Assembly: GCA_902582765.1 (NCBI GenBank)
Contig: CACHTK010000001.1
Span: forward strand, 5,870 to 69,869
Reading direction: 5' to 3'
Source: an uncultured Pelagibacteraceae bacterium
GTDB taxonomy: Bacteria; Pseudomonadota; Alphaproteobacteria; Pelagibacterales; Pelagibacteraceae
Length of the DNA stretch: 64,000 nt
Part shown: piece by piece, positions 1 to 64,000 of the stretch
How positions within the stretch are numbered: position 1 is the first letter of the stretch
How the letters are laid out: each line of letters opens with the position of its first letter
Made by a program: the position numbers and the translations under genes
Notes under the pieces: model-generated
The model's database searches: none
Told to the model about the DNA's origin: nothing
The model's input: only the letters and a program-made list of their open reading frames with translations

Positions 1-4
1 ACAC

Positions 5-226
5 ATGGAAGTAAAAAAAAAAATGGAAGAAGCGAGAGCTCAATATGGAGATAGTGAAGGCTGTTACGTTTACCCACGAACACTCGAGGACAAACTTGGT
101 GAACCATTATCATTAAAAGGTTGGGATAATTGGGGTTATGATATTAAAGTTGTTGATGGATCAATCGTTGTAAATCATAAAAACAGACCTCAATCAAAAC
201 ATACTCAGTATAATTCAAAGAGTTAG
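5..226 (+). CDS. C-terminal part of a protein truncated by the window edge (unassigned)
   Basis: Frame is open back to position 2; coding-like composition; converges on the next gene; no recognisable motif in the visible 73 aa. Confidence 0.45.
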   Translation: MEVKKKMEEARAQYGDSEGCYVYPRTLEDKLGEPLSLKGWDNWGYDIKVVDGSIVVNHKNRPQSKHTQYNSKS

Positions 227-251
227 ATAAAATTTTAAGAATTAATTATTT

Positions 252-1115
252 TTATTTACCTTTAACCGAAACTAATTCTGGATACTTATCAAATAAAATT
301 TCAGCGGGTCGCTCTCCAGACCTTAATGGATCAATCAGCATTACTTGGCTGGGCATAATATTAGTTAAATTGCAGTCTGTACCAAAGAGTTCAAAATAAT
401 TAAGTATGTCTGAATACCACCTTACTTCAGCTTCCTTTGGTGAAGTAACTTCGAATGCAACTTTATTTTTACCAAAGTGTTCGAGCACTCCAGCTAGTAC
501 ATCTGATTTACTATCATGAAGTTCAATTTCTTCATGATCAATAAGCATTGAAAATGCTCCATATTCAAAAAATGGTTCAGCACTTTCAACAATTTGTTTT
601 AATGTTGCAGGAGTATTTTTTTTTGTTTTATCCCACCCACTTTCTGGATGATGTTCATAAATTATATTCATTCCATTTTTAATCGCATGATTGCACCAAG
701 CTTTAATTTGATTTTCAGGGATGTCTCCAAATGTATTCATGAATTCCATTGCAGAAAATCCTAAATCTGCCGCAACATCAATTGCTTCATTTACTTTTCC
801 CTTTTTAAAAGCTTTTATAAAATAACCATGATCCAAGTAAGGCTCTATCGAGTGTTTTTTGTAAAGATCATTTTTACGTTCCAACCATTCCTTTGGATGT
901 CCAAGAACTTGCATTGTTGCAATTTTAACATGGTCAATCCTGTTACCAGCAACCTCTAGAAAGTCTTCTAATTCACGAAGCCCCATTCTTTCGTGGTACC
1001 AAGGGCCTTCATCAAACCCCACATCTTTCAACCATAGTTGTGATTTAGTTCTGGGCTTAGGTTCTATATCATTTAAATCAAATACTTTTGATATAGAATT
1101 TTTTGTTTTAGACAT
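252..1115 (-). CDS. Phosphosulfolactate synthase (ComA) family TIM-barrel protein, divergent copy 1
   Basis: KPRTK...D..G, 'LEDFLEVAGNRIDHVK' and 'LERKNDLYKKHSIEPY' match the ComA N-terminal pattern; ATG at 1115 preferred over TTG at 1139. Confidence 0.75.
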   Translation of the reverse strand: MSKTKNSISKVFDLNDIEPKPRTKSQLWLKDVGFDEGPWYHERMGLRELEDFLEVAGNRIDHVKIATMQVLGHPKEWLERKNDLYKKHSIEPYLDHGYFIKAFKKGKVNEAIDVAADLGFSAMEFMNTFGDIPENQIKAWCNHAIKNGMNIIYEHHPESGWDKTKKNTPATLKQIVESAEPFFEYGAFSMLIDHEEIELHDSKSDVLAGVLEHFGKNKVAFEVTSPKEAEVRWYSDILNYFELFGTDCNLTNIMPSQVMLIDPLRSGERPAEILFDKYPELVSVKGK

Positions 1116-1266
1116 GTTTTTTGCTTTTATATTAGTCAAATAGATAAATTTCTAACTAAATACGTCATTTTCAAAGTTCTTGAGGATGTAAAAAAATATA
1201 ATTAGTTGAAAGACCCATAATGAACACGTTATACTATCTCTAACAATATTCTCAAGGGGGGAAATT

Positions 1267-2340
1267 ATGCGTAAAATTCTAATATTAATATTAATGTCGT
1301 TATTCTCATTTGTATCCATTGGAAATGCAGATGTGAATTTCGCAGGCAAAACAGTTACATGGGTTGTGCCATTTAAAGAAGGTGGTGGTACTAGTAGATT
1401 TGCAAGATTTATTCAACCTTTCTTAAAAAAATATTTACCTGGAAATCCTGATGTCCAAATCATGCACATACCAGGAGGTGGAGCTATTAAAGGTTCAAAT
1501 TATTTTGAAAAAAATGCAAAAGCAGATGGAACTTTTATTTTTGGATGCTCAACTTCAGTAATAGTTAATGTTGCGACTGGAAATCCACTTGTTAAATATA
1601 ATCTTAGTGAATACCGACCAGTAGTTTTGCTACCGCAAAATACTCATTGGTTCACACGTTCAGATTTAGCTGAGCCTCACGATCTATCAAAAATTAAAGA
1701 AAGAAAATTGGTTCTCTACGCATTGAAAACTCCTGCATCTGCAGATTTATTTCACATATGGATTTATGAGAAACTTGGTATCAAAGGAGCTAAACCTATA
1801 CCTGGTCTTTCATCTTCAGGAGGTTATCAAGCATTTCTAAGAGGTGAAATTCATCTAAGTTCACATGGTGCAGCGAATTATGTAAAAAAAGTTAAGCCAG
1901 AAATAGAAAAAGGAAAAGTTGTAGATTTAATGACATTAGGAATTATTGGAGCTGACGGTTCAGTTTCTAGAAATCCTTTGGCACCAAATGCACCTACATT
2001 TCCTGAAATGTATGAGAAGGTAAATGGTAAAAAACTTGAGGGTGATGACTTAGAAGCATACTATGCAATAGGTGCTGCATGGTCTCAAGCATCTAAAGCA
2101 ATGATGCTTCCAGCAGATGCATCCGATGAAATAGTAAAAGCATACAGAGATGCAGCTATTAAAATGACAAATGACCCAGAGTTTAAGGCTAAAGCTGTAA
2201 AAGCTCTTGGACCATTTCCATTAATCATAGGAGAAGAAGCTGGTGAAATTATTAAAAAGGCTGCAGTATTCTCTGATACTACTAAAAAGCAATTAAATGC
2301 AGCTCTAAAGAAACATAAATTCACATATAGAGTTCAATAG
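1267..2340 (+). CDS. tctC: Tripartite tricarboxylate transporter substrate-binding protein (TctC/Bug family)
   Basis: Signal peptide; FAGKTVTWVVPFKEGGGTS, HIPGGGAIKG, 'PNAPTFPE' Bug-family motifs; AGGGGG SD-like motif upstream. Confidence 0.85.
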   Translation: MRKILILILMSLFSFVSIGNADVNFAGKTVTWVVPFKEGGGTSRFARFIQPFLKKYLPGNPDVQIMHIPGGGAIKGSNYFEKNAKADGTFIFGCSTSVIVNVATGNPLVKYNLSEYRPVVLLPQNTHWFTRSDLAEPHDLSKIKERKLVLYALKTPASADLFHIWIYEKLGIKGAKPIPGLSSSGGYQAFLRGEIHLSSHGAANYVKKVKPEIEKGKVVDLMTLGIIGADGSVSRNPLAPNAPTFPEMYEKVNGKKLEGDDLEAYYAIGAAWSQASKAMMLPADASDEIVKAYRDAAIKMTNDPEFKAKAVKALGPFPLIIGEEAGEIIKKAAVFSDTTKKQLNAALKKHKFTYRVQ

Positions 2341-2356
2341 AACAAATAAAAAAAGT

Positions 2357-2386
2357 GCTGCTAGCTATTAGCTGGCAGCTTTTTTT
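2357..2386 (+). terminator. Intrinsic terminator/attenuator-like hairpin between tctC and tctA
   Basis: GCTGCTAGCT...AGCTGGCAGC stem followed by T7 and preceded by an A-run. Confidence 0.7.
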
Positions 2387-4372
2387 ATGGAACAATTATT
2401 AGCTGCACTTTTTCAACTTTTTGAGCCTACTCATTTAGCATTTCTATTTGCAGGGACATTACTTGGTTTAATTGTTGGTATCCTTCCAGGTATGGGTGGA
2501 ACTTCAGGTTTAGCCCTTGTTTTACCTTTTGTTTTTACAATGGAACCTTCACATGCTCTTGCAATGATGATTGGAGTTTTGGCACCTACGACAACTTCAG
2601 ATACTTTTCCTGCGGTTCTTATGGGAGTACCTGGTACTGCAGGATCTCAAGCAACAGTGATGGATGGTTTTCCACTTTCTAAAAAAGGTATGGCAGCAAG
2701 AGCTTTGAGCGCTGCCTTTAGTGCTTCATTGCTTGGGGGTATCTTTGGGGCGTTTATATTATCAATATCTATTTATTATGCCATTCCAATAATAATGGCT
2801 TTTGGTTTTGGAGAACAGTTCCTATTAGTTGTGCTTGCTTTATTAATGGTTGGAGCTCTTACAGGTGACAATTTATTTAAAGGTATTGCCTCTTGTTTTC
2901 TGGGATTAATTATTGGATCAATTGGAACTGCTCCAATTACAGGAGATCCAAGATATACTTTTGATACATTATATCTTTTAGAGGGTGTACCCCTTGTTGT
3001 TGTTGGACTTGGATTATTCGCTATTCCAGAAATAGTTGGGTTACTTGATGCCAAAGGTTCAATCGCAAAATCACTTAATACTAAAAAAGGGTGGTTTACA
3101 GGTTTAAAGGACGTAGTAAAAAATTGGTTTTTAGTATTACGATGTTCTACTCTTGGTTGTCTAGTTGGAGCTTTACCAGGTTTAGGAGGAACTGTTGTTG
3201 ATTGGATTGCATATAGTCACTTAAAACAAACAACAAAAGATACTTCACAATTTGGTAAAGGCGATATCCGAGGAGTTATAGCACCTGAGTCTGCTAATAA
3301 TGCAAAAGAAGGTGGAGCATTAATTCCAACATTAATTTTTGGAATACCTGGTTCTGGTAATAAGGTTTTATTACTTGGAGGTTTTGTTCTAATTGGAATT
3401 GAACCTGGTTTAGATATGGTAACGACAAACCTAGATCTTACATATCTAATGATTTGGTCATTAGCTATTGCAAATATTTTGGGCGCTGGGATTTGTATGG
3501 GTTTTTCATCTCAAATTTCGAAATTCACTTTAGTTCCATATTATATACTTGCACCTGTCATGGTTTGTTTAATATTTTTTGCAACATTTAATATTAATAG
3601 GGACTGGTATGATTTTATTGGATTATTATCATTCGGTATAATTGGTATTACATTTAAAAACTTTGGTTGGTCAAGACCTGCACTATTAATAGGGTTCTTT
3701 TTATCAAGCAAAGTTGAACTTCTAAGCTATCAAACTCAAGCAGTGTATGGTTTAAGTTTTTTATCTCGTCCAGTTTCAATAATTCTTATAATATTGTGTC
3801 TTGCTACCATCGTTCTATTGACAAAACAAAAGTTTGACAACAACTATAGATCTGATCTTATTAAAGGTAAGCTTACTCAAATTTATTATATACTTATCTT
3901 ACTCTGTCTTCCGTTATCAATGATTTGGTTTACTAGTAGTTTAGATTATCGTGCTAATTTGTTTCCAATAAGTCTAAGTGTAATAGCTTTATCACTCTTG
4001 GTTTTTATACTTATTGTAAAAATTGCAGACTTAAAAAATTTACCATTTTTAAATAATACATTGATGAAGTTTGCTCGGTCAAATATTTTTGAAATTAGTG
4101 GGAACTTTAATAATCAACTTTTTTATTATTTAAGTTTTATTGGTTTCTTGTTAATGAATTTTATATTTGGTTTTCCAATTGCTGCAGCACTTTTTATTAA
4201 TATATTTATTTTATTTCATAATAGGAAAGCTTATTTGTCATCAATTTGCATTTCTGCTGCATTGATGGTAATACTCTGGTCGCTATCGTCCTTGCTAACC
4301 TTACAGTTTCCAAATGGATTGATAGGATTATTTGTCGATTTACCCTGGTGGCTAGGTGGACAACTAAATTAA
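2387..4372 (+). CDS. tctA: Tripartite tricarboxylate transporter permease TctA with C-terminal TctB-like fusion
   Basis: GILPGMGG, GVPGTAGSQATVMDGFPL, GVIAPESANNAKEGGALIPTLIFGIPGS motifs; about 160 extra hydrophobic residues ending in 'LTLQFPNG' (TctB-like). Confidence 0.85.
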   Translation: MEQLLAALFQLFEPTHLAFLFAGTLLGLIVGILPGMGGTSGLALVLPFVFTMEPSHALAMMIGVLAPTTTSDTFPAVLMGVPGTAGSQATVMDGFPLSKKGMAARALSAAFSASLLGGIFGAFILSISIYYAIPIIMAFGFGEQFLLVVLALLMVGALTGDNLFKGIASCFLGLIIGSIGTAPITGDPRYTFDTLYLLEGVPLVVVGLGLFAIPEIVGLLDAKGSIAKSLNTKKGWFTGLKDVVKNWFLVLRCSTLGCLVGALPGLGGTVVDWIAYSHLKQTTKDTSQFGKGDIRGVIAPESANNAKEGGALIPTLIFGIPGSGNKVLLLGGFVLIGIEPGLDMVTTNLDLTYLMIWSLAIANILGAGICMGFSSQISKFTLVPYYILAPVMVCLIFFATFNINRDWYDFIGLLSFGIIGITFKNFGWSRPALLIGFFLSSKVELLSYQTQAVYGLSFLSRPVSIILIILCLATIVLLTKQKFDNNYRSDLIKGKLTQIYYILILLCLPLSMIWFTSSLDYRANLFPISLSVIALSLLVFILIVKIADLKNLPFLNNTLMKFARSNIFEISGNFNNQLFYYLSFIGFLLMNFIFGFPIAAALFINIFILFHNRKAYLSSICISAALMVILWSLSSLLTLQFPNGLIGLFVDLPWWLGGQLN

Positions 4373-4384
4373 AAAAAATTTATA

Positions 4385-5179
4385 ATGACTGATGTTACAT
4401 TTCCAAATTTACCTTTCATAAAAAGAAAGGAAAAACCTCGGGAGACAGGTATAAATTATGTTAGAGCACCTGTAATGGTGGGAAATTGTATTGATGATTA
4501 CTTAGAAGCATATGCTGACCTAGTTGATATCTTTAAGATTTCTGGAAAACAAGGCGCAATGATGAGTAAAAAATCTCTTTTAAGGTTTATTGAAACTTGC
4601 AAAAAACATAGTGTTCAAGTTGCGCTAGGAAATCCAATTATGGACGTTGCATTATCTGGTGGTAAAGAAGTGGTAGATGATTATCTAGACACCGTTGTTA
4701 GTTTGGGCATTGATATTATTGAAATCTCTAGAATAGCTCGTTCATTAGATGATGACGAAATGTGTAGATTAATTGAAAACGCCTCAAGCAAGGGGATAAA
4801 AGTTATTAATGAGGTTGGTGTTGCGTTTGCACATTCCAAGGTTATTGAGGAAGAAATATTTATTGAAAGAATTAAAATGCAATCTAAAAGATTTCTTGAG
4901 GCAGGTTCATGGAAAATTTTACTAGAGTCAGAGGGTTTGACAGAAAATCTTGATACGAAAAATTATAGATGGAATACAATTGATAAAATTATTAGTCCAC
5001 TTGAGCTGAATCAATTTATGGTTGAGGCTGATGACCAGGATGTATTGTCAAAATACATAGAGATATATGGTCCAGGCATAAATATGATGGTTGATCATAG
5101 TAGAGTTCTCAAAATGGAAGATGCTCGAATAGGGTATGGACCATCACAATCTCTATGGGGTAAGGTTGTAAAATATTAA
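4385..5179 (+). CDS. Phosphosulfolactate synthase (ComA) family protein, divergent copy 2
   Basis: RKEKPRETGIN, DDYLEAYADLVDIFK, IIEIS, VINEVG, LEAGSWKILLESEG, YGPGIN match the ComA family pattern. Confidence 0.8.
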   Translation: MTDVTFPNLPFIKRKEKPRETGINYVRAPVMVGNCIDDYLEAYADLVDIFKISGKQGAMMSKKSLLRFIETCKKHSVQVALGNPIMDVALSGGKEVVDDYLDTVVSLGIDIIEISRIARSLDDDEMCRLIENASSKGIKVINEVGVAFAHSKVIEEEIFIERIKMQSKRFLEAGSWKILLESEGLTENLDTKNYRWNTIDKIISPLELNQFMVEADDQDVLSKYIEIYGPGINMMVDHSRVLKMEDARIGYGPSQSLWGKVVKY

Positions 5180-6891
5180 GCTAAATTAAATTTGAGTTGT
5201 AATTTTTTTAATATTTCATCATCAACATCATCCCATTGATTGAACTTCTTTTGTTTAATCATTTGTAAGGAAGGATAAGGGTTTATTTTATCAAACTCAC
5301 CCCACCTCCAATCTGGATATATATTAAAAATACCCCAAGTTTCTTTATTAAGGGAACATGAAAGATGAAGTACAGATGTATCTGCTGATATAACTAAATC
5401 CAAATTTTCTATTATAGAAGCAATTTCTACTAGATTATATTTTCCAAAATCTAATATGTTAGAATTTTCAAAATAATGCTTATCTCTTTCCCATATTTCA
5501 TTTTGTAATCCATAAAAGTTTATATCTAAAGATAAAATCTTGTCTAAACTTTTTAAAGGTACTGATCTAAAAGGCTGATTTGGACCATGAAAAGAACCTG
5601 ACCAAACTAATCCAACTTTAGGTTTAGAGTTATCAATCTTTTTACTCCAATTTTCTATTTGCACTTCATCTTTTTTAATCAAGATATCTTTGAAATCATA
5701 TTTTTCTTTATAAAAAAATTTAATTAATGAACCTAATGAAATTTTATAATCAAATTTCTTATCTTCCAGGGTTTCTATTGTTTCAATTTTTAAATTTTCA
5801 ATACCATTATTAAATAAATTAAAAATATTTTTACTTACAACAAAACTTACATTCTTAGATATTTTACAAAGTGAAATTATATATTTAGAAAATTGTATTG
5901 AATCACCTAAACCTTGTTCACTAAAAACAACTATGCTTTTTTTCTCTAAATTTTCACCGTTCCATTCTTTAGTTGAACTTAGAATATTCGTTAATTTTGA
6001 ACCCCTATATTCATAGTATTTCCATCCGTCTTCAAAGTTACCTTCATACAGAGATCTGATCCCAATATAATTATAAAAATTTCTATTATTCTTAAATTCG
6101 TCTCTGGAGCTATCAAGAAGATTTTTTGCATCTTTTTCATTACCCATATTAAAATAAAGACCAATAAGAGATAATTTAAATTTAAGTATATTTTTATTTG
6201 TAGATAGAATTTTTATTGCTTCGTCATATTCTTCATTAAGAATTTTATATTCTGCTTTATTATATAAAAATTCTATATATTTCTCATCTATGGTTTCTGC
6301 TAGTTTAAAAAATTCGTCTGATTTTTTGATATCTTTTAAATTAATATAATTTAGCAATAAATTATTAATAATAATTTTGTCATTTTTATTATAATTGTAA
6401 GCTTCTAAAAAAAATCTTAATGAAGTTTTAGGTTTATTATTTTTAAGGTATATACTACCTGCATTATTAAGAGCTTTTATTTTATTGGCACCATTACAAT
6501 CAATACATTTTATATAAAACTCTAAAGCTAATTTATTATTGTTATTTAATTCATGAGCATAAGCTAATTGATAATTATATAGATCAATTTCATTATTTAT
6601 TTCATAAAGTTTTTTTGCAAATTCTAAGAGTTTTTTTGGATTATTTTTTTTTAAATAAATTAAATATAAATTTTTTATTGGATCTTCAAAATTACTATTT
6701 AACAAATGTGAACTTAAAAAACTTTTTTCTGCAAGATCTAGGTTTCCTTCAAGAAAATTAATAACACCCTTAAAGTTGTTAATTAAATGTTTATTCTTAC
6801 TTTCTTCTTTTTCATATTCATTACAAAGATTAAGTGCTTTTACTAAATCTTTTGAGTTAATACTTTCTAATATTAACTTTAATTTATTCAT
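5176..6891 (-). CDS. TPR-repeat protein with C-terminal GT-B (family 9-like) glycosyltransferase domain
   Basis: N-terminal TPR helices; 'GWKYYEYR', 'WNGENL...EQGLGDSIQF', 'KVGLVWSG', 'LDLVISADTSVLHL', 'DWRW'. Confidence 0.8.
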   Translation of the reverse strand: MNKLKLILESINSKDLVKALNLCNEYEKEESKNKHLINNFKGVINFLEGNLDLAEKSFLSSHLLNSNFEDPIKNLYLIYLKKNNPKKLLEFAKKLYEINNEIDLYNYQLAYAHELNNNNKLALEFYIKCIDCNGANKIKALNNAGSIYLKNNKPKTSLRFFLEAYNYNKNDKIIINNLLLNYINLKDIKKSDEFFKLAETIDEKYIEFLYNKAEYKILNEEYDEAIKILSTNKNILKFKLSLIGLYFNMGNEKDAKNLLDSSRDEFKNNRNFYNYIGIRSLYEGNFEDGWKYYEYRGSKLTNILSSTKEWNGENLEKKSIVVFSEQGLGDSIQFSKYIISLCKISKNVSFVVSKNIFNLFNNGIENLKIETIETLEDKKFDYKISLGSLIKFFYKEKYDFKDILIKKDEVQIENWSKKIDNSKPKVGLVWSGSFHGPNQPFRSVPLKSLDKILSLDINFYGLQNEIWERDKHYFENSNILDFGKYNLVEIASIIENLDLVISADTSVLHLSCSLNKETWGIFNIYPDWRWGEFDKINPYPSLQMIKQKKFNQWDDVDDEILKKLQLKFNLA

Positions 6892-6942
6892 ATATAATCA
6901 ATTTAACTTTAAATTTTTATGCAATAATTTAAATAACAGTTC

Positions 6943-8163
6943 ATGTTAAATATATTAAATAAAAACATAAATTTAATTTCTTTTTTATTTTATTTTTTAA
7001 TTTTTACCTATGTTTATATCTTTTCTTTAAATAATATTATTAATCTTTGGACATTTAACGAACTTCATATCAATTATTCTGCAGGTTTTCTACCCAGAGG
7101 ATTGATTGGTACAATTATGCTTAAACTAGATAGTTTAGGTTTAGAAAAGAGAATTTTCTTTTCAAGTTTATTTTATATTTTTACAATTTTAAATTTTTTA
7201 TTATTCCTCAACATCCTTAAAATTAAATTTAAAAATGCTTTGATCTTTATTTTTTTTGTATTAAATCCAAGCTTTATACTCTTTAATTTTTATGATCTTG
7301 GAGGTTATGCAAGGTTAGAAATATTTGGTATTTTTTCATTATTATTACACACTTATCTTGCAATAATTGCTGATAGACAAAACGAAAAAATAATTTTTTA
7401 TAATAAATATTATTTCTTTTTAATATTTCCAATATTGATAGTGAATGTGCTTATTCATGAGGTAAATTTTTTTTTACTTCCATTTAATATAATTTTAACT
7501 TGGTTAACAATAACGAAACAAACTTCTAATTATGAAAAAATTAAATATTATCTCCCATACTTAATATTTATACCTATAGCATTTTATTTCTGGTTTAATC
7601 CAATAACAGCAGAAAAAGCACTATTAATTTTTGATCAAATTGAAAACAAGCAAAATATTAATGCATCAATTATAGAGTCAATTGGTATGCCTATTTTATT
7701 TAGAAGTGAATTTTCTTATATGATCAATCCCTTAACAAATTTATTTAAATATTTATTCATTTTTTTATTTTATCTTACTCCTGTTCTAATCATGTTTCAT
7801 TGGGTTGATCCTTTTACAAAACGTAAGATTTTTTTAAACATTTTAGTTATTTTGCCTCTTTTTTTATTATTTTATATAGGAAGAGATTGGGGTAGATGGA
7901 TACATATTATATTATTTGTAGTTTTCTGTATCAATATTTACTTAATAAAAAATCAGAATTACTCAATTTATAAAAATAAAATATTAGTTTTATTTTTTAC
8001 AATGTTAATTCTATTTCAATTTACATTTACTAGAATACCTCATTGTTGCAATTTAGTAGAAAAAAATATTAGTATTACAGGAGGAATCATATCAAAAATA
8101 ATTGTTTTTAATAATTTAATTAATAATAAGATTGATGTTAAGTCTCGGTTTAAAAGTTTCTGA
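6943..8163 (+). CDS. Polytopic membrane protein, possibly GT-C-like
   Basis: About 10 hydrophobic segments; NYSAGFLPRGLIG, IHE and DWGRW motifs; adjacent to a polyprenol-phosphate sugar synthase. Confidence 0.55.
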   Translation: MLNILNKNINLISFLFYFLIFTYVYIFSLNNIINLWTFNELHINYSAGFLPRGLIGTIMLKLDSLGLEKRIFFSSLFYIFTILNFLLFLNILKIKFKNALIFIFFVLNPSFILFNFYDLGGYARLEIFGIFSLLLHTYLAIIADRQNEKIIFYNKYYFFLIFPILIVNVLIHEVNFFLLPFNIILTWLTITKQTSNYEKIKYYLPYLIFIPIAFYFWFNPITAEKALLIFDQIENKQNINASIIESIGMPILFRSEFSYMINPLTNLFKYLFIFLFYLTPVLIMFHWVDPFTKRKIFLNILVILPLFLLFYIGRDWGRWIHIILFVVFCINIYLIKNQNYSIYKNKILVLFFTMLILFQFTFTRIPHCCNLVEKNISITGGIISKIIVFNNLINNKIDVKSRFKSF

Positions 8164-8175
8164 GCAGTTATTTAA

Positions 8176-8895
8176 ATGAATTTACAAAAATCAAATAAAA
8201 AAAAAATTTTAGTCTTTTCTGCTACTTATAATGAGGCTGAAAATATAAGTGAATTTATAAATTCAATTATAAATCATAATAGTAATGTAGAAGTTTTAAT
8301 CATAGATGATAATTCTCCAGACAATACATCACACTTAATCGAAGATTTAAAAAAAAAATTTCATCAAATTAATTTAATAACAAGAAAGGGGAAATTGGGC
8401 TTAGATACAGCTCATAAAGAAGCATATAATTATGCTCTGAAAAATAATTTTGATTATCTAATTACTATGGATGCCGATCTTTCTCATGACCCGAAAGAAA
8501 TAAGTAATTTTATAAGTTATTTGAATGATTATCCATTTGTTATTGGATCAAGATATATTGAAGGAGGCAAATGTGAGATGAAAGGTTTTAGGTTATTTAT
8601 AAGTTACTTTGGTAATAAATTTATAAAGTTTGTTTTAAAATCAAAATGTACAGAATTTACAACCTCTTATAGGGGTTATAATTTAAAAAAACTTATAAAT
8701 TTTAATCTAAATATTGTGAACAGTGCTGGTTATAGCTTCTTTATGAGTATTATATTTGAACTAGAAAGAAGAAATTTTGATATTAAAGAGATTCCAATTA
8801 CTTTCTATGAGAGAAATGCAGGCAAATCGAAAATTCAAAGAATTGAGATTTTTAGAACTTTGAAAAATTTATTATTAAATTGGTTTAAAAAATAA
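8176..8895 (+). CDS. Polyprenol monophosphomannose synthase-like GT2 (DPM1-like)
   Basis: TYNEAENI, IIDDNSPD, ITMDADLSHDP, VIGSRY, KEIPITFYERNAGKSK. Confidence 0.9.
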   Translation: MNLQKSNKKKILVFSATYNEAENISEFINSIINHNSNVEVLIIDDNSPDNTSHLIEDLKKKFHQINLITRKGKLGLDTAHKEAYNYALKNNFDYLITMDADLSHDPKEISNFISYLNDYPFVIGSRYIEGGKCEMKGFRLFISYFGNKFIKFVLKSKCTEFTTSYRGYNLKKLINFNLNIVNSAGYSFFMSIIFELERRNFDIKEIPITFYERNAGKSKIQRIEIFRTLKNLLLNWFKK

Positions 8896-8910
8896 TATGG
8901 ATTAATTAAT

Positions 8911-8957
8911 TTGTTCAATTATAAATATTATTATAAATAACCATGAAATTCATTAAT
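8911..8957 (+). promoter_or_regulatory. Probable native tRNA-Leu promoter/leader; related copies at 13787-13833 and 15756-15802
   Basis: TTGTTCAATTATAAATATT...CATGAAATTCATTAAT precedes all three tRNA-Leu 5' ends with a few substitutions. Confidence 0.55.
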
Positions 8958-8996
8958 GCCCTCGTGGTGAAATTGGTAGACACAAAGGACTTAAAA
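8958..8996 (+). repeat. tRNA-Leu 5'-half direct repeat, copy 1 (att core, attL-like)
   Basis: 39 nt identical to 15803-15841; identity ends exactly at the end of the anticodon loop CTTAAAA. Confidence 0.95.
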
Positions 8997-9122
8997 AACA
9001 TAGGGTAGAGTAATTTTATAGTCTCATACTGTCTCAGACAGTCTTAAATCCCATTAAATCCTACACTTTAAAAAAACCTTTAATTATTTTTATTGGAAAA
9101 TATGAATAATAAATTTTCTCAA

Positions 9123-9141
9123 ACTAGAAGTGGACTAGAAG
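9123..9141 (+). repeat. Left arm-type repeat pair of cassette 1 (ACTAGAAG-tgg-ACTAGAAG)
   Basis: 11-bp period; same motif at 13731-13750. Confidence 0.75.
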
Positions 9142-9170
9142 CTAGGTGGATATAATAATATACTTTATTT

Positions 9171-10382
9171 ATGAATTGGATGGGATTTTGGAGAGCGCTT
9201 ACAGATACCACTGAGATAACAGTTATAGTAGCTGTAATAGTATTTGTATTCACATACTCAATCTTTACTTATTTTTCTACAGACGCTGACAAAGCTCTTA
9301 GGTATGCTAGATTTACACCTTCATTACTAGTTTCGATTGGTATATTTGGAACATTCCTAGGAATATTTTTTGCACTAGTTGATTTTAATGTAAATAGAGT
9401 AGACGAAAGTATTCCAGAGCTTTTATCAGGATTAAAAGTTGCTTTTGGAACAAGTATAGTTGGATTATTTTTAAGTTTAGCCTTTAGAGCAATAATTTTA
9501 TACAAACCCAAAAAAATTAAATCTACTGAAGAGGCTGATGTAAAAGATCTTTTAGCAAAGATGACTGAGGTAAAAGATGCAATTTCTGCTGATAATGAAA
9601 GCTCAGTAATTACACAATTACAAAAACTAAGAAGTGAAACTATTGATAGTTTAAAGGAAATGCAAAAATCTTTCTCAGAATTTGCAGCTGAAATGTCTCA
9701 AAATAACGTCAATGCATTAATAGAAGCTGTTCAACAGGTTATGGAAGATTTTAATGCTAAAATAAATGATCAACTTGGTGAAAGTTTTAAAGAATTAAGT
9801 TCATCTGTTCAAAACCTTGTGGAATGGCAAAATAATTACAAGACACATGTTGAGACTTTGAATGATCAGTTACAAACAGCTATATCAGGCATTACAAGTT
9901 CTCAAGAGTCACTTAAACAGATTTCAGAAAATATGGAGAGCCTCCCTAAATCAACTGAAGCATTAAAAGAAATTATGACAACAGTACAAGGACAAATTGA
10001 TAATTTGAACAATCAATTAGATGCTTTTGCACAAATGAAAGATAAAGCAGTTGATGCGATGCCAACAATTGAGAAAAATTTAAATGAAATGACCGAAAGT
10101 TTATCAAATTCTGTATCTAGTATAGAAAATATGTCTACAGAAATAAGAGATAGCGTTAAACAATCTATTAAAGAGACAAACGATATGCTTATTAATCAAA
10201 TCAAAGGATTAGACGAACAAATGCAAAAGGAAGTGACCAAAATTGTAGAAATTATGGGATCAAATTTAGCATCATTGTCTGAAAAATTTGTTAGCGATTA
10301 TTCTCCATTAACTAACCAACTTGTGAATTTAGTAAATTCTCTAGGAAGTGTTAAGAAAAAAACAAACAAAAAACCTGAATGA
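9171..10382 (+). CDS. zorA: Zorya anti-phage ZorA (MotA-like membrane domain plus long helical tail)
   Basis: Three TM segments with PSLLVSIGIFGTFLGI...GLKVAFGTSIVG, followed by about 290 aa of coiled-coil-like tail; overlaps the zorB start (ATGA). Confidence 0.88.
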   Translation: MNWMGFWRALTDTTEITVIVAVIVFVFTYSIFTYFSTDADKALRYARFTPSLLVSIGIFGTFLGIFFALVDFNVNRVDESIPELLSGLKVAFGTSIVGLFLSLAFRAIILYKPKKIKSTEEADVKDLLAKMTEVKDAISADNESSVITQLQKLRSETIDSLKEMQKSFSEFAAEMSQNNVNALIEAVQQVMEDFNAKINDQLGESFKELSSSVQNLVEWQNNYKTHVETLNDQLQTAISGITSSQESLKQISENMESLPKSTEALKEIMTTVQGQIDNLNNQLDAFAQMKDKAVDAMPTIEKNLNEMTESLSNSVSSIENMSTEIRDSVKQSIKETNDMLINQIKGLDEQMQKEVTKIVEIMGSNLASLSEKFVSDYSPLTNQLVNLVNSLGSVKKKTNKKPE

Positions 10383-11080
10383 AATTAAAAGCATTATTTC
10401 AACAACAGGATGATCAAGACGACCAGTGGATATCAATTGCCGACATGATGGCTGGATTGATGATTGTTTTTTTATTCATAGCAATTGTAAATCTTAAAGA
10501 CCAAATTGATAAATTGAGAAGTTTTGAGATATTACAAGATAGAATTTATAATGAGCTTTATGATGAATTCGAAGATGATTTAAAAAAATGGGTAGCTGAA
10601 ATCGATAAAGAAACTCTAACAATCTCTTTTAGGGAGCCAAAAATTCAGTTTTCTACTGGTTCTTCAGAAGTTAAAAGTGAATTTAAAAATATTTTAAACA
10701 ATTTTTATCCAAGATATCTAAATGTTTTATGGGACTTTAGAGAGGATATTGAAGAACTAAGAATAGAGGGTCATACTTCTTCAAGATGGCAAAAAGCTTT
10801 AACTATTGATGAGGCATATATTAAAAACATGGGTCTATCACAAGACCGCTCGAAGAATGTTTTGATATATATTCTTGAACTAAATTTAGGAACTAACAAG
10901 AATTGGGCTAAAGAGAAGATTGTGGCTAACGGCATGTCATTCAGCAAATTGTTATTAAAAGAAAATGGAGATGAGGATGCAATTAGATCCCAAAGAACAG
11001 AGTTTAGGGTGAAAGTTGATAGTGCTTATATAATTGAAAGACTTAGAAAAGTTTTTCAAGAAAGAAAAAATGAAACTTAA
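10379..11080 (+). CDS. zorB: Zorya ZorB (MotB-like TM plus OmpA-type peptidoglycan-binding domain)
   Basis: WISIADMMAGLMIVFLFIAI with the conserved Asp; IEGHTSS, NMGLSQDRS, RTEFRV OmpA_C motifs. Confidence 0.88.
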   Translation: MKLKALFQQQDDQDDQWISIADMMAGLMIVFLFIAIVNLKDQIDKLRSFEILQDRIYNELYDEFEDDLKKWVAEIDKETLTISFREPKIQFSTGSSEVKSEFKNILNNFYPRYLNVLWDFREDIEELRIEGHTSSRWQKALTIDEAYIKNMGLSQDRSKNVLIYILELNLGTNKNWAKEKIVANGMSFSKLLLKENGDEDAIRSQRTEFRVKVDSAYIIERLRKVFQERKNET

Positions 11081-11963
11081 CCACACATTTCCAGAATTAG
11101 AAAGTTTGATCAATAAAATGGGTGCTAAAAAGACTGTTTGGAAATCTGGCGTTAAGTATGAAAAAATAATTATTCAAAAATTATTATCTGTTGAAGGTGT
11201 TGACGCGAAATTAGATGACATAAAAATGGATGAACATGGCTTGATGTATCTAAATAATGAGCCAGTGGTTCTTTTTATAAAAGATCAATGGATTTCGGCT
11301 GATGAAATCAGAAGAGATCCGCTTGGCGGAAAAGGATATAGATTTCATATAACTGGAACATGTAAAACAATTGAACAAATGCAAAGAAGAAAAAGGTACG
11401 ATAGATATACTTTTACAGCTAATCAAAGTGGTAAATTTTCTGTAATTGCAAGAGAATCCAAGCATTCAAATAAAAAAATTAAATTAACAACACCATTAGC
11501 AGTTTGTATGAATTGTTTAATAGATCTAGAATATGACGGAGCAGGCTACTCATCTTCCGGAAGACCAAACACTGAAGCACGACAAGCTAGAGATTCTTTT
11601 AATATAAAATCTTTTTTTAAAAATTTTGTCCAAACTTTAATAAATAGACCTAAATATTCTGAAATGAGTTATCCTGATCCAGAATATACTCCTGATTTTA
11701 GAACAACCTCTAAAAAGTTAAAAGAAGCGTGGGGTTATAAATGTAGTAGATGCAAGGTTGATCTTTCATTATTAAGTCACAGAAAAATGATTCATTGTCA
11801 TCACAAAGATGGAAATCCTGGTAACAATGGTGAGACTAATCTTGAGGTTTTGTGTATTTGTTGTCATGCAGAAGAAGGAATGCATTTAATTAGACCAAAA
11901 CATATGAGAGAACAATTTGAGAAATGCAAAACTTTAAAACAAGAACAGGGTATCAAAATATAA
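11070..11963 (+). CDS. zorE: HNH endonuclease, ZorE-type effector of type II Zorya
   Basis: C-terminal CSRC...HCHHKDGNPGNNGETNLEVLCICCH HNH/zinc motif; third gene after zorAB; ATG at 11070 overlaps the end of zorB. Confidence 0.78.
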   Translation: MKLNHTFPELESLINKMGAKKTVWKSGVKYEKIIIQKLLSVEGVDAKLDDIKMDEHGLMYLNNEPVVLFIKDQWISADEIRRDPLGGKGYRFHITGTCKTIEQMQRRKRYDRYTFTANQSGKFSVIARESKHSNKKIKLTTPLAVCMNCLIDLEYDGAGYSSSGRPNTEARQARDSFNIKSFFKNFVQTLINRPKYSEMSYPDPEYTPDFRTTSKKLKEAWGYKCSRCKVDLSLLSHRKMIHCHHKDGNPGNNGETNLEVLCICCHAEEGMHLIRPKHMREQFEKCKTLKQEQGIKI

Positions 11964-11972
11964 TTGATCAAG

Positions 11973-12013
11973 ACATTGCAGGATTTTATACGATAACTAG
12001 AACTTGAGCAGAC
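11973..12013 (+). repeat. Degenerate internal copy of the cassette right-end motif
   Basis: AGGATTTTATACGATAACTAGAA (11980-12002) matches 13715-13737 at 20/23 positions. Confidence 0.65.
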
Positions 12014-12077
12014 AAAATAATATGCTTTTTCTCTCTTATCTCTCGTACATAGAGATATAATATTATAGATTACCTTT

Positions 12078-12242
12078 ATGGACAAATTTGAAATTTCATT
12101 AATCCAAGCAAGTGAAATTATTGAAATGGGTAATGGAGAATTAGATAAGGGTTTAGAGCAGATTAATAAAAAAGGATGGAAGATAATAGATGATTTTATT
12201 GATCCGCACACTGGTGAAAAATATTTTAAAATTGAAAAATGA
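12078..12242 (+). CDS. Small 54-aa hypothetical protein (below the ORF-track cutoff)
   Basis: MDKFEISLIQASEIIEMGNGELDKGLEQINKKGWKIIDDFIDPHTGEKYFKIEK; TGA overlaps the next ATG (ATGA); TATAAT upstream. Confidence 0.6.
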   Translation: MDKFEISLIQASEIIEMGNGELDKGLEQINKKGWKIIDDFIDPHTGEKYFKIEK

Positions 12243-12625
12243 AAATTTTAAAATTAACATTTTTGTCAGTTCTATTTATAATATTATTACTTCCTGCATC
12301 ATGTTCGACAATTTGGTCTGTTAATGAAATTTTAGGTAGGAATACCTACGATAACCCTGCATTTAAAGATTCACCATTTTATACCACTAATGATGAAATT
12401 GGTTTTGTTACAGATTATTGTAAAAAAAATAACTATTTTGGAAGAACTGGAACTGAAGAAGAAAAACTAAGAAAATGTATAAGTGGGGAATTGAGAAATC
12501 AAAGCTTAGCCTGGATGTTGGATGGCTTCATGTTTTATTTTAGCTTGATTGTAATACCTATATTTCTCTTTTATCTTTATTTTTATTATAAATGGCTAAA
12601 AAAAAATTATTTTAAAAAAGCTTAA
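12239..12625 (+). CDS. Hypothetical membrane protein / possible lipoprotein
   Basis: N-terminal hydrophobic stretch ending in LPASC, two further Cys, and a C-terminal TM helix. Confidence 0.6.
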   Translation: MKILKLTFLSVLFIILLLPASCSTIWSVNEILGRNTYDNPAFKDSPFYTTNDEIGFVTDYCKKNNYFGRTGTEEEKLRKCISGELRNQSLAWMLDGFMFYFSLIVIPIFLFYLYFYYKWLKKNYFKKA

Positions 12626-12626
12626 A

Positions 12627-13709
12627 ATGAAAAAATTTTACCTATTCATAAAAGTTATGACTCTATTAACATTTATATGTTCATATTCATCGGCAGAAAC
12701 TTTTCAAAAAGAACTATCTCAATTAAATACACTTAATGATGTAACAAAATGTTTAAAAAATCATTTAAAGCCCATGGGTGAGAAAGATGCTAGAGCCTAT
12801 TGTATTAATAAAAATATAAAAAAAGTGGATGAATTAAAAAACGTTATACATGGGTGGGGTGAATGGACCGAGGGATCTAATGGTTTTTATAAGAGTTTTG
12901 GTATTAAGATTTCAAATTTACATCCTAATGTAATTTTTGGATCAATAAAAATAAGTATAAATTTGAAACCAAGTAAATCAGATTCAGGAGTCAAAAAGTA
13001 CGAAAAATACTTAGGAACAGGACAAAGTATTGAATTAGATTTTAACAATTTGTTTATAGATGAATACATCAAATTTCCCGAATATTCTTCTTTTATTTAT
13101 AATGATATATCTGATTTAAATATCCCAAATGGTGAAATATCAAGCTGGACCATATTAGAAGGCAAGGCAATAAAAATTGCTAATTATAAAAATATTTTTA
13201 TGAAAAATGATCTTGGTAATCTTGAAAAATGTATAAAATTTAATTCTAAACCAAAAGATTTTTTTAAAAATGGAAATCTTTTAAAACGTGTTGATATTAA
13301 ATCCGCATGTCTTTATGAGCTTAGTGAGCAAGATAATAATATATACGATAAACTAGATTTAAAAATTTTAAAGAAAAATGAAGAAATAGCAATTTCACTT
13401 GAAAATAAAATTGATAATGATTTTATAATTACAGCAGGAAATTTATTAATAGAACTCTCTAATTGTGATAATAAAAAAGCAAAAAAAGAAGGCGAGGATA
13501 GTGATAATATTTTTGATAAATATGGTACTTTCATTGAGGGCGTAACATCACCTGGATATTTAATGCGGCAATTTACAAAACATGAGTTTGAAAAATATTT
13601 AATGCCAGGTGAAAAATTTATAACACCATTTGCTAATTCTGATAGGAGCATGAAGTATTGTGATTACAAACCAGCCATTCAAACTGTGAGAATTTTAAGT
13701 ATAGAATAA
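12627..13709 (+). CDS. Hypothetical exported protein with apparent two-fold internal repeat
   Basis: Signal peptide (SSA-ET); Cys-pair helix plus beta-rich segment occurs twice. Confidence 0.65.
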   Translation: MKKFYLFIKVMTLLTFICSYSSAETFQKELSQLNTLNDVTKCLKNHLKPMGEKDARAYCINKNIKKVDELKNVIHGWGEWTEGSNGFYKSFGIKISNLHPNVIFGSIKISINLKPSKSDSGVKKYEKYLGTGQSIELDFNNLFIDEYIKFPEYSSFIYNDISDLNIPNGEISSWTILEGKAIKIANYKNIFMKNDLGNLEKCIKFNSKPKDFFKNGNLLKRVDIKSACLYELSEQDNNIYDKLDLKILKKNEEIAISLENKIDNDFIITAGNLLIELSNCDNKKAKKEGEDSDNIFDKYGTFIEGVTSPGYLMRQFTKHEFEKYLMPGEKFITPFANSDRSMKYCDYKPAIQTVRILSIE

Positions 13710-13711
13710 TC

Positions 13712-13833
13712 TATAGGACTTTATGGGATAACTAGAAGCAGACTAGAAGCCAGGGAGATAAAATAAAAAAAATTTACTTATTCCTCTTGTTCAATTATAA
13801 ATATTGGCATAAACACTCATGAAAATAACTAAT
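13712..13833 (+). repeat. Right end of cassette 1 (arm repeat pair, A-tract and tRNA promoter)
   Basis: Gap-free match to 15681-15802 at 103/122 positions by manual count. Confidence 0.9.
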
Positions 13834-13872
13834 GCCCTCGTGGTGAAATTGGTAGACACAAAGGACTTAAAA
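13834..13872 (+). repeat. tRNA-Leu 5'-half direct repeat, copy 2 (junction between cassettes)
   Basis: 39 nt identical to copy 1 and to the intact tRNA 5' half. Confidence 0.95.
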
Positions 13873-13999
13873 GCCGAGGGATAGAACTTTAAGTCAGTCC
13901 ATAGTAGTCCAAGGTAGTTTAAAATATCCTATAAAATCACATAACTTTAATTTAACCTTTAACAAATATAATAAAATTAAGCTGGTTTAATATCTCAAA

Positions 14000-14019
14000 A
14001 CCAGTACCAAACCAGTACC
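14000..14019 (+). repeat. Left arm-type repeat pair of cassette 2 (ACCAGTACC-aa-ACCAGTACC)
   Basis: 11-bp period; same motif at 15700-15719. Confidence 0.75.
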
Positions 14020-14041
14020 TAAAAAGATAATATGTAAAAAC

Positions 14042-15673
14042 ATGAAAAAAAATTTACTTATATTTTTATTATTTATTTTAAGTACCAGTATCTCTTTGGC
14101 AAAGAATGATGAAATTATAACTTTAGAAGAAATACAAGATAATCTCATTAAAATGGAAGTTGAGAATAATCGTATAAAATGGTTTAAAGGTGGAGAAACT
14201 ATCTCAGCAGCTGAAAGCATTTCATTAAGCGAGAAGAAACAAGAAAAATTAGAAAAAAGAAGTCATTTAAAAAAGTCTTCACAATCTGCATGTGAAGGTG
14301 GGTCATCAATGAATGATCCAGAATTACAAAAGATTTATTGTCCAGCGATGATAATTAAGAGAGTTTTTTCACGAAATGAAAGGGCAGAAATAAAAAGGCC
14401 TGGAGATATATTTTATGCATTATCAGCGATAGAACGACTAATTTTTTCAAGTAGTAATAAATTTGTGACTACGCAAGATGCATTTAAAAAAAATGGAAAA
14501 ATTTATTATATGTGGTCAGATTTTAACAATAAATATAACAAATACGATGGTCCATATGTGGAAGTTGGCTCAAAAGATAATTGTGTTAGGTGGTTATGGT
14601 TTTATGATAATCGATATTTGTGTACAGATTACTCTAAATATACATTAAAAAAACTAGAAAAATTTAAAAAAAATCCAAATAATGAAAAAGTCTTAGGGAG
14701 ATATCTAATTAAATATATCCATAACGTAAGATTAGTAAAAAGTATCAGAGAAAAAATAGGTACCTCAAATTATGATTTAATAGGCGATATGTTAAACGCG
14801 AGTGTCAAAGATGTAATTAAAATAAAAGTACCTTCACAAACACTTGAACGTAGAAAGCATCTAAAAGAATACTCCCAAATACTTTTTGATATCAAAAAAA
14901 AAATTGAGGAAGATAAGTTTAAATCAATAGATAAAAGTATTTCAAAATTATCAAAAAAATATAAAAAATTACAAAGTTTGAAGCCTAATTCTTACAGAAC
15001 AGATAAGCAAGTTGATGAAGCGATTGATCTAATTTTTGATTTAAATAAACTTATTGAAAAGAGCTCTTCAAGTGCTGAAGTAAATAAAGAAGATAGAATA
15101 ACTGCTATTGCCTCTATAGAGTTTATGGATTCGTTGATTGATTCAATTCTTAGTATAATACCAAAACAATATAAGAGTGTCCCTAATAAACAACTAGGCA
15201 AAGATTTATTTGATGATGATGATTTAGACGAACTAGAAAAAATCATAAATAACATGATAAAAAAAAACTATGTGATTAAAAATGCTAAAATGACATGGAG
15301 CAAGAATACAATTAATAAATATATTGATACATCTATTATATTAAACAAATTTGATCAGCTAGGCATACAAGACAGTCTCAACAGAACATTTACAGAAGAG
15401 TCTGCTTTAAATGTTGCGCACGAACATATTGATAATAATTTAGATAAAAAAATTTTTAAAGATGTCAAAAAGATTGTTGCAAGTGTTGATAGAGGTAAAT
15501 TGGATAGTATAACTAGAGAAGTATCTCAAACTACTAAAGAGGTATCTAAAATAGCTTCAGAAATGTCTCAAAATTCCACTTTTAAATCTACAGTAACCCA
15601 ATCATATCCAGATCCGAAATTTGGAGGACAAAGTTTAAAAAAACTAATAAGAGCAGGAATAATAAAAAGATAA
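14042..15673 (+). CDS. Hypothetical exported protein, helical C-terminal half
   Basis: Signal peptide (SLA-K); four Cys in the N-terminal half; Lys/Glu-rich helical C-terminal half; 543-aa ORF. Confidence 0.7.
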   Translation: MKKNLLIFLLFILSTSISLAKNDEIITLEEIQDNLIKMEVENNRIKWFKGGETISAAESISLSEKKQEKLEKRSHLKKSSQSACEGGSSMNDPELQKIYCPAMIIKRVFSRNERAEIKRPGDIFYALSAIERLIFSSSNKFVTTQDAFKKNGKIYYMWSDFNNKYNKYDGPYVEVGSKDNCVRWLWFYDNRYLCTDYSKYTLKKLEKFKKNPNNEKVLGRYLIKYIHNVRLVKSIREKIGTSNYDLIGDMLNASVKDVIKIKVPSQTLERRKHLKEYSQILFDIKKKIEEDKFKSIDKSISKLSKKYKKLQSLKPNSYRTDKQVDEAIDLIFDLNKLIEKSSSSAEVNKEDRITAIASIEFMDSLIDSILSIIPKQYKSVPNKQLGKDLFDDDDLDELEKIINNMIKKNYVIKNAKMTWSKNTINKYIDTSIILNKFDQLGIQDSLNRTFTEESALNVAHEHIDNNLDKKIFKDVKKIVASVDRGKLDSITREVSQTTKEVSKIASEMSQNSTFKSTVTQSYPDPKFGGQSLKKLIRAGIIKR

Positions 15674-15680
15674 AAAACAT

Positions 15681-15802
15681 TATAGGATTTTATGGGACAA
15701 CCAGTACCTGACCAGTACCTAGTGAGATAAATTAAAAAAATTTTACTTATTCCTCTTGTTGAATTATAAATATTAGCTTAAACACTCATGAAATTCATTA
15801 AT
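15681..15802 (+). repeat. Right end of cassette 2 (arm repeat pair, A-tract and promoter driving the intact tRNA)
   Basis: Colinear with 13712-13833. Confidence 0.9.
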
Positions 15803-15888
15803 GCCCTCGTGGTGAAATTGGTAGACACAAAGGACTTAAAATCCTTGCCATTTATGGAGTGCCAGTTCGAGTCTGGCCGAGGGCACCA
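15803..15888 (+). tRNA. tRNA-Leu (TAA)
   Basis: GCCCTCG/CGAGGGC acceptor stem, AAGGA-CTTAAAA-TCCTT anticodon arm, long variable arm, GTTCGAG T-loop, encoded CCA. Confidence 0.97.
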
Positions 15889-15892
15889 CTAA

Positions 15893-16663
15893 ATGTTAAA
15901 GCCACATATTCTTTTTGATAATACAAAAACATCTAAAAAAGTTAAAAATTATTTAGATCAAAAAGTTAAAAATATATCATTATACAAATGTAATTTAATT
16001 ATTGTTATTGGTGGTGATGGCTTCATGCTTTCTTCATTAAAAAAATATAATAAGTACAAAAAACCTTTTTATGGAATTAATGCTGGTAGTTATGGTTTTT
16101 TGATGAATAAATTTTCAACTAAAAATACAATTAAAAATTTATCTAAAGCAAAATCAGTTACAATTTCACCTTTAGAAATGATTGTTAAAAACAAATTTAA
16201 CAAAATCAAAAAGTCTGTTGCAATAAATGAAGTATCGATATTAAGACAAAGTAGGCAAACCGCATCTTTAGAAGTTTCGAGTGGATCTCAGAAAATAATA
16301 AAAAAGTTAGTTTCTGACGGCATATTAATTTCTACACCTGCTGGAAGTACTGCGTATAATATGTCAGTTTATGGTCCTATATTAAATTTAGATTCAAAAA
16401 AGTTGTCCGTTAGACCAATTAGTGCTTTTAGACCAAGAAGATGGAAGGGAAGGGTAGTTAGTGATAAATCAAAAATAGTTATCAAAAATCTTAATACTCA
16501 AAAGAGGCCAATAAGTGCTGTAGCTGATAATTACGAAGTAAGAAATGCAAAAATTATTTCTATTAAAATAAATAAAAAAATTAAGTTTAATCTTCTTTAT
16601 GATTCAAATAGAAGTCTTCAAAAAAAAATCAAAATAGAACAAATCAGAAAAGAAACTAATTAA
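15893..16663 (+). CDS. nadK: NAD kinase
   Basis: IGGDGFML, GINAGSYGFLMN, AINEV, DGILISTPAGSTAYNMS. Confidence 0.93.
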   Translation: MLKPHILFDNTKTSKKVKNYLDQKVKNISLYKCNLIIVIGGDGFMLSSLKKYNKYKKPFYGINAGSYGFLMNKFSTKNTIKNLSKAKSVTISPLEMIVKNKFNKIKKSVAINEVSILRQSRQTASLEVSSGSQKIIKKLVSDGILISTPAGSTAYNMSVYGPILNLDSKKLSVRPISAFRPRRWKGRVVSDKSKIVIKNLNTQKRPISAVADNYEVRNAKIISIKINKKIKFNLLYDSNRSLQKKIKIEQIRKETN

Positions 16664-17811
16664 TGACCAACAAAAATTTTGGGTTTGGAACTCAAATTAG
16701 AAAATCTCCATATTTTGACTCAACTGTAAAATGGGGAGCAACAGGATTTTCTGTATATAATCATATGTATATTCCACGTGATTTTGGGAATCCTGAACAA
16801 AACTTTTGGAATTTGATTGAAACAGCAATTTTATGTGATGTTGCTGTTGAAAGACAAGTTGAAATTACTGGACCAGATGCGTTTAAATTTATTCAACTAT
16901 TAACCCCAAGAGATTTATCAAAATTATCTGTAGGGCAATGTAAATATGTTTTAATTACAAATGCTGAGGGTGGTATATTAAATGATCCAGTACTTTTAAG
17001 GTTGGGAGAAAATCACTTTTGGTTATCTTTAGGTGACAGTGATATTTTATTATGGGCTAAGGGTGTGGCCGTTAACTCAGAATTAGATGTAAAAATAATA
17101 GAACCAGATGTTTCTCCATTGCAATTACAAGGACCAAAGTCAGCTGAAATTATGGTCAAATTATTCGGAGAAAGTATTAAAGATATAAAATATTATTGGT
17201 TTAAAGAATTAGATTTAGATGGAATTCCACTAGTAGTTTCCCGAACAGGCTGGTCTAGCGAATTTGGCTATGAATTATTTTTAAGAGATGGTTCAAAAGG
17301 GAATGAGCTTTATGAAAAAATTATGGAAGCAGGTAGGGAATTTGGACTTAAACCAGGTCATACTTCTTCTATAAGAAGAATAGAAGGTGCCATGCTTTCT
17401 TACCATGCTGATGCTGATATTCACACAAATCCATTTGAATTAGGTTTAGATCGCTTAGTTAATTTAGATGGGGATATTAATTTTATTGGAAAAGAGTCAT
17501 TAAAAAAAATTAAAGCTGATGGTGTAAAAAGATTGCAAGTTGGTTTAGAAATTAAATGTGAAAAATTAAGTGGACCAAATACTACATTTTGGCCCCTTAA
17601 GGCAAATAATAAAAATATAGGAAAAGTGACATCAGCAATTTATTCACCACGTTTAAAAAAGAATATTGCTCTTGCAATGGTAGATATAGATTTTTCTAAA
17701 ATTGGAAATGAGATAGAGGTAACAATAGATGACAAAAACTTTAAATGTAAAGTAATAGAGAAACCATTTTTTGATCCAAAGAAAAAAATAACTTCAAAAT
17801 TATTAAAATAA
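16663..17811 (+). CDS. GcvT-family folate-dependent aminomethyl/methyltransferase, DmdA-related
   Basis: VYNHMYIP, DVAVERQVEITGPDA, ILNDPVLLRL, SRTGWSSEFGYE, GKVTSAIYSPRL. Confidence 0.85.
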   Translation: MTNKNFGFGTQIRKSPYFDSTVKWGATGFSVYNHMYIPRDFGNPEQNFWNLIETAILCDVAVERQVEITGPDAFKFIQLLTPRDLSKLSVGQCKYVLITNAEGGILNDPVLLRLGENHFWLSLGDSDILLWAKGVAVNSELDVKIIEPDVSPLQLQGPKSAEIMVKLFGESIKDIKYYWFKELDLDGIPLVVSRTGWSSEFGYELFLRDGSKGNELYEKIMEAGREFGLKPGHTSSIRRIEGAMLSYHADADIHTNPFELGLDRLVNLDGDINFIGKESLKKIKADGVKRLQVGLEIKCEKLSGPNTTFWPLKANNKNIGKVTSAIYSPRLKKNIALAMVDIDFSKIGNEIEVTIDDKNFKCKVIEKPFFDPKKKITSKLLK

Positions 17812-17857
17812 ATAGATTTTTTAATGAAACACAAATATTTATATACATGATTTACAA

Positions 17858-18916
17858 ATGAAGAATATTTTTTTTGTATTTTGCACAATTTTTATATTTT
17901 TTATAATATTTTTTGGATCTTTAAATTTTGTATTAGGTGGAGTGCCGCTATTTAATATATTCAAGATCAATCTCTCAGATCTAGTATTTACTCTTAAAAA
18001 AAAAGAGTTTAGTGATTTAAATAATATAGATTTTAATAAAGACCATTATATTCATAAGTGTGGATATTCAGAAGATGGGTTTAACAATCTAGCTTACAAA
18101 AAAGATAATTTTGGATTTAGAGAAAATAGAAGTGATTTATTTTATGATACTGACATAGTCATACTTGGAGACTCATTTGGAGCGTCACATTGTATTAATA
18201 AACCTAATGATTTAACCTCTTTGTTAATAAATCAAACTGGAAATAAAAAAATTCTAAACATTTCAGTGTCTGGTACTGGTCCATATTATCAAAAAGAGAT
18301 GATAATAAGTTTATTCACAAAAAATAAAACTAACTTTAATACATTTGTATGGTTATTTTACGAAGGAAACGACCACGAAGAATTAAGAAATAATTTTGGA
18401 AAAAAATTCGATTTTAAATTTGATAATGATAAAAATACAGATATTCAAATCTTAGATCAAACTAAAGTTAATTATGTATCAAAGGTTAATACAACCATTC
18501 TTAAATTGAAGTTTTTTTTGGCATATTTTTCAAGAGGTTTTGGAACTTTAATCAAATATTTTAAAAAGTACCCAGCCTTGATAAAAAACGAGGAAATCTA
18601 CGACTCTACAGTTAAGGATTTAAATAATTTTTTAATTGAAAAAAATATTAATAACAAAATAATATTTTATATCCCAAAATATACAAGATTATCTTACAAT
18701 AAAATTAAACATCCACAAATTACGCAACTTGATAATTTAAAAAAACTAATCGAGAAAACTTCTAAAAAATATAATTTTAAATTTGTAGATGGGTCATCAA
18801 TTTATTGGAATAGAACTGATCCTTTGGATGTATTTCATTATAAATTACCAACGCATTTTAATTTGAATGGTTATTCAATATTGGCAAAAGAACTTTCTAT
18901 TTTAGTTAAAAATTAG
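17858..18916 (+). CDS. Membrane-anchored SGNH/GDSL-family hydrolase/acetyltransferase-like protein
   Basis: N-terminal TM; DNFGFR, ILGDSF, NISVSGTG, EGND and THFNLNGY blocks. Confidence 0.7.
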   Translation: MKNIFFVFCTIFIFFIIFFGSLNFVLGGVPLFNIFKINLSDLVFTLKKKEFSDLNNIDFNKDHYIHKCGYSEDGFNNLAYKKDNFGFRENRSDLFYDTDIVILGDSFGASHCINKPNDLTSLLINQTGNKKILNISVSGTGPYYQKEMIISLFTKNKTNFNTFVWLFYEGNDHEELRNNFGKKFDFKFDNDKNTDIQILDQTKVNYVSKVNTTILKLKFFLAYFSRGFGTLIKYFKKYPALIKNEEIYDSTVKDLNNFLIEKNINNKIIFYIPKYTRLSYNKIKHPQITQLDNLKKLIEKTSKKYNFKFVDGSSIYWNRTDPLDVFHYKLPTHFNLNGYSILAKELSILVKN

Positions 18917-18935
18917 ATTAAGCAATACAAGATTG

Positions 18936-19011
18936 TGGTGCCCCCGCACGGATTCGAACCGCGGACCTATTGATTACAAATCAATTGCTCTACCAACTGA
19001 GCTACAAGGGC
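18936..19011 (-). tRNA. tRNA-Thr (TGT)
   Basis: Reverse complement folds to a cloverleaf; anticodon loop TTTGTAA; CCA end. Confidence 0.96.
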
Positions 19012-19052
19012 ATGGTGAGTTTTTTAATGGTATTTAATATATTATCAAGAAA

Positions 19053-19790
19053 TTATTTTTGTTGATTTATGTGATGAAAAACTATTGCTGCACTATTTGA
19101 TATATTTAAACTCTCAATTTCTTTATTTATATTTATTTTCACTGAAAAGTCTGTATATTTTTTAGTATGCTGATTAAGACCATGGCCTTCAGAACCAAAT
19201 AGTAAAACATTGTTTCCATTCCATTTAACTTCTGTAAAGTTCTTATCACTATTCGCTGTAAAACCATAAACCCAAAAATTTTTATCCCTTAAATATTTCA
19301 GAGTAGTATTTATGTTTGATACTTGAAAAATATTTAAGTATTCCACACATCCACTTGCAGACTTATATAATAATTTACTTTCACTTGGAAAATGTCTTTC
19401 TTTTACAATCAATCCATCTATATTAAAAGAAGCAGCACTTCTTATTAGAGAACCAATATTCCTAGCATCAGTAACTTCATCTAAACAAACAAACGTCAGA
19501 TTATTTTTATCTCTAATAAACTCTTTTAATTCAGGATTTTCTAAATGTTCTATTTCAGCAACATACCCCTGATGTAATATATCTTCACTACGACAGTATT
19601 TATCTAATTCTTTTTTAGTTTTAAAAAAAACTTTAAGATCTTGTAATAAATTTTTATCTGGGTTTTGTTTGTGAATATTTTTTTTACTTTCTTCAGTAAG
19701 GAAAATTTTTAAAACCCTTCTTTTGGGGTTTTTTAATGCTTCTATAACAGCGTGACGTCCAACTATAAAAAAGGATGATTTTTGTGTCAT
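19053..19790 (-). CDS. rlmB: 23S rRNA (Gm2251) 2'-O-methyltransferase, SpoU family
   Basis: GRHAVIEAL, HQG, LDEVTDARNIGSLIRSA, GSEGHG, ESLNISNS. Confidence 0.9.
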   Translation of the reverse strand: MTQKSSFFIVGRHAVIEALKNPKRRVLKIFLTEESKKNIHKQNPDKNLLQDLKVFFKTKKELDKYCRSEDILHQGYVAEIEHLENPELKEFIRDKNNLTFVCLDEVTDARNIGSLIRSAASFNIDGLIVKERHFPSESKLLYKSASGCVEYLNIFQVSNINTTLKYLRDKNFWVYGFTANSDKNFTEVKWNGNNVLLFGSEGHGLNQHTKKYTDFSVKININKEIESLNISNSAAIVFHHINQQK

Positions 19791-19922
19791 AATTTATGAA
19801 TTTAAAGGCTTTTTATACTATTTTTTATGAAATTCACGTATTGCATTTGTACAATAAAAATATATAAAACGCATGTTGTTTAAAGCTTTATTGAACAAGG
19901 GGACGCTTCCCCCTACTATCAG

Positions 19923-20008
<86 letters not shown>

Positions 20009-20050
20009 TTCAATAAATTTTTAAATAAATTAGGAGTATACTTGGGTGAT

Positions 20051-20124
20051 GCGGGTGTAGTTCAATGGTAGAACGCTAGCCTTCCAAGCTGGATGTAAGG
20101 GTTCGATTCCCTTTACCCGCTCCA
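20051..20124 (+). tRNA. tRNA-Gly (TCC)
   Basis: GCGGGT/ACCCGC stem, CTTCCAA loop, CCA. Confidence 0.96.
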
Positions 20125-20165
20125 AATATTAAAAACGATAAAAAGGAAAAAGAGGTAAAAAAGTA

Positions 20166-21356
20166 ATGTCAAAAGAAAAGTTTGTAAGAAATAAACCGCA
20201 CTGTAATATTGGAACTATAGGTCACGTGGACCATGGTAAAACTACATTAACAGCTGCGATAACAAAAGTTTTAGCGGAATCTGGTGGTGCACAATTTACT
20301 GCTTATGACCAAATTGATAAAGCTCCAGAAGAAAAGGAGAGAGGCATAACAATTTCAACAGCGCATGTGGAATACGAAACTGCAAATAGACATTACGCTC
20401 ACGTGGATTGTCCAGGACACGCAGACTATGTAAAAAATATGATTACAGGTGCTGCACAAATGGATGGTGCAATTTTAGTTGTAAATGCTGCAGATGGACC
20501 AATGCCACAAACTAGAGAACATATTCTTCTTGCTCGTCAAGTTGGAGTTCCTGCAATCGTTGTGTATTTAAATAAAGTAGATCAAGTCGATGATAAAGAA
20601 ATGATAGATTTGGTAGAAGAAGAAATTAAAGATTTATTAACATCCTATAAATTCCCGGGAGATAAAACTCCAATAATAAAAGGCTCAGCATTAGCTGCTG
20701 TAGAAGGAAAAGATGATGAAATTGGAAAAAATTCTATCATGGAATTAATGAAAGCTGTTGATGAGTTTATCCCACAACCAGACAGACCTAAAGATAAAGA
20801 CTTCTTGATGCCAGTTGAGGATGTATTTTCAATTTCTGGAAGAGGAACTGTCGTAACGGGAAGAGTAGAGTCAGGTGTAATCAAAACAGGAGAGGAAATA
20901 GAAATAGTAGGTATTAGAGAAACTAAAAAATCAGTTTGTACTGGAGTAGAAATGTTTAGAAAACTTTTAGATTCTGGTGAAGCAGGAGATAATATTGGTG
21001 CACTTTTGAGAGGTGTTGAGAGAACTGATGTAGAAAGAGGACAAGTATTGTGTAAGCCAGGATCCATTAAACCTCACACTAAATTTGAAGCTCAAGCATA
21101 TGTATTGAAAAAAGAAGAGGGCGGCAGACATACTCCATTCTTTACTAAATACAGACCTCAGTTTTATTTTAGAACAACCGATGTTACTGGAGAAGTTGAA
21201 TTACCATCAGGTACTGAAATGGTTATGCCAGGTGATGATGCAAAATTTACAGTAAAATTAATTACACCAATCGCAATGGATGAAAAGCTTAATTTTGCAA
21301 TTAGAGAAGGTGGTAGAACAGTGGGAGCAGGTGTAGTAACTAAAATTATAGAGTAA
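20166..21356 (+). CDS. tuf: Elongation factor Tu
   Basis: [29 protein letters not shown]. Confidence 0.99.
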
Positions 21357-21363
21357 ACTCAAT

Positions 21364-21439
21364 AGGAGTGTAGCTCAATTGGTAGAGCGCCGGTCTCCAA
21401 AACCGGAGGTTGGGGGTTCGATTCCCTTCGCTCCTGCCA
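21364..21439 (+). tRNA. tRNA-Trp (CCA)
   Basis: CCGGT-CTCCAAA-ACCGG anticodon arm; tuf-trpT-secE context. Confidence 0.96.
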
Positions 21440-21458
21440 AACAAGTTATTTTTGATTT

Positions 21459-21650
21459 ATGAAAAATCCTTTAAAATTTATTCAAGAAGTGAAACAAGAG
21501 GCTTTTAAGGTTACATGGCCAACAGCAAAAGAAACTGTTCAAGGTGCACTAATGGTTTTCGCTATGGCAGTTTTAGCCTCGTTATTTTTTCTGCTTCTCG
21601 ATCAGATTTTAAAGTTTTTTTTGGAAATAATTCTTAAGGTCAGTATATAA
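21459..21650 (+). CDS. secE: Preprotein translocase SecE
   Basis: FIQEVKQEAFKVTWP plus one TM; upstream of nusG. Confidence 0.95.
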   Translation: MKNPLKFIQEVKQEAFKVTWPTAKETVQGALMVFAMAVLASLFFLLLDQILKFFLEIILKVSI

Positions 21651-22180
21651 TGAAAAATTGGTACATAGTTCAATCACACTCAAGTTTTGAAAACAAGGTA
21701 GCTCAACTAATAAAAGAAGAGGCTGAAAAGGCAAAAATATCAGAAAAATTTGAGGAAATAATTGTTCCGACTCATGACATTACAGAAGTTAAAAGAGGAA
21801 AAAGAGTTCAAAGAAAAAAAAAATTTTTTCCTGGTTATATATTAATAAAAAGTGAAATGGATAATAATATTTATCATATGATAAAGAACTTAAAAAAAGT
21901 AAGTGGTTTTCTCGGTTCAAAAGGTACGCCAATACCTGTTTCAGATAAAGAAATTGAAAAAATCTTAGGAGAGATTAAAGACGGAGTTGCTCAACCAAAA
22001 TCTGGAGTTGAATATAATATTGGAGAAAAAGTTCAAGTTATTGATGGTCCATTTGCATCATTCACAGGATTAGTTGAAGACATAGATGAAGATAAGTTAA
22101 GACTAAAAGTTTCTGTATCTATATTTGGTCGTCCTACACCAGTAGATCTAGAATATAACCAAGTTGAAAAGGCAAGCTAA
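21650..22180 (+). CDS. nusG: Transcription factor NusG
   Basis: [19 protein letters not shown] motif DGPFASF. Confidence 0.98.
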
Positions 22181-22608
22181 TGGCGAAAAAAGAAATAAGT
22201 GGATATGTGAAACTACAAATTAAAGGAGGTCAGGCAAATCCAGCTCCTCCAGTTGGTCCTGCATTAGGACAAAGAGGTATTAACATAATGGAATTTTGTA
22301 AAGCCTTTAATGATAAAACAAAATCATTCGCAGGAAAACCAGTACCAGTAATAATTACTGTTTATAAGGATAAAAAATTTGATTTTGTAATAAAGTCGCC
22401 CCCTGCGTCTCATTTTATAAAAGAGGCTATGAAATTAAAAAGTGGTTCAAAAGAGCCAGGAAGAAATATAATAGGATCTATTTCTAAACAACAACTTAAA
22501 GATATAGCTGAGAAAAAAATGGAAGATTTAAATGCTCACGATATAGAGGAAGCTGCAAAGATTATTGCTGGATCTGCTAGATCAATGGGCATTGAGGTAA
22601 AGGAATAA
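22180..22608 (+). CDS. rplK: 50S ribosomal protein L11
   Basis: [15 protein letters not shown]. Confidence 0.98.
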
Positions 22609-23297
22609 TGTCTTCAAAAAGATTTAAAAAATTACCTGAAAATAGTAAAGATTTAAATCCAGAGACAATTAGTAATATATTAAATACCATAAAGGCAAAC
22701 TGTACATCAAAATTTGATGAGTCGATTGATTTAAGTTTTAGAGTAAACAATAAACAAAAAAAAAATGAAATTAATCTTAGAACAGTTGTAAATTTACCTG
22801 GTGGAACAGGAAAATCAATCAAAGTTGCAGTCGTTTGTGAAGATGCTAAAATTCAAGAAGCTAATGATGCTAAAGCTGATGTAGTAGGCGGAGATGAATT
22901 AGTAGAAAAAATTAAAAATGGAGATTTAAATTTTGAAAAACTAATATGTACTCCATCAATGATGATTAAACTTTCGAAATTAGGAAAAGTTTTAGGTCCT
23001 AAAGGTTTAATGCCTAACCCAAAATTAGGAACAGTAACTAATGATATTAGTAAAGCGGTAAATGAAGCAAAAGCAGGACAGGTTGAATTAAGAAACGACA
23101 AAGATGGAAATATTGGGTTAAGTATAGGAAAAAAATCATTCGATAATGACAAACTTGTTAAAAACTATAATGCAATTGTAGACGCATTAGAAAAAGAAAA
23201 ATCTAATTTGACTATAAAAGGGGATTTAGTAAAACAAGTTTTCATAACTTCAACTATGGGCGTGTCTTATAAAATAAAATTAGATAAGAGTTTTTAA
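22608..23297 (+). CDS. rplA: 50S ribosomal protein L1
   Basis: KFDESID, LGPKGLMPNPKLGT. Confidence 0.98.
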   Translation: MSSKRFKKLPENSKDLNPETISNILNTIKANCTSKFDESIDLSFRVNNKQKKNEINLRTVVNLPGGTGKSIKVAVVCEDAKIQEANDAKADVVGGDELVEKIKNGDLNFEKLICTPSMMIKLSKLGKVLGPKGLMPNPKLGTVTNDISKAVNEAKAGQVELRNDKDGNIGLSIGKKSFDNDKLVKNYNAIVDALEKEKSNLTIKGDLVKQVFITSTMGVSYKIKLDKSF

Positions 23298-23299
23298 TT

Positions 23300-23809
23300 A
23301 TGATGAACAAAGAACAAAAAAAACAGTATATACAAGACATGACTACCCAGTTTGACAAAACAGAAGCAGTAATAGTTACCCATTATCAAGGTTTGACTGT
23401 TACACAATTAGATGATTTGAGAAAAAAAATGCGAGAACATGGCATTAAATTTAAAATTACAAATAATAGAATTACCAAATTAGCTCTTGAAAAAACGAAA
23501 TGTAAAGATTTGTCTAACTTATTTACCGGTCCAACAGCTGTAGCATTATCCGAGGATGCAATAGCATCTGCAAAAATTTTAACTAAATTTTCCAAAGAAA
23601 ACGAAAAATTAAAAATATTAGGTGGAATCATGGGTACTGATATTTTAGATGTTGCAGGAGTTAAAAATGTTGCCACTTTGCCATCTTTAGATGAAGCTAG
23701 AGCAAAAATAGTAGGTATTTTAAGGTCTCCAGCACAAAAAATAGCAAGTATTTTACTTGCACCGGCTTCAAAAATCGCTATTTTAGCGCTCGAAAAATCA
23801 AAAAAATAA
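23300..23809 (+). CDS. rplJ: 50S ribosomal protein L10
   Basis: YQGLTV, FTGPTA, LATLPS-like motif; synteny. Confidence 0.96.
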   Translation: MMNKEQKKQYIQDMTTQFDKTEAVIVTHYQGLTVTQLDDLRKKMREHGIKFKITNNRITKLALEKTKCKDLSNLFTGPTAVALSEDAIASAKILTKFSKENEKLKILGGIMGTDILDVAGVKNVATLPSLDEARAKIVGILRSPAQKIASILLAPASKIAILALEKSKK

Positions 23810-23831
23810 CTAGGAACAAATAAAAATTATT

Positions 23832-24203
23832 ATGGCTGACTTAAATAAAATTATAGAAGATTTATCAAGCTTAACTGTAGTAGAAGCAGCTGAGCTTTCA
23901 AAACAATTAGAGGAAAAATGGGGAGTAACAGCTGCAGCTGCAGTAGCTGCTGCACCAGTTTCGGCGGGTGGTGAAGCACCAGCAGAAGAAAAAGATGAAT
24001 TCACTATTATGTTGACTGCAGCAGGTGATAAAAAAATAAATGTGATTAAAGAAGTTAGAGCTGTAACTGAATTAGGATTAAAAGAAGCTAAAGATTTAGT
24101 CGAAGGCGCACCTAAAGAAGTCAAGTCGGGTGTTAACAAAAAAGAAGCTGAAGAAATAAAGGCTAAATTAGAAGCAGCAGGCGCAAAAGTCGAACTTAAG
24201 TAA
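23832..24203 (+). CDS. rplL: 50S ribosomal protein L7/L12
   Basis: [32 protein letters not shown]. Confidence 0.98.
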
Positions 24204-24258
24204 AAACAAATTAGAAAGAATTTAATTACTGGAATTCTTATTCAGTAATATAGTTGAT

Positions 24259-27200
24259 ATGCAATTATCTTTTACTAAGAAAAAAAATATCAGAAAGAGT
24301 TTTGGTAAGCTTAAGGAAAGTTTATCAATACCAAACCTTATAGAGGTACAAAAAAATTCTTACAAGGAACTAACTGAATTTAAAGGAGATGTTGAGCAAC
24401 ATTTAGTTAAAGGTTTCCATAGAGTATTCAAAGGTATTTTTCCTATTGAAGATCTTAATGACAAAGCAACCTTAGAGTATATTTCATATAGACTAGAAAA
24501 ACCAAAATTTGATGTTGATGAATGTATAACTAGAGGTTTAACTTACTCAGCTGCATTAAAGTGTACATTGAGATTAGTTGTTTACGAAATAGATCAAGAA
24601 AATAACACAAAAGATATATTGTCTGCAAAGGAGCAGGAAGTTTATATGGGCGAGGTTCCGATGATGACAAATAGTGGAACTTTTATAACAAATGGTGTTC
24701 AAAGAGTTGTAGTTAATCAAATGCACAGAAGCCCAGGCGTGTTTTTTGACCATGATAAGGGTAAGTCTCATGCTAGTGGTAAACTTTTATTTAATTGTAG
24801 GGTGATACCTAATAGAGGATCTTGGTTAGATTTTGAATTCGATGTTAAGGATTTTTTATATTTTAGAATAGATAGAAAAAAGAAAATATTCATATCTACT
24901 TTATTGCAGGCACTAGGATACTCTAAGTCTGATATAGTAAACGAATTTTATGAAAAGGAGACTTTTTATTACGATGTTACTTCAAAAAAATGGAAAACTA
25001 AATTTGATCCAGAAAATTATAAAGCCAAGAATTTTTCAGAAGAAATAATAGATGCCAAAACTAACAAAGTCCTTTTAAAAGTTGGTGAACAGATTAATTT
25101 TTTATCAGCAAAAAAACTACAAAACGACGGATTAAAAGAGATTTTGATTTCAAATGAGTCTTTATATGGAAAATATTTGCATGAGGATATAACTATTGGT
25201 GAAGATACATTTAAAATTGGAACTGAAATAAATGAAACTATACTTCAAAAGATATTAGAAGCTAAAATAAACTTAATAAATACTTCAAAAACAAATTCAA
25301 TATCCAAAGGGCCATACCTGCTTCAAACTATTTTAAATGATAAAAATGAGAATAAAAATGATGCAATTACAGAAATTTATAAAATTCTTAGACCTGGAGA
25401 ACCACCAACAATAGAAATTGCTACTCAAATATTTAACAATCTATTTTTTAGTTCTGATAGATACGATTTGTCAGATGTAGGTAGAGTAAAAATGAACTCA
25501 AGACTTAATATTAATTGTTCAGATAAAATTACAATCTTAAGAAATGACGATATCTTGGCAATAATTAAAAAAATGTTAGACCTTAGAGACGGTAAAGATG
25601 AAGTTGATGATATAGATCATCTTGGAAACAGAAGAGTAAGATCTGTTGGAGAATTGGTTGAAAACCAAGCAAGGATTGGTGTCTACAGAATGGAAAGAGC
25701 CATAAAGGAAAAAATGACTACATTAGATGTTGAATCTGCTATGCCACAAGATTTAATTAATGCAAAACCATTAACCATTTCACTTAAAGATTTTTTTGCA
25801 ACCTCACAACTTTCTCAATTTATGGATCAAACTAATCCATTATCAGAGATAACTCATAAAAGAAGAGTGTCTGCATTAGGTCCAGGAGGACTCACAAGAG
25901 AAAGAGCTGGATTTGAAGTAAGAGACGTGCATCCTACTCACTATGGACGTATATGTCCAATTGAGACTCCAGAAGGACCTAACATCGGTTTGATAAATAG
26001 TCTTTCTACATATTCAAAAATTAATAAATATGGTTTTATAGAAAGCCCTTATAAAAAAGTTGAAAATGGAGTTGTTCAAGACAAGATAGAGTATCTTTCT
26101 GCAATGGAAGAAACAAATTATACAATTGCACAAGCAAATTCCGTTCTAGATAAAAATGGCAAATTTGTTGAAGATTTAGTTTCAAGTAGAGCAAATTTAG
26201 ATTTTATTTTATCCAAGCCAGAAAATATAGATTATATAGACGTTTCACCAAAACAATTGGTCTCTGTGGCAGCATCATTAATACCTTTTTTAGAAAACGA
26301 TGATGCAAACAGAGCTTTAATGGGCTCAAATATGATGAGACAAGCTGTTCCTCTACTTAAACCAGAGGCACCTTTAGTTGGGACTGGAATAGAAAGTGAT
26401 GTAGCATTAGACTCAGGCGTTACAATTGTAGCTAAAAGAGAAGGGACAGTTGACAAAATAGATGGAAAAAGAATTGTTATCAAAGCTTCAAATGAGAAAG
26501 ATTATTCAGAATCAGGAGTTGACATCTACAATTTACAAAAATTTAAAAGATCTAACCAAAATACATGCATAAATCAAAAACCATTAGTAAGAGTGGGAGA
26601 TAAAGTTAAATCTGGAGATATAATTGCAGATGGTCCTTCAACAAAAATAGGAGAACTTGCTTTAGGAAAAAATGTAACGGTAGCATTTATGCCATGGCAG
26701 GGATATAATTTTGAGGATTCAATTTTAATTTCGGAAAGATGCGTGACTGACGACGTCTTTACTTCAATACATATCGAAGAATATGAAGTAATGGCAAGAG
26801 ATACAAAATTAGGCGAAGAGGATATCACAAGAGATATCCCAAACATTAATGAAGAAGCACTAAAAAACCTTGATGAGTCAGGAATAGTCTATATAGGTGC
26901 AGAGGTAAAACCTGGTGATATACTAGTTGGAAAAGTTACACCTAAGGGAGATTCAGCTTCAGGTCCCGAAGAAAAACTTTTAAGATCAATATTCGGTGAG
27001 AAAGCAATTGATGTAACTGATACTTCACTTAAAATGCCAAGTGGTAGTGGTGGAATTGTTGTTGATGTAAGAGTTTTTAATAGACACGGAATTGAAAAAG
27101 ATGAGAGATCAATTACTATTGAAAGAGCAGAAATTGAAAGTGTTCAACAGGATAAAAACGTTGAGGAAGAAATACTTGAAAGAAGTATTAAGCAAAGAGC

Positions 27201-28341
27201 TTCTACAATTTTAACAAATACAAAATTAAATAAAAAAATTAAGAATTATGAAATTGGCACCAAATTAAATGAAGAAATTATTTTTGATTTGCCAACATCA
27301 GATCTTTTTAAAATTTCATTAGACGAAGTAAAAAAAACAGAAACACTAAATCAACTCCGTAGCCAATACGAAAATGCTAAAAAAGATATTCAAGAAAGAT
27401 TTGAAGATAAAGTTTTAAAAATAAGACAGGGTGATGATTTATTACCTAGCGTTATGAAAATGGTAAAAGTTTTTGTTGCAATTAAGAGAAGATTAAGACC
27501 TGGAGATAAAATGTCTGGAAGACATGGAAACAAAGGCGTAGTTAGTAAAATAGTTCCTGTAGAGGATATGCCATACAGAGAGAATGGAAAACCTGTAGAT
27601 ATAGTTTTAAATCCATTGGGAGTACCAAGTAGAATGAACGTGGGACAAATATTAGAAACCCATCTAGGATGGTCGTGTAAAGAGCTAGGGGAGCAATTAA
27701 CTGATTTAATACATCAAAACCAGAAAAAAATTGAAAAAGAAGATAAAATACTAAAATTTTTAAAATCCGTTTACGGTGATGAAGTATACTCTGAAAACAT
27801 TGACAGTTTAACAACATCTGAATTTAAAGATTTGTGCCAAAATATTCAAAATGGAATTCCAATTTCAACTCCTGTATTTGATGGTGCAAAAGAAAATGAT
27901 GTAACAAAAATGTTAGATTTAGCTAAACTACCAAACTCAGGACAAACTACATTATGGGATGGTAGAACAGGAGAAAAATTTGATAGACCTGTGACTGTAG
28001 GGATTATTTATATGCTTAAATTACACCACTTAGTTGAGGATAAAATTCATGCTAGATCCACTGGACCATATAGTTTAGTTACCCAACAACCACTTGGTGG
28101 GAAGGCACAATTAGGTGGCCAAAGATTTGGAGAGATGGAAGTTTGGGCTCTAGAAGCATATGGTGCCTCTTATACACTTCAAGAAATTCTAACAGTCAAA
28201 TCTGATGACGTAGCTGGTAGAGTAAAAGTGTACGAGACCATTGTTAAGGGTGAGGAAAATTTCGAGTCAGGAATACCAGAATCATTTAACGTTCTAGTAA
28301 AAGAAATAAAATCATTAGCATTAAATGTGGAGTTAAATTAA
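24259..28341 (+). CDS. rpoB: RNA polymerase beta subunit
   Basis: [46 protein letters not shown]. Confidence 0.99.
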
Positions 28342-28343
28342 AA

Positions 28344-31300
28344 ATGAGTAAAGAATTATCAGATCTTTTTAAATCCTCAGAAATATCAGAGGCACAAAAT
28401 TTTAATAGTATTAAAATCACTTTAGCTAGTCCTGAAAAAATTAAGTCATGGACTTTTGGAGAAATAAAAAAACCTGAAACAATTAATTATAGAACATTTA
28501 GACCAGAAAAAGATGGTCTTTTTTGTGCAAGAATATTTGGTCCAATAAAAGATTATGAGTGCTTATGTGGAAAATACAAAAGAATGAAGTTTAGAGGTAT
28601 AATTTGTGAAAAGTGTGGTGTCGAGGTTACAAAATCAAATGTTCGTAGAGAAAGAATGGGTCATATTAATTTAGCAACACCAGTTGCCCACATCTGGTTT
28701 TTAAAATCACTACCCAGCAGAATTTCTCTGGTTGTTGACATGAAATTAAAAGAAGTAGAGAGAGTTTTATATTTTGAAAATTTTATTGTAATAGAGCCTG
28801 GATTAACTGGATTAAAGAAGAACCAGTTATTGGGTGAAGAAGAACTTATTAAATATCAAGACGAATACGGTGAAGAAGCTTTTACAGCAGGAATAGGTGC
28901 GGAAGCTATATTAGAAATTCTAAAATCAATTAATCTTGAAGAAGAAAGAAATCTTTTAATAAAAAATATAAAAGAAACAAAATCAAAAGTTAATGAAGAA
29001 AGATCTATTAAACGATTAAAATTAATAGAGTCATTTATCGATACGGGTAACAAACCTGAGTGGATGATATTAACTACTGTTCCTGTTATACCCCCAGAAC
29101 TAAGACCGCTTGTACCTTTAGACGGAGGTAGATTTGCAACATCAGACCTAAATGATCTTTATAGAAGAGTGATTAATAGAAATAACAGGTTGAAAAGGTT
29201 AATAGATTTAAAAGCTCCTGATATTATTGTTAGAAATGAAAAGAGAATGTTACAAGAATCGGTAGATGCTCTATTTGATAATGGTAGACGTGGAAGAGTG
29301 ATTACTGGAACTAATAAGAGACCTCTAAAATCACTTGCAGAAATGTTAAAAGGTAAACAAGGACGTTTCAGGCAAAATTTACTTGGCAAACGTGTTGATT
29401 ACTCTGGTAGATCAGTAATAGTTGTAGGTCCTGATTTAAAATTGCATGAGTGCGGTCTACCTAAAAAAATGGCTTTAGAATTATTTAAACCTTTCTTATA
29501 CGCAAGATTAAATAAACTAGGTTTAGCCTCAACAATTAAGCAAGCAAAGAAACTTGTAGAAAAAGAACGAACAGAAGTTTGGGATGCCTTAGAGCTTATA
29601 GTAAGAGAACATCCGGTAATATTGAATAGAGCTCCAACATTGCATAGATTAGGTGTTCAAGCTTTTGAGCCTAAATTAATTGAAGGTAATGCAATTGAAC
29701 TTCATCCATTAACTTGTGCTGCATTTAATGCTGATTTTGATGGAGATCAAATGGCTGTTCATGTACCATTAAGCTTAGAGGCACAATTAGAAGCTAGAGT
29801 TTTAATGATGTCCACAAATAATATATTAAGTCCATCTAATGGTAAGCCTATAATTGTACCGAGTCAGGATATGATCCTAGGTATATATTATCTTTCTCAA
29901 CCACCAGTACAGACTAAAAAAGTAGATGGATATTTTGTAAATACGTCTGAAATTGAACATGCACTTGAATCAGGACAGATCAAGGTACATTCAAGAATAG
30001 TATCAAGATTTGAAACTATCGATGAGAAAGGAAATGCAAAATTTGAAAAACATATTAGTACAGCTGGAAGATTTTTATTATCAAACATAATTCCAAAAAA
30101 TGTGAATAATAAATTTTCTTTGATTGATAGACTACTACCAAAAAAAATAGTTTCAGAAGTTATTGATCATGTGTTTAGATTCTCTGGTCAGAAAAGTACG
30201 GTAATATTTTGTGATAAATTAAAAGATATTGGATTTAAGCATGCATTCAAGGCTGGAATATCATTTGGGAAAGATGATCTTTTAATACCAGATAATAAAG
30301 AACAATTAATTGATGAGACTAAAAAACTTATTGCAGACTATGAAGGTCAATATGCAGAAGGTCTCATAACAAGAGGAGAAAAGTACAACAAAGTTATCGA
30401 TGCTTGGTCAAAATGTACAGACAGAGTTGCATCTGAAATGATGAAAAGAATTTCAGCAACTGAAGTTACAGAAGAAGGTTTAAAAATTAATTCAGTATTT
30501 ATGATGGCTGATAGTGGTGCTAGAGGTTCAGCAGCCCAGATGAAACAATTAGCTGGAATGAGAGGTTTAATTGCAAAGCCATCAGGTGAGATTATTGAGA
30601 CACCGATAACATCTAATTTTAAAGAGGGTCTTACAGCTCTAGAATATTTTAACTCAACACACGGAGCTAGAAAAGGATTGGCTGATACGGCACTTAAAAC
30701 TGCTAGCTCAGGTTATTTAACTAGAAGATTGTGTGATGTTGCACAAGATTTAACAATTACAAAAAAAAAATGTGACAATCCAAGTTATATAAAACTTTCA
30801 GAGGTTTTAGAAGGTGGAAATATTATGGTAAGTCTATCCGAAAGAGCTTTAGGAAGGGTTACAGCAACTGATGTTAAGAATCCATTGTCAGGAGAAATAA
30901 TAATTAAAAAAGAAGAGATGATAGATGAAGCTGCTTGTGAAAAAATTGATGCAGCTGGGGTTAAAACATTAAATGTTTATTCGGTTATGACGTGTAGTTC
31001 AAAAGATGGTGTATGCGCAACATGTTATGGAAGAGATTTGTCTAGGGGAAAAATGGTTCATGTTGGTGAAGCGATAGGTATGATATCTGCACAATCAATT
31101 GGTGAACCAGGAACACAGCTAACTATGAGAACTTTCCACGTTGGTGGTACAGCTTCAGTGAAGCAAGAGTCACAAATTGTATCAAGTTCTGAGGGAACTC
31201 TTAAAATTGTAAATACAAACTTAATTAAAGACTCAAAAAACAATCAAATTGTTATGGGAAGAAATACAGAAATATCGATACAAGATGATAATGGATTACA

Positions 31301-32507
31301 AGTTGCATCTTATAAAGTCCCATATGGTTCAAAACTATTTTTTGAAAATGACCAAAAAATTAAAAAGGGTGCAAAAATTTGTGAGTGGGATCCATACACA
31401 ACACCAGTGATTGCTGAAAAGGATGGTATTGCAAATTATGTAGATTTAATTGATGATGTTTCAATAGCTGAAACTATTGATGATGCAACTGGCATTTCAA
31501 CAAAAGCTGTAGTTGATTGGAAAACACAATCTAAAAATACTGATCTAAAACCTAGAATAACTCTAAGAGATTCAAAAGGAAATGTAATCAAGAAAGCAGA
31601 TGATAACGAAGCAAGATATTATTTAGTTCCAGACTCTATTTTGTCAGTTAAAGATGGAGCAAAAATTTCAGCTGGTGATGTAATTGCGAGACTACCAAAA
31701 GAAACTACCAAAACGAAAGATATTACTGGTGGCTTACCTAGAGTTGCAGAATTATTTGAAGCAAGAAAAGCTAAAGATAGTGCAATAATAGCCGAAAATG
31801 ACGGTAGTGTTATTTTTGGAAAAGAAGTGAGAGGAAAACAAAGAGTAACAATAGAGTCTGAAAATGGCGATAGTTCAAGTTATTTAATTCCAAAAGGTAA
31901 ACATATAAATTTTAACCAGGGTGAAAAAATCAAAAAAGGTGAATATTTGCTTGACGGTCAACCATTGCCTCATGATATTCTCAGAATATTAGGTATAGAA
32001 GAATTAACAGAATATTTTGTGAACCAAGTTCAAGATGTCTATAGACTTCAAGGTGTTATAATTAATGACAAGCATATTGAAACTATTCTAAGACAAATGT
32101 TGAAAAAAATAGAGGTAAAAGAAACAGGAGATAGTAAATTATTACCTGGTGAAATTATAGACAGAATCAAATTTGAAACAATGAATGAGGAATTAGTGTC
32201 TGAAGGCAAAAAGCCTGCAGTTGGTGAAAGAGTTTTAATGGGAATAACCAAAGCATCTTTGCAAACTGAATCGTTTATATCAGCCGCTTCATTCCAGGAA
32301 ACAACAAGAGTACTAACAGATGCTGCAATAAAAGGAAAAGTTGACAAGTTAACTGGATTAAAAGAAAATGTTATTGTAGGTAGACTTGTACCTGCCGGTA
32401 CTGGTTCAATAAAAAATAATTGGAATAAAAAAGCTATTGAAGACGATCAGAAATTTTTATCTGAGCAAGAAGGCAAGGAAGCCTCTGAAGCTCAATTAAA
32501 CCAATAA
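28344..32507 (+). CDS. rpoC: RNA polymerase beta' subunit
   Basis: [10 protein letters not shown] catalytic motif; zinc finger. Confidence 0.99.
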
Positions 32508-32535
32508 ATTTAACGCTTTTTTCACTTTATTTAGT

Positions 32536-32563
32536 TTGACAAATACAATTTCTAATGTATTTT
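32536..32563 (+). promoter_or_regulatory. Putative sigma70 promoter of the str operon
   Basis: TTGACA at 32536 with TATTTT at 32558. Confidence 0.5.
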
Positions 32564-32626
32564 GGCCATGTTTTTGGTTGGAATGTAGTGACTAGATCAC
32601 TAAACGCTGCCACAAATAACATGCCA
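32563..32626 (+). ncRNA. Structured rpsL leader (candidate ribosomal-protein autoregulatory RNA)
   Basis: Outer pairing CATGTT/AACATG encloses the hairpin TAGTGA-ctaga-TCACTA; an rpsL leader motif is known in Pelagibacter/Rickettsiales-like bacteria. Confidence 0.55.
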
Positions 32627-32669
32627 GTTATTTTCATCAAAAATAAAATATTATTAAATAAAATTAATT

Positions 32670-33041
32670 ATGCCGACTATTAACCAGTTAGTTAGAAAAA
32701 GTAGAGTAAAACAAATAACAAGAAATAAAGTTCCAGCTTTACAAAAACAACCTTTAAAAAGAGGTGTATGCGTAAAAGTTTATACTACTACACCCAAGAA
32801 ACCAAATTCAGCATTAAGAAAAGTTGCACGTGTTAGGTTATCTAATGGGTTTGAAGTAACTGCCTACATACCAGGTGAAGGACATAATTTACAAGAACAC
32901 TCGGTTGTTTTAATTAGAGGTGGTAGAGTAAAAGACTTACCAGGTGTTCGTTATCATATTCTTAGAGGAAATTTAGACACTCAAGGTGTTGCAAATAGAA
33001 AACAAAGACGTTCTTTATACGGAACAAAAAAAGGGAAATAA
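32670..33041 (+). CDS. rpsL: 30S ribosomal protein S12
   Basis: [21 protein letters not shown]. Confidence 0.99.
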
Positions 33042-33044
33042 CAA

Positions 33045-33515
33045 ATGTCCAGAAAAAGAAAAGCACCAAAAAAATTAGCTGCTATTGATCCAAAATATAA
33101 ATCTACAATAATTCCAAAGTTAATAAACTCAATAATGTATGATGGTAAAAAGACAATTGCAGAAAAAATTATCTATGACGCTATTGAAAAAATTAAGAGT
33201 AAATCAAAAGATGAGCCTTTAAATGTTTTTAATGATGCAATTAATAATATAAGACCGACTGTAGAGGTTAGATCAAGAAGGGTTGGAGGAGCAACTTATC
33301 AAGTTCCAGTTGAAGTAAAATCAAAACGATCTCAAGCTCTTGCCCTGAGGTGGTTAGTTGATGCATCAAGAAAACGTAAAGATAAAAAGATGTCTGATAA
33401 AATATTTAATGAAATTTATGATGCTTACCAAAATAGAGGTTCAGCAATAAAAAAAAAAGAAGATACACACAAAATGGCAGAGTCGAACAAAGCTTTTGCT
33501 CACTTTAGATGGTAA
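33045..33515 (+). CDS. rpsG: 30S ribosomal protein S7
   Basis: EVRSRRVGGATYQVP. Confidence 0.99.
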   Translation: MSRKRKAPKKLAAIDPKYKSTIIPKLINSIMYDGKKTIAEKIIYDAIEKIKSKSKDEPLNVFNDAINNIRPTVEVRSRRVGGATYQVPVEVKSKRSQALALRWLVDASRKRKDKKMSDKIFNEIYDAYQNRGSAIKKKEDTHKMAESNKAFAHFRW

Positions 33516-33521
33516 TTTAAT

Positions 33522-35597
33522 ATGTCAAGAACACATACTTTAGATAAATACAGAAATATTGGCATCATGGCTCATATAGATGCAGGTAAGACTACAACCA
33601 CTGAAAGAATTCTTTACTATACAGGAAAAAGTCACAAAATAGGTGAAGTTCATGATGGTGCCGCAACAATGGATTGGATGGAACAAGAACAAGAAAGAGG
33701 TATTACCATTACATCTGCTGCAACAACTTGTTTTTGGAATGATCACAGAATAAATATTATAGACACGCCAGGTCATGTTGATTTTACTATTGAAGTTGAG
33801 AGATCTTTAAAGGTATTAGATGGTGCAGTGGCTGTATTTGACGGTGTAGCTGGTGTAGAACCTCAATCCGAAACTGTATGGAGACAAGCTGATAAATATA
33901 AGGTTCCTAGAATATGCTTTGTAAATAAATTAGATAGAACTGGTGCAGATTTTTTTAGATGTGTAGACATGATTAAAGAACGGCTTGGAGCAAAGCCATT
34001 AGTAATGCAAGTTCCTATTGGAGTAGAAGCTTCTCTAAAAGGTGTGGTGGATCTTATTAAAATGAAAGCTGTTGTTTGGAAAAATGAAGACCTAGGTGCT
34101 GCTTGGGAATTAGTAGATATTCCTGAGGATTTAAGAGAGATCTCTAACAAATATCGACAAGAATTAGTTGAAACTGCTGTTGAGCAAGATGAGCAGTTAA
34201 TGGAAAATTATCTTGGTGGTAAAGATATATCAGAGGAGGACCTTATAAAGTGTATCAGAAAAGGATGCTTGGGTTTTGACTTTGTTCCTGTACTTACGGG
34301 ATCAGCATTTAAAAATAAAGGTGTACAACCTTTATTAGATGCCGTTGTAAATTATTTACCAAGTCCAAATGATATAGGATTTATTAAAGGAACTAAACCT
34401 GGATCTGATGATGAAATTGAAATGAAATTTGACGACAGTGCACCGTTTTCTGCTTTGGCATTTAAAGTTGCAAATGACCCTTTTGTTGGGAGTTTAACAT
34501 TTATTAGGATTTATTCTGGAACAGTAAAATCAGGAACAGGAATATATAATACCTCAAAAGATAAAGAAGAAAGAGTTGGCCGAATGCTATTGATGCATGC
34601 TAATTCAAGAGAAGATATTAAAGAAGCTAATGCTGGAGATATTGTAGCACTAGCAGGTTTAAAAAACACAATCACAGGTCATACGCTTGCTGATAAGGAA
34701 AACCCAGTGCTACTGGAGCCAATGGAATTTCCAGATCCTGTAATTGAGATTGCTGTTGAACCTAAAACCAAAGCCGACCAAGAAAAAATGGGTGAAGCTT
34801 TAGGTAGATTAGCAAAAGAGGATCCATCTTTTAGAGTAACATCTGACGAAGAATCAGGGCAAACAATAATAAAGGGTATGGGTGAACTTCACCTAGATAT
34901 AATTGTTGATAGGATGAAAAGAGAATTCAAGGTTGAAGCTAATGTTGGAGCGCCTCAAGTAGCATATAGAGAAACAATTCTCTCTCTAGCTGAAAATGAT
35001 TACACTCATAAAAAGCAAAGCGGTGGTGCGGGTCAATTCGCTAGGGTTAAACTTATAGTAGAGCCACTTGAACCTGGCAAAGGAAGAGAAATTGAAAGTA
35101 AGATTAAAGGCGGCGCTATACCAAAAGAATTTATTCCAGGAGTTGAAAAAGGAGTCGAAACAGTCGCTGATGGAGGTATACTAGCTGGCTTCCCTTTAAT
35201 TGATTATAAAGTAACTATTGTTGATGGCTTACATCATGATGTTGATTCAAGTGTTCTGGCTTTTGAATTAGCTTCAAGACAATGTTTTAAAGAAGCCTGC
35301 ACAAAAGCAACACTTAAATTACTTGAACCTATAATGAGAGTAGAAGTTGTAACCCCCGAGGATTATATGGGTGATGTGATAGGTGATTTAAATAGCCGAA
35401 GAGGTCAAATTAGTACACAAGAACAAAGAGGAAATGCGACTGTTATAACTGCAATGGTGCCTTTAGCAAATATGTTTGGATATATAAATAATTTAAGATC
35501 AATGTCGCAGGGAAGAGCTCAATATTCAATGTTTTTTGATCATTACGATAAAGTTCCTCAAAATGTTCAAGACGAAGTTACAAAAAAAACAGGATAA
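33522..35597 (+). CDS. fusA: Elongation factor G
   Basis: [24 protein letters not shown]. Confidence 0.99.
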
Positions 35598-35599
35598 AT

Positions 35600-35908
35600 A
35601 TGGAAAAACAAAATATTAGAATTAAATTAAGGGCATACGATAACAAAGTATTAGACCAATCGACTGAAGAAATAGTAAATACAGTTAAAAGAACAGGTGC
35701 TAATATAAAAGGTCCAATACCACTACCAACAAAAAAAGAGAGATATACAGTACTAAGATCACCCCATATTGACAAAAAAAGTCGAGAACAATTTGAAACT
35801 AGAACGCATAAAAGATTAATTGATATTATAGAACCAACCCCGGCAACAGTTGAAGCATTAATGAAATTAGATTTAGCATCAGGTGTAGATGTGGAGATTA
35901 AAATATAA
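35600..35908 (+). CDS. rpsJ: 30S ribosomal protein S10
   Basis: [20 protein letters not shown]. Confidence 0.99.
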
Positions 35909-36615
35909 TGAGTGAGATTGGATTAATTGGAAAAAAAATAGGAATGACTAGAGAATTTTTTAAGACAGGACAATCAATTCCAGTGACCGTCCTTAAAGTC
36001 GAAAAAGGTAGGGTCATTCAATTATTAGATAATGAGAAGAGAGGATACAGTGCTATTCAATTAGGTTTTGGAAAGATTAAAAATTCTAAATTATCTAAAT
36101 CAATGAAGGGGTATTTCTCTAAAAAAAACACAGAGGCAAAAAAAATATTAAAAGAATTCAGAGTGAAAAATCTTAACGAGTATAAAGAGGGAAATGAATT
36201 TGGAATTGAAATTTTTAAAGACACGAAATTTTTAGATATAAAATCTAAAACAATTGGAAAAGGATTTGCAGGGGCAATGAAGAGACATAATTTTGGTGGA
36301 TTAAGAGCATCACATGGAGTTTCGGTTTCTCATAGAGCACACGGTTCAACGGGACAAAATCAAGATCCAGGTAAAGTATTTAAAGGGAAAAAAATGGCAG
36401 GACATATGGGTGACAAGATTAGAACAATGCAAAACCTTGAAATAATTAAAACTGATATTGAAAATGAACTAATTTATTTAAAGGGTTCAATACCTGGGAG
36501 TAAAAACACTGAGGTTTTAATGAAAAAATCTGTAAAAAATATTAAAAAATTAACAATTGGTGAGAAAATTGAAATTCAAGAAAAGTCAAAAAAAAGTAAA
36601 GATAAAAAAAAATAA
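35908..36615 (+). CDS. rplC: 50S ribosomal protein L3
   Basis: [23 protein letters not shown]. Confidence 0.98.
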
Positions 36616-36618
36616 TTT

Positions 36619-37239
36619 ATGAAAATAAACAAACTAACAATTGACGGAAAAAAAGACACGATTGATGTTTCTGATAAAATTGTAGCTGCAAAAATTAATA
36701 ATAAACTTGTAAGTAATGTTTTGTATAAAACTAATGCAAATTACAAAGGAAGAAAAGCTAAGACAAAACAGAAAAATGAAATAAGTGGATCTACAGCTAA
36801 AATATATGCTCAAAAAGGAACAGGTAATGCTAGACACGCTAGTAAAAAAGCCCCAATATTTGTTGGAGGTGGGATTGCACACGGACCAAAGGGTGAGAAA
36901 AACTATAAAAAAAGAAAACTTAATAAAAGTGAAAAAAAATTAAGTATTGCCTCTTTAATAACAAAAAAAAATAAATCAAATGAATTAATAATTCTAGATG
37001 ATTTTCAAAAAGAAATTCAAAAAACAAAAGAGATGAATAATCTACTCATAAAATTTGAGGCAAAAAATTCAATAATTATAGCAGACATAAAATCAAAAAA
37101 TAACATTATAAAATCAGCTAGAAATATTCCTAATGTAAAAATTACAGATGTAAACCATTTTAGCGCTTACGATTTAGCAAAATTTAAAAAAATAATTTTT
37201 ACAGAAACGTCTATTAAAGAATTAGAGAAGAGATATTAA
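36619..37239 (+). CDS. rplD: 50S ribosomal protein L4
   Basis: QKGTGNARH, GGGIAHGPK. Confidence 0.98.
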   Translation: MKINKLTIDGKKDTIDVSDKIVAAKINNKLVSNVLYKTNANYKGRKAKTKQKNEISGSTAKIYAQKGTGNARHASKKAPIFVGGGIAHGPKGEKNYKKRKLNKSEKKLSIASLITKKNKSNELIILDDFQKEIQKTKEMNNLLIKFEAKNSIIIADIKSKNNIIKSARNIPNVKITDVNHFSAYDLAKFKKIIFTETSIKELEKRY

Positions 37240-37240
37240 T

Positions 37241-37534
37241 ATGGAAAAGTTGCACTTATATGATAAAATAATTTCTCCACTTGTTACGGAGAAATCAACA
37301 AATCTTTCAGATCAGAATAAAATTATTTTTAAGGTTCACTTAGGAGCAAACAAAATGAATCTAAAAAAAAATATCGAGAAAATATTTAAAGTAAATGTAA
37401 TAAAAGTTAATATTATAAATAAAAAAACTAGAATCAAAATCACAAGGGGAAAGAAAGTAAGAGTAAAAGGATTTAAAAAAGCAATTATAACATTAAAAAA
37501 AGGTCAAAATATTGATCTCACAACAGGAATTTAA
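37241..37534 (+). CDS. rplW: 50S ribosomal protein L23
   Basis: PLVTEKS, KKAIITL. Confidence 0.97.
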   Translation: MEKLHLYDKIISPLVTEKSTNLSDQNKIIFKVHLGANKMNLKKNIEKIFKVNVIKVNIINKKTRIKITRGKKVRVKGFKKAIITLKKGQNIDLTTGI

Positions 37535-37537
37535 AAA

Positions 37538-38371
37538 ATGGCGTTAAAAACTTTTAAACCATATACAAAGAGTACTAGAGGGACTATTCTTGTCAGTAGA
37601 GAAGGTTTATGGAAAGGTAAACCATTCAAATCTTTAACATCACAGAATAATTCATCAAAAGGAAGAAATAATTATGGAAGGATAACATCTAGAAATCATG
37701 GTGGTGGCCATAAACACAAATATAGACAAATTGATTTTTATAGAAGAAAAATAGATTCTATGGCCGAAGTAGAGAGAATTGAGTACGATCCCAATAGGTC
37801 TTGCCATATTATGCTAGTAAAATTTGAAGATAATAAAAGATTTTATTATTTAGCACCTAAAGATATTAAGATTGGCGACAAAATTCAAAACGGATCAAAC
37901 TCAGAAATAAGAATTGGAAACTGTCTTCCACTAAAAGACATACCAGTAGGTATTGACATACACAATGTTGAAATTAATCCAGGTGGTGGAGGTAAAATAG
38001 CAAGATCTGCAGGAACTTCAGTATCAATTTCAGGAATAGATGGAAATTATTCAATAATAAAGATGACATCAGGAGAAGTTAGAAAAATTAACTCAAACTC
38101 AATGGCAACAATTGGTGTACTTTCTAACCCTGATCAAAAAAATATAAAAATTGGTAAAGCAGGTAGATCAAGATGGTTAGGTATAAGACCCCACACAAGA
38201 GGTGTAGTAAAAAATCCAGTTGACCATCCTCATGGCGGTGGTGAAGGTAAATCTGCAGGAGGAAGACATCCAGTATCTCCAACAGGGCAATCAGCAAAAG
38301 GATTAAAAACAAGAGACAATAAGAGAACAGATAAATTTATAATAAGACGAAGAAAGAAGAAAAGAGCGTAA
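37538..38371 (+). CDS. rplB: 50S ribosomal protein L2
   Basis: IEYDPNRS, NPVDHPHGGGEG. Confidence 0.99.
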   Translation: MALKTFKPYTKSTRGTILVSREGLWKGKPFKSLTSQNNSSKGRNNYGRITSRNHGGGHKHKYRQIDFYRRKIDSMAEVERIEYDPNRSCHIMLVKFEDNKRFYYLAPKDIKIGDKIQNGSNSEIRIGNCLPLKDIPVGIDIHNVEINPGGGGKIARSAGTSVSISGIDGNYSIIKMTSGEVRKINSNSMATIGVLSNPDQKNIKIGKAGRSRWLGIRPHTRGVVKNPVDHPHGGGEGKSAGGRHPVSPTGQSAKGLKTRDNKRTDKFIIRRRKKKRA

Positions 38372-38374
38372 TTT

Positions 38375-38671
38375 ATGGCTAGATCAGTGTGGAAAGGACC
38401 ATTTGTAGAAGAAAGCTTGATAAAAAAAGTTGAAAAATCAAAAAACGATCCAATAAAAAAACCTATCAAAACGTGGTCCAGAAAATCTACGATAATTCCT
38501 GATTTTGTTGGAATAAGTTTTTTAATTTATAATGGAAAAAAATTCATACCAATAACAATATCAGAAGATATGGTTGGTCATAAATTTGGAGAATTCGCAC
38601 CAACAAGACAATTTTTTGGCCATACACCTGCAGATAAAAAAGCAAAAGTAGAAGGCGGAGCTAAAAAATAA
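38375..38671 (+). CDS. rpsS: 30S ribosomal protein S19
   Basis: [21 protein letters not shown]. Confidence 0.98.
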
Positions 38672-39066
38672 TGAGTAAAATAAAAAAAGTTATTGACACC
38701 AAAACTGTAAAATCGGTAAACAAAAATGTACGATCAAGTACAAGAAAATTAAATCCAATTTTAAAATCGATTGTTGGAAAAAAAGTAGATGTAGCAATTC
38801 GAGATTTAACTTTCTCTGATAAAAGAATTTCAAAAGATATTAAAAAAACAATCTCTTCAGCAGTAGCCAATGCAGAAAATAATTATCAATATGATATAGA
38901 TAAATTGATTGTGAAAGAGGCTTACAGTGGAAAACAAGTAGTGATGAAAAGATTCAGAGCTAGAGCAAAAGGTAGAGCTGCAGAGATAATGAAACATTAT
39001 TCCAATGTGACAATTATATTAACAGAAAAAACAAAAAAAATGGAGAGTCATGGGACAAAAAGTTAA
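38671..39066 (+). CDS. rplV: 50S ribosomal protein L22
   Basis: [20 protein letters not shown]. Confidence 0.97.
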
Positions 39067-39709
39067 TCCAGTTGGATTAAGATTAGGTATTAACAGAGGA
39101 TGGGACTCTGTTTGGTATGCTAAAAAAAAAGATTTTGGCAACAATCTTATTGAGGATTTTAAGATAAGAGATTACATAAAGAAAAATGTAGTTAACTCTG
39201 GAGTTTCTAAAGTTATGATAGAAAGAACTACTAAAAAATGTTTTGTAACGATTTATACATCTAGACCTGGTTTTGTTATTGGTAAAAAAGGTACTGATAT
39301 TGAAAAAATAAAAGGAAATTTATCAAAACTAACCTCCAATGAGGTTGTTTTAAATATTAAAGAAGTAAAAAAACCTGAGACTAATAGCTATTTAGTTGCA
39401 GAAAATATTGCTCAACAATTAGTAAAAAGAGTTTCATATAGAAGAGCTATGAAAAGAGCAATGCAATCTGCAATAAGATTGGGTGCTAAAGGTATTAAAG
39501 TGTCAATAAGTGGTAGGCTAGGTGGGAATGAAATAGCAAGAACAGAATGGTTAAGAGAAGGTAGCATTCCCTCACATACATTAAGAGCCGATATAGATTA
39601 TTCTGAAGCAGAGGCATTAACAACATATGGAATTATTGGAATAAAGATTTGGATATATAAAGGCGAAATATTTACAAAAGAATTTAGCCAAGAAAGGAAC
39701 AAGTCATAA
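39050..39709 (+). CDS. rpsC: 30S ribosomal protein S3
   Basis: [25 protein letters not shown]. Confidence 0.99.
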
Positions 39710-39710
39710 T

Positions 39711-40118
39711 ATGTTACAGCCTACTAGATCAAAATTTAGAAAAGCTCATAAAGGAAGAATTCATGGTAGTGCATCAAGGTGTAATGTTATGAACTATGGT
39801 TCATTTGGGCTAAAAGCAATTCAGCCTGAAAGAATTATCTCAAGACAGATAGAAGCAGCTAGAGTAGCGTTAACAAGACATATGAAAAGACAAGGAAGAG
39901 TTTGGACAAGAATGTTTCCAAATATCCCAGTATCAAAAAAACCGACAGAAGTTAGAATGGGAAAAGGTAAAGGATCACCAGAATTTTGGGCTTGTAGAGT
40001 TAAACCAGGAAGAATTTTATTCGAGGTTGATGGTGTTTCTGAACTAGTTGCTAAGGAGGCATTGTACAAAGCATCTGCAAAATTACCAATTAAATGTAAA
40101 TTTATTAAGAGAATATAA
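39711..40118 (+). CDS. rplP: 50S ribosomal protein L16
   Basis: [13 protein letters not shown]. Confidence 0.99.
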
Positions 40119-40119
40119 A

Positions 40120-40308
40120 ATGAAAAAAAAAGAGATTAAAAAATTAACAAAACAACAAAAGCTTGAAAATATTGTTAAATTAAAAAAAGATTTATTTAAT
40201 TTTAGATTTCAAAAGGTAAATGGCCAGGTTAAAAGTCCAGCAAAGATTACAGAAACTAAAAAAAATATAGCAAGAATTAAATCAATGTTAGAGGTAAAAA
40301 ATGCCTAA
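40120..40308 (+). CDS. rpmC: 50S ribosomal protein L29
   Basis: [15 protein letters not shown]; start at ATG 40120. Confidence 0.93.
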
Positions 40309-40537
40309 AAAGGTTTTAAACGGAACTGTAGTAAGTGACAAACCAAACAAAACTATAACAGTTTTAGTTGAAAGAAAATACCAACACCCAGTTTTAAAAA
40401 AAGTCATGAGGGCTAGAAAAAAATATAATGCTCATGATGAAGAAAATAAATTTAAAATTGGAGATAAGGTGTCAATAAGAGAAAGTAGACCCTTTTCAAA
40501 AAATAAAAAATTTGAGGTAATTGGAGAGACTAAATGA
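40301..40537 (+). CDS. rpsQ: 30S ribosomal protein S17
   Basis: GTVVSDK, AHDEEN, RPFSKNK. Confidence 0.98.
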
Positions 40538-40902
40538 TACAAGTGCAAACAGAATTATTAGTTGCAGACAACACAGGTGCAAAAAAAATCGAGTGTATTA
40601 AAGTCTTAGGTGGCTCTAAAAGAAGGTATGCTAGCATAGGCGATACAATTGTTGTTGCTGTTAAAGAAGCGATACCTAAAGGAAAAGTTAAAAAAGGAGC
40701 AGTGCATAAAGCAGTAGTTGTAAGAGTTAAAAAAGGTATTCACAGGAATGATGGATCCAAGGTAAGATTTGATAATAACGCGGCAGTACTTACTGATGAC
40801 AAAGGTGAACCCATCGGTACTAGAATTTTTGGTCCAGTAACAAGAGAGCTTAGAAATAGAGGTCAAATGAAAATTATTTCTTTAGCGCCTGAGGTCTTGT
40901 AA
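40534..40902 (+). CDS. rplN: 50S ribosomal protein L14
   Basis: [23 protein letters not shown]. Confidence 0.99.
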
Positions 40903-41141
40903 TGATTAAAAAAGGTATGAAAGTGAAAATTTTAACTGGTAAGGATAAGAATAAAGAAGGCGAAGTGATGGAAATTGATAGAAAAAACAATAGAGCGAAA
41001 ATAAAAGGCATAAATATTGTAAAGAAGCACGTAAAAACTACTAAGGAAAAAAAAGGTGGAATAGTTTCTAAAGAAAACTTTATAAACCTATCTAATTTAA
41101 AAAATACTGAAATAATTAAAAAAGTTGAGGCTAAAAAATAA
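40902..41141 (+). CDS. rplX: 50S ribosomal protein L24 (short)
   Basis: KOW motif VKILTGKDK; synteny. Confidence 0.95.
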
Positions 41142-41695
41142 TGGAACCAAGACTTAAAGAAATAATTTTTAAAGAAATAAATCCAAGTTTAAAAGAAATG
41201 TTTGGGTATAAAAGTTTGTATATGGGTCCAAAAATAGAAAAAATTGTTCTGAATATGGGTTTAGGTCTAGATGGAAATGATTTAAAAATTATAAAATCTT
41301 GCCAAGAGGATCTTGCAAGCATAACGGGTCAAAAACCTGTAATTACAAAATTTAGAAAATCAATTGCAAACTTTAAAACAAGAAAAAATACTAACTCTGG
41401 AATAAAAGTAACATTAAGAAAAAATAAAATGTACGAATTCATTGATAGACTAGTTAATATAGCTTTGCCTAGAATTAAAGATTTTAGAGGATTGAATGCA
41501 AGTGGATTTGATAAATATGGAAATTATACATTTGGTATTAAAGAACAAATAATTTTTCCAGAAGTTAATTTTGATAAAGTAGATAAAATAAGAGGTTTGG
41601 ATATAACGATTGTTATCAAATCACTTGATAAGAAGCACAGTTTTGAACTTCTTAAAAAGTTAAATTTTCCGTTTAAAGAAGAAAGGAATAACTAA
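41141..41695 (+). CDS. rplE: 50S ribosomal protein L5
   Basis: [15 protein letters not shown]. Confidence 0.98.
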
Positions 41696-42000
41696 TGGCA
41701 AAACTAAGCGCAATTAATAAAAATAATAAAAGAATAAAACTTTCAGAAAAGTATTATAAAAAAAGACAAAGTTTAAAAAAAATAATTATGAATAAAAAAT
41801 TAACTTTTGAAGATAGGTTTAAAGCACAACAAAAACTTTCAAATCTTCCAAGAAATTCATCGAAAATTAGAGTTAGAAATAGGTGTCAAATAACAGGTAG
41901 ACCACATGGGGTTTACCGTAAATTAAAAATATCAAGAATTGCTTTAAGACAATTGGGTTTAGAAGGCAAAATTCCTGGTATGGTAAAATCGAGTTGGTAG
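41695..42000 (+). CDS. rpsN: 30S ribosomal protein S14 (long, zinc-independent type)
   Basis: [20 protein letters not shown]. Confidence 0.98.
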
Positions 42001-42010
42001 AAAGGGTATT

Positions 42011-42406
42011 ATGAGTTTAAGTGATCCAATAGGAGATATGTTAGCAAGATTGAAAAATTCTCAGAAAAGAAATCACAAAAAAATTGAGTTACCATCATCA
42101 AAATTTAAAACCAAAATAGCTGAAATTCTAAAGTCTGAGGGATATATAATTGACTATGAGGTAAAATCAGATCAAAATAAAGTTAATTTGAGCATAAGTC
42201 TAAAATACAGTTCAGGAAATCCAGTGATAAGTTCCATAGAAAGAGTTTCGAAACCAGGAAGAAGAATCTTTTCGAGCGCTGAAAGTTTACCCAAAGTTAA
42301 TAATGGGCTAGGTATAGCTATAATATCAACCCCCAAAGGCGTCATGACAGATATAGATGCAAGAAAACAAAAAGTTGGTGGCGAAATTATTTGTAAGGTA
42401 TTTTAA
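42011..42406 (+). CDS. rpsH: 30S ribosomal protein S8
   Basis: DPIGDML, SKPGRR, GGEIIC. Confidence 0.98.
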   Translation: MSLSDPIGDMLARLKNSQKRNHKKIELPSSKFKTKIAEILKSEGYIIDYEVKSDQNKVNLSISLKYSSGNPVISSIERVSKPGRRIFSSAESLPKVNNGLGIAIISTPKGVMTDIDARKQKVGGEIICKVF

Positions 42407-42945
42407 TGTCCAAAATAGGTAAAATAGCAATTTCAATTCCAGACAAAGTTAAAGTTATTTTGAGTGGAAATATGATTAACATTGAGGGACCTCTTGGAAA
42501 AAGATCATTGCATATTGATTTAGATATTTTTGATTTAAATATTAATGAAGGAAAAGAAATATCAATTTTACCTAAGCAAAACAATCAAACTATTAAAAGA
42601 TTATGGGGTATGAATAGAAGTTTATTAAACAATGCAATTATTGGAACTAGTAAAGGATATGAAAAAGTTCTTGAACTAACAGGAGTGGGTTACAGAGCAT
42701 CGTTGAAAGGAAATATTTTAAATCTACAATTAGGTTTTAGTCATGATATAAATTTTAATATTCCAGAAGGAGTAAAAATTCAAATAGAAAAACAAACTAT
42801 CTTAAAAATTACAGGGACAGATAAACAACAAGTAGGAATGGTATCTTCAGAAATTAAAAGTTTACGACCACCGGAACCTTACAAAGGCAAAGGTATAAAA
42901 GAGCAAGGACAATATATATTAAGAAAAGAAGGTAAGAAAAAATAA
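42406..42945 (+). CDS. rplF: 50S ribosomal protein L6
   Basis: [16 protein letters not shown]. Confidence 0.98.
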
Positions 42946-43298
42946 TGAATTTATCAAAGATAGAAAGAAAAAAGTATAGAGTAAGGAATAAAGCGAAAAA
43001 AGTATCATCAGTTGAGAGATATAGATTAAGTGTAAGTAGGTCTGCAAAAAATATTAGCGCACAAATAATAGACGATACAAAAAACGTAACATTAGTTTAT
43101 GCATCTTCCAATACTAAAGAAATAAAATCGCAAAAAAAATCAAAAAAAGAATTGTCTATATTAGTTGCAGAAAATCTGGCAAAAAAAGCAAAAGATATGC
43201 AAATTACAAAAGTTTATTTTGATAGGGGGATCTATAAATACCATGGAAGAGTAAAATTATTAGCTGATGAACTAAGAAAAAATGGAATGGAATTTTAA
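42945..43298 (+). CDS. rplR: 50S ribosomal protein L18
   Basis: [18 protein letters not shown]. Confidence 0.97.
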
Positions 43299-43301
43299 AT
43301 T

Positions 43302-43802
43302 ATGGAAAAAAATACAGAATTTGTTGAGAAATTAGTCCACATTAATAGAATAACCAAAGTTGTTAAAGGCGGAAGAAGGTTTGGATTTTCTGCACTTGTA
43401 GTTGTTGGAAATCTAAATGGTAAAATAGGTGTTGCACATGCGAAAGCAAAACAGGTTCCTGATGCAATTAAAAAAGCAAATGAGCTTGCCAGAAGAAATC
43501 TTGTACAAATTCCATTAAGAGAAGGAAGAACAATACATCATGATATTTTTGGTAAAGATGGTGCTGGGAAAATTAAATTAAGAGCTGCACCAAAAGGTAC
43601 AGGAATTATTGCTGGTGGTGCTGTTAGAGCTGTTTGTGAAGTTCTTGGAATCAAAGATATAGTCGCAAAATCTCTTGGAACGGCAAATCCTCATAATGTA
43701 ATAAGAGCATGCATGAAGGCACTGTCAAAACAAAACTCACCAAAAAACATATCACTAATCAGAAATAAAAAAATTTCAGAGATTATTGAGAAAAGAGGGT
43801 AA
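43302..43802 (+). CDS. rpsE: 30S ribosomal protein S5
   Basis: [18 protein letters not shown]. Confidence 0.99.
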
Positions 43803-44260
43803 TGAATATTTTAAATAGTACTATAAAAATTAAAAGTTCTAAGAAAAGACTCGGAAGAGGCATAGGGTCTGGTAAAGGCAAAACATCTGGAAGAGGTGTT
43901 AAAGGTCAAAAATCTAGGTCTGGAGTTGCTATTAAAAGTTTTGAAGGTGGTCAAATGCCACTTTATAGAAGATTACCAAAAAGAGGTTTCAATCCAATTA
44001 AAAAAATTAAAATAGCTAAAATAAATTTAGATCAACTACAAACATTTGTTGAAAAAAAAAGAATTAATCCATCAAATCAAATAAATTTAGAAAGTTTAAA
44101 GAAGAATAAAATAATAAATAAATCTTACTCAAAATTCAAAATTCTTGCAAATGGAAATCTAAATACAAAAATAGATATAGAAGCTGATTTCTCATCGATT
44201 TCTGCCAAAGAGAAAATCGAAAAACTTGGTGGAACAATAAAAATTAAAACTCTTAAATAA
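43802..44260 (+). CDS. rplO: 50S ribosomal protein L15
   Basis: GRGIGSGKGKTSGRG, FEGGQMPL. Confidence 0.99.
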   Translation: MNILNSTIKIKSSKKRLGRGIGSGKGKTSGRGVKGQKSRSGVAIKSFEGGQMPLYRRLPKRGFNPIKKIKIAKINLDQLQTFVEKKRINPSNQINLESLKKNKIINKSYSKFKILANGNLNTKIDIEADFSSISAKEKIEKLGGTIKIKTLK

Positions 44261-45541
44261 ATGAGTGAGGCATCACAAACAAATGATTTAAGAAATAGAA
44301 TTTTATTCACCGTATTTATACTTGCAATTTATAGATTAGGTACATTTGTACCGCTACCTGGGATTGATCCAGAGCAACTTCAAATAATGATGGATAGCAA
44401 CCAAAAAGGATTGCTGGGAATGTTTAACGTGTTTGCAGGTGGTGCAGTAAGTAGAATGGCTATTTTTGCACTTGGAATAATGCCCTATATTTCTTCATCA
44501 ATTATTATCCAATTATTAACTGGTGTCACTGAATATTTTAAAAATCTTAAAGCACAAGGTGAAATAGGTAGACAAAAAATTACTCAAATAACAAGATACG
44601 GTACGGTTTTATTGGCAACTGTCCAAGGCTATGGTTTATCAGTTGGTTTGGAGTCATCAGCAGACCTAGTAATTAATCCAGGCGCATTTTTTAAAATTTC
44701 TACAGTAACAACAATTGTTGCAGGAACGATTTTTTTAATGTGGTTAGGAGAGCAAATAACTCAAAGAGGTATTGGTAACGGTATTTCATTAATTATTTTT
44801 TCAGGAATAGTAGCTGAAATTCCTAGAGCTTTAGTTACAACATTTGAATTAGGTAGAACTGGCGCTATTTCAACTGTAATGATAATATTAATATTTGTTT
44901 TACTTGTTCTAACAATATTATTTATTGTCTTTATGGAGAGGGCGCTAAGGAAAATTTTAATAAATTACCCTAAAAGACAGATGGGTAATAAAATGTATGG
45001 AGGTGAATCTTCACACTTACCTCTTAAAATAAATTCAGCAGGAGTTATTCCAGCAATTTTTGCATCAGCTTTACTATTATTGCCGGTAACATTTTCTAAT
45101 TTTAATGTTTCACAAAATGAAACTTTTCTAAATATTTCGTCATATTTCTCACAAGGTCAACCTTTATATATGATGTTATATGCTTCTGGAATTATTTTTT
45201 TTACTTTTTTTTATACATCTATAACTTTTAATCCAAATGAAACAGCTGAAAATTTGAGAAAGTATGGTGGATTTATTCCCGGAATTAGGCCTGGTGAGAG
45301 CACTGCAATATATATAGATGTAATTCTAACTAGATTAACAACTATTGGAGCTTTGTATTTAACACTAGTTTGTTTGATGCCTGAATTTTTAATAGCTAAT
45401 TATCCGATACCATTCTATTTAGGTGGAGCATCTGTATTGATTGTTGTAGTAGTTGCTATTGATACTGTTACTCAGGTTCAAACAAGATTAATGAGTTCAC
45501 AATATGAGCAACTAATAAAGAAAACAAAATTTGGAAGATAG
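44261..45541 (+). CDS. secY: Preprotein translocase SecY
   Basis: IFALGIMPYISSSII, GIGNGISLIIF, IPGIRPG. Confidence 0.99.
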   Translation: MSEASQTNDLRNRILFTVFILAIYRLGTFVPLPGIDPEQLQIMMDSNQKGLLGMFNVFAGGAVSRMAIFALGIMPYISSSIIIQLLTGVTEYFKNLKAQGEIGRQKITQITRYGTVLLATVQGYGLSVGLESSADLVINPGAFFKISTVTTIVAGTIFLMWLGEQITQRGIGNGISLIIFSGIVAEIPRALVTTFELGRTGAISTVMIILIFVLLVLTILFIVFMERALRKILINYPKRQMGNKMYGGESSHLPLKINSAGVIPAIFASALLLLPVTFSNFNVSQNETFLNISSYFSQGQPLYMMLYASGIIFFTFFYTSITFNPNETAENLRKYGGFIPGIRPGESTAIYIDVILTRLTTIGALYLTLVCLMPEFLIANYPIPFYLGGASVLIVVVVAIDTVTQVQTRLMSSQYEQLIKKTKFGR

Positions 45542-45546
45542 TCTAA

Positions 45547-46110
45547 GTGAATGTTATTATTTTTGGACCACCAGGAGCAGGTAAAGGTACACAAGCAATT
45601 AATATTGTAAAAAAATTTAATCTTTTTCAAGTCTCAACAGGTGATCTTTTAAGAACAGAAGTAAAAAATCAAACAAGTGTAGGTAAAGATATTGAAAATA
45701 TAATTTCAAAAGGTGACTTTGCTACAGATGAAATTGTAAATGAATTGATAAAAAAAATTGTCAACGATCCACAAAAAAAAAACAAATTAATATTTGATGG
45801 ATATCCAAGATCATTAAGTCAGGCGAAAAACTTGGATATATTGTTAAAAAACTCAAGCCAAAAAATAGATTTTATTTTTTTTTTAAATGTTAAAAAAGAA
45901 ACTGTCATAAAAAGAATTGAAAAAAGAAGCCTTCTTGAGAATAGAGCTGATGATAATTTAGCTACTATACTTAAAAGATATGATACATATATGGAGACAA
46001 CCAAACCCGTGTTAGATTTTTACATTAAAAATGTAAATTTTTATGAAATTGATGGAAGTGAGGAAATTGCTGGAATATCTACTAAAATTGAACAAATTCT
46101 GTCTGTTTAA
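45547..46110 (+). CDS. adk: Adenylate kinase (short-LID type)
   Basis: GPPGAGKGTQ, STGDLLR, DGYPR; GTG start. Confidence 0.97.
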   Translation: MNVIIFGPPGAGKGTQAINIVKKFNLFQVSTGDLLRTEVKNQTSVGKDIENIISKGDFATDEIVNELIKKIVNDPQKKNKLIFDGYPRSLSQAKNLDILLKNSSQKIDFIFFLNVKKETVIKRIEKRSLLENRADDNLATILKRYDTYMETTKPVLDFYIKNVNFYEIDGSEEIAGISTKIEQILSV

Positions 46111-46114
46111 GACA

Positions 46115-46142
46115 TTGACTTTAAAAGAACTTCTTATATAAA
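46115..46142 (+). promoter_or_regulatory. Putative alpha-operon promoter
   Basis: TTGACT-N16-TATAAA upstream of rpsM. Confidence 0.5.
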
Positions 46143-46166
46143 AGGCTAAATTTTTATCTCAATAAT

Positions 46167-46550
46167 ATGGCTCGTATAGCAGGTGTAAACTTACCACAAA
46201 ATAAATTAGTTAGAATTGGTCTAACTTATATATATGGAATTGGTGAAAAGAACTCTAATGATATTTGTCAATCACTAGAAATACCAGATACAAAAAGGGT
46301 AAATGAGTTAACAGACGATGAAATTTTAAAGATCAGAGAATTTATAGATCAAAAATTTACTGTTGAAGGTGACTTAAGAAGGGATACTTCCTTAAATATT
46401 AAAAGACTAATTGACCTTGCCTCATACCGTGGTTCCAGGCATAGGAAAAAATTGCCTGTTAGAGGGCAAAGAACCAGATGTAATGCACGTACACGTAAGG
46501 GAAAAGCAATTGCTATTGCTGGTAAAAAATTAACTCCACTTAAAAAATAG
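46167..46550 (+). CDS. rpsM: 30S ribosomal protein S13
   Basis: [15 protein letters not shown]. Confidence 0.99.
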
Positions 46551-46551
46551 A

Positions 46552-46995
46552 ATGGCGAAAGATAAAATAGATAATAAGAATCAAACAACTGAAACTATTA
46601 GTAAGCCAAAAAAAAGCTCTTATTCAAAAAAGAAAAAAAATAAAAAAAACATATTAAATGGAATTGCTTATGTTCAATCAACTTTTAATAATACAATTGT
46701 GACAATTGCAGATACAAATGGTAATGTGATATCATGGGCCTCTGCTGGTCAAAAAGGTTTTAAAGGTTCTAGAAAATCAACGCCTTATGCAGCGCAAGTA
46801 GCTGCAGATTCTGCTGCTGCTAAAGCACTTGAGGTTGGAATGAAAATTTTATCTGTTGAGGTAAAAGGTCCTGGGTCTGGAAGAGAAACTGCATTACGTG
46901 CGCTACAGGCTAGAGGTTTTAAAATTATTTCTATTAAAGACACAACCCCAATGCCGCATAACGGTGCAAGACCGCCAAAAAAAAGGAGAGTATAA
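46552..46995 (+). CDS. rpsK: 30S ribosomal protein S11
   Basis: [20 protein letters not shown]. Confidence 0.99.
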
Positions 46996-46996
46996 A

Positions 46997-48025
46997 ATGG
47001 ATACAACTGAAGTGAATATAAAAAATTGGAAATCTCTTATAAAACCACCAAAGCTTGATGTTAACTTAAGTGAAGATAAATCTTACGCAAAAATAATAGC
47101 AGAGCCATTAGAAAAAGGATACGGCTTAACACTTGGTAACTCATTAAGAAGAATTCTTCTATCATCTATAAGAGGTACAGCGGTTACAGCAATACAAATT
47201 GACGGAGTATTGCATGAATTTACTTCAATTAAAGGAGTTAGAGAAGATGTTACAGACATAGTTTTAAATGTTAAATCTCTAGCACTTAAGAGTAATTCTG
47301 AAACTGTGAGCAAATTGGTTCTAGATGCAAAAGGACCAGGTGAGATTAAAGCTTCAAATATTACAACATCAGGTGATATAGAAATTCTTAACCCAGATCT
47401 AGTAATATGCAACTTAGATGAAAACACTAATTTCCATATGGAAATGACTGTTAGCAATGGCAAAGGGTATGTTTCAGCTGACATGAATAAACCAGAAGAG
47501 CCTCCATTGGGCCTAATAGCAATAGATTCACTATTCAGTCCAGTTAAAAAGGTTTCTTATTCAATAAGTACTGCTAGAGAAGGTAAAGCGCTAGATTATG
47601 ATAAATTAACTATGGAAGTTGAAACAAACGGATCAATTTCTGCAGAAGATGCAGTTGCTTACTCAGCAAGAATATTTCAAGATCAATTAGGAATGTTTGT
47701 TAACTTTGATGAACCACAAGAAGTAATAGTAAGAGAACAACCAACAGAGCCTGAATTTAATAAAAATTTACTAAGAAAAGTAGATGAACTAGAACTGTCT
47801 GTTAGATCAATGAATTGTTTGAAAAATGACAATATAATTTATATTGGCGATTTGGTCCAAAAATCAGAGGGTGAAATGCTAAGAACCCCCAATTTTGGCA
47901 GAAAATCATTAAATGAGATTAAAGAAGTATTGACTGGAATGTCATTATATTTAGGTATGGAAATACCAAATTGGCCGCCAGACAATATTGCTGAATTATC
48001 TAAAAAACTTGAGGAAGCTATTTAA
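46997..48025 (+). CDS. rpoA: RNA polymerase alpha subunit
   Basis: [28 protein letters not shown]; start at ATG 46997. Confidence 0.98.
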
Positions 48026-48471
48026 TGAGACATAAAATGGGCTACAAAAAGCTCAATAGAACTTCTGAACATAGAAAAGCATTAATAAAGAATATGCTTA
48101 ATTCTCTTGTGAAGTATGAACAAATTACCACAACACTTCCAAAAGCAAAGGTTTTAAAACCACAGGCAGATAGGTTAATCACTTTAGGAAAGAAGGATAC
48201 GCTTCAAAATAATAGAACTTTGATTTCTAAACTTCAAGATGTAGCCTCAGCAAGTAAAATTATTAAAACACTGTCCAAAAGGTATGAAAATAGAAAAGGT
48301 GGATATACAAGAATTATTAAAGCAGGCTTTAGATATGGAGATAATGCACCAATGGCAGTTATAGAATTTGTAGATCGAGATATAGAAGCAAAAAAAGTAG
48401 ATAAAAAGAAAACAGAAACATCTAAAGCTATTGATAAAAAAGTAGAAATAACAAAAGAAGCTACAGCCTAA
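48025..48471 (+). CDS. rplQ: 50S ribosomal protein L17
   Basis: MRHKMG, GGYTRIIK. Confidence 0.98.
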   Translation: MRHKMGYKKLNRTSEHRKALIKNMLNSLVKYEQITTTLPKAKVLKPQADRLITLGKKDTLQNNRTLISKLQDVASASKIIKTLSKRYENRKGGYTRIIKAGFRYGDNAPMAVIEFVDRDIEAKKVDKKKTETSKAIDKKVEITKEATA

Positions 48472-48483
48472 ACAATATTCAGT

Positions 48484-49389
48484 ATGAAAAAAACTATCAA
48501 CGTAGATGCTACGTATGCAGGTATGCGTATTGATAGATTTCTTCGTCAACACTTTGAAACTATTCCTCAAAGCTTAATAGAGAAAAATCTTCGAATTGGT
48601 AAAATTAAACTTAATAAAAATAAAATTAAGAGTTCTATTAAACTTAAAATTAACGATAAGATCGAACTTCACAATTTTGAAATTAAAAAAGAACAAGTAA
48701 ATAAAAAGATAAAATTTAAACCCTCAGTTACAATTATTAAGGAAAATGAAGGTTTTATAATTGAAAATAATGATGACTTTATTGCTCTAAACAAACAAGC
48801 AGGTATATCTGTACAAGGTGGGACAAAATCCAAAAAAAACTTAATAGATATTTTTTCTAATAGTGAAATTTTTAAAGATCAAAAACCTTATTCTGTCCAT
48901 AGATTAGATAAAGAAACTTCAGGAGTATTTTTAATAGCAAAAAATAGACCAACTGCACAACTACTAACATCATTGTTTAGATTAAGAAAAATTTATAAGA
49001 CCTATATTGCAATATGTCATGGAGAAATTACCATGAAAGATAAAGGTTTAATTAAACATAATCTTATAAGATATGATGATACAAAAAAAATAATTGAAAC
49101 CGCAGAGACAAATTATGAAATTTTAGATAAAAATATTAACTCTACCTTCATACAATTAAAACCAATTACTGGAAGAAAACATCAGTTAAGAAAACAATTA
49201 TTTGATTTAGGTCACTCAATTATAGGTGATAAAAAATATAATTCTTACAAAATACAAAAAAACAATAAAAACCTTATGCTTCATTCTTATGAAATTAAAT
49301 TTAAAATGAATGAAAAAAAATACAAATTTAGAGCTACACCACCTGAGTATTTTAGAAATATGCTTAAAGCAAAAAGACTTAATTTTTAA
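48484..49389 (+). CDS. rluC: RluA/RluC-family RNA pseudouridine synthase with S4 domain
   Basis: [31 protein letters not shown]; subfamily assignment is tentative. Confidence 0.8.
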
Positions 49390-50008
49390 TTTCTTTCAAA
49401 AAATTTTTAATTAATATATTTGATATAAAATCATACTTTTGTTCTTTGATTTTAATAAGATTTGTGACTTCCTTATCTTTAATGCCACAAGGGATTATCT
49501 TTTCGTATACATCTAGGTTATTATTTATATTTATTGCAAAACCATGGTAGGCAATCCATTTTTTTACTTTAATGCCTATGGCTGCTATTTTTTCAATTTT
49601 AGTTTTATTTTTTAATTTTCTTTTATGCCAGATGCCAATATTTTTTCTATCTGCAAAAGCATTAATTTTAAATTCTTTTAAAGTGGCAATTATAGTATTT
49701 TCTACTGAAGAAATAAGTTTTCTAATATTTTTATCTCTCTTATTTAAATCAATAACAAAATAAAAAACTAGCTGACCAGGACCATGATAGGTTATTTTTC
49801 CACCTCTATTTGTTTTAATAAGTTTTATTGATTTATCTAATAATTCATTATTATTATAACTAGTTCCAGCTGTATAAACTTCTTCATGCTCTAAAATCCA
49901 TATAAGTTCTTTATTCTTTTTTGTATGAATTTCATTTAATCTTTTCTCTAATAATGAAATCGCATTCTCATATTTTATTGGTTTTATTGACTTTTTGATC
50001 TCAATCAT
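49379..50008 (-). CDS. lipB: Octanoyltransferase LipB
   Basis: [35 protein letters not shown]. Confidence 0.96.
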
Positions 50009-50071
50009 AATTATAAATTTGTAATATTAATATTTTGTATTAATAGTGCCAACTAAATTATAGATAAATTT

Positions 50072-51445
50072 ATGACTTTAGTAAAAAAAATTAAAGATAA
50101 AAAAGTTAACTTTGAATTTAATAAAGAATTCATAAAAGTTGTAACTGAAAAGATTTCCTCAAATGATGCAGAATTTATCACTAGTTCTTTTAATGATATG
50201 CACCCTGCAGATGCAGCTGATATTATTGAACATTTAAATGAAAACGATAGAGAAAGTTTACTTAAATTAAATAATTTTAAAGTTGATCCAGAAGTTTTTA
50301 TTGAACTAAATGAGTCTATACAATCTGAATTAATTAATTATTTATCGTCAGATACCATTGTTAATATTTTAAAAAATTTAGAATCGGATGATGCAATCAA
50401 AATTTTAGAAAATGTTGATGAAAAAGATAAAAATACAATCTTAGGATCGCTTCCTCCAAAAGATAGGTTTGCTTTACTTGAAAGTTTAAGTTATCCCGAA
50501 GACTCCGCTGCACGAATTATGCAGAGAGAATTTACAGCAATACCAAGCAATTGGTCTGTGGGTCAAACAATTGATTATCTTCGTGAAAACAAGGATCTTC
50601 CTGAAGAATTTCTTGAAATTTTCATAGTAGACCAGGATTTCAAACCAATTGGTACTGTGCCATCCTCAAAAGTTTTAAGAACATCTAGAGACACAAAAAT
50701 GATGTCTATTATGTCAGAGTCTCAGCTTTTAATTCCTGTTGATATGGATAAAGAAGAGGTAGGTAACTTATTCGAAAATTATAATTTGAGTTCAGCAGCG
50801 GTGACAGACAAAAATGATAAATTAGTAGGTATGATTGCCTATGATGATGTATTGACAGTTCTTAAAGAGGAAGCTGAGGAGGATGCTTTAAGACTAGCTG
50901 GTGTTGGAGATGAAGAAATAACAGATGGAGTAATTACAAAGACAAAACGTAGATTCAACTGGTTATTATTAAACTTATTTACAGCTTTTCTCGCAACTTA
51001 TTGTATTAGTTTATTTGGAGCAACAATTGAACAAATGGTAGTATTAGCTTTTTTAATGCCGATTGTTGCTTCTATGGGTGGAAATGCTGGTATGCAAACT
51101 TTGGCTGTTACAGTTAGATCATTGGCAACACAAGATTTAACAAAGAATAATTTTACTAATAATATAATTAAAGAATTTAATATAGGTGTTTTAAACGGAA
51201 TTATCTTTGCAATTATAAGTTCAGTAATTGTTTACTTCTGGTTTAATGACATTCAGCTTGCATTAATAATATCAATTTCAATGGTCTTGACGATGATAGT
51301 TGCTGGACTTTTTGGAATTTTAATACCAGTAACTCTAAAAAAAATAAATATTGATCCCGCAATATCATCAAGTGTTTTTGTTACTACAATAACTGACGTC
51401 ATTGGTTTTGTCTCATTTTTAGGTGTTGGGGCTTACTTTCTATAA
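50072..51445 (+). CDS. mgtE: Magnesium transporter MgtE
   Basis: HPADAAD, CBS pair, MGGNAGMQT, DPAISSSVFVTTITD. Confidence 0.97.
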   Translation: MTLVKKIKDKKVNFEFNKEFIKVVTEKISSNDAEFITSSFNDMHPADAADIIEHLNENDRESLLKLNNFKVDPEVFIELNESIQSELINYLSSDTIVNILKNLESDDAIKILENVDEKDKNTILGSLPPKDRFALLESLSYPEDSAARIMQREFTAIPSNWSVGQTIDYLRENKDLPEEFLEIFIVDQDFKPIGTVPSSKVLRTSRDTKMMSIMSESQLLIPVDMDKEEVGNLFENYNLSSAAVTDKNDKLVGMIAYDDVLTVLKEEAEEDALRLAGVGDEEITDGVITKTKRRFNWLLLNLFTAFLATYCISLFGATIEQMVVLAFLMPIVASMGGNAGMQTLAVTVRSLATQDLTKNNFTNNIIKEFNIGVLNGIIFAIISSVIVYFWFNDIQLALIISISMVLTMIVAGLFGILIPVTLKKINIDPAISSSVFVTTITDVIGFVSFLGVGAYFL

Positions 51446-52258
51446 TTAAAAATTATCAATTAATCTAACATTGTCGATATTATAAGCTACAAATAGTCTA
51501 TAATTGTTTTTAAAATTGTTAAGCTTTAAATTTTTTTCGTCTCTAAATTCTAAATAATCTATTTTAATATTGTATTTATTTTCTAATTTTTTTTTATAAT
51601 CAGTTAAATTAAAAGCCAATTTAGGACCATGTAATTTGGACTTATACTTTATTTTTTTTAAAAATAATGCAATTTCTGCAGCTTTTTTAATGGAATTTGT
51701 TTTTAATAATTTATTTCGTGTAGATAATGCAACATTTTTATTTGTTCTTACAGTAGGACATGAATTAATCCTTGCTTTAAACTTTTTAGACAAAAATTTT
51801 TTTATTAAATATAACTGCTGATAATCTTTTTCACCCATATACAAATCTTTTGATTTTACAATAGTCATCAGTCTATTCATCACATTTAAAACACCTTCGA
51901 AATGACCAGTTCTAAATTTAGCACACAATATCTTATCTTTTTTTTTTAAATTAAATTTCTTAGCTTTAAATTTGTATATTTCTCTGGCATTTGGCTTGAA
52001 CAAATATTCTACATTCATTTTTTTTAATATAGCGATATCTTTCCTAATATTTCTTGGATATTTTTTGAAATCATCTCTTTTGTTAAATTGAGTAGGATTT
52101 ACAAAAATACTTACAATAGTTTTACTTTTATTATTTTGCGAAGCTTTTATTAAAGATTTATGACCAGCATGTATTCCACCCATTGTAGGCACAAATCCTA
52201 CATTTTTATAGTCTTTAATCTCTTTATTTAAATCAAAAATACTTGTAATTATTTTCAT
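51446..52258 (-). CDS. panC: Pantoate-beta-alanine ligase
   Basis: GFVPTMGGIHAGH, SIFVNPTQF, GEKDYQQ, RLIDN. Confidence 0.96.
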   Translation of the reverse strand: MKIITSIFDLNKEIKDYKNVGFVPTMGGIHAGHKSLIKASQNNKSKTIVSIFVNPTQFNKRDDFKKYPRNIRKDIAILKKMNVEYLFKPNAREIYKFKAKKFNLKKKDKILCAKFRTGHFEGVLNVMNRLMTIVKSKDLYMGEKDYQQLYLIKKFLSKKFKARINSCPTVRTNKNVALSTRNKLLKTNSIKKAAEIALFLKKIKYKSKLHGPKLAFNLTDYKKKLENKYNIKIDYLEFRDEKNLKLNNFKNNYRLFVAYNIDNVRLIDNF

Positions 52259-52292
52259 ATTTTAAATATATGCTTATAAATAAATTATCTTT

Positions 52293-53108
52293 ATGATTAA
52301 ACAAGCCATTATTCCTCTGGCTGGATTAGGGACAAGACTTTTACCTTTAACCAGTGTTTTTGCGAAAGAACTATTACCTATAAATGGAAAGCCCGGTATC
52401 GAGTATATTCTTGATGAATGTATAGATGCTGGAATCACAGAAATAATCTTTATTATTTCTAAAAAAAAAGAGATGATAAAGAAATATTTTTATAATGACA
52501 AATTTTATAAATCACTCATTAAAAAGAAAAAAGATCCACGTATAATTAAAGAATACAAAAAAATTTTAAAGTATAAAAAAAAAATTAAATTTGTTTATCA
52601 AAACAAACCTTTAGGTACCGGTGATGCTGTATTAAAGACAAAAAAATTTATTAAAAATAAATTTTTTTTAATGCTCTTGCCGGATGATTTAATCATGAAA
52701 AGAAATTGTTCTAAGGATATGATTAAATTACACAAAAAATACAAAGCCTCAATAATGGCTAGTATGACAGTTAAAAAAAATAATGTAAATCGTTGGGGCA
52801 TATATTCAATATCAGAAAAACTGAATAAACAAAACTTTGTAATATCTAATGTTATTGAAAAACCAAACACAAAAGAAGCGCCATCAAATAACGCTGTAAT
52901 TGGAAGATATATACTGAGCAAGAATATTTTTAAAATTTTAAAAAGCCAAACAAAAGGAAAAGGTGGGGAGATACATATTACCGACTCAATTAAAACAATG
53001 ATTGACAATAAATCACTATTTATTGGTCATAAATTTTCTGGAAAATATTTAGATTGTGGCTCTATGAATGGCTACATTAATTCAACATTAGAAATAGCAA
53101 AATTATGA
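52293..53108 (+). CDS. galU: UTP-glucose-1-phosphate uridylyltransferase
   Basis: AIIPLAGLGTRLLP, QNKPLGTGDA, LPDD, IEKP. Confidence 0.85.
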   Translation: MIKQAIIPLAGLGTRLLPLTSVFAKELLPINGKPGIEYILDECIDAGITEIIFIISKKKEMIKKYFYNDKFYKSLIKKKKDPRIIKEYKKILKYKKKIKFVYQNKPLGTGDAVLKTKKFIKNKFFLMLLPDDLIMKRNCSKDMIKLHKKYKASIMASMTVKKNNVNRWGIYSISEKLNKQNFVISNVIEKPNTKEAPSNNAVIGRYILSKNIFKILKSQTKGKGGEIHITDSIKTMIDNKSLFIGHKFSGKYLDCGSMNGYINSTLEIAKL

Positions 53109-54400
53109 AAATATGTGTGATAGGAGCAGGCTATGTAGGATTAGTAAGTGGAACATGTTTTGCTGAACTTGGTAATAATGTTATTTGTGTTGATAATAAC
53201 TCAAATAAGATTTCTAAACTTAAAAATGGAGAAATGCCAATCTATGAACCCGGTTTAGATGAACTTATTAAACGAAATTTGAAGCAAAAAAGGTTGCAAT
53301 TTTCAACAAATATATCCACGTCAATTAGAAAATCAGATCTTATATTTATATGTGTTGGTACTCCTACCAATCCTAAAACTAATCAAGCTGATTTGAAATA
53401 TGTTTATCAAGTTATAATGGATATAAAAAAGAATTTAAATAAATATAAAATAATAGTCACTAAATCCACAGTTCCAGTAACTACAGGTGATAAAATTCAA
53501 AATTTTTTAACAAAAAAAAATAATAAAAAATTGTTTGATGTTGTTTCAAATCCAGAATTTCTGAGAGAAGGTGAAGCTATCAGAGATTTCATGTTTCCTG
53601 ACCGAGTTGTAGTTGGAACCAACAGTAAAAAGGCCAATAATGTTTTAAAAAATTTATATTCTCCAATTATTAAAAAGAAGGGAAGATATTTCAATACATC
53701 AAGACGTGCAGCAGAGGTTATAAAATATGCATCTAATGCATTTCTAGCAACAAAAATTACTTTTATAAATGAAATTTCAAATTTATGTGAAAAACTTAAT
53801 GTTGATGTTACTGATATTTCAGTTGGTATGGGATCTGATGAAAGAATTGGAGGAAGATTTTTAAGAGCTGGACCAGGTTATGGTGGTTCTTGTTTTCCAA
53901 AAGATACACGTGCATTAGTTTCTACCTCAAAAAAATTTAAAACCAATTTATCAATAGTTAAATCAACAATTTATTCTAACGATAATAGGTACAAATATTT
54001 ATTAAATAATATTAAACAAATATTAAATAATAAAATGAAAAATAAAAAAATTACATTTTTGGGTGTTACTTTTAAGGCTGGTACTGATGATATGAGAGAC
54101 TCGGCATCTCTAAAATTAATCCCATATTTGACTAAAAAAGGTGCAAAAGTTTCATACTATGAACCTACAGGAATTAAAAACAATTTTGATATGAAGAAAG
54201 TATCTTATTTTAATAATATCAAAGATGCATGCATAAAAAGTGACCTTATAATAATTCATACAGAGTGGAATGAGTTTAAACAGCTTAACTTTAATAAGTT
54301 AAATAATAAGAAAAAATTTAAGATTTACGATTTAAGAAATTTATATTCTCCTTCAAAAATGAAAAATAAAAATATCAAATATTATAGTATAGGCAGATAA
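53105..54400 (+). CDS. ugd: UDP-glucose 6-dehydrogenase
   Basis: GAGYVGLV, SNPEFLREG, GYGGSCFPKD. Confidence 0.95.
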   Translation: MKICVIGAGYVGLVSGTCFAELGNNVICVDNNSNKISKLKNGEMPIYEPGLDELIKRNLKQKRLQFSTNISTSIRKSDLIFICVGTPTNPKTNQADLKYVYQVIMDIKKNLNKYKIIVTKSTVPVTTGDKIQNFLTKKNNKKLFDVVSNPEFLREGEAIRDFMFPDRVVVGTNSKKANNVLKNLYSPIIKKKGRYFNTSRRAAEVIKYASNAFLATKITFINEISNLCEKLNVDVTDISVGMGSDERIGGRFLRAGPGYGGSCFPKDTRALVSTSKKFKTNLSIVKSTIYSNDNRYKYLLNNIKQILNNKMKNKKITFLGVTFKAGTDDMRDSASLKLIPYLTKKGAKVSYYEPTGIKNNFDMKKVSYFNNIKDACIKSDLIIIHTEWNEFKQLNFNKLNNKKKFKIYDLRNLYSPSKMKNKNIKYYSIGR

Positions 54401-54862
54401 CTATTTAATCTCGAATATTGCATCAACTTCAACTGCAACACCTAAAGGCAAACTATTAGTACTCACAGCAGCACGTGTATGTGCGCCATTATCTCCAAAG
54501 ATATCTTTGATTAAATCTGATGCTCCATTAACTACTTTAGGTTGTTCTATAAAGTCATCAGTAGAATTCACAAAACCTGTTAATTTAACACATGATTTAA
54601 TTCTTGATAAATCATCTGAGCATGCCTTTTTAGCTTGAGCAATTATATTTAATGCACATCTTTGTGCTGCTTTGTAAGCTTGTTCCGTATTAAAATCTTT
54701 TCCAACTTTACCTTTAATTAATTGTCCATCAGCATCAATTGATATTTGTCCAGAAATATAAAGTAAATTGCTAAAAATTTTTGTGGCAACATATGAACCA
54801 ACAGGATCAGTAGCTTTTGGTAGAACTAGACCCATTTCTTTTATTTTTGCTTCAATAGACAT
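54401..54862 (-). CDS. RidA/YjgF-family protein
   Basis: LYISGQ, NGASDL, GAHTRAAV. Confidence 0.9.
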   Translation of the reverse strand: MSIEAKIKEMGLVLPKATDPVGSYVATKIFSNLLYISGQISIDADGQLIKGKVGKDFNTEQAYKAAQRCALNIIAQAKKACSDDLSRIKSCVKLTGFVNSTDDFIEQPKVVNGASDLIKDIFGDNGAHTRAAVSTNSLPLGVAVEVDAIFEIK

Positions 54863-57423
54863 TATTTACCTTTCTTTTTATTTTTATTCTTATCGTACTC
54901 TTTTCTTTTCTCAATTAAAATAAGAGCTTCCTCCATTGTTAATTCAATTGGGTCTTTTTCTTCAGGTATAGTAGCGTTTAGTGATTTGTATTTTATATAA
55001 GGCCCATATTGGCCTTTCATAATTCTTACAGGTTTTTTATCTTCGGGGTGTTCACCAAGATCTTTAATCAAAGATGATGATATTCTTCCAGGCTTTGCCT
55101 CAGCTATTAGTGTCACAGCTCTATTAAGACCAATGCTAAATATTTCTTCAACATTTTCTAAACGTGCAGATTTATTTTCACACTTTAAATAAGGCCCAAA
55201 ACGACCAACATTTACTGTAATATCCTTATCATTTTCAGGATTTTTACCTAGACTAATTGGAAGTGAGCATAAATATTTTGCTCTATCTAAATCTATACTT
55301 TTAATATCAATTCCCTTGGGGATAGATACATTCTTAAAATTATTTTCTTCTTTTTTTAATTTTTTCTTTTTCTTTTTTTTTTCTTCAATATCATCAATTT
55401 CTTTTTCATATTGAAGGTAGGGACCAAATCTTCCGTTTTTTAAATATATGTCTTTACCTATATCATTTTGACCAATTAATTTTGGCTCTGCTAAGGTCAA
55501 TTGTTGGGCTGCTTTTGACTTTGAAAGAGGTCGTGTAAATTTACAATCTGGATAATTTGAACATCCAATAAAAGCACCACCACGAAAACTATTTTTTAAA
55601 CTTAATTGACCACTATCACATAATTTACATTTTCTATTAATTTTTCCATCTTTATCGACTTCAAATATTAATGAGCCTAAACTCTCGTTGAGCATGTCTA
55701 AAACTTCTCTAGTTCGTTTTTCTTTAACATCTGTTACATTTAAATTAAAATCTCTCCAAAATTCTTCTAAGACCTTAATCCAATTTTCTTTGCCAGCTGT
55801 AATATCGTCTAATTGATCTTCTAACTTAGCAGTAAAATCATAATCAACATATTTAGAAAATAATTTTTCAAGAAAAGCAGAAAGCAATTTACCCCTGTCT
55901 GTTGGAAAAAATCTTTTGTTTTCTATATCAGCATAACCTCTATTTGAAATTACTGATATAATACTTGCATATGTTGAAGGTCTTCCAATTCCTAATTCTT
56001 CTAATTTTTTAACAAGACTTGCTTCGGAATATCTTGGTGGTGGTTGAGTGAAATGTTGTTCATCTGTAAAATCTTTAAACTCTACTTCACTTTTAACAAC
56101 CTCTGGTAATATGTTTTCATCATCTTTATTTTCTTCTAATCTTGAAACCTTTAAAAAGCCATCAAATTTTAATGTTGAACCACTGGCTTTACATATATTT
56201 TTATTATCTTCAGACATAATTGTTATAGTTTTCCTATCAAATTTTGCTGACTCCATTTGTGAGGATAATGATCTTGACCATATTAAGTTGTAAAGTTTGT
56301 ATTGATCTGTGCTTAAATATTTTTTCATATCTTCAGGGACTCTACCAATGTCTGTTGGTCTGATAGCTTCATGAGCTTCTTGAGCATTTTTGGCCTTTTT
56401 GCCTGAATAATTCAAAGGGCTAGGTGGCAAATATTTTTCACCATAATTTTGTGTAATGAAATTTCTAAAAGTAGCTACAGCATCTTTTGATATATTAGTT
56501 CCATCTGTCCGCATATACGTAATTAATCCAACAGTTTCTCCATCAATATCAATACCTTGATATAGTCTTTGGGCGATTTGCATTGTTCTAGAGGCACCAA
56601 AACCAAGTTTGCTTGATGATGTTTGCTGTAAAGTAGAAGTCGTAAAAGGACCAGAGGGGTTTCGTGTATAAATTTTAGATATTATATCTGTGATATTATA
56701 TTTTTTATTTTTAATTAAATCTAAAGCATTATTAATATCTTCTTTATTTTTAAAAGAAAATTTATCAATTTTTTTACCATCTAACTGAGTGATATATGTA
56801 CTTATATTTAGATTTTCCTTTGTTATGAAATTTAGGCTTAGTGACCAAAATTCCTCTGGTTTAAAAATTTCTATTTCATGCTCTCTTTCAGTTAACAATC
56901 TAAGAGCAACTGATTGAACTCTTCCTGCTGATTTCGATCCTGGTAATTTTGTCCAAAGAATTGGCGATATATTAAAACCTACTAAATAATCAAGCGCTCT
57001 TCTTGCCATATAAGCGTCAACAAGTTCATTTTCTATATTTCTTGGATTGTCTATACCGTTAGTTACAGCTTTTTTAGTTATTTCATTAAAAACCACACGT
57101 TCAACCTTTTTATCTTTAAGAAGTTTTTTTTCATTTAAAAACTCTTTGACATGCCAAGCAATTGCTTCACCTTCTCTATCTGGGTCAGTAGCTAAAATAA
57201 TTTTTTCAGAATTTTTAGCTGTATCGGTAATTTCTTTTAAATATTTTTTTGAGAAACTATCTACTTCCCAAATCATTTTAAAAGAATTTTCCGGATCGAC
57301 AGAACCATTTTTTGAAGGAAGGTCTCTAATATGACCATAACTTGCCAACACTGTATAATCTGAACCTAGATATTTATTTATAGTTTTAGCTTTTGCAGGA
57401 CTTTCAACAATTACAAGATTCAT
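54862..57423 (-). CDS. topA: DNA topoisomerase I
   Basis: VIVESPAKAKTI, ATDPDREGEAI, LITYMRTD, zinc finger and C-terminal repeats. Confidence 0.99.
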   Translation of the reverse strand: MNLVIVESPAKAKTINKYLGSDYTVLASYGHIRDLPSKNGSVDPENSFKMIWEVDSFSKKYLKEITDTAKNSEKIILATDPDREGEAIAWHVKEFLNEKKLLKDKKVERVVFNEITKKAVTNGIDNPRNIENELVDAYMARRALDYLVGFNISPILWTKLPGSKSAGRVQSVALRLLTEREHEIEIFKPEEFWSLSLNFITKENLNISTYITQLDGKKIDKFSFKNKEDINNALDLIKNKKYNITDIISKIYTRNPSGPFTTSTLQQTSSSKLGFGASRTMQIAQRLYQGIDIDGETVGLITYMRTDGTNISKDAVATFRNFITQNYGEKYLPPSPLNYSGKKAKNAQEAHEAIRPTDIGRVPEDMKKYLSTDQYKLYNLIWSRSLSSQMESAKFDRKTITIMSEDNKNICKASGSTLKFDGFLKVSRLEENKDDENILPEVVKSEVEFKDFTDEQHFTQPPPRYSEASLVKKLEELGIGRPSTYASIISVISNRGYADIENKRFFPTDRGKLLSAFLEKLFSKYVDYDFTAKLEDQLDDITAGKENWIKVLEEFWRDFNLNVTDVKEKRTREVLDMLNESLGSLIFEVDKDGKINRKCKLCDSGQLSLKNSFRGGAFIGCSNYPDCKFTRPLSKSKAAQQLTLAEPKLIGQNDIGKDIYLKNGRFGPYLQYEKEIDDIEEKKKKKKKLKKEENNFKNVSIPKGIDIKSIDLDRAKYLCSLPISLGKNPENDKDITVNVGRFGPYLKCENKSARLENVEEIFSIGLNRAVTLIAEAKPGRISSSLIKDLGEHPEDKKPVRIMKGQYGPYIKYKSLNATIPEEKDPIELTMEEALILIEKRKEYDKNKNKKKGK

Positions 57424-57460
57424 AATTAGTCAAACTACTTATAACTATTAATCTGTCAAA

Positions 57461-58036
57461 TTAATAAATTTTACTCTTGGTTTCTTCTTTGTTTATTAAT
57501 CTTTTTATATTTTCTCTATGTGTATAAAAAATTAAAACAAACATAATAATGAAAAAAATTATGTTACCCTTATTAATTATTAATAAGTATAAAGGTATCG
57601 AAATAGAAGCAAACAATGAGGATAGAGACGAATATTTTGATATTAAAAAAGTTAAAATCCAAATAGTTCCGAAAACTAATGCATAATAAATATTTATTGA
57701 AATCAAAATTCCAACAAAAGTTGCAACACCTTTCCCACCTTTAAATTTTAACCAAACAGGGAATAAATGTCCTAAAAATGCACAAAGTGCAGATATATAC
57801 ACTAAATCAGGATAATTGAACTTTATATAGATAACAGGCACAACAGCTTTTGTTATATCCAAAACAAGTGTTAAATAACCCAATGACTTATTACCAGTTC
57901 TTAAAACATTTGTGGCACCAATATTTCCTGATCCTACATTTCTAATATCCTTTTTAAGTAAAATTTTTGTAAATAGATATCCAAAAGGTATAGAGCCAAA
58001 TAGATAAGATACTAAAGCTATTATAATATAATCCAT
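57461..58036 (-). CDS. plsY: Glycerol-3-phosphate acyltransferase PlsY
   Basis: GSGNIGATNVLR, FKGGKGVAT, HRENIKRL. Confidence 0.97.
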   Translation of the reverse strand: MDYIIIALVSYLFGSIPFGYLFTKILLKKDIRNVGSGNIGATNVLRTGNKSLGYLTLVLDITKAVVPVIYIKFNYPDLVYISALCAFLGHLFPVWLKFKGGKGVATFVGILISINIYYALVFGTIWILTFLISKYSSLSSLFASISIPLYLLIINKGNIIFFIIMFVLIFYTHRENIKRLINKEETKSKIY

Positions 58037-59325
58037 TATTCAGATTTAAATAATTCTTCGCCATTAACAAATGTACTTATTACTTTACCTTGAAGTTTTT
58101 TGTCTTCAATAGGGGTATTCTTTGATTTTGATATTAATTTCTCTTTTCTAACAACCCAAGGTTTATTTATATCTACAATACAAAAATCAGCATCATTTCC
58201 TGTCGATAAATTACCTTTATTTATTTTAAGTATTTCTGCAGGTTTTGATGTTAAAGCTTTTATTATTTTTTCCAAATCAACTGATCCATTATGATATAAT
58301 TCTAAGCTTAGAGGCAATAAAGTTTCAATTCCAGATGCGCCAGTTTCTGCTTGAGCAAAAGTTAATCTTTTATTTTCTTCATCTTCTGGTTTATGATCAG
58401 AAACAATAACATCAATTGTTTCATCATTTAATCCCTGAACTAAAGTGTTTCTATCAGTTTCTGTTCTCAAAGGAGGTGATAATTTTAAAAAAGTTTTGAA
58501 ATCACCGATGTCATTTTCATTTAATGATAAATTGTTTATTGAAACACCACAGCTGAATTTTACTTTATTTTTTCTTTCTCTGATTATATCTACAGAGTTA
58601 GCAGATGAAATCTGAGAAATATGATACCTACAACTATTATATTCTAACAATGTTAAGTCTCTTTCTATAATTAACAATTCAGCACTTATTGGAATTCCTT
58701 GGAGACCAAGTTTTGTTGCTATGATGCCATCATTAATCATTCCATCTTTTGATAATTCTGCATCTTCTGCATGTTGTATTATTAAGGATTTTAAATCTGA
58801 TGCTGAATTCATAATCCTATTCATAATTCTAGGATTTTGAATTGTTTTTACTCCATCCGTGAAACCAATTATTCCTTTACTCTGTAATAAGCCGAATTCA
58901 GTCATATTTTCTCCTTCTGCTTTTACTGTTAATGCAGCCGTTGGATAAATATTAATTTTTGATTTATCTCTTCCTCTTCTTTTAAGAAAATCAACTATTG
59001 AGACATTATCAATTACTGGGTTTGTATTAGGCATTGTAACAACTGATGTTACACCACCTGATAAAGCAGCTTCACTAAGGGTTCTAAAATTCTCCTTATA
59101 TTCATATCCTGGTTCGCCAACAAAAACTCTCATATCTACAATGCCTGGAAATATGTATTTTCCATTTAAATCTATTACTTTTTCTCTAGATGGAATGTTA
59201 TTTGTATTTACTTTTTTTCCGATAGCTTCAATTTTTCCATTTTCTCCAATTATTATTCCTCCAACTTCATTCAAAGAGTTATGAGGATCTATTATATTTG
59301 CATTTATAAAGTATTTTTTTTTCAT
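58036..59325 (-). CDS. pyrC: Dihydroorotase (PyrC'-like; metal-ligand His motif altered)
   Basis: PGIVDMRVFVGEPG, GGVTSVVTMPNT, PPLR, SDHKP; follows pyrB. Confidence 0.88.
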   Translation of the reverse strand: MKKKYFINANIIDPHNSLNEVGGIIIGENGKIEAIGKKVNTNNIPSREKVIDLNGKYIFPGIVDMRVFVGEPGYEYKENFRTLSEAALSGGVTSVVTMPNTNPVIDNVSIVDFLKRRGRDKSKINIYPTAALTVKAEGENMTEFGLLQSKGIIGFTDGVKTIQNPRIMNRIMNSASDLKSLIIQHAEDAELSKDGMINDGIIATKLGLQGIPISAELLIIERDLTLLEYNSCRYHISQISSANSVDIIRERKNKVKFSCGVSINNLSLNENDIGDFKTFLKLSPPLRTETDRNTLVQGLNDETIDVIVSDHKPEDEENKRLTFAQAETGASGIETLLPLSLELYHNGSVDLEKIIKALTSKPAEILKINKGNLSTGNDADFCIVDINKPWVVRKEKLISKSKNTPIEDKKLQGKVISTFVNGEELFKSE

Positions 59326-60267
59326 TTATTCACAAAAAATTTTTAAGCAGGCCATCCTTACTGCTACACCTAATTCAACTTGTTCTTTTATTACACTTTT
59401 ATTTATATCGTCTGCTAGGTTAGTATCAATTTCAATTCCTCTATTCATTGGTCCTGGGTGCATTATTAAAGCATCTTCTTTAGCATATTGAATTTTATCA
59501 GGTGTTAAGCCATAATACTCATAGTATTCTCTGTTTGATGATAGAAATGAGCTGGTCATTCTTTCATTTTGTAATCTTAACATCATTACTATGTCGCAAT
59601 TTTTAACGCCTTTTTTCATATCAGAAAAAATATTTACACCAAATTTTTCAATTTCATTTGGCATCAAATTGCTAGGGGCTACGATATTTACTTCTGCACC
59701 CAACATGTTTAGAAGATAAATATTTGATCTTGCAACCCTTGAATGTAGTATATCTCCACATATTGCAATTTTTAGACCTTCTATTTTTTTTCTTCTATTT
59801 ATAATTGTTAAAGCATCCAATAATGCCTGCGTTGGATGTTCTCTTCTACCATCACCTGCGTTAAGTACTGCACAATTAACTTTTTGAGATAGAAGGTTAC
59901 AAGCACCTGAGTCTTGGTGTCTAATAACAATAATGTCTGGGTGCATTGCATTTAACGTCATAGCAGTATCTATTAACGTTTCACCTTTTTTGATAGCAGA
60001 ATTTGTAATATTCATTGACATTACATCTGCACCCAATCTTTTTCCTGCTAATTCGAACGAGCTCTGTGTTCTCGTTGATGGCTCAAAAAATAAGTTTATT
60101 TGAGTTTTTCCTTTTAAAATATCAATTTTTTTATTTTTACTTTTATTTAATTCTATGAATTTAGAAGCTTCATTAAGGATAGTGGTAACATCGCTAACAG
60201 ATAAATCCTGGATACCTAACAAATGTTTTTGAGATATTTTAATAGCTTTTTTTGATATAGCTGCCAT
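59326..60267 (-). CDS. pyrB: Aspartate carbamoyltransferase catalytic subunit
   Basis: [21 protein letters not shown]; ATG at 60267 preferred. Confidence 0.97.
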
Positions 60268-60309
60268 TAAAATTAACTCTATAACTATATAGTGTAAACT
60301 ATGCAACCA

Positions 60310-60765
60310 TTAATTTTGAATATAATCTAAAGCGCCTTGTAAAATAAAAGCTGCTGCAAACTTATCAATATCTTTCTCTCTTTTACTGACATTTATATCT
60401 AATTCACTTGATAAATTGAAAGCACCAACAGTAGATAATCTTTCATCCCACAAAGACACAGGAATATCAATTTTATTTGAAATATTGACTGCTATATCTT
60501 TTGCTGATTGTGAAGATTTTCCGTAAGTGCCATCCATATTTATTGGATTACCTATAATAATTCCTTTGATGTTATATTCTGTAATGATACTTTCAAGCTC
60601 ATCAATTAATTTATCTTTTTTAGATTTATTTAAGGTTTGAAGGGGGGTGGCAATTTTTTGATTATAATCACTTATTGCAATCCCAATCCTTTTTGTGCCT
60701 AAATCTATACCCAATAATCTTGAACCACTTGATAATTTGTTTTTGAATTCATTAATTGTGATCAT
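60310..60765 (-). CDS. yqgF: YqgF/RuvX pre-16S rRNA nuclease
   Basis: LLGIDLGTKRIGIAISD, WDERLST, AAAFILQ. Confidence 0.95.
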   Translation of the reverse strand: MITINEFKNKLSSGSRLLGIDLGTKRIGIAISDYNQKIATPLQTLNKSKKDKLIDELESIITEYNIKGIIIGNPINMDGTYGKSSQSAKDIAVNISNKIDIPVSLWDERLSTVGAFNLSSELDINVSKREKDIDKFAAAFILQGALDYIQN

Positions 60766-60815
60766 ATTGTATATTTTTAACTTAAGTGGTACTTTGCGAC
60801 ATTATTTTTTACCAT

Positions 60816-61103
60816 ATGACGATAGATCTTAAAACTGTAAAACACATATCAAAATTAGCAAGGATCTCACTTGAAGAGAAAAAAGCTGAAAAATTGGCAA
60901 ATGATATGAATTCTATATTTGAATTTATTGAAAAATTAAATGAGCTAAAAACTGAGAATGTTGAACCATTAACCTCTATAGCTGAAACAACGTTAAGATT
61001 CAGAGAAGATAAAATAACTAGCGATAATATAAGAGAAAAAATTCTTAAAAATTCTCCTGAAAAAAATGAAGATTTTTTTGTTGTTCCGAAAGTAGTTGAG
61101 TAA
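60816..61103 (+). CDS. gatC: Asp/Glu-tRNA amidotransferase subunit C
   Basis: VKHISKLARI, FVVPKVVE; ATG at 60816. Confidence 0.95.
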   Translation: MTIDLKTVKHISKLARISLEEKKAEKLANDMNSIFEFIEKLNELKTENVEPLTSIAETTLRFREDKITSDNIREKILKNSPEKNEDFFVVPKVVE

Positions 61104-62560
61104 TGACAGATATAACATCCTTAAGCCTTTTTGAATTAATTAAAAATATTAAAGAAAAGAAAATATCATCAAATGAAGTTGCAAAATCTTTTATTGATAG
61201 ATCTGAAAAGTCAAAAAAACTTAATGCATATGTAACTGAAAATTTTGAAAATTGTCTTAAACTTTCAAAAGATTTTGATAACAAACCAAATTTTGATTTA
61301 AAACTTCCAGGCATTCCAATTGCTGTAAAAGATCTATTTTGTACAAATGAAGTAAGAACAACAGCTGGGAGCAATATCTTAAACAATTTTGTACCCAGCT
61401 ATGAGTCTACCGTAACACAAAATATATGGAATGAAGGTGGTATTTTGCTTGGTAAACTTAATTGTGATGAATTTGCAATGGGCTCATCAAATGAAACAAG
61501 TTTTTTTGGTAATGTTCAAAACCCAATTGCAAAGGATTTAGTTCCAGGTGGATCATCTGGTGGTTCTTCATCCGCTTTAGCAGCAAATTTAACACCTGTA
61601 ACAATAGGTACTGATACTGGAGGATCTATTAGGCAGCCAGCCTCATTTACTGGAACCGTGGGTCTAAAACCTACCTATGGAAGTTGTTCAAGATATGGAA
61701 TTGTTGCTTTCGCATCATCTCTAGACCAAGCAGGTCCTATGAGTAAAGATGTCAAAGATAGCTCCATTCTTTTAGAAGTGATCTCATCATTTGATGAAAA
61801 AGATTCAACGTCAATTGATTTTAAAAGAAATAATTATTCATCTGATTTAACTAAAAATATCAAAGGTATAAAAATTGGAATCCCAAAAGAATACAGAGTT
61901 GATGGGATGCCAGGTGAAATTGAGAGTCTTTGGAAAAAAGGTATTGAATATGCAAAAGATTGTGGAGCTGAAATAATTGACATTTCATTACCTCACACAA
62001 GTTATGCATTACCAACTTATTATATTGTAGCACCGGCAGAAGCTTCATCTAATTTAGCAAGATATGATGGTGTTAAATATGGTTTAAGATCTTCCGGAGA
62101 AAGTTTGATTGATATGTATGAAAAAACTAGATCAGAAGGTTTTGGCGAAGAAGTAAAGAGAAGGATAATGATAGGCACCTATGTTTTATCTTCTGGATAT
62201 TATGATGCTTACTATCTTAAAGCTCAAAAGGTTAGACAATTAATTAAACAAGATTTTGATCAAGCTTATAATAAAGTTGATGCAATTTTGACACCTTCAA
62301 CACCTAGTTCTGCATTTAAAATTGGAGAAAAATCTAATGATCCAGTTTCAATGTATTTAAATGATATATTTACTGTCCCAGTAAATCTTGCAGGTTTACC
62401 TGGAATTTCAATACCAGCAGGTACAGATAAAAATAATTATCCATTAGGTTTACAAATAATAGGTAAACCGTTTGATGAACAAACAGTTTTAAATATTGCT
62501 TATTCAATGGAGGAAAAAATCAATTATAAAAATAATATAACTGATTGGTGGATGGAATAA
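61103..62560 (+). CDS. gatA: Asp/Glu-tRNA amidotransferase subunit A
   Basis: Amidase signature [20 protein letters not shown]. Confidence 0.98.
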
Positions 62561-64000
62561 TGTCTAAAAATAATTCAGAATATTTAATTGAGCGAAATGA
62601 TAATGTTTATGAAGTTGTTATAGGACTTGAAGTTCATGCTCAAGTAACATCAAATTCAAAACTTTTTTCGTCTTCTTCTACAAAATTTGGTGCCGAACCT
62701 AACACTCAAGTAAGTTTAGTTGATGCAGCATTTCCAGGAATGCTTCCAGTAATTAATGAATATTGTGTTAAACAAGCTATAAAAACTGGTATTGGTTTAA
62801 AAGCTAAGATCAATAATAAGTCTGTTTTTGATAGGAAGAATTATTTTTATGCTGATTTACCTCAGGGGTATCAAATTTCACAATATAAATACCCAATTGT
62901 GGGTGAGGGCAATGTTATTTTGGATATGCCCGAAGGTCAAAAACAAGTTGGAATAGAAAGATTACATTTAGAGCAAGATGCAGGAAAAAGTATTCATGAT
63001 GTTGATCCAAGTAACACGCTAGTTGATCTAAATAGATCAGGTGTAGCTTTAATGGAGATTGTTAGTAAGCCTGATTTAAGATCACCAGATGAAGTGAATG
63101 CTTATATAAAAAAACTTAGATCTATTATGAGATATTTAGGAACTTGCGATGGGAACATGCAAGAAGGATCATTGAGAGCTGATGTTAATGTGTCTGTAAG
63201 AATAAAAGGCTCAACAGATTTAGGAACAAGATGTGAAATAAAAAATGTTAATTCTATAAAGTTTATGCAAATGGCAATTATTTATGAAGCAAATAGACAG
63301 GTTGATTTATTAGAAGAAGGTGAGGAAATAGATCAAGAAACAAGACTTTTTGATACAAAAAAAAATGAAACAAGATCAATGAGGTCAAAAGAAGATGCTC
63401 ATGATTATAGATACTTTCCAGATCCAGATTTACTTCCACTAGAAATTACGGATAAATTTATTGATCAACTGAAATCTGAAATCCCTGAATTACCAGATGA
63501 AAAAAAGAAAAGGTTTATTGATGAGTTTAAAATCTCTCCTTATGAAGCAACTATACTAGTCTCTGATATTGAAACAGCTAAATATTTTGAAGAAGTTGTT
63601 GCTAAAATGGGTAAAAACCGTGATATGAAACTAGCTGTAAATTGGATAACAGGGGAATTATTTGCTGTTTTAAATAATAAAAATATTGAAATTGCTCAAA
63701 GTCCAATAAGTGCAAAAAATTTAGCAAAATTGATTAATTTAATTAAAAACGGAACTATTTCTGGTAAAATTGCTAAGACAATATTTGAATTAATGCTGGA
63801 TGGTGACATAGATCCTCAAATAATTGTTGAGGAAAAAGGGTTGAAGCAACAAAGTGATCCAAAAGCTCTAGAGGCATTAATTGATAAAATAATCAACGAT
63901 AACAGAGAAAAAGCCATTGAATATAAACAAGGAAAAGAAAAACTATTTGGTTTTTTTGTGGGGCAAGCAATGAAAGCTTCTGGTGGAAAAGCCAACCCTA
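62560..64000 (+). CDS. gatB: Asp/Glu-tRNA amidotransferase subunit B (runs off window end)
   Basis: ATG at 62560; [37 protein letters not shown]; absent from the ORF track because there is no stop codon in the window. Confidence 0.97.

Follow-up and report, generated by a model that had tools for sequence, protein, structure and literature searches.

Two cassettes between copies of a tRNA-Leu half

The window analyzed here is the whole 64,000-nucleotide stretch of contig CACHTK010000001.1, from an uncultured Pelagibacteraceae bacterium. ARAGORN found a single tRNA-Leu(taa) in the window, at 15803-15888, and nadK (NAD kinase by Pfam) starts 3' of it at 15893. Nucleotides 1 to 39 of this tRNA occur as exact copies at 8958, 13834 and 15803, while the same 39-mer gave 0 matches in 100 shuffles. 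The shared segment, referred to below as the core, stops at the exact 3' end of the anticodon loop. The spacings between the core copies are 4,876 nt (cassette 1) and 1,969 nt (cassette 2), and about 47 nt 5' of the tRNA are also duplicated at the first core copy. The features of the locus are as follows.

8911..8957, + strand: chromosomal (B-arm) copy of the tRNA upstream, promoter-like region; 38/47 positions match the cassette right end, and the right-end profile matches 8908-8956
8958..8996, + strand: core copy 1, nucleotides 1-39 of tRNA-Leu(TAA), exact match
8997..9170, + strand: left (P'-type) arm of cassette 1 (left-arm profile, E 7e-30; sequence; repeat table)
9171..11963, + strand: predicted type II Zorya anti-phage system zorA/zorB/zorE (PADLOC; weak Pfam matches to MotA_ExbB and OmpA)
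11977..12065, + strand: internal relic junction in cassette 1 (sequence; repeat family D3)
12078..13709, + strand: second cargo module of cassette 1, ORFs of 54, 128 and 360 aa (ORF list)
13712..13833, + strand: right (P-type) arm of cassette 1 (right-arm profile, E 2e-34; sequence; consensus)
13834..13872, + strand: core copy 2, exact match
13873..14041, + strand: left arm of cassette 2 (left-arm profile, E 4e-32; sequence)
14042..15673, + strand: 543-aa protein carried by cassette 2, signal-peptide-like at its N terminus (ORF)
15681..15802, + strand: right arm of cassette 2 (right-arm profile, E 7e-33; sequence)
15803..15888, + strand: intact tRNA-Leu(TAA) (ARAGORN; Rfam tRNA, 58.6 bits)

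The preliminary description of this DNA had reported three tRNA copies of which only the last is a whole tRNA, two units of these sizes with unrelated cargo and the same end architecture, and closely similar right ends. All of this was reproduced: the right ends (13712-13833 and 15681-15802) are identical at 103 of 122 positions without gaps. The left ends resemble each other in architecture (a gapped alignment is possible, and one profile matches both) more than in sequence: 56 of 145 positions are identical in the ungapped comparison. Arm profiles built from 33 cassettes matched both left arms (E 1e-29 to 1e-31) and both right arms (E 1e-32 to 1e-34) in the 958-kb assembly, and nothing there beyond the two window cassettes. 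As had been stated, neither unit encodes a recombinase, as judged by Pfam, PADLOC, PHROGs and tblastn with the large element integrases described below. No primase, helicase or polymerase replication domain was found in the two units either.

The left arm of cassette 1 contains three AGTCTC-like words with a 10-nt period (9020-9045), an inverted TAGGA-type motif (9046-9064), a remnant start codon with an 18-codon ORF (9102-9155) and two copies of the cassette-specific repeat ACTAGAAG (9123-9130 and 9134-9141), followed by GATATAAT. Next come zorA (9171-10382), zorB (10379-11080) and zorE (11034-11963), which lie on one strand and overlap or abut. PADLOC assigned them to ZorA2 (E 3e-88), ZorB2 (E 1.5e-74) and ZorE2 (E 1.9e-57), and adjacent zorA, zorB and zorE genes place the predicted cargo in type II Zorya.

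Downstream of zorE, a decayed right-end motif with one repeat unit (11977-12013) is followed by a relic left module, CTCGTACA plus GAGATATAAT (12040-12065); the promoter, the core and the remainder of the left arm are absent. Cassette 1 is therefore a composite, the fusion of two units, and its second module is similar to the G004 cassette. The 128-aa and 360-aa ORFs of that module had no match in Pfam, PADLOC or PHROGs, and the 360-aa ORF had no usable Atlas match. The right arm starts with a TAGGA-type motif (13712-13732) and contains two further copies of ACTAGAAG (13731-13738 and 13742-13749), GAGATAAAAT with an A-tract, and a predicted replacement tRNA promoter, TTTACT (13773-13778)-N17-TATAAA (13796-13801).

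Cassette 2 has the same layout. Its left arm carries AGTCC-type words (13892-13920), an inverted motif (13925-13943) and ACCAGTACC twice (14000-14008 and 14011-14019). Its right arm carries a TAGGA-type motif (15681-15701), ACCAGTACC twice again (15700-15708 and 15711-15719) and a predicted promoter, TTTACT (15742-15747)-N17-TATAAA (15765-15770). This promoter now lies 5' of the intact tRNA, the first 39 nucleotides of which are thus cassette-borne. The 543-aa protein had no match in Pfam, PADLOC, PHROGs or Atlas, and comparison with the element integrase revealed no relation between the two.

A family of cassettes and its integrase-bearing partners

The two units belong to a recurrent class, as had been proposed, which extends across Pelagibacter. 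About 40 cassettes of 1.0 to 6.4 kb were collected from 13 genomes and from metagenomes, all of them integrase-free. Among their varied cargo are metabolic operons and complete defence systems (Zorya II, GmrSD-type, Mrr-type, restriction-modification). Relatives have empty sites, which the preliminary description had suggested looking for, as well as 1 to 4 core copies at variable spacing. The 34 canonical cassettes from genomes and metagenomes share one architecture, and 70 of 72 cassette ORFs point in the direction of the tRNA strand.

Cassette-specific repeat words occupy fixed positions in the family (160-167 on the left, -102 to -104 on the right), and their spacing to the core is constant within about 3 nt in more than 30 cassettes. 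In total, 26 different words occur. Within a cassette, the left word and the right word share at least 7 nt in 26 of 35 cassettes (mean 3.7 and maximum 12 in 2,000 permutations), despite the kilobases between them, whereas the words across a junction, only 230 nt apart, match in 2 of 26 junctions. The unit of inheritance is therefore the cassette, as would be expected if right end, core and left end had once been contiguous in a circle.

One cassette is shared between species. AG-447-E20, a second SAG of a different species, carries the Zorya cassette of cassette 1 with zorABE 99.57% identical, while the flanks are 94.3% and 86.6% identical to those in the window and the neighbors and array context differ. 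The left arm is 88.5% identical to that of the window, and all four repeat copies have changed in concert from ACTAGAAG to ACTAGAAC. The segment corresponding to 11995-13683 is missing from AG-447-E20, a 1.69-kb deletion that matches the internal relic junction of cassette 1.

New here are rare integrase elements of 7.7 to 10 kb at the same tRNA-Leu core. They encode a 545-aa tyrosine integrase and a primase-helicase (AEP-TOTE plus DUF5906), and their arm layout is that of the cassettes. L083, a 7,799-nt IMG/VR viral-fraction contig, has a terminal overlap of about 97 nt and appears circular or concatemeric; its 545-aa integrase gene directly follows the core (PF00589, E 5e-5; phrog_1, E 4e-20), and its primase has 781 aa. 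Integrated elements adjoin the intact tRNA in G156, G211 and G249. The repeat words ACCAGCACA, ACTAGAAAC and CCTCGTACA are common to integrase elements and integrase-free cassettes, and the left arms of the L159 cassette and the G211 element are identical at 46 of 48 positions. In the elements, the left words are part of the integrase gene, falling within its first ~20 codons. In the mixed arrays G249 and L180, the repeat words of the integrase element and of the cassettes differ. The integrase-type element of L180 lies upstream of an integrase-free cassette, and under the insertion model it is therefore the older of the two.

On the other hand, TAGGA-type inverted motifs and a host-like P-arm promoter block are present in the integrase-free cassettes and absent from the integrase elements. 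The cassette arms are therefore not simply those with which the integrase evolved, and the cassettes form a lineage of their own. Of 401 genomes of the genus, only 12 gave a match to the large integrase. The preliminary description had suggested searching the rest of the host's genome for a tyrosine integrase; the large integrase was not found in that assembly (70.6% complete), which also had no match to PF00589. In relatives, the sole common tyrosine recombinase is a gene of about 325 aa located 86 to 95 kb away.

Proposed mobilization in trans and its alternatives

In the model that we favor, each cassette would have entered the anticodon loop of tRNA-Leu(UAA) through site-specific recombination by a tyrosine integrase, bringing its own tRNA nucleotides 1-39 and a replacement promoter, and later arrivals would have pushed older cassettes upstream. 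Every cassette would be in effect an opened attP. Its P' arm combines a phased triplet of AGTCTC words with a TAGGA-type motif and, 125 nt from the core, two 8-9-nt cassette-specific words. The cargo follows in the direction of the tRNA, and in the P arm both words return at a distance of 103 nt from the next core.

The shared core, arm layout and words make it probable that the cassettes are non-autonomous cargo units moved in trans by integrases of the 545-aa type, as partners of the rare autonomous elements that combine this integrase with an AEP primase-helicase. The integrase may read the repeated words as arm-type sites and excise and integrate the cassettes as circles, and transcription from the junction promoters may continue across the tRNA half to the cargo that follows. 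The earlier proposal of non-autonomous elements mobilized in trans thus gains a class, partner elements and shared cargo. The circle junctions that it predicted did not appear: the searches yielded neither an excised circle nor a same-allele junction for any integrase-free cassette, terminal overlap was seen in 0 of 80 metagenome loci, and the strict right-end pattern had no match in IMG/VR.

More tentatively, SAR11 may possess a two-part system of gene capture, in which rare cargo-less "driver" elements act with abundant integrase-less cassettes bearing a four-repeat address code read by particular integrase variants. Such a code would diversify in concert on both arms and faster than the cargo, it would overlap the first integrase codons in the drivers, and each cassette would donate a tRNA-type promoter driving the next one.

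The main rival of trans-mobilization is homologous recombination. The cassettes would then have entered site-specifically and would no longer be moved by any integrase, being reshuffled in the array and exchanged among cells instead, after DNA uptake, with the 100-175-nt junction blocks and the flanking core genes as regions of homology. These blocks (promoter plus tRNA half) are more than 90% conserved between cassettes and species, the integrase elements are rare, and metagenome contigs end at the junction repeats. Apparent products of short-repeat recombination are the cargo-less 267-nt unit in L153, the relic junction of cassette 1 with the matching AG-447-E20 deletion, and the G017 composite. 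Together with the left arms lost in G005, G008 and G425, the 267-nt unit and the composite cassette 1 indicate that ordinary recombination also shapes the arrays. In addition, the positional conservation described for SAR11 (10.64898/2026.10.07.757358) is compatible with homologous replacement. However, homologous recombination gives no account of four identical repeats changing in concert while the cargo stays 99.6% identical, of the constant spacing between words and core, or of words that match within a cassette but not over the closer junction, and we regard it as a serious but rather unlikely explanation.

It was also considered that the units may be integrase elements decayed in place by deletion of their integrase and replication genes, leaving ends that are scars without present function. 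Tycheposon islands do hold degenerated elements and scattered partial tRNAs (10.1101/2020.12.28.424599), the remnant start codon and short ORF lie where the integrase gene starts, and some leftmost units have lost the left arm. But fragments of an integrase or primase gene occur in 0 of 39 cassettes (101 kb), and most cassettes share one cargo boundary: in 23 of 34, the distance from the core to the start of the cargo is 201-238 nt. Neither the cassette-only arm features nor the matched repeat words changing in concert fit with decay, which makes this origin improbable.

The preliminary description had left open whether a phage or an element integrase mobilizes the units; partner elements with an integrase were found, and pelagiphages that use tRNA-Leu match in the core and not in the arms. 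Mobilization by integrases of HTVC105P/109P-type pelagiphages is very improbable, since the inverted motifs in the phage arms are of another type (GTAGCGGA) and the motifs of the cassette arms are lacking there, even though the phages have the same core, with an attP of the 39-mer plus 3-4 further tRNA bases, and likewise substitute the 5' portion of the tRNA (10.1101/410191). An HTVC105P-type prophage remnant was likewise rejected, as the match to the phage attP, which lies between the genes for integrase and RNA polymerase, is confined to the core, with no arm homology.

Relation to known systems

SAR11 is the most abundant group of bacterioplankton. Recent genome papers describe canonical mobile elements as lacking in SAR11 and the origin of its flexible genes as unresolved (10.64898/2026.10.07.757358; PMC11796062). 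This locus makes the question concrete and testable: attachment site and arms are defined, the repeat code of the arms can be read, and there are both natural cargo and a family of candidate integrases. If trans-mobilization holds, a streamlined genome would keep an exchangeable stack of genes without the cost of a recombinase in every cell. Combined, the arms and the integrase might also be developed into a tool for site-specific insertion in SAR11, whose genetic manipulation is difficult.

Partial tRNA repeats were already known from SAR11 islands, tycheposons and CIMEs. For SAR11 genomic islands they are described in PMC11796062, whose passages on the topic describe neither the anatomy of arms nor a repeat code, and neither integrase-bearing partner elements nor sharing between species. 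Integration of pelagiphages at tRNA-Leu(TAA) was demonstrated experimentally by Zhao et al. (10.1101/410191). The attB is the same and the incoming DNA again supplies the 5' part of the tRNA, but those are whole 40-kb podophages with a ~297-aa integrase beside attP and arms unrelated to cassette arms.

VEIMEs (virion-encapsidated integrative mobile elements) are small marine elements with a tyrosine integrase and a primase/helicase, and Pelagibacter is among their main hosts; about 20% lack an integrase, and it was suggested that these use one from elsewhere (Eppley et al. 2022, PMC9618062). L083 is an entry of a viral-fraction catalogue too. A term search found 0 occurrences of "tRNA" in the main text of PMC9618062, which therefore describes no tRNA-Leu arrays or arm architecture.

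Integron cassette arrays consist of small, mostly co-oriented units without a recombinase, as summarized in a passage of 10.64898/2026.04.03.716430 citing Mazel 2006. Recombinase-less units are stacked here too, and in the favored model new ones are likewise added at one end, with the recombinase encoded elsewhere. The "integron-like" label of the preliminary description is only an analogy, because there is no attC, attI or IntI: the cassette ends have no attC-like imperfect palindrome (Rfam finds only the tRNA), and no IntI, attI or Pc platform adjoins the array. Each cassette has instead a two-armed attP-like site and a promoter, and the candidate recombinase is on a separate mobile element.

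The tycheposons of Prochlorococcus, which like SAR11 is a marine bacterium with a streamlined genome, are integrative, tRNA-targeting elements with partial tRNA repeats and tandem stacks split by tRNA fragments; they carry niche or defence cargo together with a tyrosine (rarely serine) integrase and a primase/helicase module (Hackl et al., 10.1101/2020.12.28.424599). The window units, with their three tRNA halves, share the tRNA integration, partial repeats and tandem stacking, and the partner elements share the combination of tyrosine integrase and primase/helicase. Tycheposons are defined by their own integrase, and those with cargo keep the integration and replication modules, whereas the cassettes have neither. 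The host here is SAR11, and the integrase elements seen (G156, G211, G249 and L083) have no evident cargo.

CIMEs are cis-mobilizable elements beside ICESt1/ICESt3 of Streptococcus thermophilus, att-flanked, without recombination or transfer genes and in tandem with an autonomous element; their number is small and their size large, and they are regarded as decayed ICEs located at a gene's 3' end. The cassettes are similarly flanked by att sites of the integrase-element type (core, layout and words) and have no integrase. Unlike CIMEs, the cassettes are small, hold a single operon each and number in the dozens; their cargo boundary is uniform, their arms have features of their own, their repeat code has diversified, and they are inserted at a tRNA's 5' side.

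The tRNA-Leu array and its cargo

Three exact copies of the first 39 nt of tRNA-Leu(TAA), where chance would predict none, start at 8958, 13834 and 15803, and ARAGORN detected a single tRNA-Leu(taa), at 15803 to 15888. The preliminary description had recognized these copies, the units of 4876 and 1969 bp between them (unit 1, 8958 to 13833; unit 2, 13834 to 15802) and the identity of the two right ends at 103 of 122 positions, and all were confirmed, as was the lack of a recombinase domain in either unit in Pfam, PADLOC and PHROGs searches. Read directly from the sequence, the 3' boundary of the 39-nt core coincides with the final base of the anticodon loop. The repeat family (D1) is 175 nt long, and the repeated block extends 5' of the tRNA. 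When the assembly to which the window belongs (64 contigs, 958 kb, completeness 70.6%; the window is part of contig C1) was searched, no arm copies were found beyond the tRNA-Leu locus. The tRNA was the sole Rfam match in the conserved ends, and a consensus promoter scan, which AT-rich DNA makes uninformative, returned 49 sites against 43 expected.

Unit 1 contains a complete type II Zorya system as identified with PADLOC (ZorA2, E = 3e-88; ZorB2, E = 1.5e-74; ZorE2, E = 1.9e-57), with three further ORFs annotated without function downstream. The 128-aa and 360-aa ORFs of the unit had no match in Pfam, PADLOC or PHROGs, and Atlas gave nothing usable for the 360-aa ORF. Ten bases past the zorE stop codon lies a decayed right-end motif with one repeat unit, followed by:

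12040-12065, relic left module

The two relics inside unit 1 mark it as the fusion product of two former cassettes. Its second module is related to one cassette of G004, a genome of the same genus. Unit 2 has a single ORF, of 543 aa, whose start resembles a signal peptide; Pfam, PADLOC, PHROGs and Atlas detected no family for it, and a search of genome contigs found no close relative.

The left chromosomal flank of the array, 5176 to 8895, is itself variable between species. In the window it contains:

minus strand, 571-aa gene
406-aa ORF, no family
family-2 glycosyltransferase

In G004 and G425 (the single-cell genome AG-447-E20), a 264-aa gene homologous to window 4385-5179 lies directly at the array border.

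Anatomy of the cassette family and its doubled words

We collected 19 cassettes from 11 genomes of the same genus plus the window. A 51-nt right-end pattern recovered at least 19 more on metagenome contigs, and additional ones came from G249, another genome of the genus, and AG-447-E20. The canonical cassettes (n = 34 among the matches listed) are 1.0 to 6.4 kb long and share the following anatomy.

Features of a cassette, in order from the core
core
three AGTC(T/C)-type words with a 10- to 11-nt period
doubled TCCTA/TCCCA motif
about 50 AT-rich nt, including a remnant start codon
two 8- to 9-nt cassette-specific words, then GAGAGATAA and a TATAAT-like stretch
cargo
doubled TAGGA motif, the inverted complement of the left-arm motif
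both words of the left arm, repeated
GAGATAAAAT with an A-tract
TTTACT-N17-TATAAA, then about 30 nt to the next core

Among the matches listed, 70 of the 72 ORFs of at least 70 aa in canonical cassettes lie on the tRNA strand, and in 23 of the 34 the core start and the beginning of the first ORF are 201 to 238 nt apart. Cassettes almost never have cargo in common. Defense cargo includes GmrSD plus HNH, an Mrr-type 811-aa protein and a restriction-modification pair; metabolic cargo includes a HalD-like/dehydrogenase/aldolase/FrhB set and an MFS/GDPD/acyltransferase set; the remainder are surface proteins and many proteins of no known function. A conserved mini-ORF start, MKKLLGIVVLG..., ends several unrelated cassettes (L038 in G011, L041 in G018, L037 in G016, L051 in G021, and metagenome locus L180) and runs into the TAGGA-type motif at those right ends, as if a small signal-peptide gene fragment were part of the cassette platform.

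The doubled words lie 160 to 167 nt past the core start on the left and 102 to 104 nt ahead of the next core on the right. Among the matches listed, 26 of 35 cassettes have left and right words with 7 nt or more in common; 2000 permutations of the word pairing gave 3.7 such cassettes on average and never more than 12. There are at least 26 distinct words. At a junction, only about 230 nt separate a right arm from the next left arm, yet 24 of 26 junctions have different words on their two sides. Words that match within a cassette and differ between neighbors indicate that a matched set moves together with its cassette, as would be expected if both arms had once adjoined the core in a circular attP. 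Arm-type integrase sites of the lambda type classically consist of two phased copies per arm at a fixed distance from the core, and by analogy the doubled words resemble such sites in layout.

Among 36 genomes sampled from the genus, 24 had the 39-mer. Copy number ranged from one to three when up to 2 mismatches were allowed and reached four when 4 were allowed, and the spacings between copies varied throughout. The complete genome G013 has an unrelated region upstream of the tRNA, and G026 and G035 have the promoter block only; we read these three as empty sites. Most other loci examined had one or more cassette right ends. Metagenome junctions of a right end plus core led into the tRNA in 11 contigs and into another element in 22, among the matches listed. 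Thus the outcome that would have refuted the preliminary description, the same genes fixed in relatives and no empty allele, was not seen: the site has variable content and apparent empty alleles.

Metagenome contig L153 has a 267-nt unit (5819-6085) with both arms, a single doubled word and no cargo. It is either an empty platform or what was left when the two word modules recombined and the DNA between them was deleted. In G017 (L039, 4026-8321), two apparent units are one cassette, with left word ACTGGTAC and right word ACTGGTACC, split by inserted DNA in which a diverged tRNA half and a carbamoyltransferase gene are found.

Integrase-bearing elements and proposed mobilization of the cassettes

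In strain HTCC7211, tRNA-Leu(TAA) is the integration site of pelagiphages HTVC105P, 109P and 119P, which provide the 5' part of the gene (10.1101/410191). The attP of these phages includes the core and 3 to 4 further tRNA bases, and their arm motifs are different. We rejected pelagiphage attP regions (HTVC105P, HTVC109P and MedDCM S35-C6) as a match to the cassettes: the core is all that they have in common. An Xer-like gene of about 325 aa, 86 to 95 kb from the tRNA, was also rejected as the partner (PF00589, 401 genomes). It accounts for nearly all PF00589 matches and is present once in most of the genomes. The core and arm motifs were absent from all of the 30 best PF00589 loci. A tyrosine recombinase match, mostly single, occurred in 301 of the 401 genomes; about 325 aa was the commonest open-frame length among the matches listed, and the 86- to 95-kb distance from tRNA-Leu was seen in G013, G008 and G009. 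Both XerC and XerD are reported in a paper on Arctic SAR11.

When IMG/VR was scanned for the core, 23 contigs with several attP types were found. Four of them (L083, L098, L102 and L104) are arranged like the cassettes: on the upstream side, doubled words and GAGATAAAT stand about 75 nt before the core, and on the downstream side GGATTCACA precedes three AGTCTC words. L083 is 7799 nt long, and its terminal overlap of about 97 nt, which includes the core, indicates a circular or concatemeric molecule. It encodes:

545-aa tyrosine integrase, starting 100 nt past the core (PF00589, E = 5e-5; phrog_1, E = 4e-20)
781-aa protein, AEP primase/DUF5906
RusA-like protein

The C-terminal part of the integrase keeps the arginine, histidine and tyrosine positions. 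The left doubled word is contained in roughly the first 20 codons of the integrase gene, at a distance of 127 nt from the core. The corresponding distance in window cassette 1 is 126 nt, and that cassette retains a start codon and an ORF of 18 codons at this place. The 543-aa cargo protein of unit 2 is unrelated to this integrase despite their near-equal size. At least five attP types use the same 39-nt core (L083 to L105, IMG/VR), namely those of HTVC105P-like phages, the L083 type, the TACTTTAGCTAG and ACTACGAACAC types and the TCCAACAGGAC type with doubled words of its own; the tRNA-Leu half is a crowded attachment site.

The large integrase was found in 12 of 401 genomes of the genus. Its element directly adjoins the intact tRNA in G156 (8.8 kb), G211 (7.8 kb) and G249 (10.2 kb), and the accessory genes of the G249 element (T7-type SSB, PDDEXK nuclease) look like replication genes rather than cargo. 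Full-length relatives of the large integrase with 29 to 38% identity occur in L111 (G387), L113 (G200) and L114 (G198); no tRNA-Leu core lies within 1.5 kb of these integrases, and the family therefore probably also targets other sites.

The words of the G156 (ACCAGCACA), G211 (ACTAGAAAC) and L180 (CCTCGTACA) integrase elements recur on integrase-free cassettes elsewhere, and the L159 cassette has 46 of 48 bases of the proximal left arm and both word modules in common with the G211 element. In tblastn searches with four integrases and four primases, no fragments were found in 39 integrase-free cassettes (101 kb), and the sole match in 273 kb of metagenome loci was the L180 element, which has an integrase-free cassette downstream of it. 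Integrase-free cassettes also have TAGGA-type motifs and a promoter block of host-like type, both absent from integrase elements. These cassette-only features make the cassettes a separate class, not products of random deletion, the outcome under which the preliminary description would have taken them for decayed relics.

We propose that the cassettes are non-autonomous members of the integrase-element family, mobilizable by a large integrase acting in trans. They would have inserted successively at the intact tRNA, each supplying a 5' half and a promoter. Transcription from junction promoters may continue across the tRNA half and into the cargo that follows, which would fit the shared orientation of the cargo genes and their fixed start.

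Homologous recombination via the conserved junction blocks is the chief rival explanation of how the arrays change at present. The preliminary description had predicted circle junctions, and none were found in metagenome loci, junction words or IMG/VR: none of 80 metagenome loci had a terminal overlap, and the strict right-end pattern had no match in IMG/VR. The same word stood on both sides of 2 of 26 junctions, and the case inspected (G011) looks like related neighboring cassettes. Current mobility is further opposed by the rarity of the integrase, which was not found in the window's own assembly (70.6% complete), by the differing words of co-resident integrase elements and cassettes in G249 and L180, and by several products of plain recombination or deletion visible in arrays.

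Tycheposons are likewise tandem tRNA-bounded elements with degenerate remnants described (10.1101/2020.12.28.424599), and the report on VEIMEs notes integrase-less ones and suggests that they borrow integrases (PMC9618062). For SAR11, one sentence of PMC11796062 has partial tRNA repeats marking cassette insertion in four islands, and recent papers call the mechanism unresolved (10.64898/2026.10.07.757358). Literature searches on SAR11 with Zorya and on Pelagibacter tRNA-Leu integrative elements gave no account of this cassette system.

The Zorya cassette in a second lineage

The Zorya cassette of the window was also found in AG-447-E20 (G425), a genome of another species, with different neighbors on both sides.

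Comparison of the window with G425
zorABE: 12 differences in 2793 nt, 99.57% identity
region matching window 252-5183: 94.3% identity
tRNA-nadK-gcvT flank: 86.6% identity
left arm: 20 of 174 nt differ, 88.5% identity
right arm: 6 of 135 nt differ, all in or beside the word module

This comparison points clearly to a recent transfer of the cassette between lineages. All four word copies are changed alike in G425, from ACTAGAAG to ACTAGAAC, and the spacers are changed too. We rejected the idea that a platform swap produced the differences between the arms: the nearest relative of each arm is still the other Zorya cassette, and therefore no donor in the sample explains them. Divergence of the arms has thus been much faster than that of the cargo, yet within each cassette the arms still match, which is hard to reconcile with their being functionless scars.

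The G425 copy lacks window 11995-13683 yet retains the last bases of the 360-aa ORF, which marks it as a deletion derivative. The array piece in G425 (L253, contig C10, 2550-8719), where the window has 226-252, lies between homologues of window 2-225 and 252-5183 and consists of two older units, the Zorya cassette and a full right arm plus core. The junction falls exactly at the core 3' end, and the region matching window 252-5183 lies between two cores; the arrangement could have arisen by secondary-site integration of a multi-cassette circle or by another rearrangement.

Follow-up and report, generated by a model that had tools for sequence, protein, structure and literature searches.

How could gene cassettes that carry no integrase be gained, lost or separated in a bacterial genome? 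SAR11 is the most abundant bacterial group of the ocean, with streamlined genomes, few recognised mobile elements and a very large flexible gene pool. In the 64-kb stretch of DNA analysed here (the window), two small, co-oriented gene cassettes stand in tandem at a SAR11 (Pelagibacter) leucine tRNA gene, each bounded on both sides by its own pair of 9-mer repeats, hereafter its code. The array is organized as follows.

8911-8957, + strand: promoter region of the native tRNA-Leu at the left junction (bacterial arm of the cassette 1 attL), identical in the three junctions from TTGTTCAATTATAAATATT onward
8958-8996, + strand: tRNA-Leu 5' half, copy 1, to the anticodon loop; core of the left junction, a 39-nt match to 15803-15841 with no tRNA 3' half after it
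8997-9122, + strand: left arm of cassette 1, of the same arm types as in relatives and integrase-bearing elements, in which three phased AGTCT-type repeats (9020-9049) are followed by the right-end motif in inverted orientation (9049-9063)
9123-9141, + strand: left-end code pair of cassette 1, ACTAGAAG, a 3-nt spacer and ACTAGAAG
9171-11963, + strand: cassette 1 cargo, part 1, a type II Zorya defence system (PADLOC), with zorA (9171-10382), zorB (10379-11080) and zorE (11034-11963) in a row
11970-12011, + strand: decayed internal right-end motif with one code unit left (ACTAGAAC), from the repeat family and alignment
12078-13709, + strand: cassette 1 cargo, part 2, ORFs 12078-12242, 12239-12625 (membrane protein) and 12627-13709 (secreted protein), with no assigned function
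13712-13730, + strand: conserved right-arm motif of cassette 1, TATAGGAyTTTATrGGAyA, kept at right ends of the cassette family
13731-13749, + strand: right-end code pair of cassette 1, two copies of ACTAGAAG
13750-13833, + strand: core-proximal right arm of cassette 1, carrying a tRNA promoter copy besides an GAGATAAAAT motif
13834-13872, + strand: tRNA-Leu 5' half, copy 2; core of the hybrid middle junction, with a code-1 arm on the left and a code-2 arm on the right
13873-13999, + strand: left arm of cassette 2, which begins with GCCGAGGGA (3' acceptor strand of the tRNA) and has phased AGTCC repeats at 13892-13920
14000-14019, + strand: left-end code pair of cassette 2, two copies of ACCAGTACC
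14042-15673, + strand: cassette 2 cargo, a single 543-aa ORF with a signal-peptide-like N-terminus
15681-15699, + strand: conserved right-arm motif of cassette 2
15700-15719, + strand: right-end code pair of cassette 2, two copies of ACCAGTACC
15720-15802, + strand: core-proximal right arm of cassette 2, whose promoter now drives the intact tRNA
15803-15888, + strand: intact tRNA-Leu(TAA) (ARAGORN), whose first 39 nt are the core

All three junctions have exactly the same 39-nt core, which ends inside the anticodon loop; the crossover point presumably lies within this core. As the original prediction had it, eight 9-mer copies in direct orientation were re-located, ACTAGAAG at 9123, 9134, 13731 and 13742 at both ends of cassette 1 and ACCAGTACC at 14000, 14011, 15700 and 15711 at both ends of cassette 2, and the same three positions distinguish the two codes in all units (ACtAGaAg versus ACcAGtAc). 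The spacing given there was also correct when re-measured: right-end pairs start exactly 103 nt before the start of the tRNA or its copy, and left-end pairs 127 or 128 nt past the last base of the core. One count had to be revised: the 20-nt stretch which had been credited with 8 of 19 right-end mismatches contains 7 of the 24 that were counted in the 133 nt preceding the tRNA. The 64-kb window has two copies of each tandem pair and no more, against none expected from 100 dinucleotide shuffles. The conserved right-arm motif also has an inverted copy in left arms. Regarding the cargo, PADLOC assigned ZorA2, ZorB2 and ZorE2 with E-values of 2.9e-88, 1.5e-74 and 1.9e-57, so that all three genes defining a type II Zorya system (zorA, zorB and zorE) are present; with the decayed right-end motif in its interior, cassette 1 probably represents two fused cassettes. 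The 543-aa protein of cassette 2 gave no family match, and an identity look-up returned no record for it.

The right end is found full-length at at least 50 places in relatives. From 60 loci of related Pelagibacter genomes, 56 inter-core cassettes were extracted, 50 of which have a tandem pair at -103; these share the layout of the window and carry approximately 25 distinct codes. Across these codes the left and right 9-mers covary, as had been predicted for each element: the match between ends reaches 16.4/18 within a cassette versus 11.1/18 between cassettes, and none of 20,000 permutations attained the observed sum. A match of at least 16/18 is kept by 42 of the 50 cassettes, while the remaining eight, which have mismatched or decayed ends, count against the explanation that we favour. 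Identity between the two ends is 0.96-0.98 in the units (a figure inflated by the choice of pairs and register on the units themselves) but falls to 0.61 in the 2-nt spacer and 0.33 immediately upstream. The cassette-specific signal is confined to the 9-mers, in which position 2 is always C and position 5 almost always G. A natural experiment is provided by L052 and L053, whose cargo is ~100% identical over 2.3 kb, yet whose four units read ACTAGTAG(C/T) in the former and ACTAGAAAC in the latter, a concerted change of all four. The 151 cargo ORFs fall into 121 clusters, and one code goes with different cargos. No integrase was found among the cargo with an HMM of 8 known integrases, nor among the 25 commonest families listed for a Pfam search of 114 representatives. 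None of the integrase-less cassettes was seen in circular form, which also counts against the favoured explanation.

Matching ends could in principle result from copying that involves no sequence-specific reader, through duplication at cargo capture, gene conversion or a nucleic-acid-guided check of end homology. The end-to-end similarity indeed spans ~37 nt including a GAGATAA motif, and an "empty" fusion of a left end with a right end exists (L087). Yet the units are identical while their spacers differ, the invariant C and near-invariant G suggest a protein scaffold, integrase elements carry five code copies, some of them within the coding region, and the arms did not show the code as an inverted complement; collectively, these observations make copying a highly improbable origin of the pattern.

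Which protein could read such codes? An exact-core scan of IMG/VR led to integrase-bearing relatives of ~8-9.5 kb, some of them circular, with the same core, arms and codes as the cassettes, whereas a scan of IMG/VR with a degenerate right-arm pattern gave 24 matches, none adjoining a core. The integrase-bearing set comprises the IMG/VR contig L128 (7.8 kb, considered circular because of its terminal overlap), 80 metagenome loci, mostly contigs of 7.8-9.7 kb, and SAR11 single-cell genomes. These elements, which are probably phage-satellite-like, encode an AEP primase/DUF5906 protein and a 545-aa protein whose catalytic domain probably belongs to PF00589. Their code occurs twice in the right arm and three times at the 5' end of int, and 34 of the 51 int loci having an upstream right arm show their own code in it. 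Integrase-bearing counterparts exist for ACCAGTACC (L157, L200, L213 and L216) and for ACTAGAAGT (L207 and L214). Over 8 nt, 15 of 26 cassette codes, including both codes of the window, exactly match one of the 29 integrase-element codes, while 3.2 are expected by chance and none of 5000 trials reached 15. Exact 8-mers were used because counting with one mismatch, under which random codes reach 16/26, is uninformative; this count was dropped.

The 545-aa family is scarce in genomes, being present in 4 of 141 genomes of the genus and absent from both the window and its 71%-complete genome, which counts against the favoured explanation. The cassettes might instead be dead remnants of autonomous elements whose int and replication genes were deleted, the 9-mers being functionless inherited relics. 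This would account for cassettes and a window genome devoid of integrase, for decayed ends and fusions (positions 11970-12011 in the window, L087 and L091 in relatives) and for the mismatched cassettes of relatives; in addition, the tycheposon paper (Hackl et al., bioRxiv 10.1101/2020.12.28.424599) reports remnants and partial tRNAs in Prochlorococcus islands. Relics, however, would hardly be expected to keep their 9-mers while spacers and flanks diverge, nor to change in four units at once beside identical cargo as in L052/L053, and 42 of the 50 cassettes keep a match of at least 16/18. Moreover, one code accompanies a range of unrelated cargos, and in genomes integrase-bearing copies are greatly outnumbered by cassettes. 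We consequently regard simple decay as unlikely, and a function of the 9-mers as arm-type sites remains the preferred reading.

In the 545-aa protein, PF00589 matches residues 367-522 with 23.6-25.6 bits, just below the curated cut-off of 27.1; a precomputed PF00589 match exists for most database homologues, and K400, R485, H508 and Y518 are invariant in the alignment. PDB sequence searches with the integrase profiles gave no match, and the Pfam match to an arm-binding domain is weak (E 0.056); the low Pfam scores of the two domains count against the favoured explanation. The structural model of the N-terminal domain (pLDDT 86) superimposes on 3JTZ, the arm-type binding domain of the HPI integrase, with Z 9.5 and an rmsd of 2.4 over 77/77 residues, the next structural match having Z 4.4; Foldseek returned 3JTZ, 3RMP and 3JU0 with probability 1.00. 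These three entries are arm-binding domain structures of P4-like integrases. The N-terminal domain is thus predicted to adopt a P4-type arm-binding fold.

The original prediction suggested matching the code variants to integrase N-terminal domains, and a correspondence between the two was found. Among 65 distinct integrases, N-domain identity follows code identity once C-domain identity is removed (partial r 0.40, 0/5000), whereas C-domain identity does not (r -0.04). L178 and L184, 99% identical in C but 65% in N, have different codes; L184 and L191, 66% identical in C but 100% in N, have the same code. N-domain differences end sharply at approximately residue 135-140. Two pairs with the same code despite divergent N-domains, L178/L222 (47% identical) and L207/L214 (49%), count against the favoured explanation. 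Besides, the covariation could partly be due to physical linkage, because on the circle codons 1-135 occupy one segment of ~600 bp with the core and the arms, and all of these are exchanged together.

Excisionase-like factors and repressors often bind tandem direct repeats, and Xis-type proteins typically use head-to-tail tandem sites one helical turn apart (lambda X1/X2). The 9-mers, which resemble such sites, could have a different sequence-specific reader encoded by the autonomous elements, for instance a repressor or an excisionase-like directionality factor, while the integrase reads the conserved motifs (three AGTCy and GGATTTTATAGGA). The integrase itself could have its sites in these conserved arm repeats, L128 has several small ORFs that belong to no family, and the left-end pair, at the start of int or just upstream of the cassette cargo, occupies a possible operator position. 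What speaks against such a reader is that the code-linked module ends at approximately residue 135-140 of the integrase and includes the predicted arm-binding fold, and that the 9-mers are present in both arms, like arm-type sites; we judge it quite unlikely.

Two other proteins were considered as candidates. Nearly every Pelagibacter genome has a conserved ~325-aa tyrosine recombinase far from the array (~90-120 kb in the five complete genomes compared); it was rejected as the code reader because one conserved protein cannot explain ~30 codes. A 397-aa ORF (P0001), which in relatives belongs to a distinct 1.4-kb element adjoining the tRNA, was tried as a recombinase, a role which nothing supports: its sequence gave no match in Pfam, PHROG or the PDB, its confident model reaches a best structural Z of only 4.1, and the short contigs containing it show no sign of circles.

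With a probability of roughly 0.8, we propose that the 9-mers are arm-type sites, each cassette being addressed to one integrase variant supplied in trans because the arm-binding module would be specific to the code. The window would contain two members, both without an integrase, of a large family of small elements that integrate into the SAR11 tRNA-Leu(TAA) gene at its anticodon loop. Both cassettes would retain a complete attachment site, in the order, on the excised circle, of right arm with the tandem 9-mer pair, tRNA promoter, 39-nt core and left arm with the same pair. The N-terminal P4-type domain of the 545-aa tyrosine integrase would bind the 9-mers, and the autonomous ~8-9.5 kb relatives (integrase plus primase-helicase), rather than the cassette or the host genome, would be the source of this enzyme. 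The family would have at least ~30 arm specificities, the first ~135 residues and the arms forming one swappable module on a common catalytic body and a common core. Cassette 1 (ACTAGAAG) and cassette 2 (ACCAGTACC) would then be excised or inserted by different variants in trans, the hybrid middle junction keeping them separable. If the 9-mer is the docking site of one matching integrase variant, integrase-less cassettes could be moved singly, may still be mobile at present, and may owe their transfer to these relatives. The initial idea of lambda-type arm sites with different cognate proteins is supported by the left/right covariation, by the arms in common with integrase-bearing relatives, by the predicted P4-type fold and by the correspondence of N-domain and code.

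One might go further and envision combinatorial addressing in SAR11 populations at a single tRNA gene, with ~30 or more orthogonal pairs of arm-binding module and 9-mer on a single core and catalytic body. Single-gene cassettes devoid of an integrase (defence, surface and secreted proteins) would be tagged, and re-taggable by a concerted four-site switch, and a passing satellite-like element would pick, excise and spread only cassettes with its own address, as a main route of gene gain in a bacterium regarded as nearly devoid of mobile DNA; to this extension we give slightly less than even odds. Our literature search found no paper describing such element-specific codes on integrase-less cassettes. 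If true, borrowing of integrases by tagged cassettes would offer a concrete, testable mechanism for the gain, loss and separability of Zorya and surface genes in tandem arrays. For recombinase biology, the family would be a natural set of ~30 arm specificities with one core, near-identical catalytic bodies and a clear swap boundary near residue 135, which could help to decode recognition by P4-type arm-binding domains and could supply orthogonal integrase/att pairs.

This arrangement is reminiscent of heterobivalent tyrosine integrases with attP arm-type sites, such as those of lambda (P1/P2/P'1-3), P2, HP1, mycobacteriophage L5 (site pairs) and the P4-like integrases. In both, the core lies in a tRNA gene, and tandem arm sites one helical turn apart are found in both arms, ~100-130 bp from the core. 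The repeated non-core sites on both sides of a tRNA core would fit the lambda/P4-type class, the separate N-terminal arm-binding domain being predicted (3JTZ, Z 9.5) and encoded in the autonomous relatives only. Unlike the known systems, the window elements are devoid of any integrase, one core is common to ~30 arm specificities, and arm-binding module and arms are exchanged together on nearly identical catalytic bodies. Lambda and HK022, by comparison, have arm sites in common and differ in core specificity.

Cis-mobilizable elements (CIMEs), for instance those beside Streptococcus ICEs, are att-flanked, recombinase-less and rely on a related integrase-bearing element. The SAR11 cassettes likewise lack an integrase, stand in tandem at the same site and are flanked by attL and attR sites that match an integrase-bearing relative; they differ in having many orthogonal specificities at one site, in being often single-gene and in each bringing along a tRNA promoter and 5' half. 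Integrons (IntI, attI, attC) also form co-oriented arrays of small, mostly single-gene cassettes which do not encode the integrase that moves them. In the SAR11 array, by contrast, there are neither attC hairpins nor an adjacent intI-attI platform, no tyrosine recombinase lies near the array, a tRNA core and duplex arms are present, and the recognition sequence varies per cassette.

Pelagibacter-associated virion-encapsidated integrative mobile elements (VEIMEs; Eppley et al., PMC9618062 / bioRxiv 10.1101/2022.07.26.501625) and Prochlorococcus tycheposons (Hackl et al.) are small integrative elements that combine a tyrosine recombinase with a primase/helicase, reported from SAR11 genomes and particle fractions; tycheposons are stacked at tRNA genes with partial tRNAs between them and with remnants. 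The traits in common with the SAR11 family are the tRNA site, partial tRNAs, a primase-helicase, IMG/VR contigs and 8-9-kb metagenome contigs; the searched text of both papers mentions neither arm-type sites nor codes specific to an element, nor cassettes that lack an integrase but have complete attachment sites. Finally, HTVC019P-type pelagiphages (HTVC105P, 109P and others) integrate at the SAR11 tRNA-Leu(TAA) (Zhao et al., bioRxiv 10.1101/410191). Although HTVC105P, HTVC109P and a MedDCM phage have the same core as the cassettes, the 5' half of the same tRNA, their integrases were rejected as direct cognates: they are of ~295 aa, and the phage attP has an inverted pair of 11-mers near the core in place of the tandem 9-mers found at -103 and +127 in the cassettes.

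The intact tRNA-Leu(TAA) gene of the window was located by ARAGORN at 15803-15888, and its first 39 nt, to the anticodon loop, are repeated at 8958-8996 and 13834-13872, both copies of this 5' half (the core) keeping ~47 nt of upstream promoter. These copies delimit two co-oriented cassettes:

8997-13833: cassette 1, with a type II Zorya system, a decayed right-end motif, then three ORFs of unknown function
13873-15802: cassette 2, with a single 543-aa ORF that has a signal-peptide-like start

The Zorya system is complete, with zorA, zorB and zorE at 9171-11963 (PADLOC: ZorA2 2.9e-88, ZorB2 1.5e-74, ZorE2 1.9e-57). The decayed right-end motif lies at 11970-12011, 7 nt past the zorE stop, which suggests that cassette 1 is probably the product of a fusion of two cassettes. 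A family match was sought for the 543-aa ORF and none was found. Neither cassette contains a recombinase gene, and PF00589 has no match in the window's genome (958 kb, 71% complete). At each junction, the tRNA stub has the full tRNA promoter upstream and reads into the cargo. The left arm at 13873-13881, like many left arms of relatives, starts with GCCGAGGGA, the tRNA 3' acceptor strand, with which the 5' half at the junction could pair into a mini acceptor stem.

The original prediction held that each cassette carries its own 9-mer (its code) as a tandem pair at both ends. All eight copies were found at the places claimed, in direct orientation and with an 11-bp period, the right pairs beginning 103 nt upstream of the tRNA start or its copy and the left pairs 127 and 128 nt past the core. 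Each tandem pair is present exactly twice in 64 kb, where none is expected by chance. The reported count of right-end mismatches within a 20-nt stretch, 8 of 19, became 7 of 24 upon recounting, a small difference. Constant between the cassettes are the motif TATAGGAyTTTATrGGA directly 5' of the right pair, of which an inverted copy lies in the left arm ~50-65 nt past the core, three phased AGTCy repeats 25-55 nt past the core, and a GAGATAA motif behind both pairs.

Related genomes, most of them from the same genus, contain the 119-nt right end in full at more than 50 places. Sixty tRNA-Leu loci were fetched and every core copy was located in them, delimiting 56 inter-core cassettes, 50 of which have the tandem pair at -103. 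Their ~25 different codes all fit xCxxGxxxx, C2 being invariant and G5 nearly so. As predicted, left and right 9-mers covary across elements: cognate ends agree at 16.4 of 18 positions and non-cognate ends at 11.1 of 18 (one representative per code; none of 20,000 permutations reached the observed sum). Between left and right ends, the units have an identity of 0.96-0.98, a value inflated by the choice of pairs and register on the units themselves, compared with 0.61 for the spacer and 0.33 for the sequence immediately upstream, so that the cassette-specific signal is limited to the 9-mer units. A mechanism of copying or homology operating without a protein reader could also equalize the two ends, but the variable spacers, together with the invariant C2 and near-invariant G5, count against it and make it highly improbable.

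The cleanest case, a natural experiment, is provided by cassettes of two genomes (L052 and L053) whose cargo is ~100% identical over 2.3 kb and whose right arms are nearly identical, while all four units are ACTAGTAG(C/T) in the first of these cassettes, as against ACTAGAAAC in the second. This switch of all four units, like the restriction of conservation to the units, speaks against the cassettes being dead relics, an explanation which we consider unlikely. Present-day mobility of the cassettes is what we infer; none of the integrase-less cassettes was seen in circular form. A given code can accompany unrelated cargo, and the 151 cargo ORFs, which fall into 121 clusters, include restriction enzymes, helicases, Hsp70-like proteins, pilins and many secreted proteins, with no integrase among them.

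The decisive search was an exact-core scan of IMG/VR. It led to L128, a 7.8-kb contig whose two ends both carry the core and which is hence circular; this contig, along with others, has a cassette-type left arm and tandem 9-mers in both arms in the same layout. In these elements, an ORF of 545 aa begins 101 nt past the core and codes for a protein with a PF00589 domain (residues 367-522), and an AEP primase/DUF5906 protein is also encoded. For this integrase, 98 relatives were found in databases, most of them on contigs of up to 7-11 kb; the protein is also encoded in SAR11 single-cell genomes and at 327 metagenome loci, and the 80 of these loci that were covered lie mostly on 7.8-9.7-kb contigs. 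The right arm has two copies of the code and the 5' end of the integrase gene (int) has three, at codons ~9-16 and again directly ahead of a conserved KFKLKFTD motif. Among the 51 int loci that have an upstream right arm, 34 carry their own code in it; the others are integrated beside something else.

Integrase elements display ~29 codes, including variants with ACTAGAAGT, ACCAGTACC, ACTAGAAAC, ACCAGCACA, ACTTGCACA and CTCGTACA. Exact 8-nt matches to one of these were obtained for 15 of 26 cassette codes, against a random expectation of 3.2 (0/5000 trials reach 15). The two codes of the window are both found among the integrase elements, ACCAGTACC in four of them (L157, L200, L213 and L216) and ACTAGAAGT in two (L207 and L214). 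Cassettes are common in genomes and integrase-bearing copies rare (4 of 141 genomes of the genus, none in the window genome), which is the pattern to be expected of autonomous elements that exist for the most part outside the chromosome or transiently.

For the AlphaFold model of integrase residues 18-125 (40-sequence alignment, pLDDT 86), a single structural match stands out, namely that to the arm-type binding domain of the HPI integrase (3JTZ; Z 9.5, rmsd 2.4 Å, 77/77 residues), the next match having a Z of 4.4. Foldseek returned a probability of 1.00 for 3JTZ, 3RMP and 3JU0, the 3RMP entry being titled "recognition of attP substrates by P4-like integrases", and Pfam recognizes the domain weakly (PF13356, E 0.056). 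Across 65 distinct integrases, identity of this N-domain (residues 25-104, code-containing codons left out) correlates with code identity after correction for identity over residues 121-545 (partial r 0.40, 0/5000 permutations); the reverse test, residues 121-545 versus code, gave r -0.04. Individual pairs behave likewise: L178 and L184 have bodies 99% identical, N-domains 65% identical and different codes, while the N-domains are 100% identical and the code is the same in L184 and L191 (bodies 66%) and in L211 and L233 (bodies 57%). In pairs with different codes and near-identical bodies, the share of differing positions is 30-49% up to ~residue 135 and 1-12% from residue 141 on. By this step and the tracking of the code, the arms and the first ~135 codons behave as one exchangeable specificity module. 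Co-transfer alone would account for some of the covariation, as arms, core and these codons lie within ~600 bp of the circle, and some integrases of the same code have N-domains just 47-49% identical. That another protein, such as an excisionase-like protein or a repressor, reads the codes appears unlikely.

The observation is thus confirmed, and its interpretation as arm-type sites with cognate integrase variants is supported by the code-sharing integrase elements and the N-domain/code covariation. The 9-mers are very probably arm-type sites, and each cassette would be a non-autonomous element with the address of a single integrase variant, supplied in trans by an autonomous relative. The middle junction of the window is a hybrid of code-1 arm, core and code-2 arm, by which each cassette could in principle be excised alone. 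The logic is the same as that of lambda/P4-type heterobivalent integrases, and elements that lack an integrase and are flanked by att sites are called CIMEs. The autonomous relatives have the look of the Pelagibacter-associated VEIME satellites (PMC9618062) and also bear a resemblance to tycheposons (bioRxiv 10.1101/2020.12.28.424599). No mention of many codes on one core, of SAR11 integrase-less cassettes with complete arms or of the module swap was found in the portions of the literature searched.

Two other candidate readers were rejected. Pelagiphages known to integrate at tRNA-Leu(TAA) of SAR11 (Zhao et al., bioRxiv 10.1101/410191) have the core in common, but their integrase is ~295 aa long and inverted 11-mers take the place of the tandem 9-mers. 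The host candidate is a conserved ~325-aa tyrosine recombinase, one per Pelagibacter genome and far from the array. PF00589 matches occur in 94 of 96 near-complete Pelagibacter genomes, in most of them as this protein, whose gene is some 90-120 kb away from tRNA-Leu in the five complete genomes compared and which is possibly a lone enzyme of the Xer type for dimer resolution.

The tRNA-Leu core also serves other integrase families, which follow the same logic with other words (L144 and L146 from IMG/VR; L161, on the same contig as L035, and L162 from SAR11 single-cell genomes). A 515-aa integrase is accompanied by pairs of AGTTGCCCA or AGTTACCCA in both arms, the words covarying between the two elements, and a 31%-identical integrase on this core has GACCCA repeats nearby. 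An IMG/VR contig coding for a 30% identical integrase (L156) has ACTCGAA-type pairs in both arms and a third copy within int on a core other than tRNA-Leu, indicating that the addressing scheme is not tied to one tRNA. A 104-aa open frame at G465:C12:21820-22059 matches integrase residues 26-104 only, i.e., the arm-binding domain alone, and represents a remnant or else an arm-binding protein that stands alone. In five complete genomes (G041, G205, G255, G263 and G271; loci L064, L066, L067, L073 and L086), a cassette right end with the tRNA 5' half is located downstream of the intact tRNA-Leu, at a distance of 48-58 kb, and leads directly into a conserved ORF instead of the tRNA 3' half; it is an ectopic or rearranged array.

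A separate 1.4-kb element, absent from the window, lies between the last cassette and the tRNA in three relatives (L043:12667-14083, L052:12658-14116 and L072). Its arms carry CTAGTGTAGTT twice on either side and, in addition, an inverted copy; its one gene is a Lys-rich ORF of ~397 aa (P0001) with 31 metagenome homologues, mostly on 1.3-2-kb contigs. P0001 has no match in Pfam, PHROG or PDB; its AlphaFold model is confident (pLDDT 87, pTM 0.90) and the top structural match reaches a Z of just 4.1, so that the modeled fold is possibly new.

What the first reader, a model, noticed from the sequence alone, without database searches (positions are those of the whole stretch)
9171..11963. Type II Zorya anti-phage system as cassette cargo in a SAR11-like genome
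Seen: overlapping zorA-like (MotA TM plus long tail), zorB-like (MotB Asp plus OmpA domain) and HNH nuclease genes with no frameshifts. Known: ZorAB plus the HNH protein ZorE defines type II Zorya, and streamlined SAR11 genomes are generally thought to be poor in dedicated defence systems. Inference: defence is delivered here as a swappable tRNA cassette, possibly moved by integrases of the same phages it blocks.
Basis: partly seen in the sequence, partly recalled or inferred. Interest (0 to 1): 0.75.

Follow-up and report, generated by a model that had tools for sequence, protein, structure and literature searches.

The report
Zorya II defence cassette in SAR11
A complete three-gene type II Zorya anti-phage system sits in a SAR11 (Pelagibacteraceae) genome on a small integrase-free cassette spliced into a tRNA-Leu gene; the same cassette occurs in other SAR11 cells, which shows one way these streamlined ocean bacteria gain and swap phage defences.

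Summary
Window 9171-11963 holds three overlapping, intact genes. Their best matches are the type II-specific PADLOC models ZorA2 (2.9e-88), ZorB2 (1.5e-74) and ZorE2 (1.9e-57), and the solved type II ZorA5B2 complex 8VVI.

The host is SAR11. The same operon lies at the same locus in Pelagibacteraceae single-cell genomes AG-447-E20 (98.6% nucleotide identity) and AG-337-P03 (72.5%).

The cassette reading also holds. The operon is bounded by exact 39-nt copies of the tRNA-Leu(UAA) 5' half, with att-like arms and no recombinase. In both relatives the unit is zorABE alone (about 3.2 kb). This window has an unrelated 1.7-kb two-gene module added after zorE.

More distant SAR11 Zorya copies sit in cassettes at two other sites: the tRNA-Pro 3' half and the 5' end of a small protein gene.

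Zorya is rare: 2 of 401 family species genomes sampled. It is under purifying selection (dN/dS 0.02-0.13 among closer SAR11 variants).

One point needs revising. Pelagiphages such as HTVC105P do use the same tRNA core, but the cassette arms resemble those of small elements carrying a large tyrosine recombinase (satellite, VEIME or tycheposon-like), not phage attP.

This is a new member of a known defence family on a vehicle this scan has already met in other SAR11 genomes. Mobility and defence activity are inferred, not shown.

The parts
8911..8957 (+). Conserved upstream segment (TTGTTCAATTATAAATATT...CATGAAATTCATTAAT) that precedes every copy of the tRNA-Leu 5' half; possibly a promoter for the tRNA
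   Evidence: Repeated at 13787-13833 and 15756-15802. Absent upstream of the cassette-free tRNA-Leu of relative G013.
8958..8996 (+). Left copy of the tRNA-Leu(UAA) 5' half, 39 nt, ending in the anticodon loop; the attL core
   Evidence: Exact copies at 8958, 13834 and 15803, the last being part of the intact tRNA.
8997..9170 (+). Left arm of the Zorya cassette. It holds 10-bp phased AGTCTC-type repeats (9020-9049), the inverted motif TCCCATTAAATCCTA (9049-9063), a tandem ACTAGAAG pair (9123-9141) and TATAAT (9151-9156) 15 nt before the zorA start
   Evidence: Read from the sequence. The same 'type A' arm occurs in L003, L004 and nine other cassettes with different cargo.
9171..10382 (+). zorA: MotA/ExbB-like membrane subunit, 3 TM segments plus a 285-aa helical tail, 403 aa
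   Evidence: PADLOC ZorA2 2.9e-88. NCBIfam ZorA2 7.1e-57, below its equivalog cut-off. PDB 8VVI_F 2.8e-39. Hydropathy.
10379..11080 (+). zorB: MotB-like subunit with an N-terminal TM segment, a conserved Asp (WISIADMM) and an OmpA-like peptidoglycan-binding domain, 233 aa
   Evidence: PADLOC ZorB2 1.5e-74. PDB 8VVI_A 1.6e-38, with alignment. Pfam OmpA 2.1e-5.
11070..11963 (+). zorE: HNH nuclease effector, 297 aa from ATG 11070; the ORF finder's TTG at 11034 is probably not the start
   Evidence: PADLOC ZorE2 1.9e-57. NCBIfam ZorE 1.4e-35. HNH residues invariant in 21 homologues. In the predicted fold, residues 199-297 match HNH nucleases weakly: EcoKMcrA Z 5.8, rmsd 4.9, 71 aligned.
11980..12003 (+). 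Internal copy of the right-end motif (AGGATTTTATACGATAACTAGAAC); the junction between the Zorya module and the added module
   Evidence: In AG-447-E20 the alignment jumps from window 11994 to window 13684 inside this motif.
11995..13683 (+). Added module that is not part of Zorya: a 128-aa lipoprotein-like ORF (12239-12625) and a 360-aa exported ORF (12627-13709), both of unknown function
   Evidence: Absent from the Zorya cassettes of L003 and L004. A relative of 12030-12625 lies next to tRNA-Leu in G004 with a different right-end repeat. No family or Atlas match.
13714..13833 (+). Right end of the cassette: TAGGACTTTATGGGA (inverted partner of 9049-9063), tandem ACTAGAAG pair (13731-13749), GAGATAAAATAA, then the conserved tRNA-upstream segment
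   Evidence: The same design with at least 12 different tandem 8-9-mers occurs in 20 relatives' arrays.
13834..13872 (+). Second copy of the tRNA-Leu 5' half; right boundary of the Zorya cassette and left boundary of the next cassette
13873..15802 (+). Neighbouring cassette: type B left arm, tandem ACCAGTACC pair at both ends, and one 543-aa exported ORF (14042-15673)
15803..15888 (+). Intact tRNA-Leu(UAA), followed by nadK, a DmdA-like gene and core genes

Best explanation
Window 9171-11963 encodes a complete, probably functional type II Zorya system.

How the defence should work, inferred from studied homologues:
- ZorA and ZorB form an inner-membrane, ion-driven ZorA5B2 motor. ZorB's OmpA-like domain anchors it to peptidoglycan.
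- Phage attack on the envelope activates the motor.
- The long ZorA tail then recruits the soluble HNH nickase ZorE to the entry site, where it nicks incoming DNA. At high phage load it also nicks host DNA.

How the operon is carried, shown by sequence comparison:
- It is the cargo of an integrase-free cassette of about 3.2 kb inserted in the anticodon loop of tRNA-Leu(UAA).
- The cassette brings its own copy of the tRNA's upstream region and 5' half, so the tRNA stays intact. It also keeps both att-like arms.
- In this genome a second, unrelated two-gene module has been added after zorE, and another cassette lies between it and the tRNA.

How the cassette moves, inferred: it is mobilised in trans by large tyrosine recombinases of small satellite-like elements that target the same core and share the arm design, and/or it is exchanged between cells by homologous recombination across the conserved repeats of about 175 nt. 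Either way, Zorya is a rare, shared item of the SAR11 population's defence pool.
For: Identity:
- Type II-specific models are far stronger than type I or III models for ZorA and ZorB; ZorE matches the five ZorE2 models and otherwise only a weak homing-endonuclease model.
- NCBIfam names the same three proteins.
- The best solved structures are the type II ZorA and ZorB of 8VVI.
- The ZorB Asp and the ZorE HNH residues are kept.
- The ZorE C-terminal domain folds like HNH nucleases.
- A separate TolQ-like gene exists elsewhere in the genome, so this is not the housekeeping stator.

Constraint:
- Intact reading frames in all SAR11 copies.
- dN/dS 0.02-0.13 against four closer SAR11 variants and up to 0.36 (zorE) against the 56% relative, with saturated dS.
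- GC 0.30-0.31, like the core genome at 0.314.

Linkage: a zorE homologue lies beside zorAB in 37 of 45 loci; the other 8 are truncated.

Mechanism by homology: PMC11890865 reports that ZorE is a nickase brought to the membrane by ZorAB on infection, and that PG binding, tail and ion flow are all needed.

Cassette:
- Exact 39-nt tRNA halves at 8958, 13834 and 15803.
- A Zorya-only unit between such halves in AG-447-E20 and AG-337-P03, with different neighbours.
- ACTAGAnn tandem pairs at both ends of the Zorya unit in several of the metagenome copies at 74-94% ZorA identity.
- Other att contexts: tRNA-Pro 3' half and the 5' end of a small protein gene.
- An empty site in G013.
- About 47 of 111 genus genomes that hold this tRNA sequence have 2-3 copies of the half.
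- Cargo of 20 such arrays includes type I and IIG restriction-modification and GmrSD.

Mobiliser:
- L009, a 7.7-kb contig with a terminal repeat, and L088, integrated at tRNA-Leu in a congener, each carry a 545-551 aa tyrosine recombinase plus a primase.
- They share the phased AGTC repeats and the tandem-repeat + GAGATAAA arm design.
- L088's tandem repeat, ACCAGCACA, recurs in the integrase-free cassettes L079 and L091.
Against:
- Scores are below NCBIfam's narrow equivalog cut-offs: 193 against 700, 178 against 400 and 123 against 600.
- Pfam hits to MotA_ExbB and OmpA are below gathering scores, and Pfam gives no HNH hit.
- No recombinase was found in this genome, which is only 70.6% complete.
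- No recombinase-bearing element with the Zorya cassette's own arm type (A) and ACTAGAA repeat was found.
- The SAR11 Zorya cassette was not found in IMG/VR viral contigs.
- The ZorE fold matches are weak (Z at most 5.8), and its N-terminal 190 residues match nothing.
Confidence: 0.8

Rival explanations
1. The cassette no longer moves by site-specific recombination. It is a decayed remnant of an integrase-bearing element, and its patchy distribution comes only from homologous recombination between SAR11 cells. The conserved tRNA-half and arm repeats, or the flanking core genes, serve as the homology.
For: - No recombinase in the cassette or the genome.
- No cognate recombinase-bearing element for arm type A with the ACTAGAA repeat.
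- The junction of the added module lies inside a repeated motif, as expected for recombination between repeats.
- The ComA-TTT block sits on different sides of the Zorya unit in different cells, and in L003 it lacks a proper left arm.
- High recombination in SAR11 is cited in PMC13712998.
Against: - Both arms are kept almost intact across Zorya copies whose synonymous sites are saturated. That suggests selection on the ends.
- Left-arm type and right-end repeat co-vary across many cassettes.
- Zorya appears at three unrelated att cores. Homologous recombination at one locus does not explain that.
Confidence: 0.25
2. The cassette is moved by the integrases of temperate pelagiphages (HTVC105P type), that is, by phages it may defend against.
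For: - HTVC105P, HTVC109P and uvMED S35-C6 carry 43-46 nt of the tRNA-Leu(UAA) 5' part about 80 nt downstream of int.
- Integration of HTVC105P, 109P and 119P into this tRNA in HTCC7211 was shown experimentally (bioRxiv 10.1101/410191).
- Several IMG/VR contigs that hold the half encode HTVC105P-like integrases.
Against: - Phage attP arms share none of the cassette's arm motifs: 0 of 13 phage loci have the phased AGTC repeats.
- The phage inverted repeat, GAAGTAGCGGA / TCCGCTACTTC, is different.
- The phage core runs 4-7 nt further into the tRNA than the cassette core.
- The large recombinase of L009 and the phage integrase are barely alike: 27% over 56 aa, E 0.009.
Confidence: 0.1
3. The genes are an ordinary MotAB/ExbBD/TolQR-type stator with an unrelated HNH gene beside it, not a defence system.
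For: Pfam gives only weak MotA_ExbB (0.0019) and OmpA (2.1e-5) hits. NCBIfam lists MotB models at about 5e-5.
Against: - Type II Zorya models score 40 to 80 orders of magnitude better.
- The best solved structure is a Zorya II complex.
- The HNH gene is always linked.
- A canonical TolQ-like gene lies elsewhere in the genome.
- The operon was found in 2 of the 401 family species genomes sampled, which does not fit a housekeeping role.
Confidence: 0.02
4. The operon is present but inactive, a hitch-hiking relic on the cassette.
For: ZorA is short (403 aa) compared with the 550-position NCBIfam ZorA2 model. No expression data could be obtained.
Against: - The structurally solved type II ZorA of 8VVI is even shorter, at 378 aa.
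- All three frames are intact in every SAR11 copy, and dN is well below dS in every pair where dS could be estimated.
- Catalytic and ion-path residues are kept.
Confidence: 0.05

Closest known systems
Type II Zorya of Sulfuricurvum kujiense (structure 8VVI) and the type II Zorya studied in E. coli (Mariano et al. 2025, PMC11890865; system first defined by Doron et al. 2018, cited from my own knowledge)
   Same: Same three genes in the same order. ZorA has three TM segments and a long tail. ZorB has the Asp and an OmpA-like domain. ZorE is an HNH nuclease. Best sequence matches are to 8VVI chains and to type II PADLOC models.
   Different: - Divergent: below NCBIfam equivalog cut-offs.
- About 30% GC.
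- Host is a streamlined SAR11 (Pelagibacteraceae) bacterium.
- Carried on an integrase-free cassette inside a tRNA gene.
- No functional data.
Marine phage satellites (VEIMEs, Eppley et al. 2022, PMC9618062) and tycheposons of Prochlorococcus (Hackl et al., bioRxiv 10.1101/2020.12.28.424599)
   Same: - Small elements with a tyrosine recombinase and a primase/helicase that integrate in tRNA genes of oligotrophic marine bacteria and leave partial tRNAs and stacked remnants.
- L009 and L088 fit this description and share the arm design with the cassettes.
- Defence cargo is reported on such elements.
   Different: - The Zorya unit has no recombinase or replication gene.
- It duplicates the 5' half of the tRNA plus its upstream region, where the usual case (Williams 2002, from my own knowledge) is the 3' part.
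- Zorya was not among the defence and interference genes named in the VEIME passages I read.
- The tycheposon preprint does not mention SAR11.
CIME-type (cis-mobilisable) elements: att-flanked islands that lost their integrase (concept from streptococcal ICE/IME work, from my own knowledge) and the 'gene cassettes' at tRNA-linked islands of SAR11 gMED (Molina-Pardines et al. 2025, PMC11796062)
   Same: Bounded by att core repeats, no recombinase, stacked in tandem at a tRNA. The SAR11 paper reports partial tRNA repeats marking cassette insertion in four islands and notes almost no integrases.
   Different: That paper does not use the word 'defense'. The arm architecture and tandem-repeat pairs seen here are not mentioned in the passages I read.
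attP of temperate pelagiphages HTVC105P and HTVC109P (Zhao et al., bioRxiv 10.1101/410191)
   Same: Same target: the 5' part of tRNA-Leu(UAA), with the element supplying the 5' part of the tRNA.
   Different: Different arms, a small (297 aa) integrase family, and a 40-kb phage rather than a 3-kb cassette.

Membership tests
Type II Zorya (ZorA-ZorB-ZorE) | ZorA: MotA/ExbB-like membrane domain followed by a long helical cytoplasmic tail | tested here: met
   PADLOC ZorA2 2.9e-88, with model PDLC00637 aligned over 15-415 of 420 positions. 8VVI_F 2.8e-39 over residues 41-388. Three TM-like segments and a 285-aa tail.
Type II Zorya (ZorA-ZorB-ZorE) | ZorB: N-terminal TM helix with the conserved Asp, and a C-terminal OmpA-like peptidoglycan-binding domain | tested here: met
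   ZorB2 1.5e-74. Alignment to 8VVI_A keeps the Asp: WISIADMM against WISLSDMM. Pfam OmpA 2.1e-5, just below the gathering score.
Type II Zorya (ZorA-ZorB-ZorE) | ZorE: HNH nuclease as the third gene; type I instead has ZorC/ZorD and type III has ZorF/ZorG | tested here: met
   ZorE2 1.9e-57. HCHH...N...CxxCH and CxxC are invariant in 21 homologues. HNH-like fold of residues 199-297, weak. No ZorC, D, F or G hit among the 9 ORFs scanned.
Type II Zorya (ZorA-ZorB-ZorE) | The three genes form one conserved operon | tested here: met
   4-nt and 11-nt overlaps. zorE lies beside zorAB in 37 of 45 loci, and the other 8 are truncated.
Type II Zorya (ZorA-ZorB-ZorE) | ZorA5B2 assembly and protection against phage | not testable with these tools
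   Needs expression, structure determination and phage challenge. Inferred only from homology to 8VVI and PMC11890865.
Integrase-free att-flanked cassette (CIME-like; remnant or derivative of satellite/tycheposon-like elements) | Bounded by direct repeats of the integration core | tested here: met
   Exact 39-nt tRNA-Leu 5' halves at 8958 and 13834, and the intact tRNA at 15803. The same holds in L003 and L004.
Integrase-free att-flanked cassette (CIME-like; remnant or derivative of satellite/tycheposon-like elements) | No recombinase gene inside the unit | tested here: met
   No integrase family among the 9 ORFs scanned between 5176 and 15673. No PF00589 hit and no tblastn hit to three recombinases in the whole, 70.6% complete, genome.
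Integrase-free att-flanked cassette (CIME-like; remnant or derivative of satellite/tycheposon-like elements) | Arms related to those of recombinase-bearing elements that use the same site | tested here: met
   Phased AGTC repeats after the core, and a tandem 8-9-mer followed by GAGATAAA before it, are shared with L009 and L088. Caveat: the exact arm type A of the Zorya unit has no recombinase-bearing partner in the data searched.
Integrase-free att-flanked cassette (CIME-like; remnant or derivative of satellite/tycheposon-like elements) | Presence/absence and neighbour polymorphism at the same site among relatives | tested here: met
   Empty site in G013. Zorya-only unit with different neighbours in L003 and L004. 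One to three halves per genome in 111 of 151 congeners.
Integrase-free att-flanked cassette (CIME-like; remnant or derivative of satellite/tycheposon-like elements) | Excision or circular intermediate observed | not tested
Pelagiphage HTVC105P-type attP derivative | Shares the core sequence with phage attP | tested here: met
   43-46 nt of the tRNA-Leu 5' part lie next to int in L032 and L033. Integration is shown in bioRxiv 10.1101/410191.
Pelagiphage HTVC105P-type attP derivative | Shares arm sequences or motifs with phage attP | tested here: not met
   0 of 13 phage loci have the phased AGTC repeats. The phage inverted repeat is GAAGTAGCGGA / TCCGCTACTTC.

The most novel reading that the evidence does not exclude
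SAR11 may run a recombinase-in-trans cassette exchange system. Integrase-free cassettes would carry arm types and matching tandem 8-9-mer repeats, each read by a cognate large tyrosine recombinase of a satellite-like element. These cassettes would dock in the 5' parts of tRNA and protein genes while rebuilding the target and its promoter. Whole defence systems such as Zorya II would then circulate through the population as a shared 'pan-immune' cassette library. This would work somewhat like an integron but is built from lambda-type att sites.
Probability: 0.3. Interest if true: 0.8.

Novelty: new member of a known kind. Interest (0 to 1): 0.55.

Why it matters
SAR11 is the most abundant bacterial group in the ocean. 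How it survives heavy phage pressure with a tiny genome, few known defences and almost no classical mobile elements is debated.

What this locus adds:
- A full Zorya II system exists in natural SAR11 cells. No held paper mentions Zorya together with Pelagibacter, and only two incidental papers mention it with SAR11.
- It is rare per genome but widespread in seawater metagenomes: 20 runs from 12 studies hold near-identical parts.
- It travels as a compact, recombinase-free cassette that appears at three different docking sites.

This gives a concrete, testable case of population-level sharing of defence genes in a streamlined bacterium. It also gives a small 2.8-kb operon to test against cultured pelagiphages.

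Tried and rejected
Contexts of the metagenome homologues came from the search for related loci instead.
There is therefore no read-level test of excision, depth or expression.
- The SAR11 Zorya cassette was not found in IMG/VR; the only hit was a 33% relative.
- The pattern ACTAGAA-N4-5-ACTAGAA-N6-GAGATAAA has no match in viral contigs. No helper with the Zorya cassette's own repeat is known.
- Rfam gave nothing for the second att core. It turned out to be the 5' end of a small protein gene.
- The promoter and terminator scan is uninformative in this AT-rich DNA: 34 sites found against 31.7 expected.
- Pfam, NCBIfam, PADLOC and PHROGs gave no usable match for ORFs 12239-12625, 12627-13709 and 14042-15673 (the only hit was one weak PHROG of unknown function, E 0.0034, for the third); the Atlas, run only on 12627-13709, gave nothing either.
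- Foldseek against the PDB gave no hit at E of 0.001 or better for ZorE. VIA-align gave only Z of 5.8 or less, and only for the HNH domain.
- I considered an integron-type cassette and set it aside. The ends are lambda-type att sites built around a tRNA core, and no IntI-like gene or attC-like hairpin was seen. This was judged from the sequence and not tested formally.
- I considered a chimeric single-cell assembly and rejected it. Three independent single-cell genomes and many metagenome contigs show the same unit.
- The supplements of PMC13712998 are not held. I cannot exclude that its tables list a Zorya hit.

Full report
**What is there**

The flagged stretch holds three co-directional, overlapping ORFs with no frameshift: 9171-10382, 10379-11080 and 11034-11963.
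- zorA and zorB overlap by ATGA.
- The third gene most likely starts at ATG 11070, 11 nt before the zorB stop. Both the PADLOC and NCBIfam alignments begin at that Met.
- GC is 0.30-0.31, the same as the core part of the window at 0.314.

**Identity**

PADLOC's type II-specific models are by far the best matches: ZorA2 2.9e-88, ZorB2 1.5e-74 and ZorE2 1.9e-57. For ZorA and ZorB, type I and III models are tens of orders of magnitude weaker, and none of the 9 scanned ORFs hits ZorC, D, F or G. NCBIfam names the same three proteins, at 7.1e-57, 2.3e-52 and 1.4e-35. These scores are below its narrow equivalog cut-offs, so the system is a divergent member. Pfam alone would have missed it: MotA_ExbB and OmpA fall below gathering scores and there is no HNH hit.

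The best solved structures are chains F and A of 8VVI (2.8e-39 and 1.6e-38). This entry is the cryo-EM type II ZorA5B2 complex of Sulfuricurvum kujiense (PMC11890865).

- **ZorA:** three TM-like segments and a 285-aa tail. Its length of 403 aa is close to the 378 aa of the solved type II ZorA, so the short tail is normal for this subgroup.
- **ZorB:** keeps the Asp before its TM helix (WISIADMM against WISLSDMM) and has an OmpA-like domain.
- **ZorE:** carries CSRC...HCHHKDGN...NLEVLCICCH. In an alignment of 21 homologues, C225, C228, H242, H245, N257, C262, C265 and H266 are invariant. So are H93, C98, C146 and C149 in the N-terminal part.
- **ZorE fold:** an AlphaFold model (pLDDT 81.5) gave no significant Foldseek hit. 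With VIA-align, residues 199-297 matched a list dominated by HNH nucleases: EcoKMcrA Z 5.8 (rmsd 4.9, 71 aligned), GVE2 HNH Z 5.1 and Gme nicking HNH Z 4.6. This is weak but agrees with the motif. The N-terminal 190 residues matched nothing.
- **Not a housekeeping stator:** a canonical TolQ-like MotA_ExbB gene lies elsewhere in the genome.

**Linkage and constraint**

A zorE homologue lies next to zorAB in 37 of 45 loci fetched from genomes, metagenomes and viral contigs. The other eight end inside or just after zorA or zorB.

Against four closer SAR11 variants, dN/dS is 0.02-0.13 wherever it could be computed; against the 56% relative L005 it is 0.18 for zorA and 0.36 for zorE. dS is saturated (above 1.4), two zorB comparisons gave no dS estimate, and one comparison failed. 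All frames are intact. The operon has been kept by selection inside the SAR11 gene pool for a long time.

**Host**

- The genome is a 0.96-Mb, 64-contig, 70.6%-complete assembly at about 29% GC.
- Downstream of the locus lie nadK, a DmdA-like gene, RlmB, tRNAs and, judging by ORF sizes and order (not family-scanned), the tuf-rpoBC-ribosomal protein region.
- The nearest ZorA homologues in the species-representative genome collection are in 'uncultured Pelagibacteraceae' single-cell genomes: AG-447-E20 (99.5-100% ZorA identity by the two searches), AG-337-P03 (74%) and AG-913-N02 (56%).

So the 'SAR11-like' call is right.

**How common**

- ZorA was not found in 60 close relatives.
- A ZorA profile hit 2 of 401 family species genomes, including this one.
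- About 38 protein clusters at 70% identity or more exist in marine metagenomes.
- Twenty seawater or marine runs from 12 studies hold near-identical parts of the stretch.
- No held paper mentions Zorya together with Pelagibacter. Only two incidental papers mention it with SAR11.
- A 2026 DefenseFinder survey of 321 SAR11 genomes does not mention Zorya in its main text. Its supplements are not held.

**The vehicle**

The intact tRNA-Leu(UAA) is at 15803-15888. Its first 39 nt, up to the anticodon loop, recur exactly at 8958-8996 and 13834-13872, each time with about 50 nt of upstream sequence.

Between the copies lie two units. Each has:
- a left arm with 10-bp phased AGTC-type repeats and a 15-nt motif;
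- a right end with the inverted partner of that motif (TAGGAyTTTATGGGA), a tandem 8-9-mer, GAGATAAA and the tRNA-upstream segment.

The tandem 8-9-mer is the same at both ends of a unit. It is ACTAGAAG for the Zorya unit and ACCAGTACC for the next one. No recombinase is encoded in the units or anywhere in the assembly.

**Comparison with relatives**

*Same unit, different neighbours:*
- **AG-447-E20:** a Zorya-only unit, 98.6% identical to window 8888-11994, lies between two tRNA halves. The alignment then jumps to window 13684. The window therefore carries an extra 1.7 kb (11995-13683, two exported proteins of unknown function), joined inside a second copy of the AGGAyTTTAT motif.
- **G004:** a relative of that extra module sits alone next to tRNA-Leu with a different right-end repeat. 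It is an independent module and not part of Zorya.
- **AG-337-P03:** a 72.5%-identical Zorya unit is the only cassette at the tRNA.

*Copies further afield:*
- **Metagenome copies:** several of the copies at 74-94% ZorA identity keep ACTAGAnn pairs at both ends.
- **More distant SAR11 copies:** these sit in similar units at other cores. One is a 50-nt exact repeat of the tRNA-Pro 3' half in AG-913-N02. Another is the first 60 nt or so of a small protein gene.

*State of the site across the genus:*
- **G013:** this complete genome has the tRNA with an unrelated native upstream region and no cassette.
- **Across 151 congeners:** 111 hold the half and about 47 hold two or three copies 1-9 kb apart.
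- **Cargo of 20 such arrays:** type I and IIG restriction-modification, EcoRI-type methylase, GmrSD, caspase-like and trypsin-like proteins, a block of 11-12 pilin-like genes, and metabolic and transport genes.

Defence is thus one recurrent class of cargo at this hotspot.

**Who moves it**

Pelagiphages HTVC105P, HTVC109P and uvMED S35-C6 carry the same tRNA part just downstream of int. Their integration into this tRNA was shown experimentally (bioRxiv 10.1101/410191). The phage arms are different, however, and none of 13 phage loci has the phased AGTC repeats.

Two other elements do share the design:
- L009, a 7.7-kb IMG/VR contig with the tRNA half at both ends;
- L088, an 8.8-kb element integrated at tRNA-Leu in a congener.

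Each encodes a 545-551 aa tyrosine recombinase (54% identical to each other) and an AEP-type primase. Both share the phased repeats and the tandem-repeat + GAGATAAA design. L088's repeat, ACCAGCACA, recurs in the integrase-free cassettes L079 and L091.

Left-arm type and right-end repeat co-vary. Type A arms go with ACTAGAnn repeats, including Zorya and nine other cargos. Type B arms go with ACCAG, ACTTG and ACTGG repeats and equal L088's arm.

These elements fit the published marine phage satellites (VEIMEs, PMC9618062) and resemble tycheposons. I therefore favour trans-mobilisation by such recombinases. Homologous recombination across the repeats is a serious alternative or complement. No recombinase-bearing partner with the Zorya unit's own arm type was found, and no excision product could be looked for.

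**Standing**

This is a divergent but complete member of a known defence family, in a host where it appears unreported. It rides a kind of integrase-free tRNA cassette that earlier reports of this scan already described in other SAR11 genomes and that the literature notes briefly (PMC11796062). Shown here: gene identity, linkage, selective constraint, cassette boundaries, and polymorphism among cells. Inferred: the defence mechanism (by homology) and the mode of mobility.

Noticed in passing
L040:1-310 and 3250-3424; L050:1-380 and 3140-3520; L075:1334-1615 (minus): A second docking site for the same cassette design (right-end motif, tandem repeat, GAGATAAA). The repeated core is the start codon plus about 60 nt of a small (about 75-93 aa) conserved protein gene (MNKENASKLWKIIQEAGDYLVGQLPDHP...). 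Cassettes there also rebuild the 5' end of their target. There is no Rfam match.
   Followed up: partly
L005:931-980 and 4987-5063: In AG-913-N02 the Zorya operon (56% ZorA identity) plus two small ORFs lies between a 50-nt exact copy of the tRNA-Pro(UGG) 3' half and the intact tRNA-Pro. This is a classical 3'-end att island, again without an integrase.
   Followed up: partly
window 252-5183 versus L003:8742-13676: The block ComA-like / TctC / TctA / ComA-like (phosphosulfolactate synthase-like genes around a TTT transporter, the 'Tct-1' of PMC11796062) lies upstream of the cassette array here and in AG-337-P03. In AG-447-E20 it lies inside the array, between a tRNA half and the intact tRNA, with a right end but no proper left arm.
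   Followed up: partly
window 5176-8895: A very low-GC stretch (0.19-0.23) with a TPR + GT9 heptosyltransferase-like gene, an unknown 406-aa ORF and a GT2 glycosyltransferase directly upstream of the first tRNA half. It is probably surface-glycan island content.
   Followed up: no
L017:1-5129: An IMG/VR contig ends in a typical cassette right end (TTGGATTTTATAGGATAAC, CCTGTACAT x2, GAGATAAAATAA, tRNA half). Its cargo looks phage-related: SegE-like GIY-YIG endonuclease, zeta-toxin-like kinase, DUF6433, a methyltransferase, PhoH and two SHOCT proteins.
   Followed up: partly
L086:273-5579: One cassette at tRNA-Leu of a congener carries a run of 11 small ORFs. These are probably the source of the 12 N-terminal-methylation (type IV pilin-like) Pfam hits in the 103-ORF pool, but the pooled scan does not say which ORFs hit.
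   Followed up: no
window 11070-11640 (ZorE residues 1-190): The N-terminal domain of ZorE has invariant H93, C98, C146 and C149 across 21 homologues, which suggests a second metal site. It has no fold match in the PDB searches made.
   Followed up: partly
window 12623-12647, 13759-13783, 14010-14061, 15728-15752: The conserved right-end segment (TAAAATAAAAAAAATTTACTTATTC...) resembles the start regions of the exported-protein ORFs at 12627 and 14042 (ATGAAAAAA(A)TTTTAC.TAT). It may derive from, or mimic, a signal-peptide gene start.
   Followed up: no
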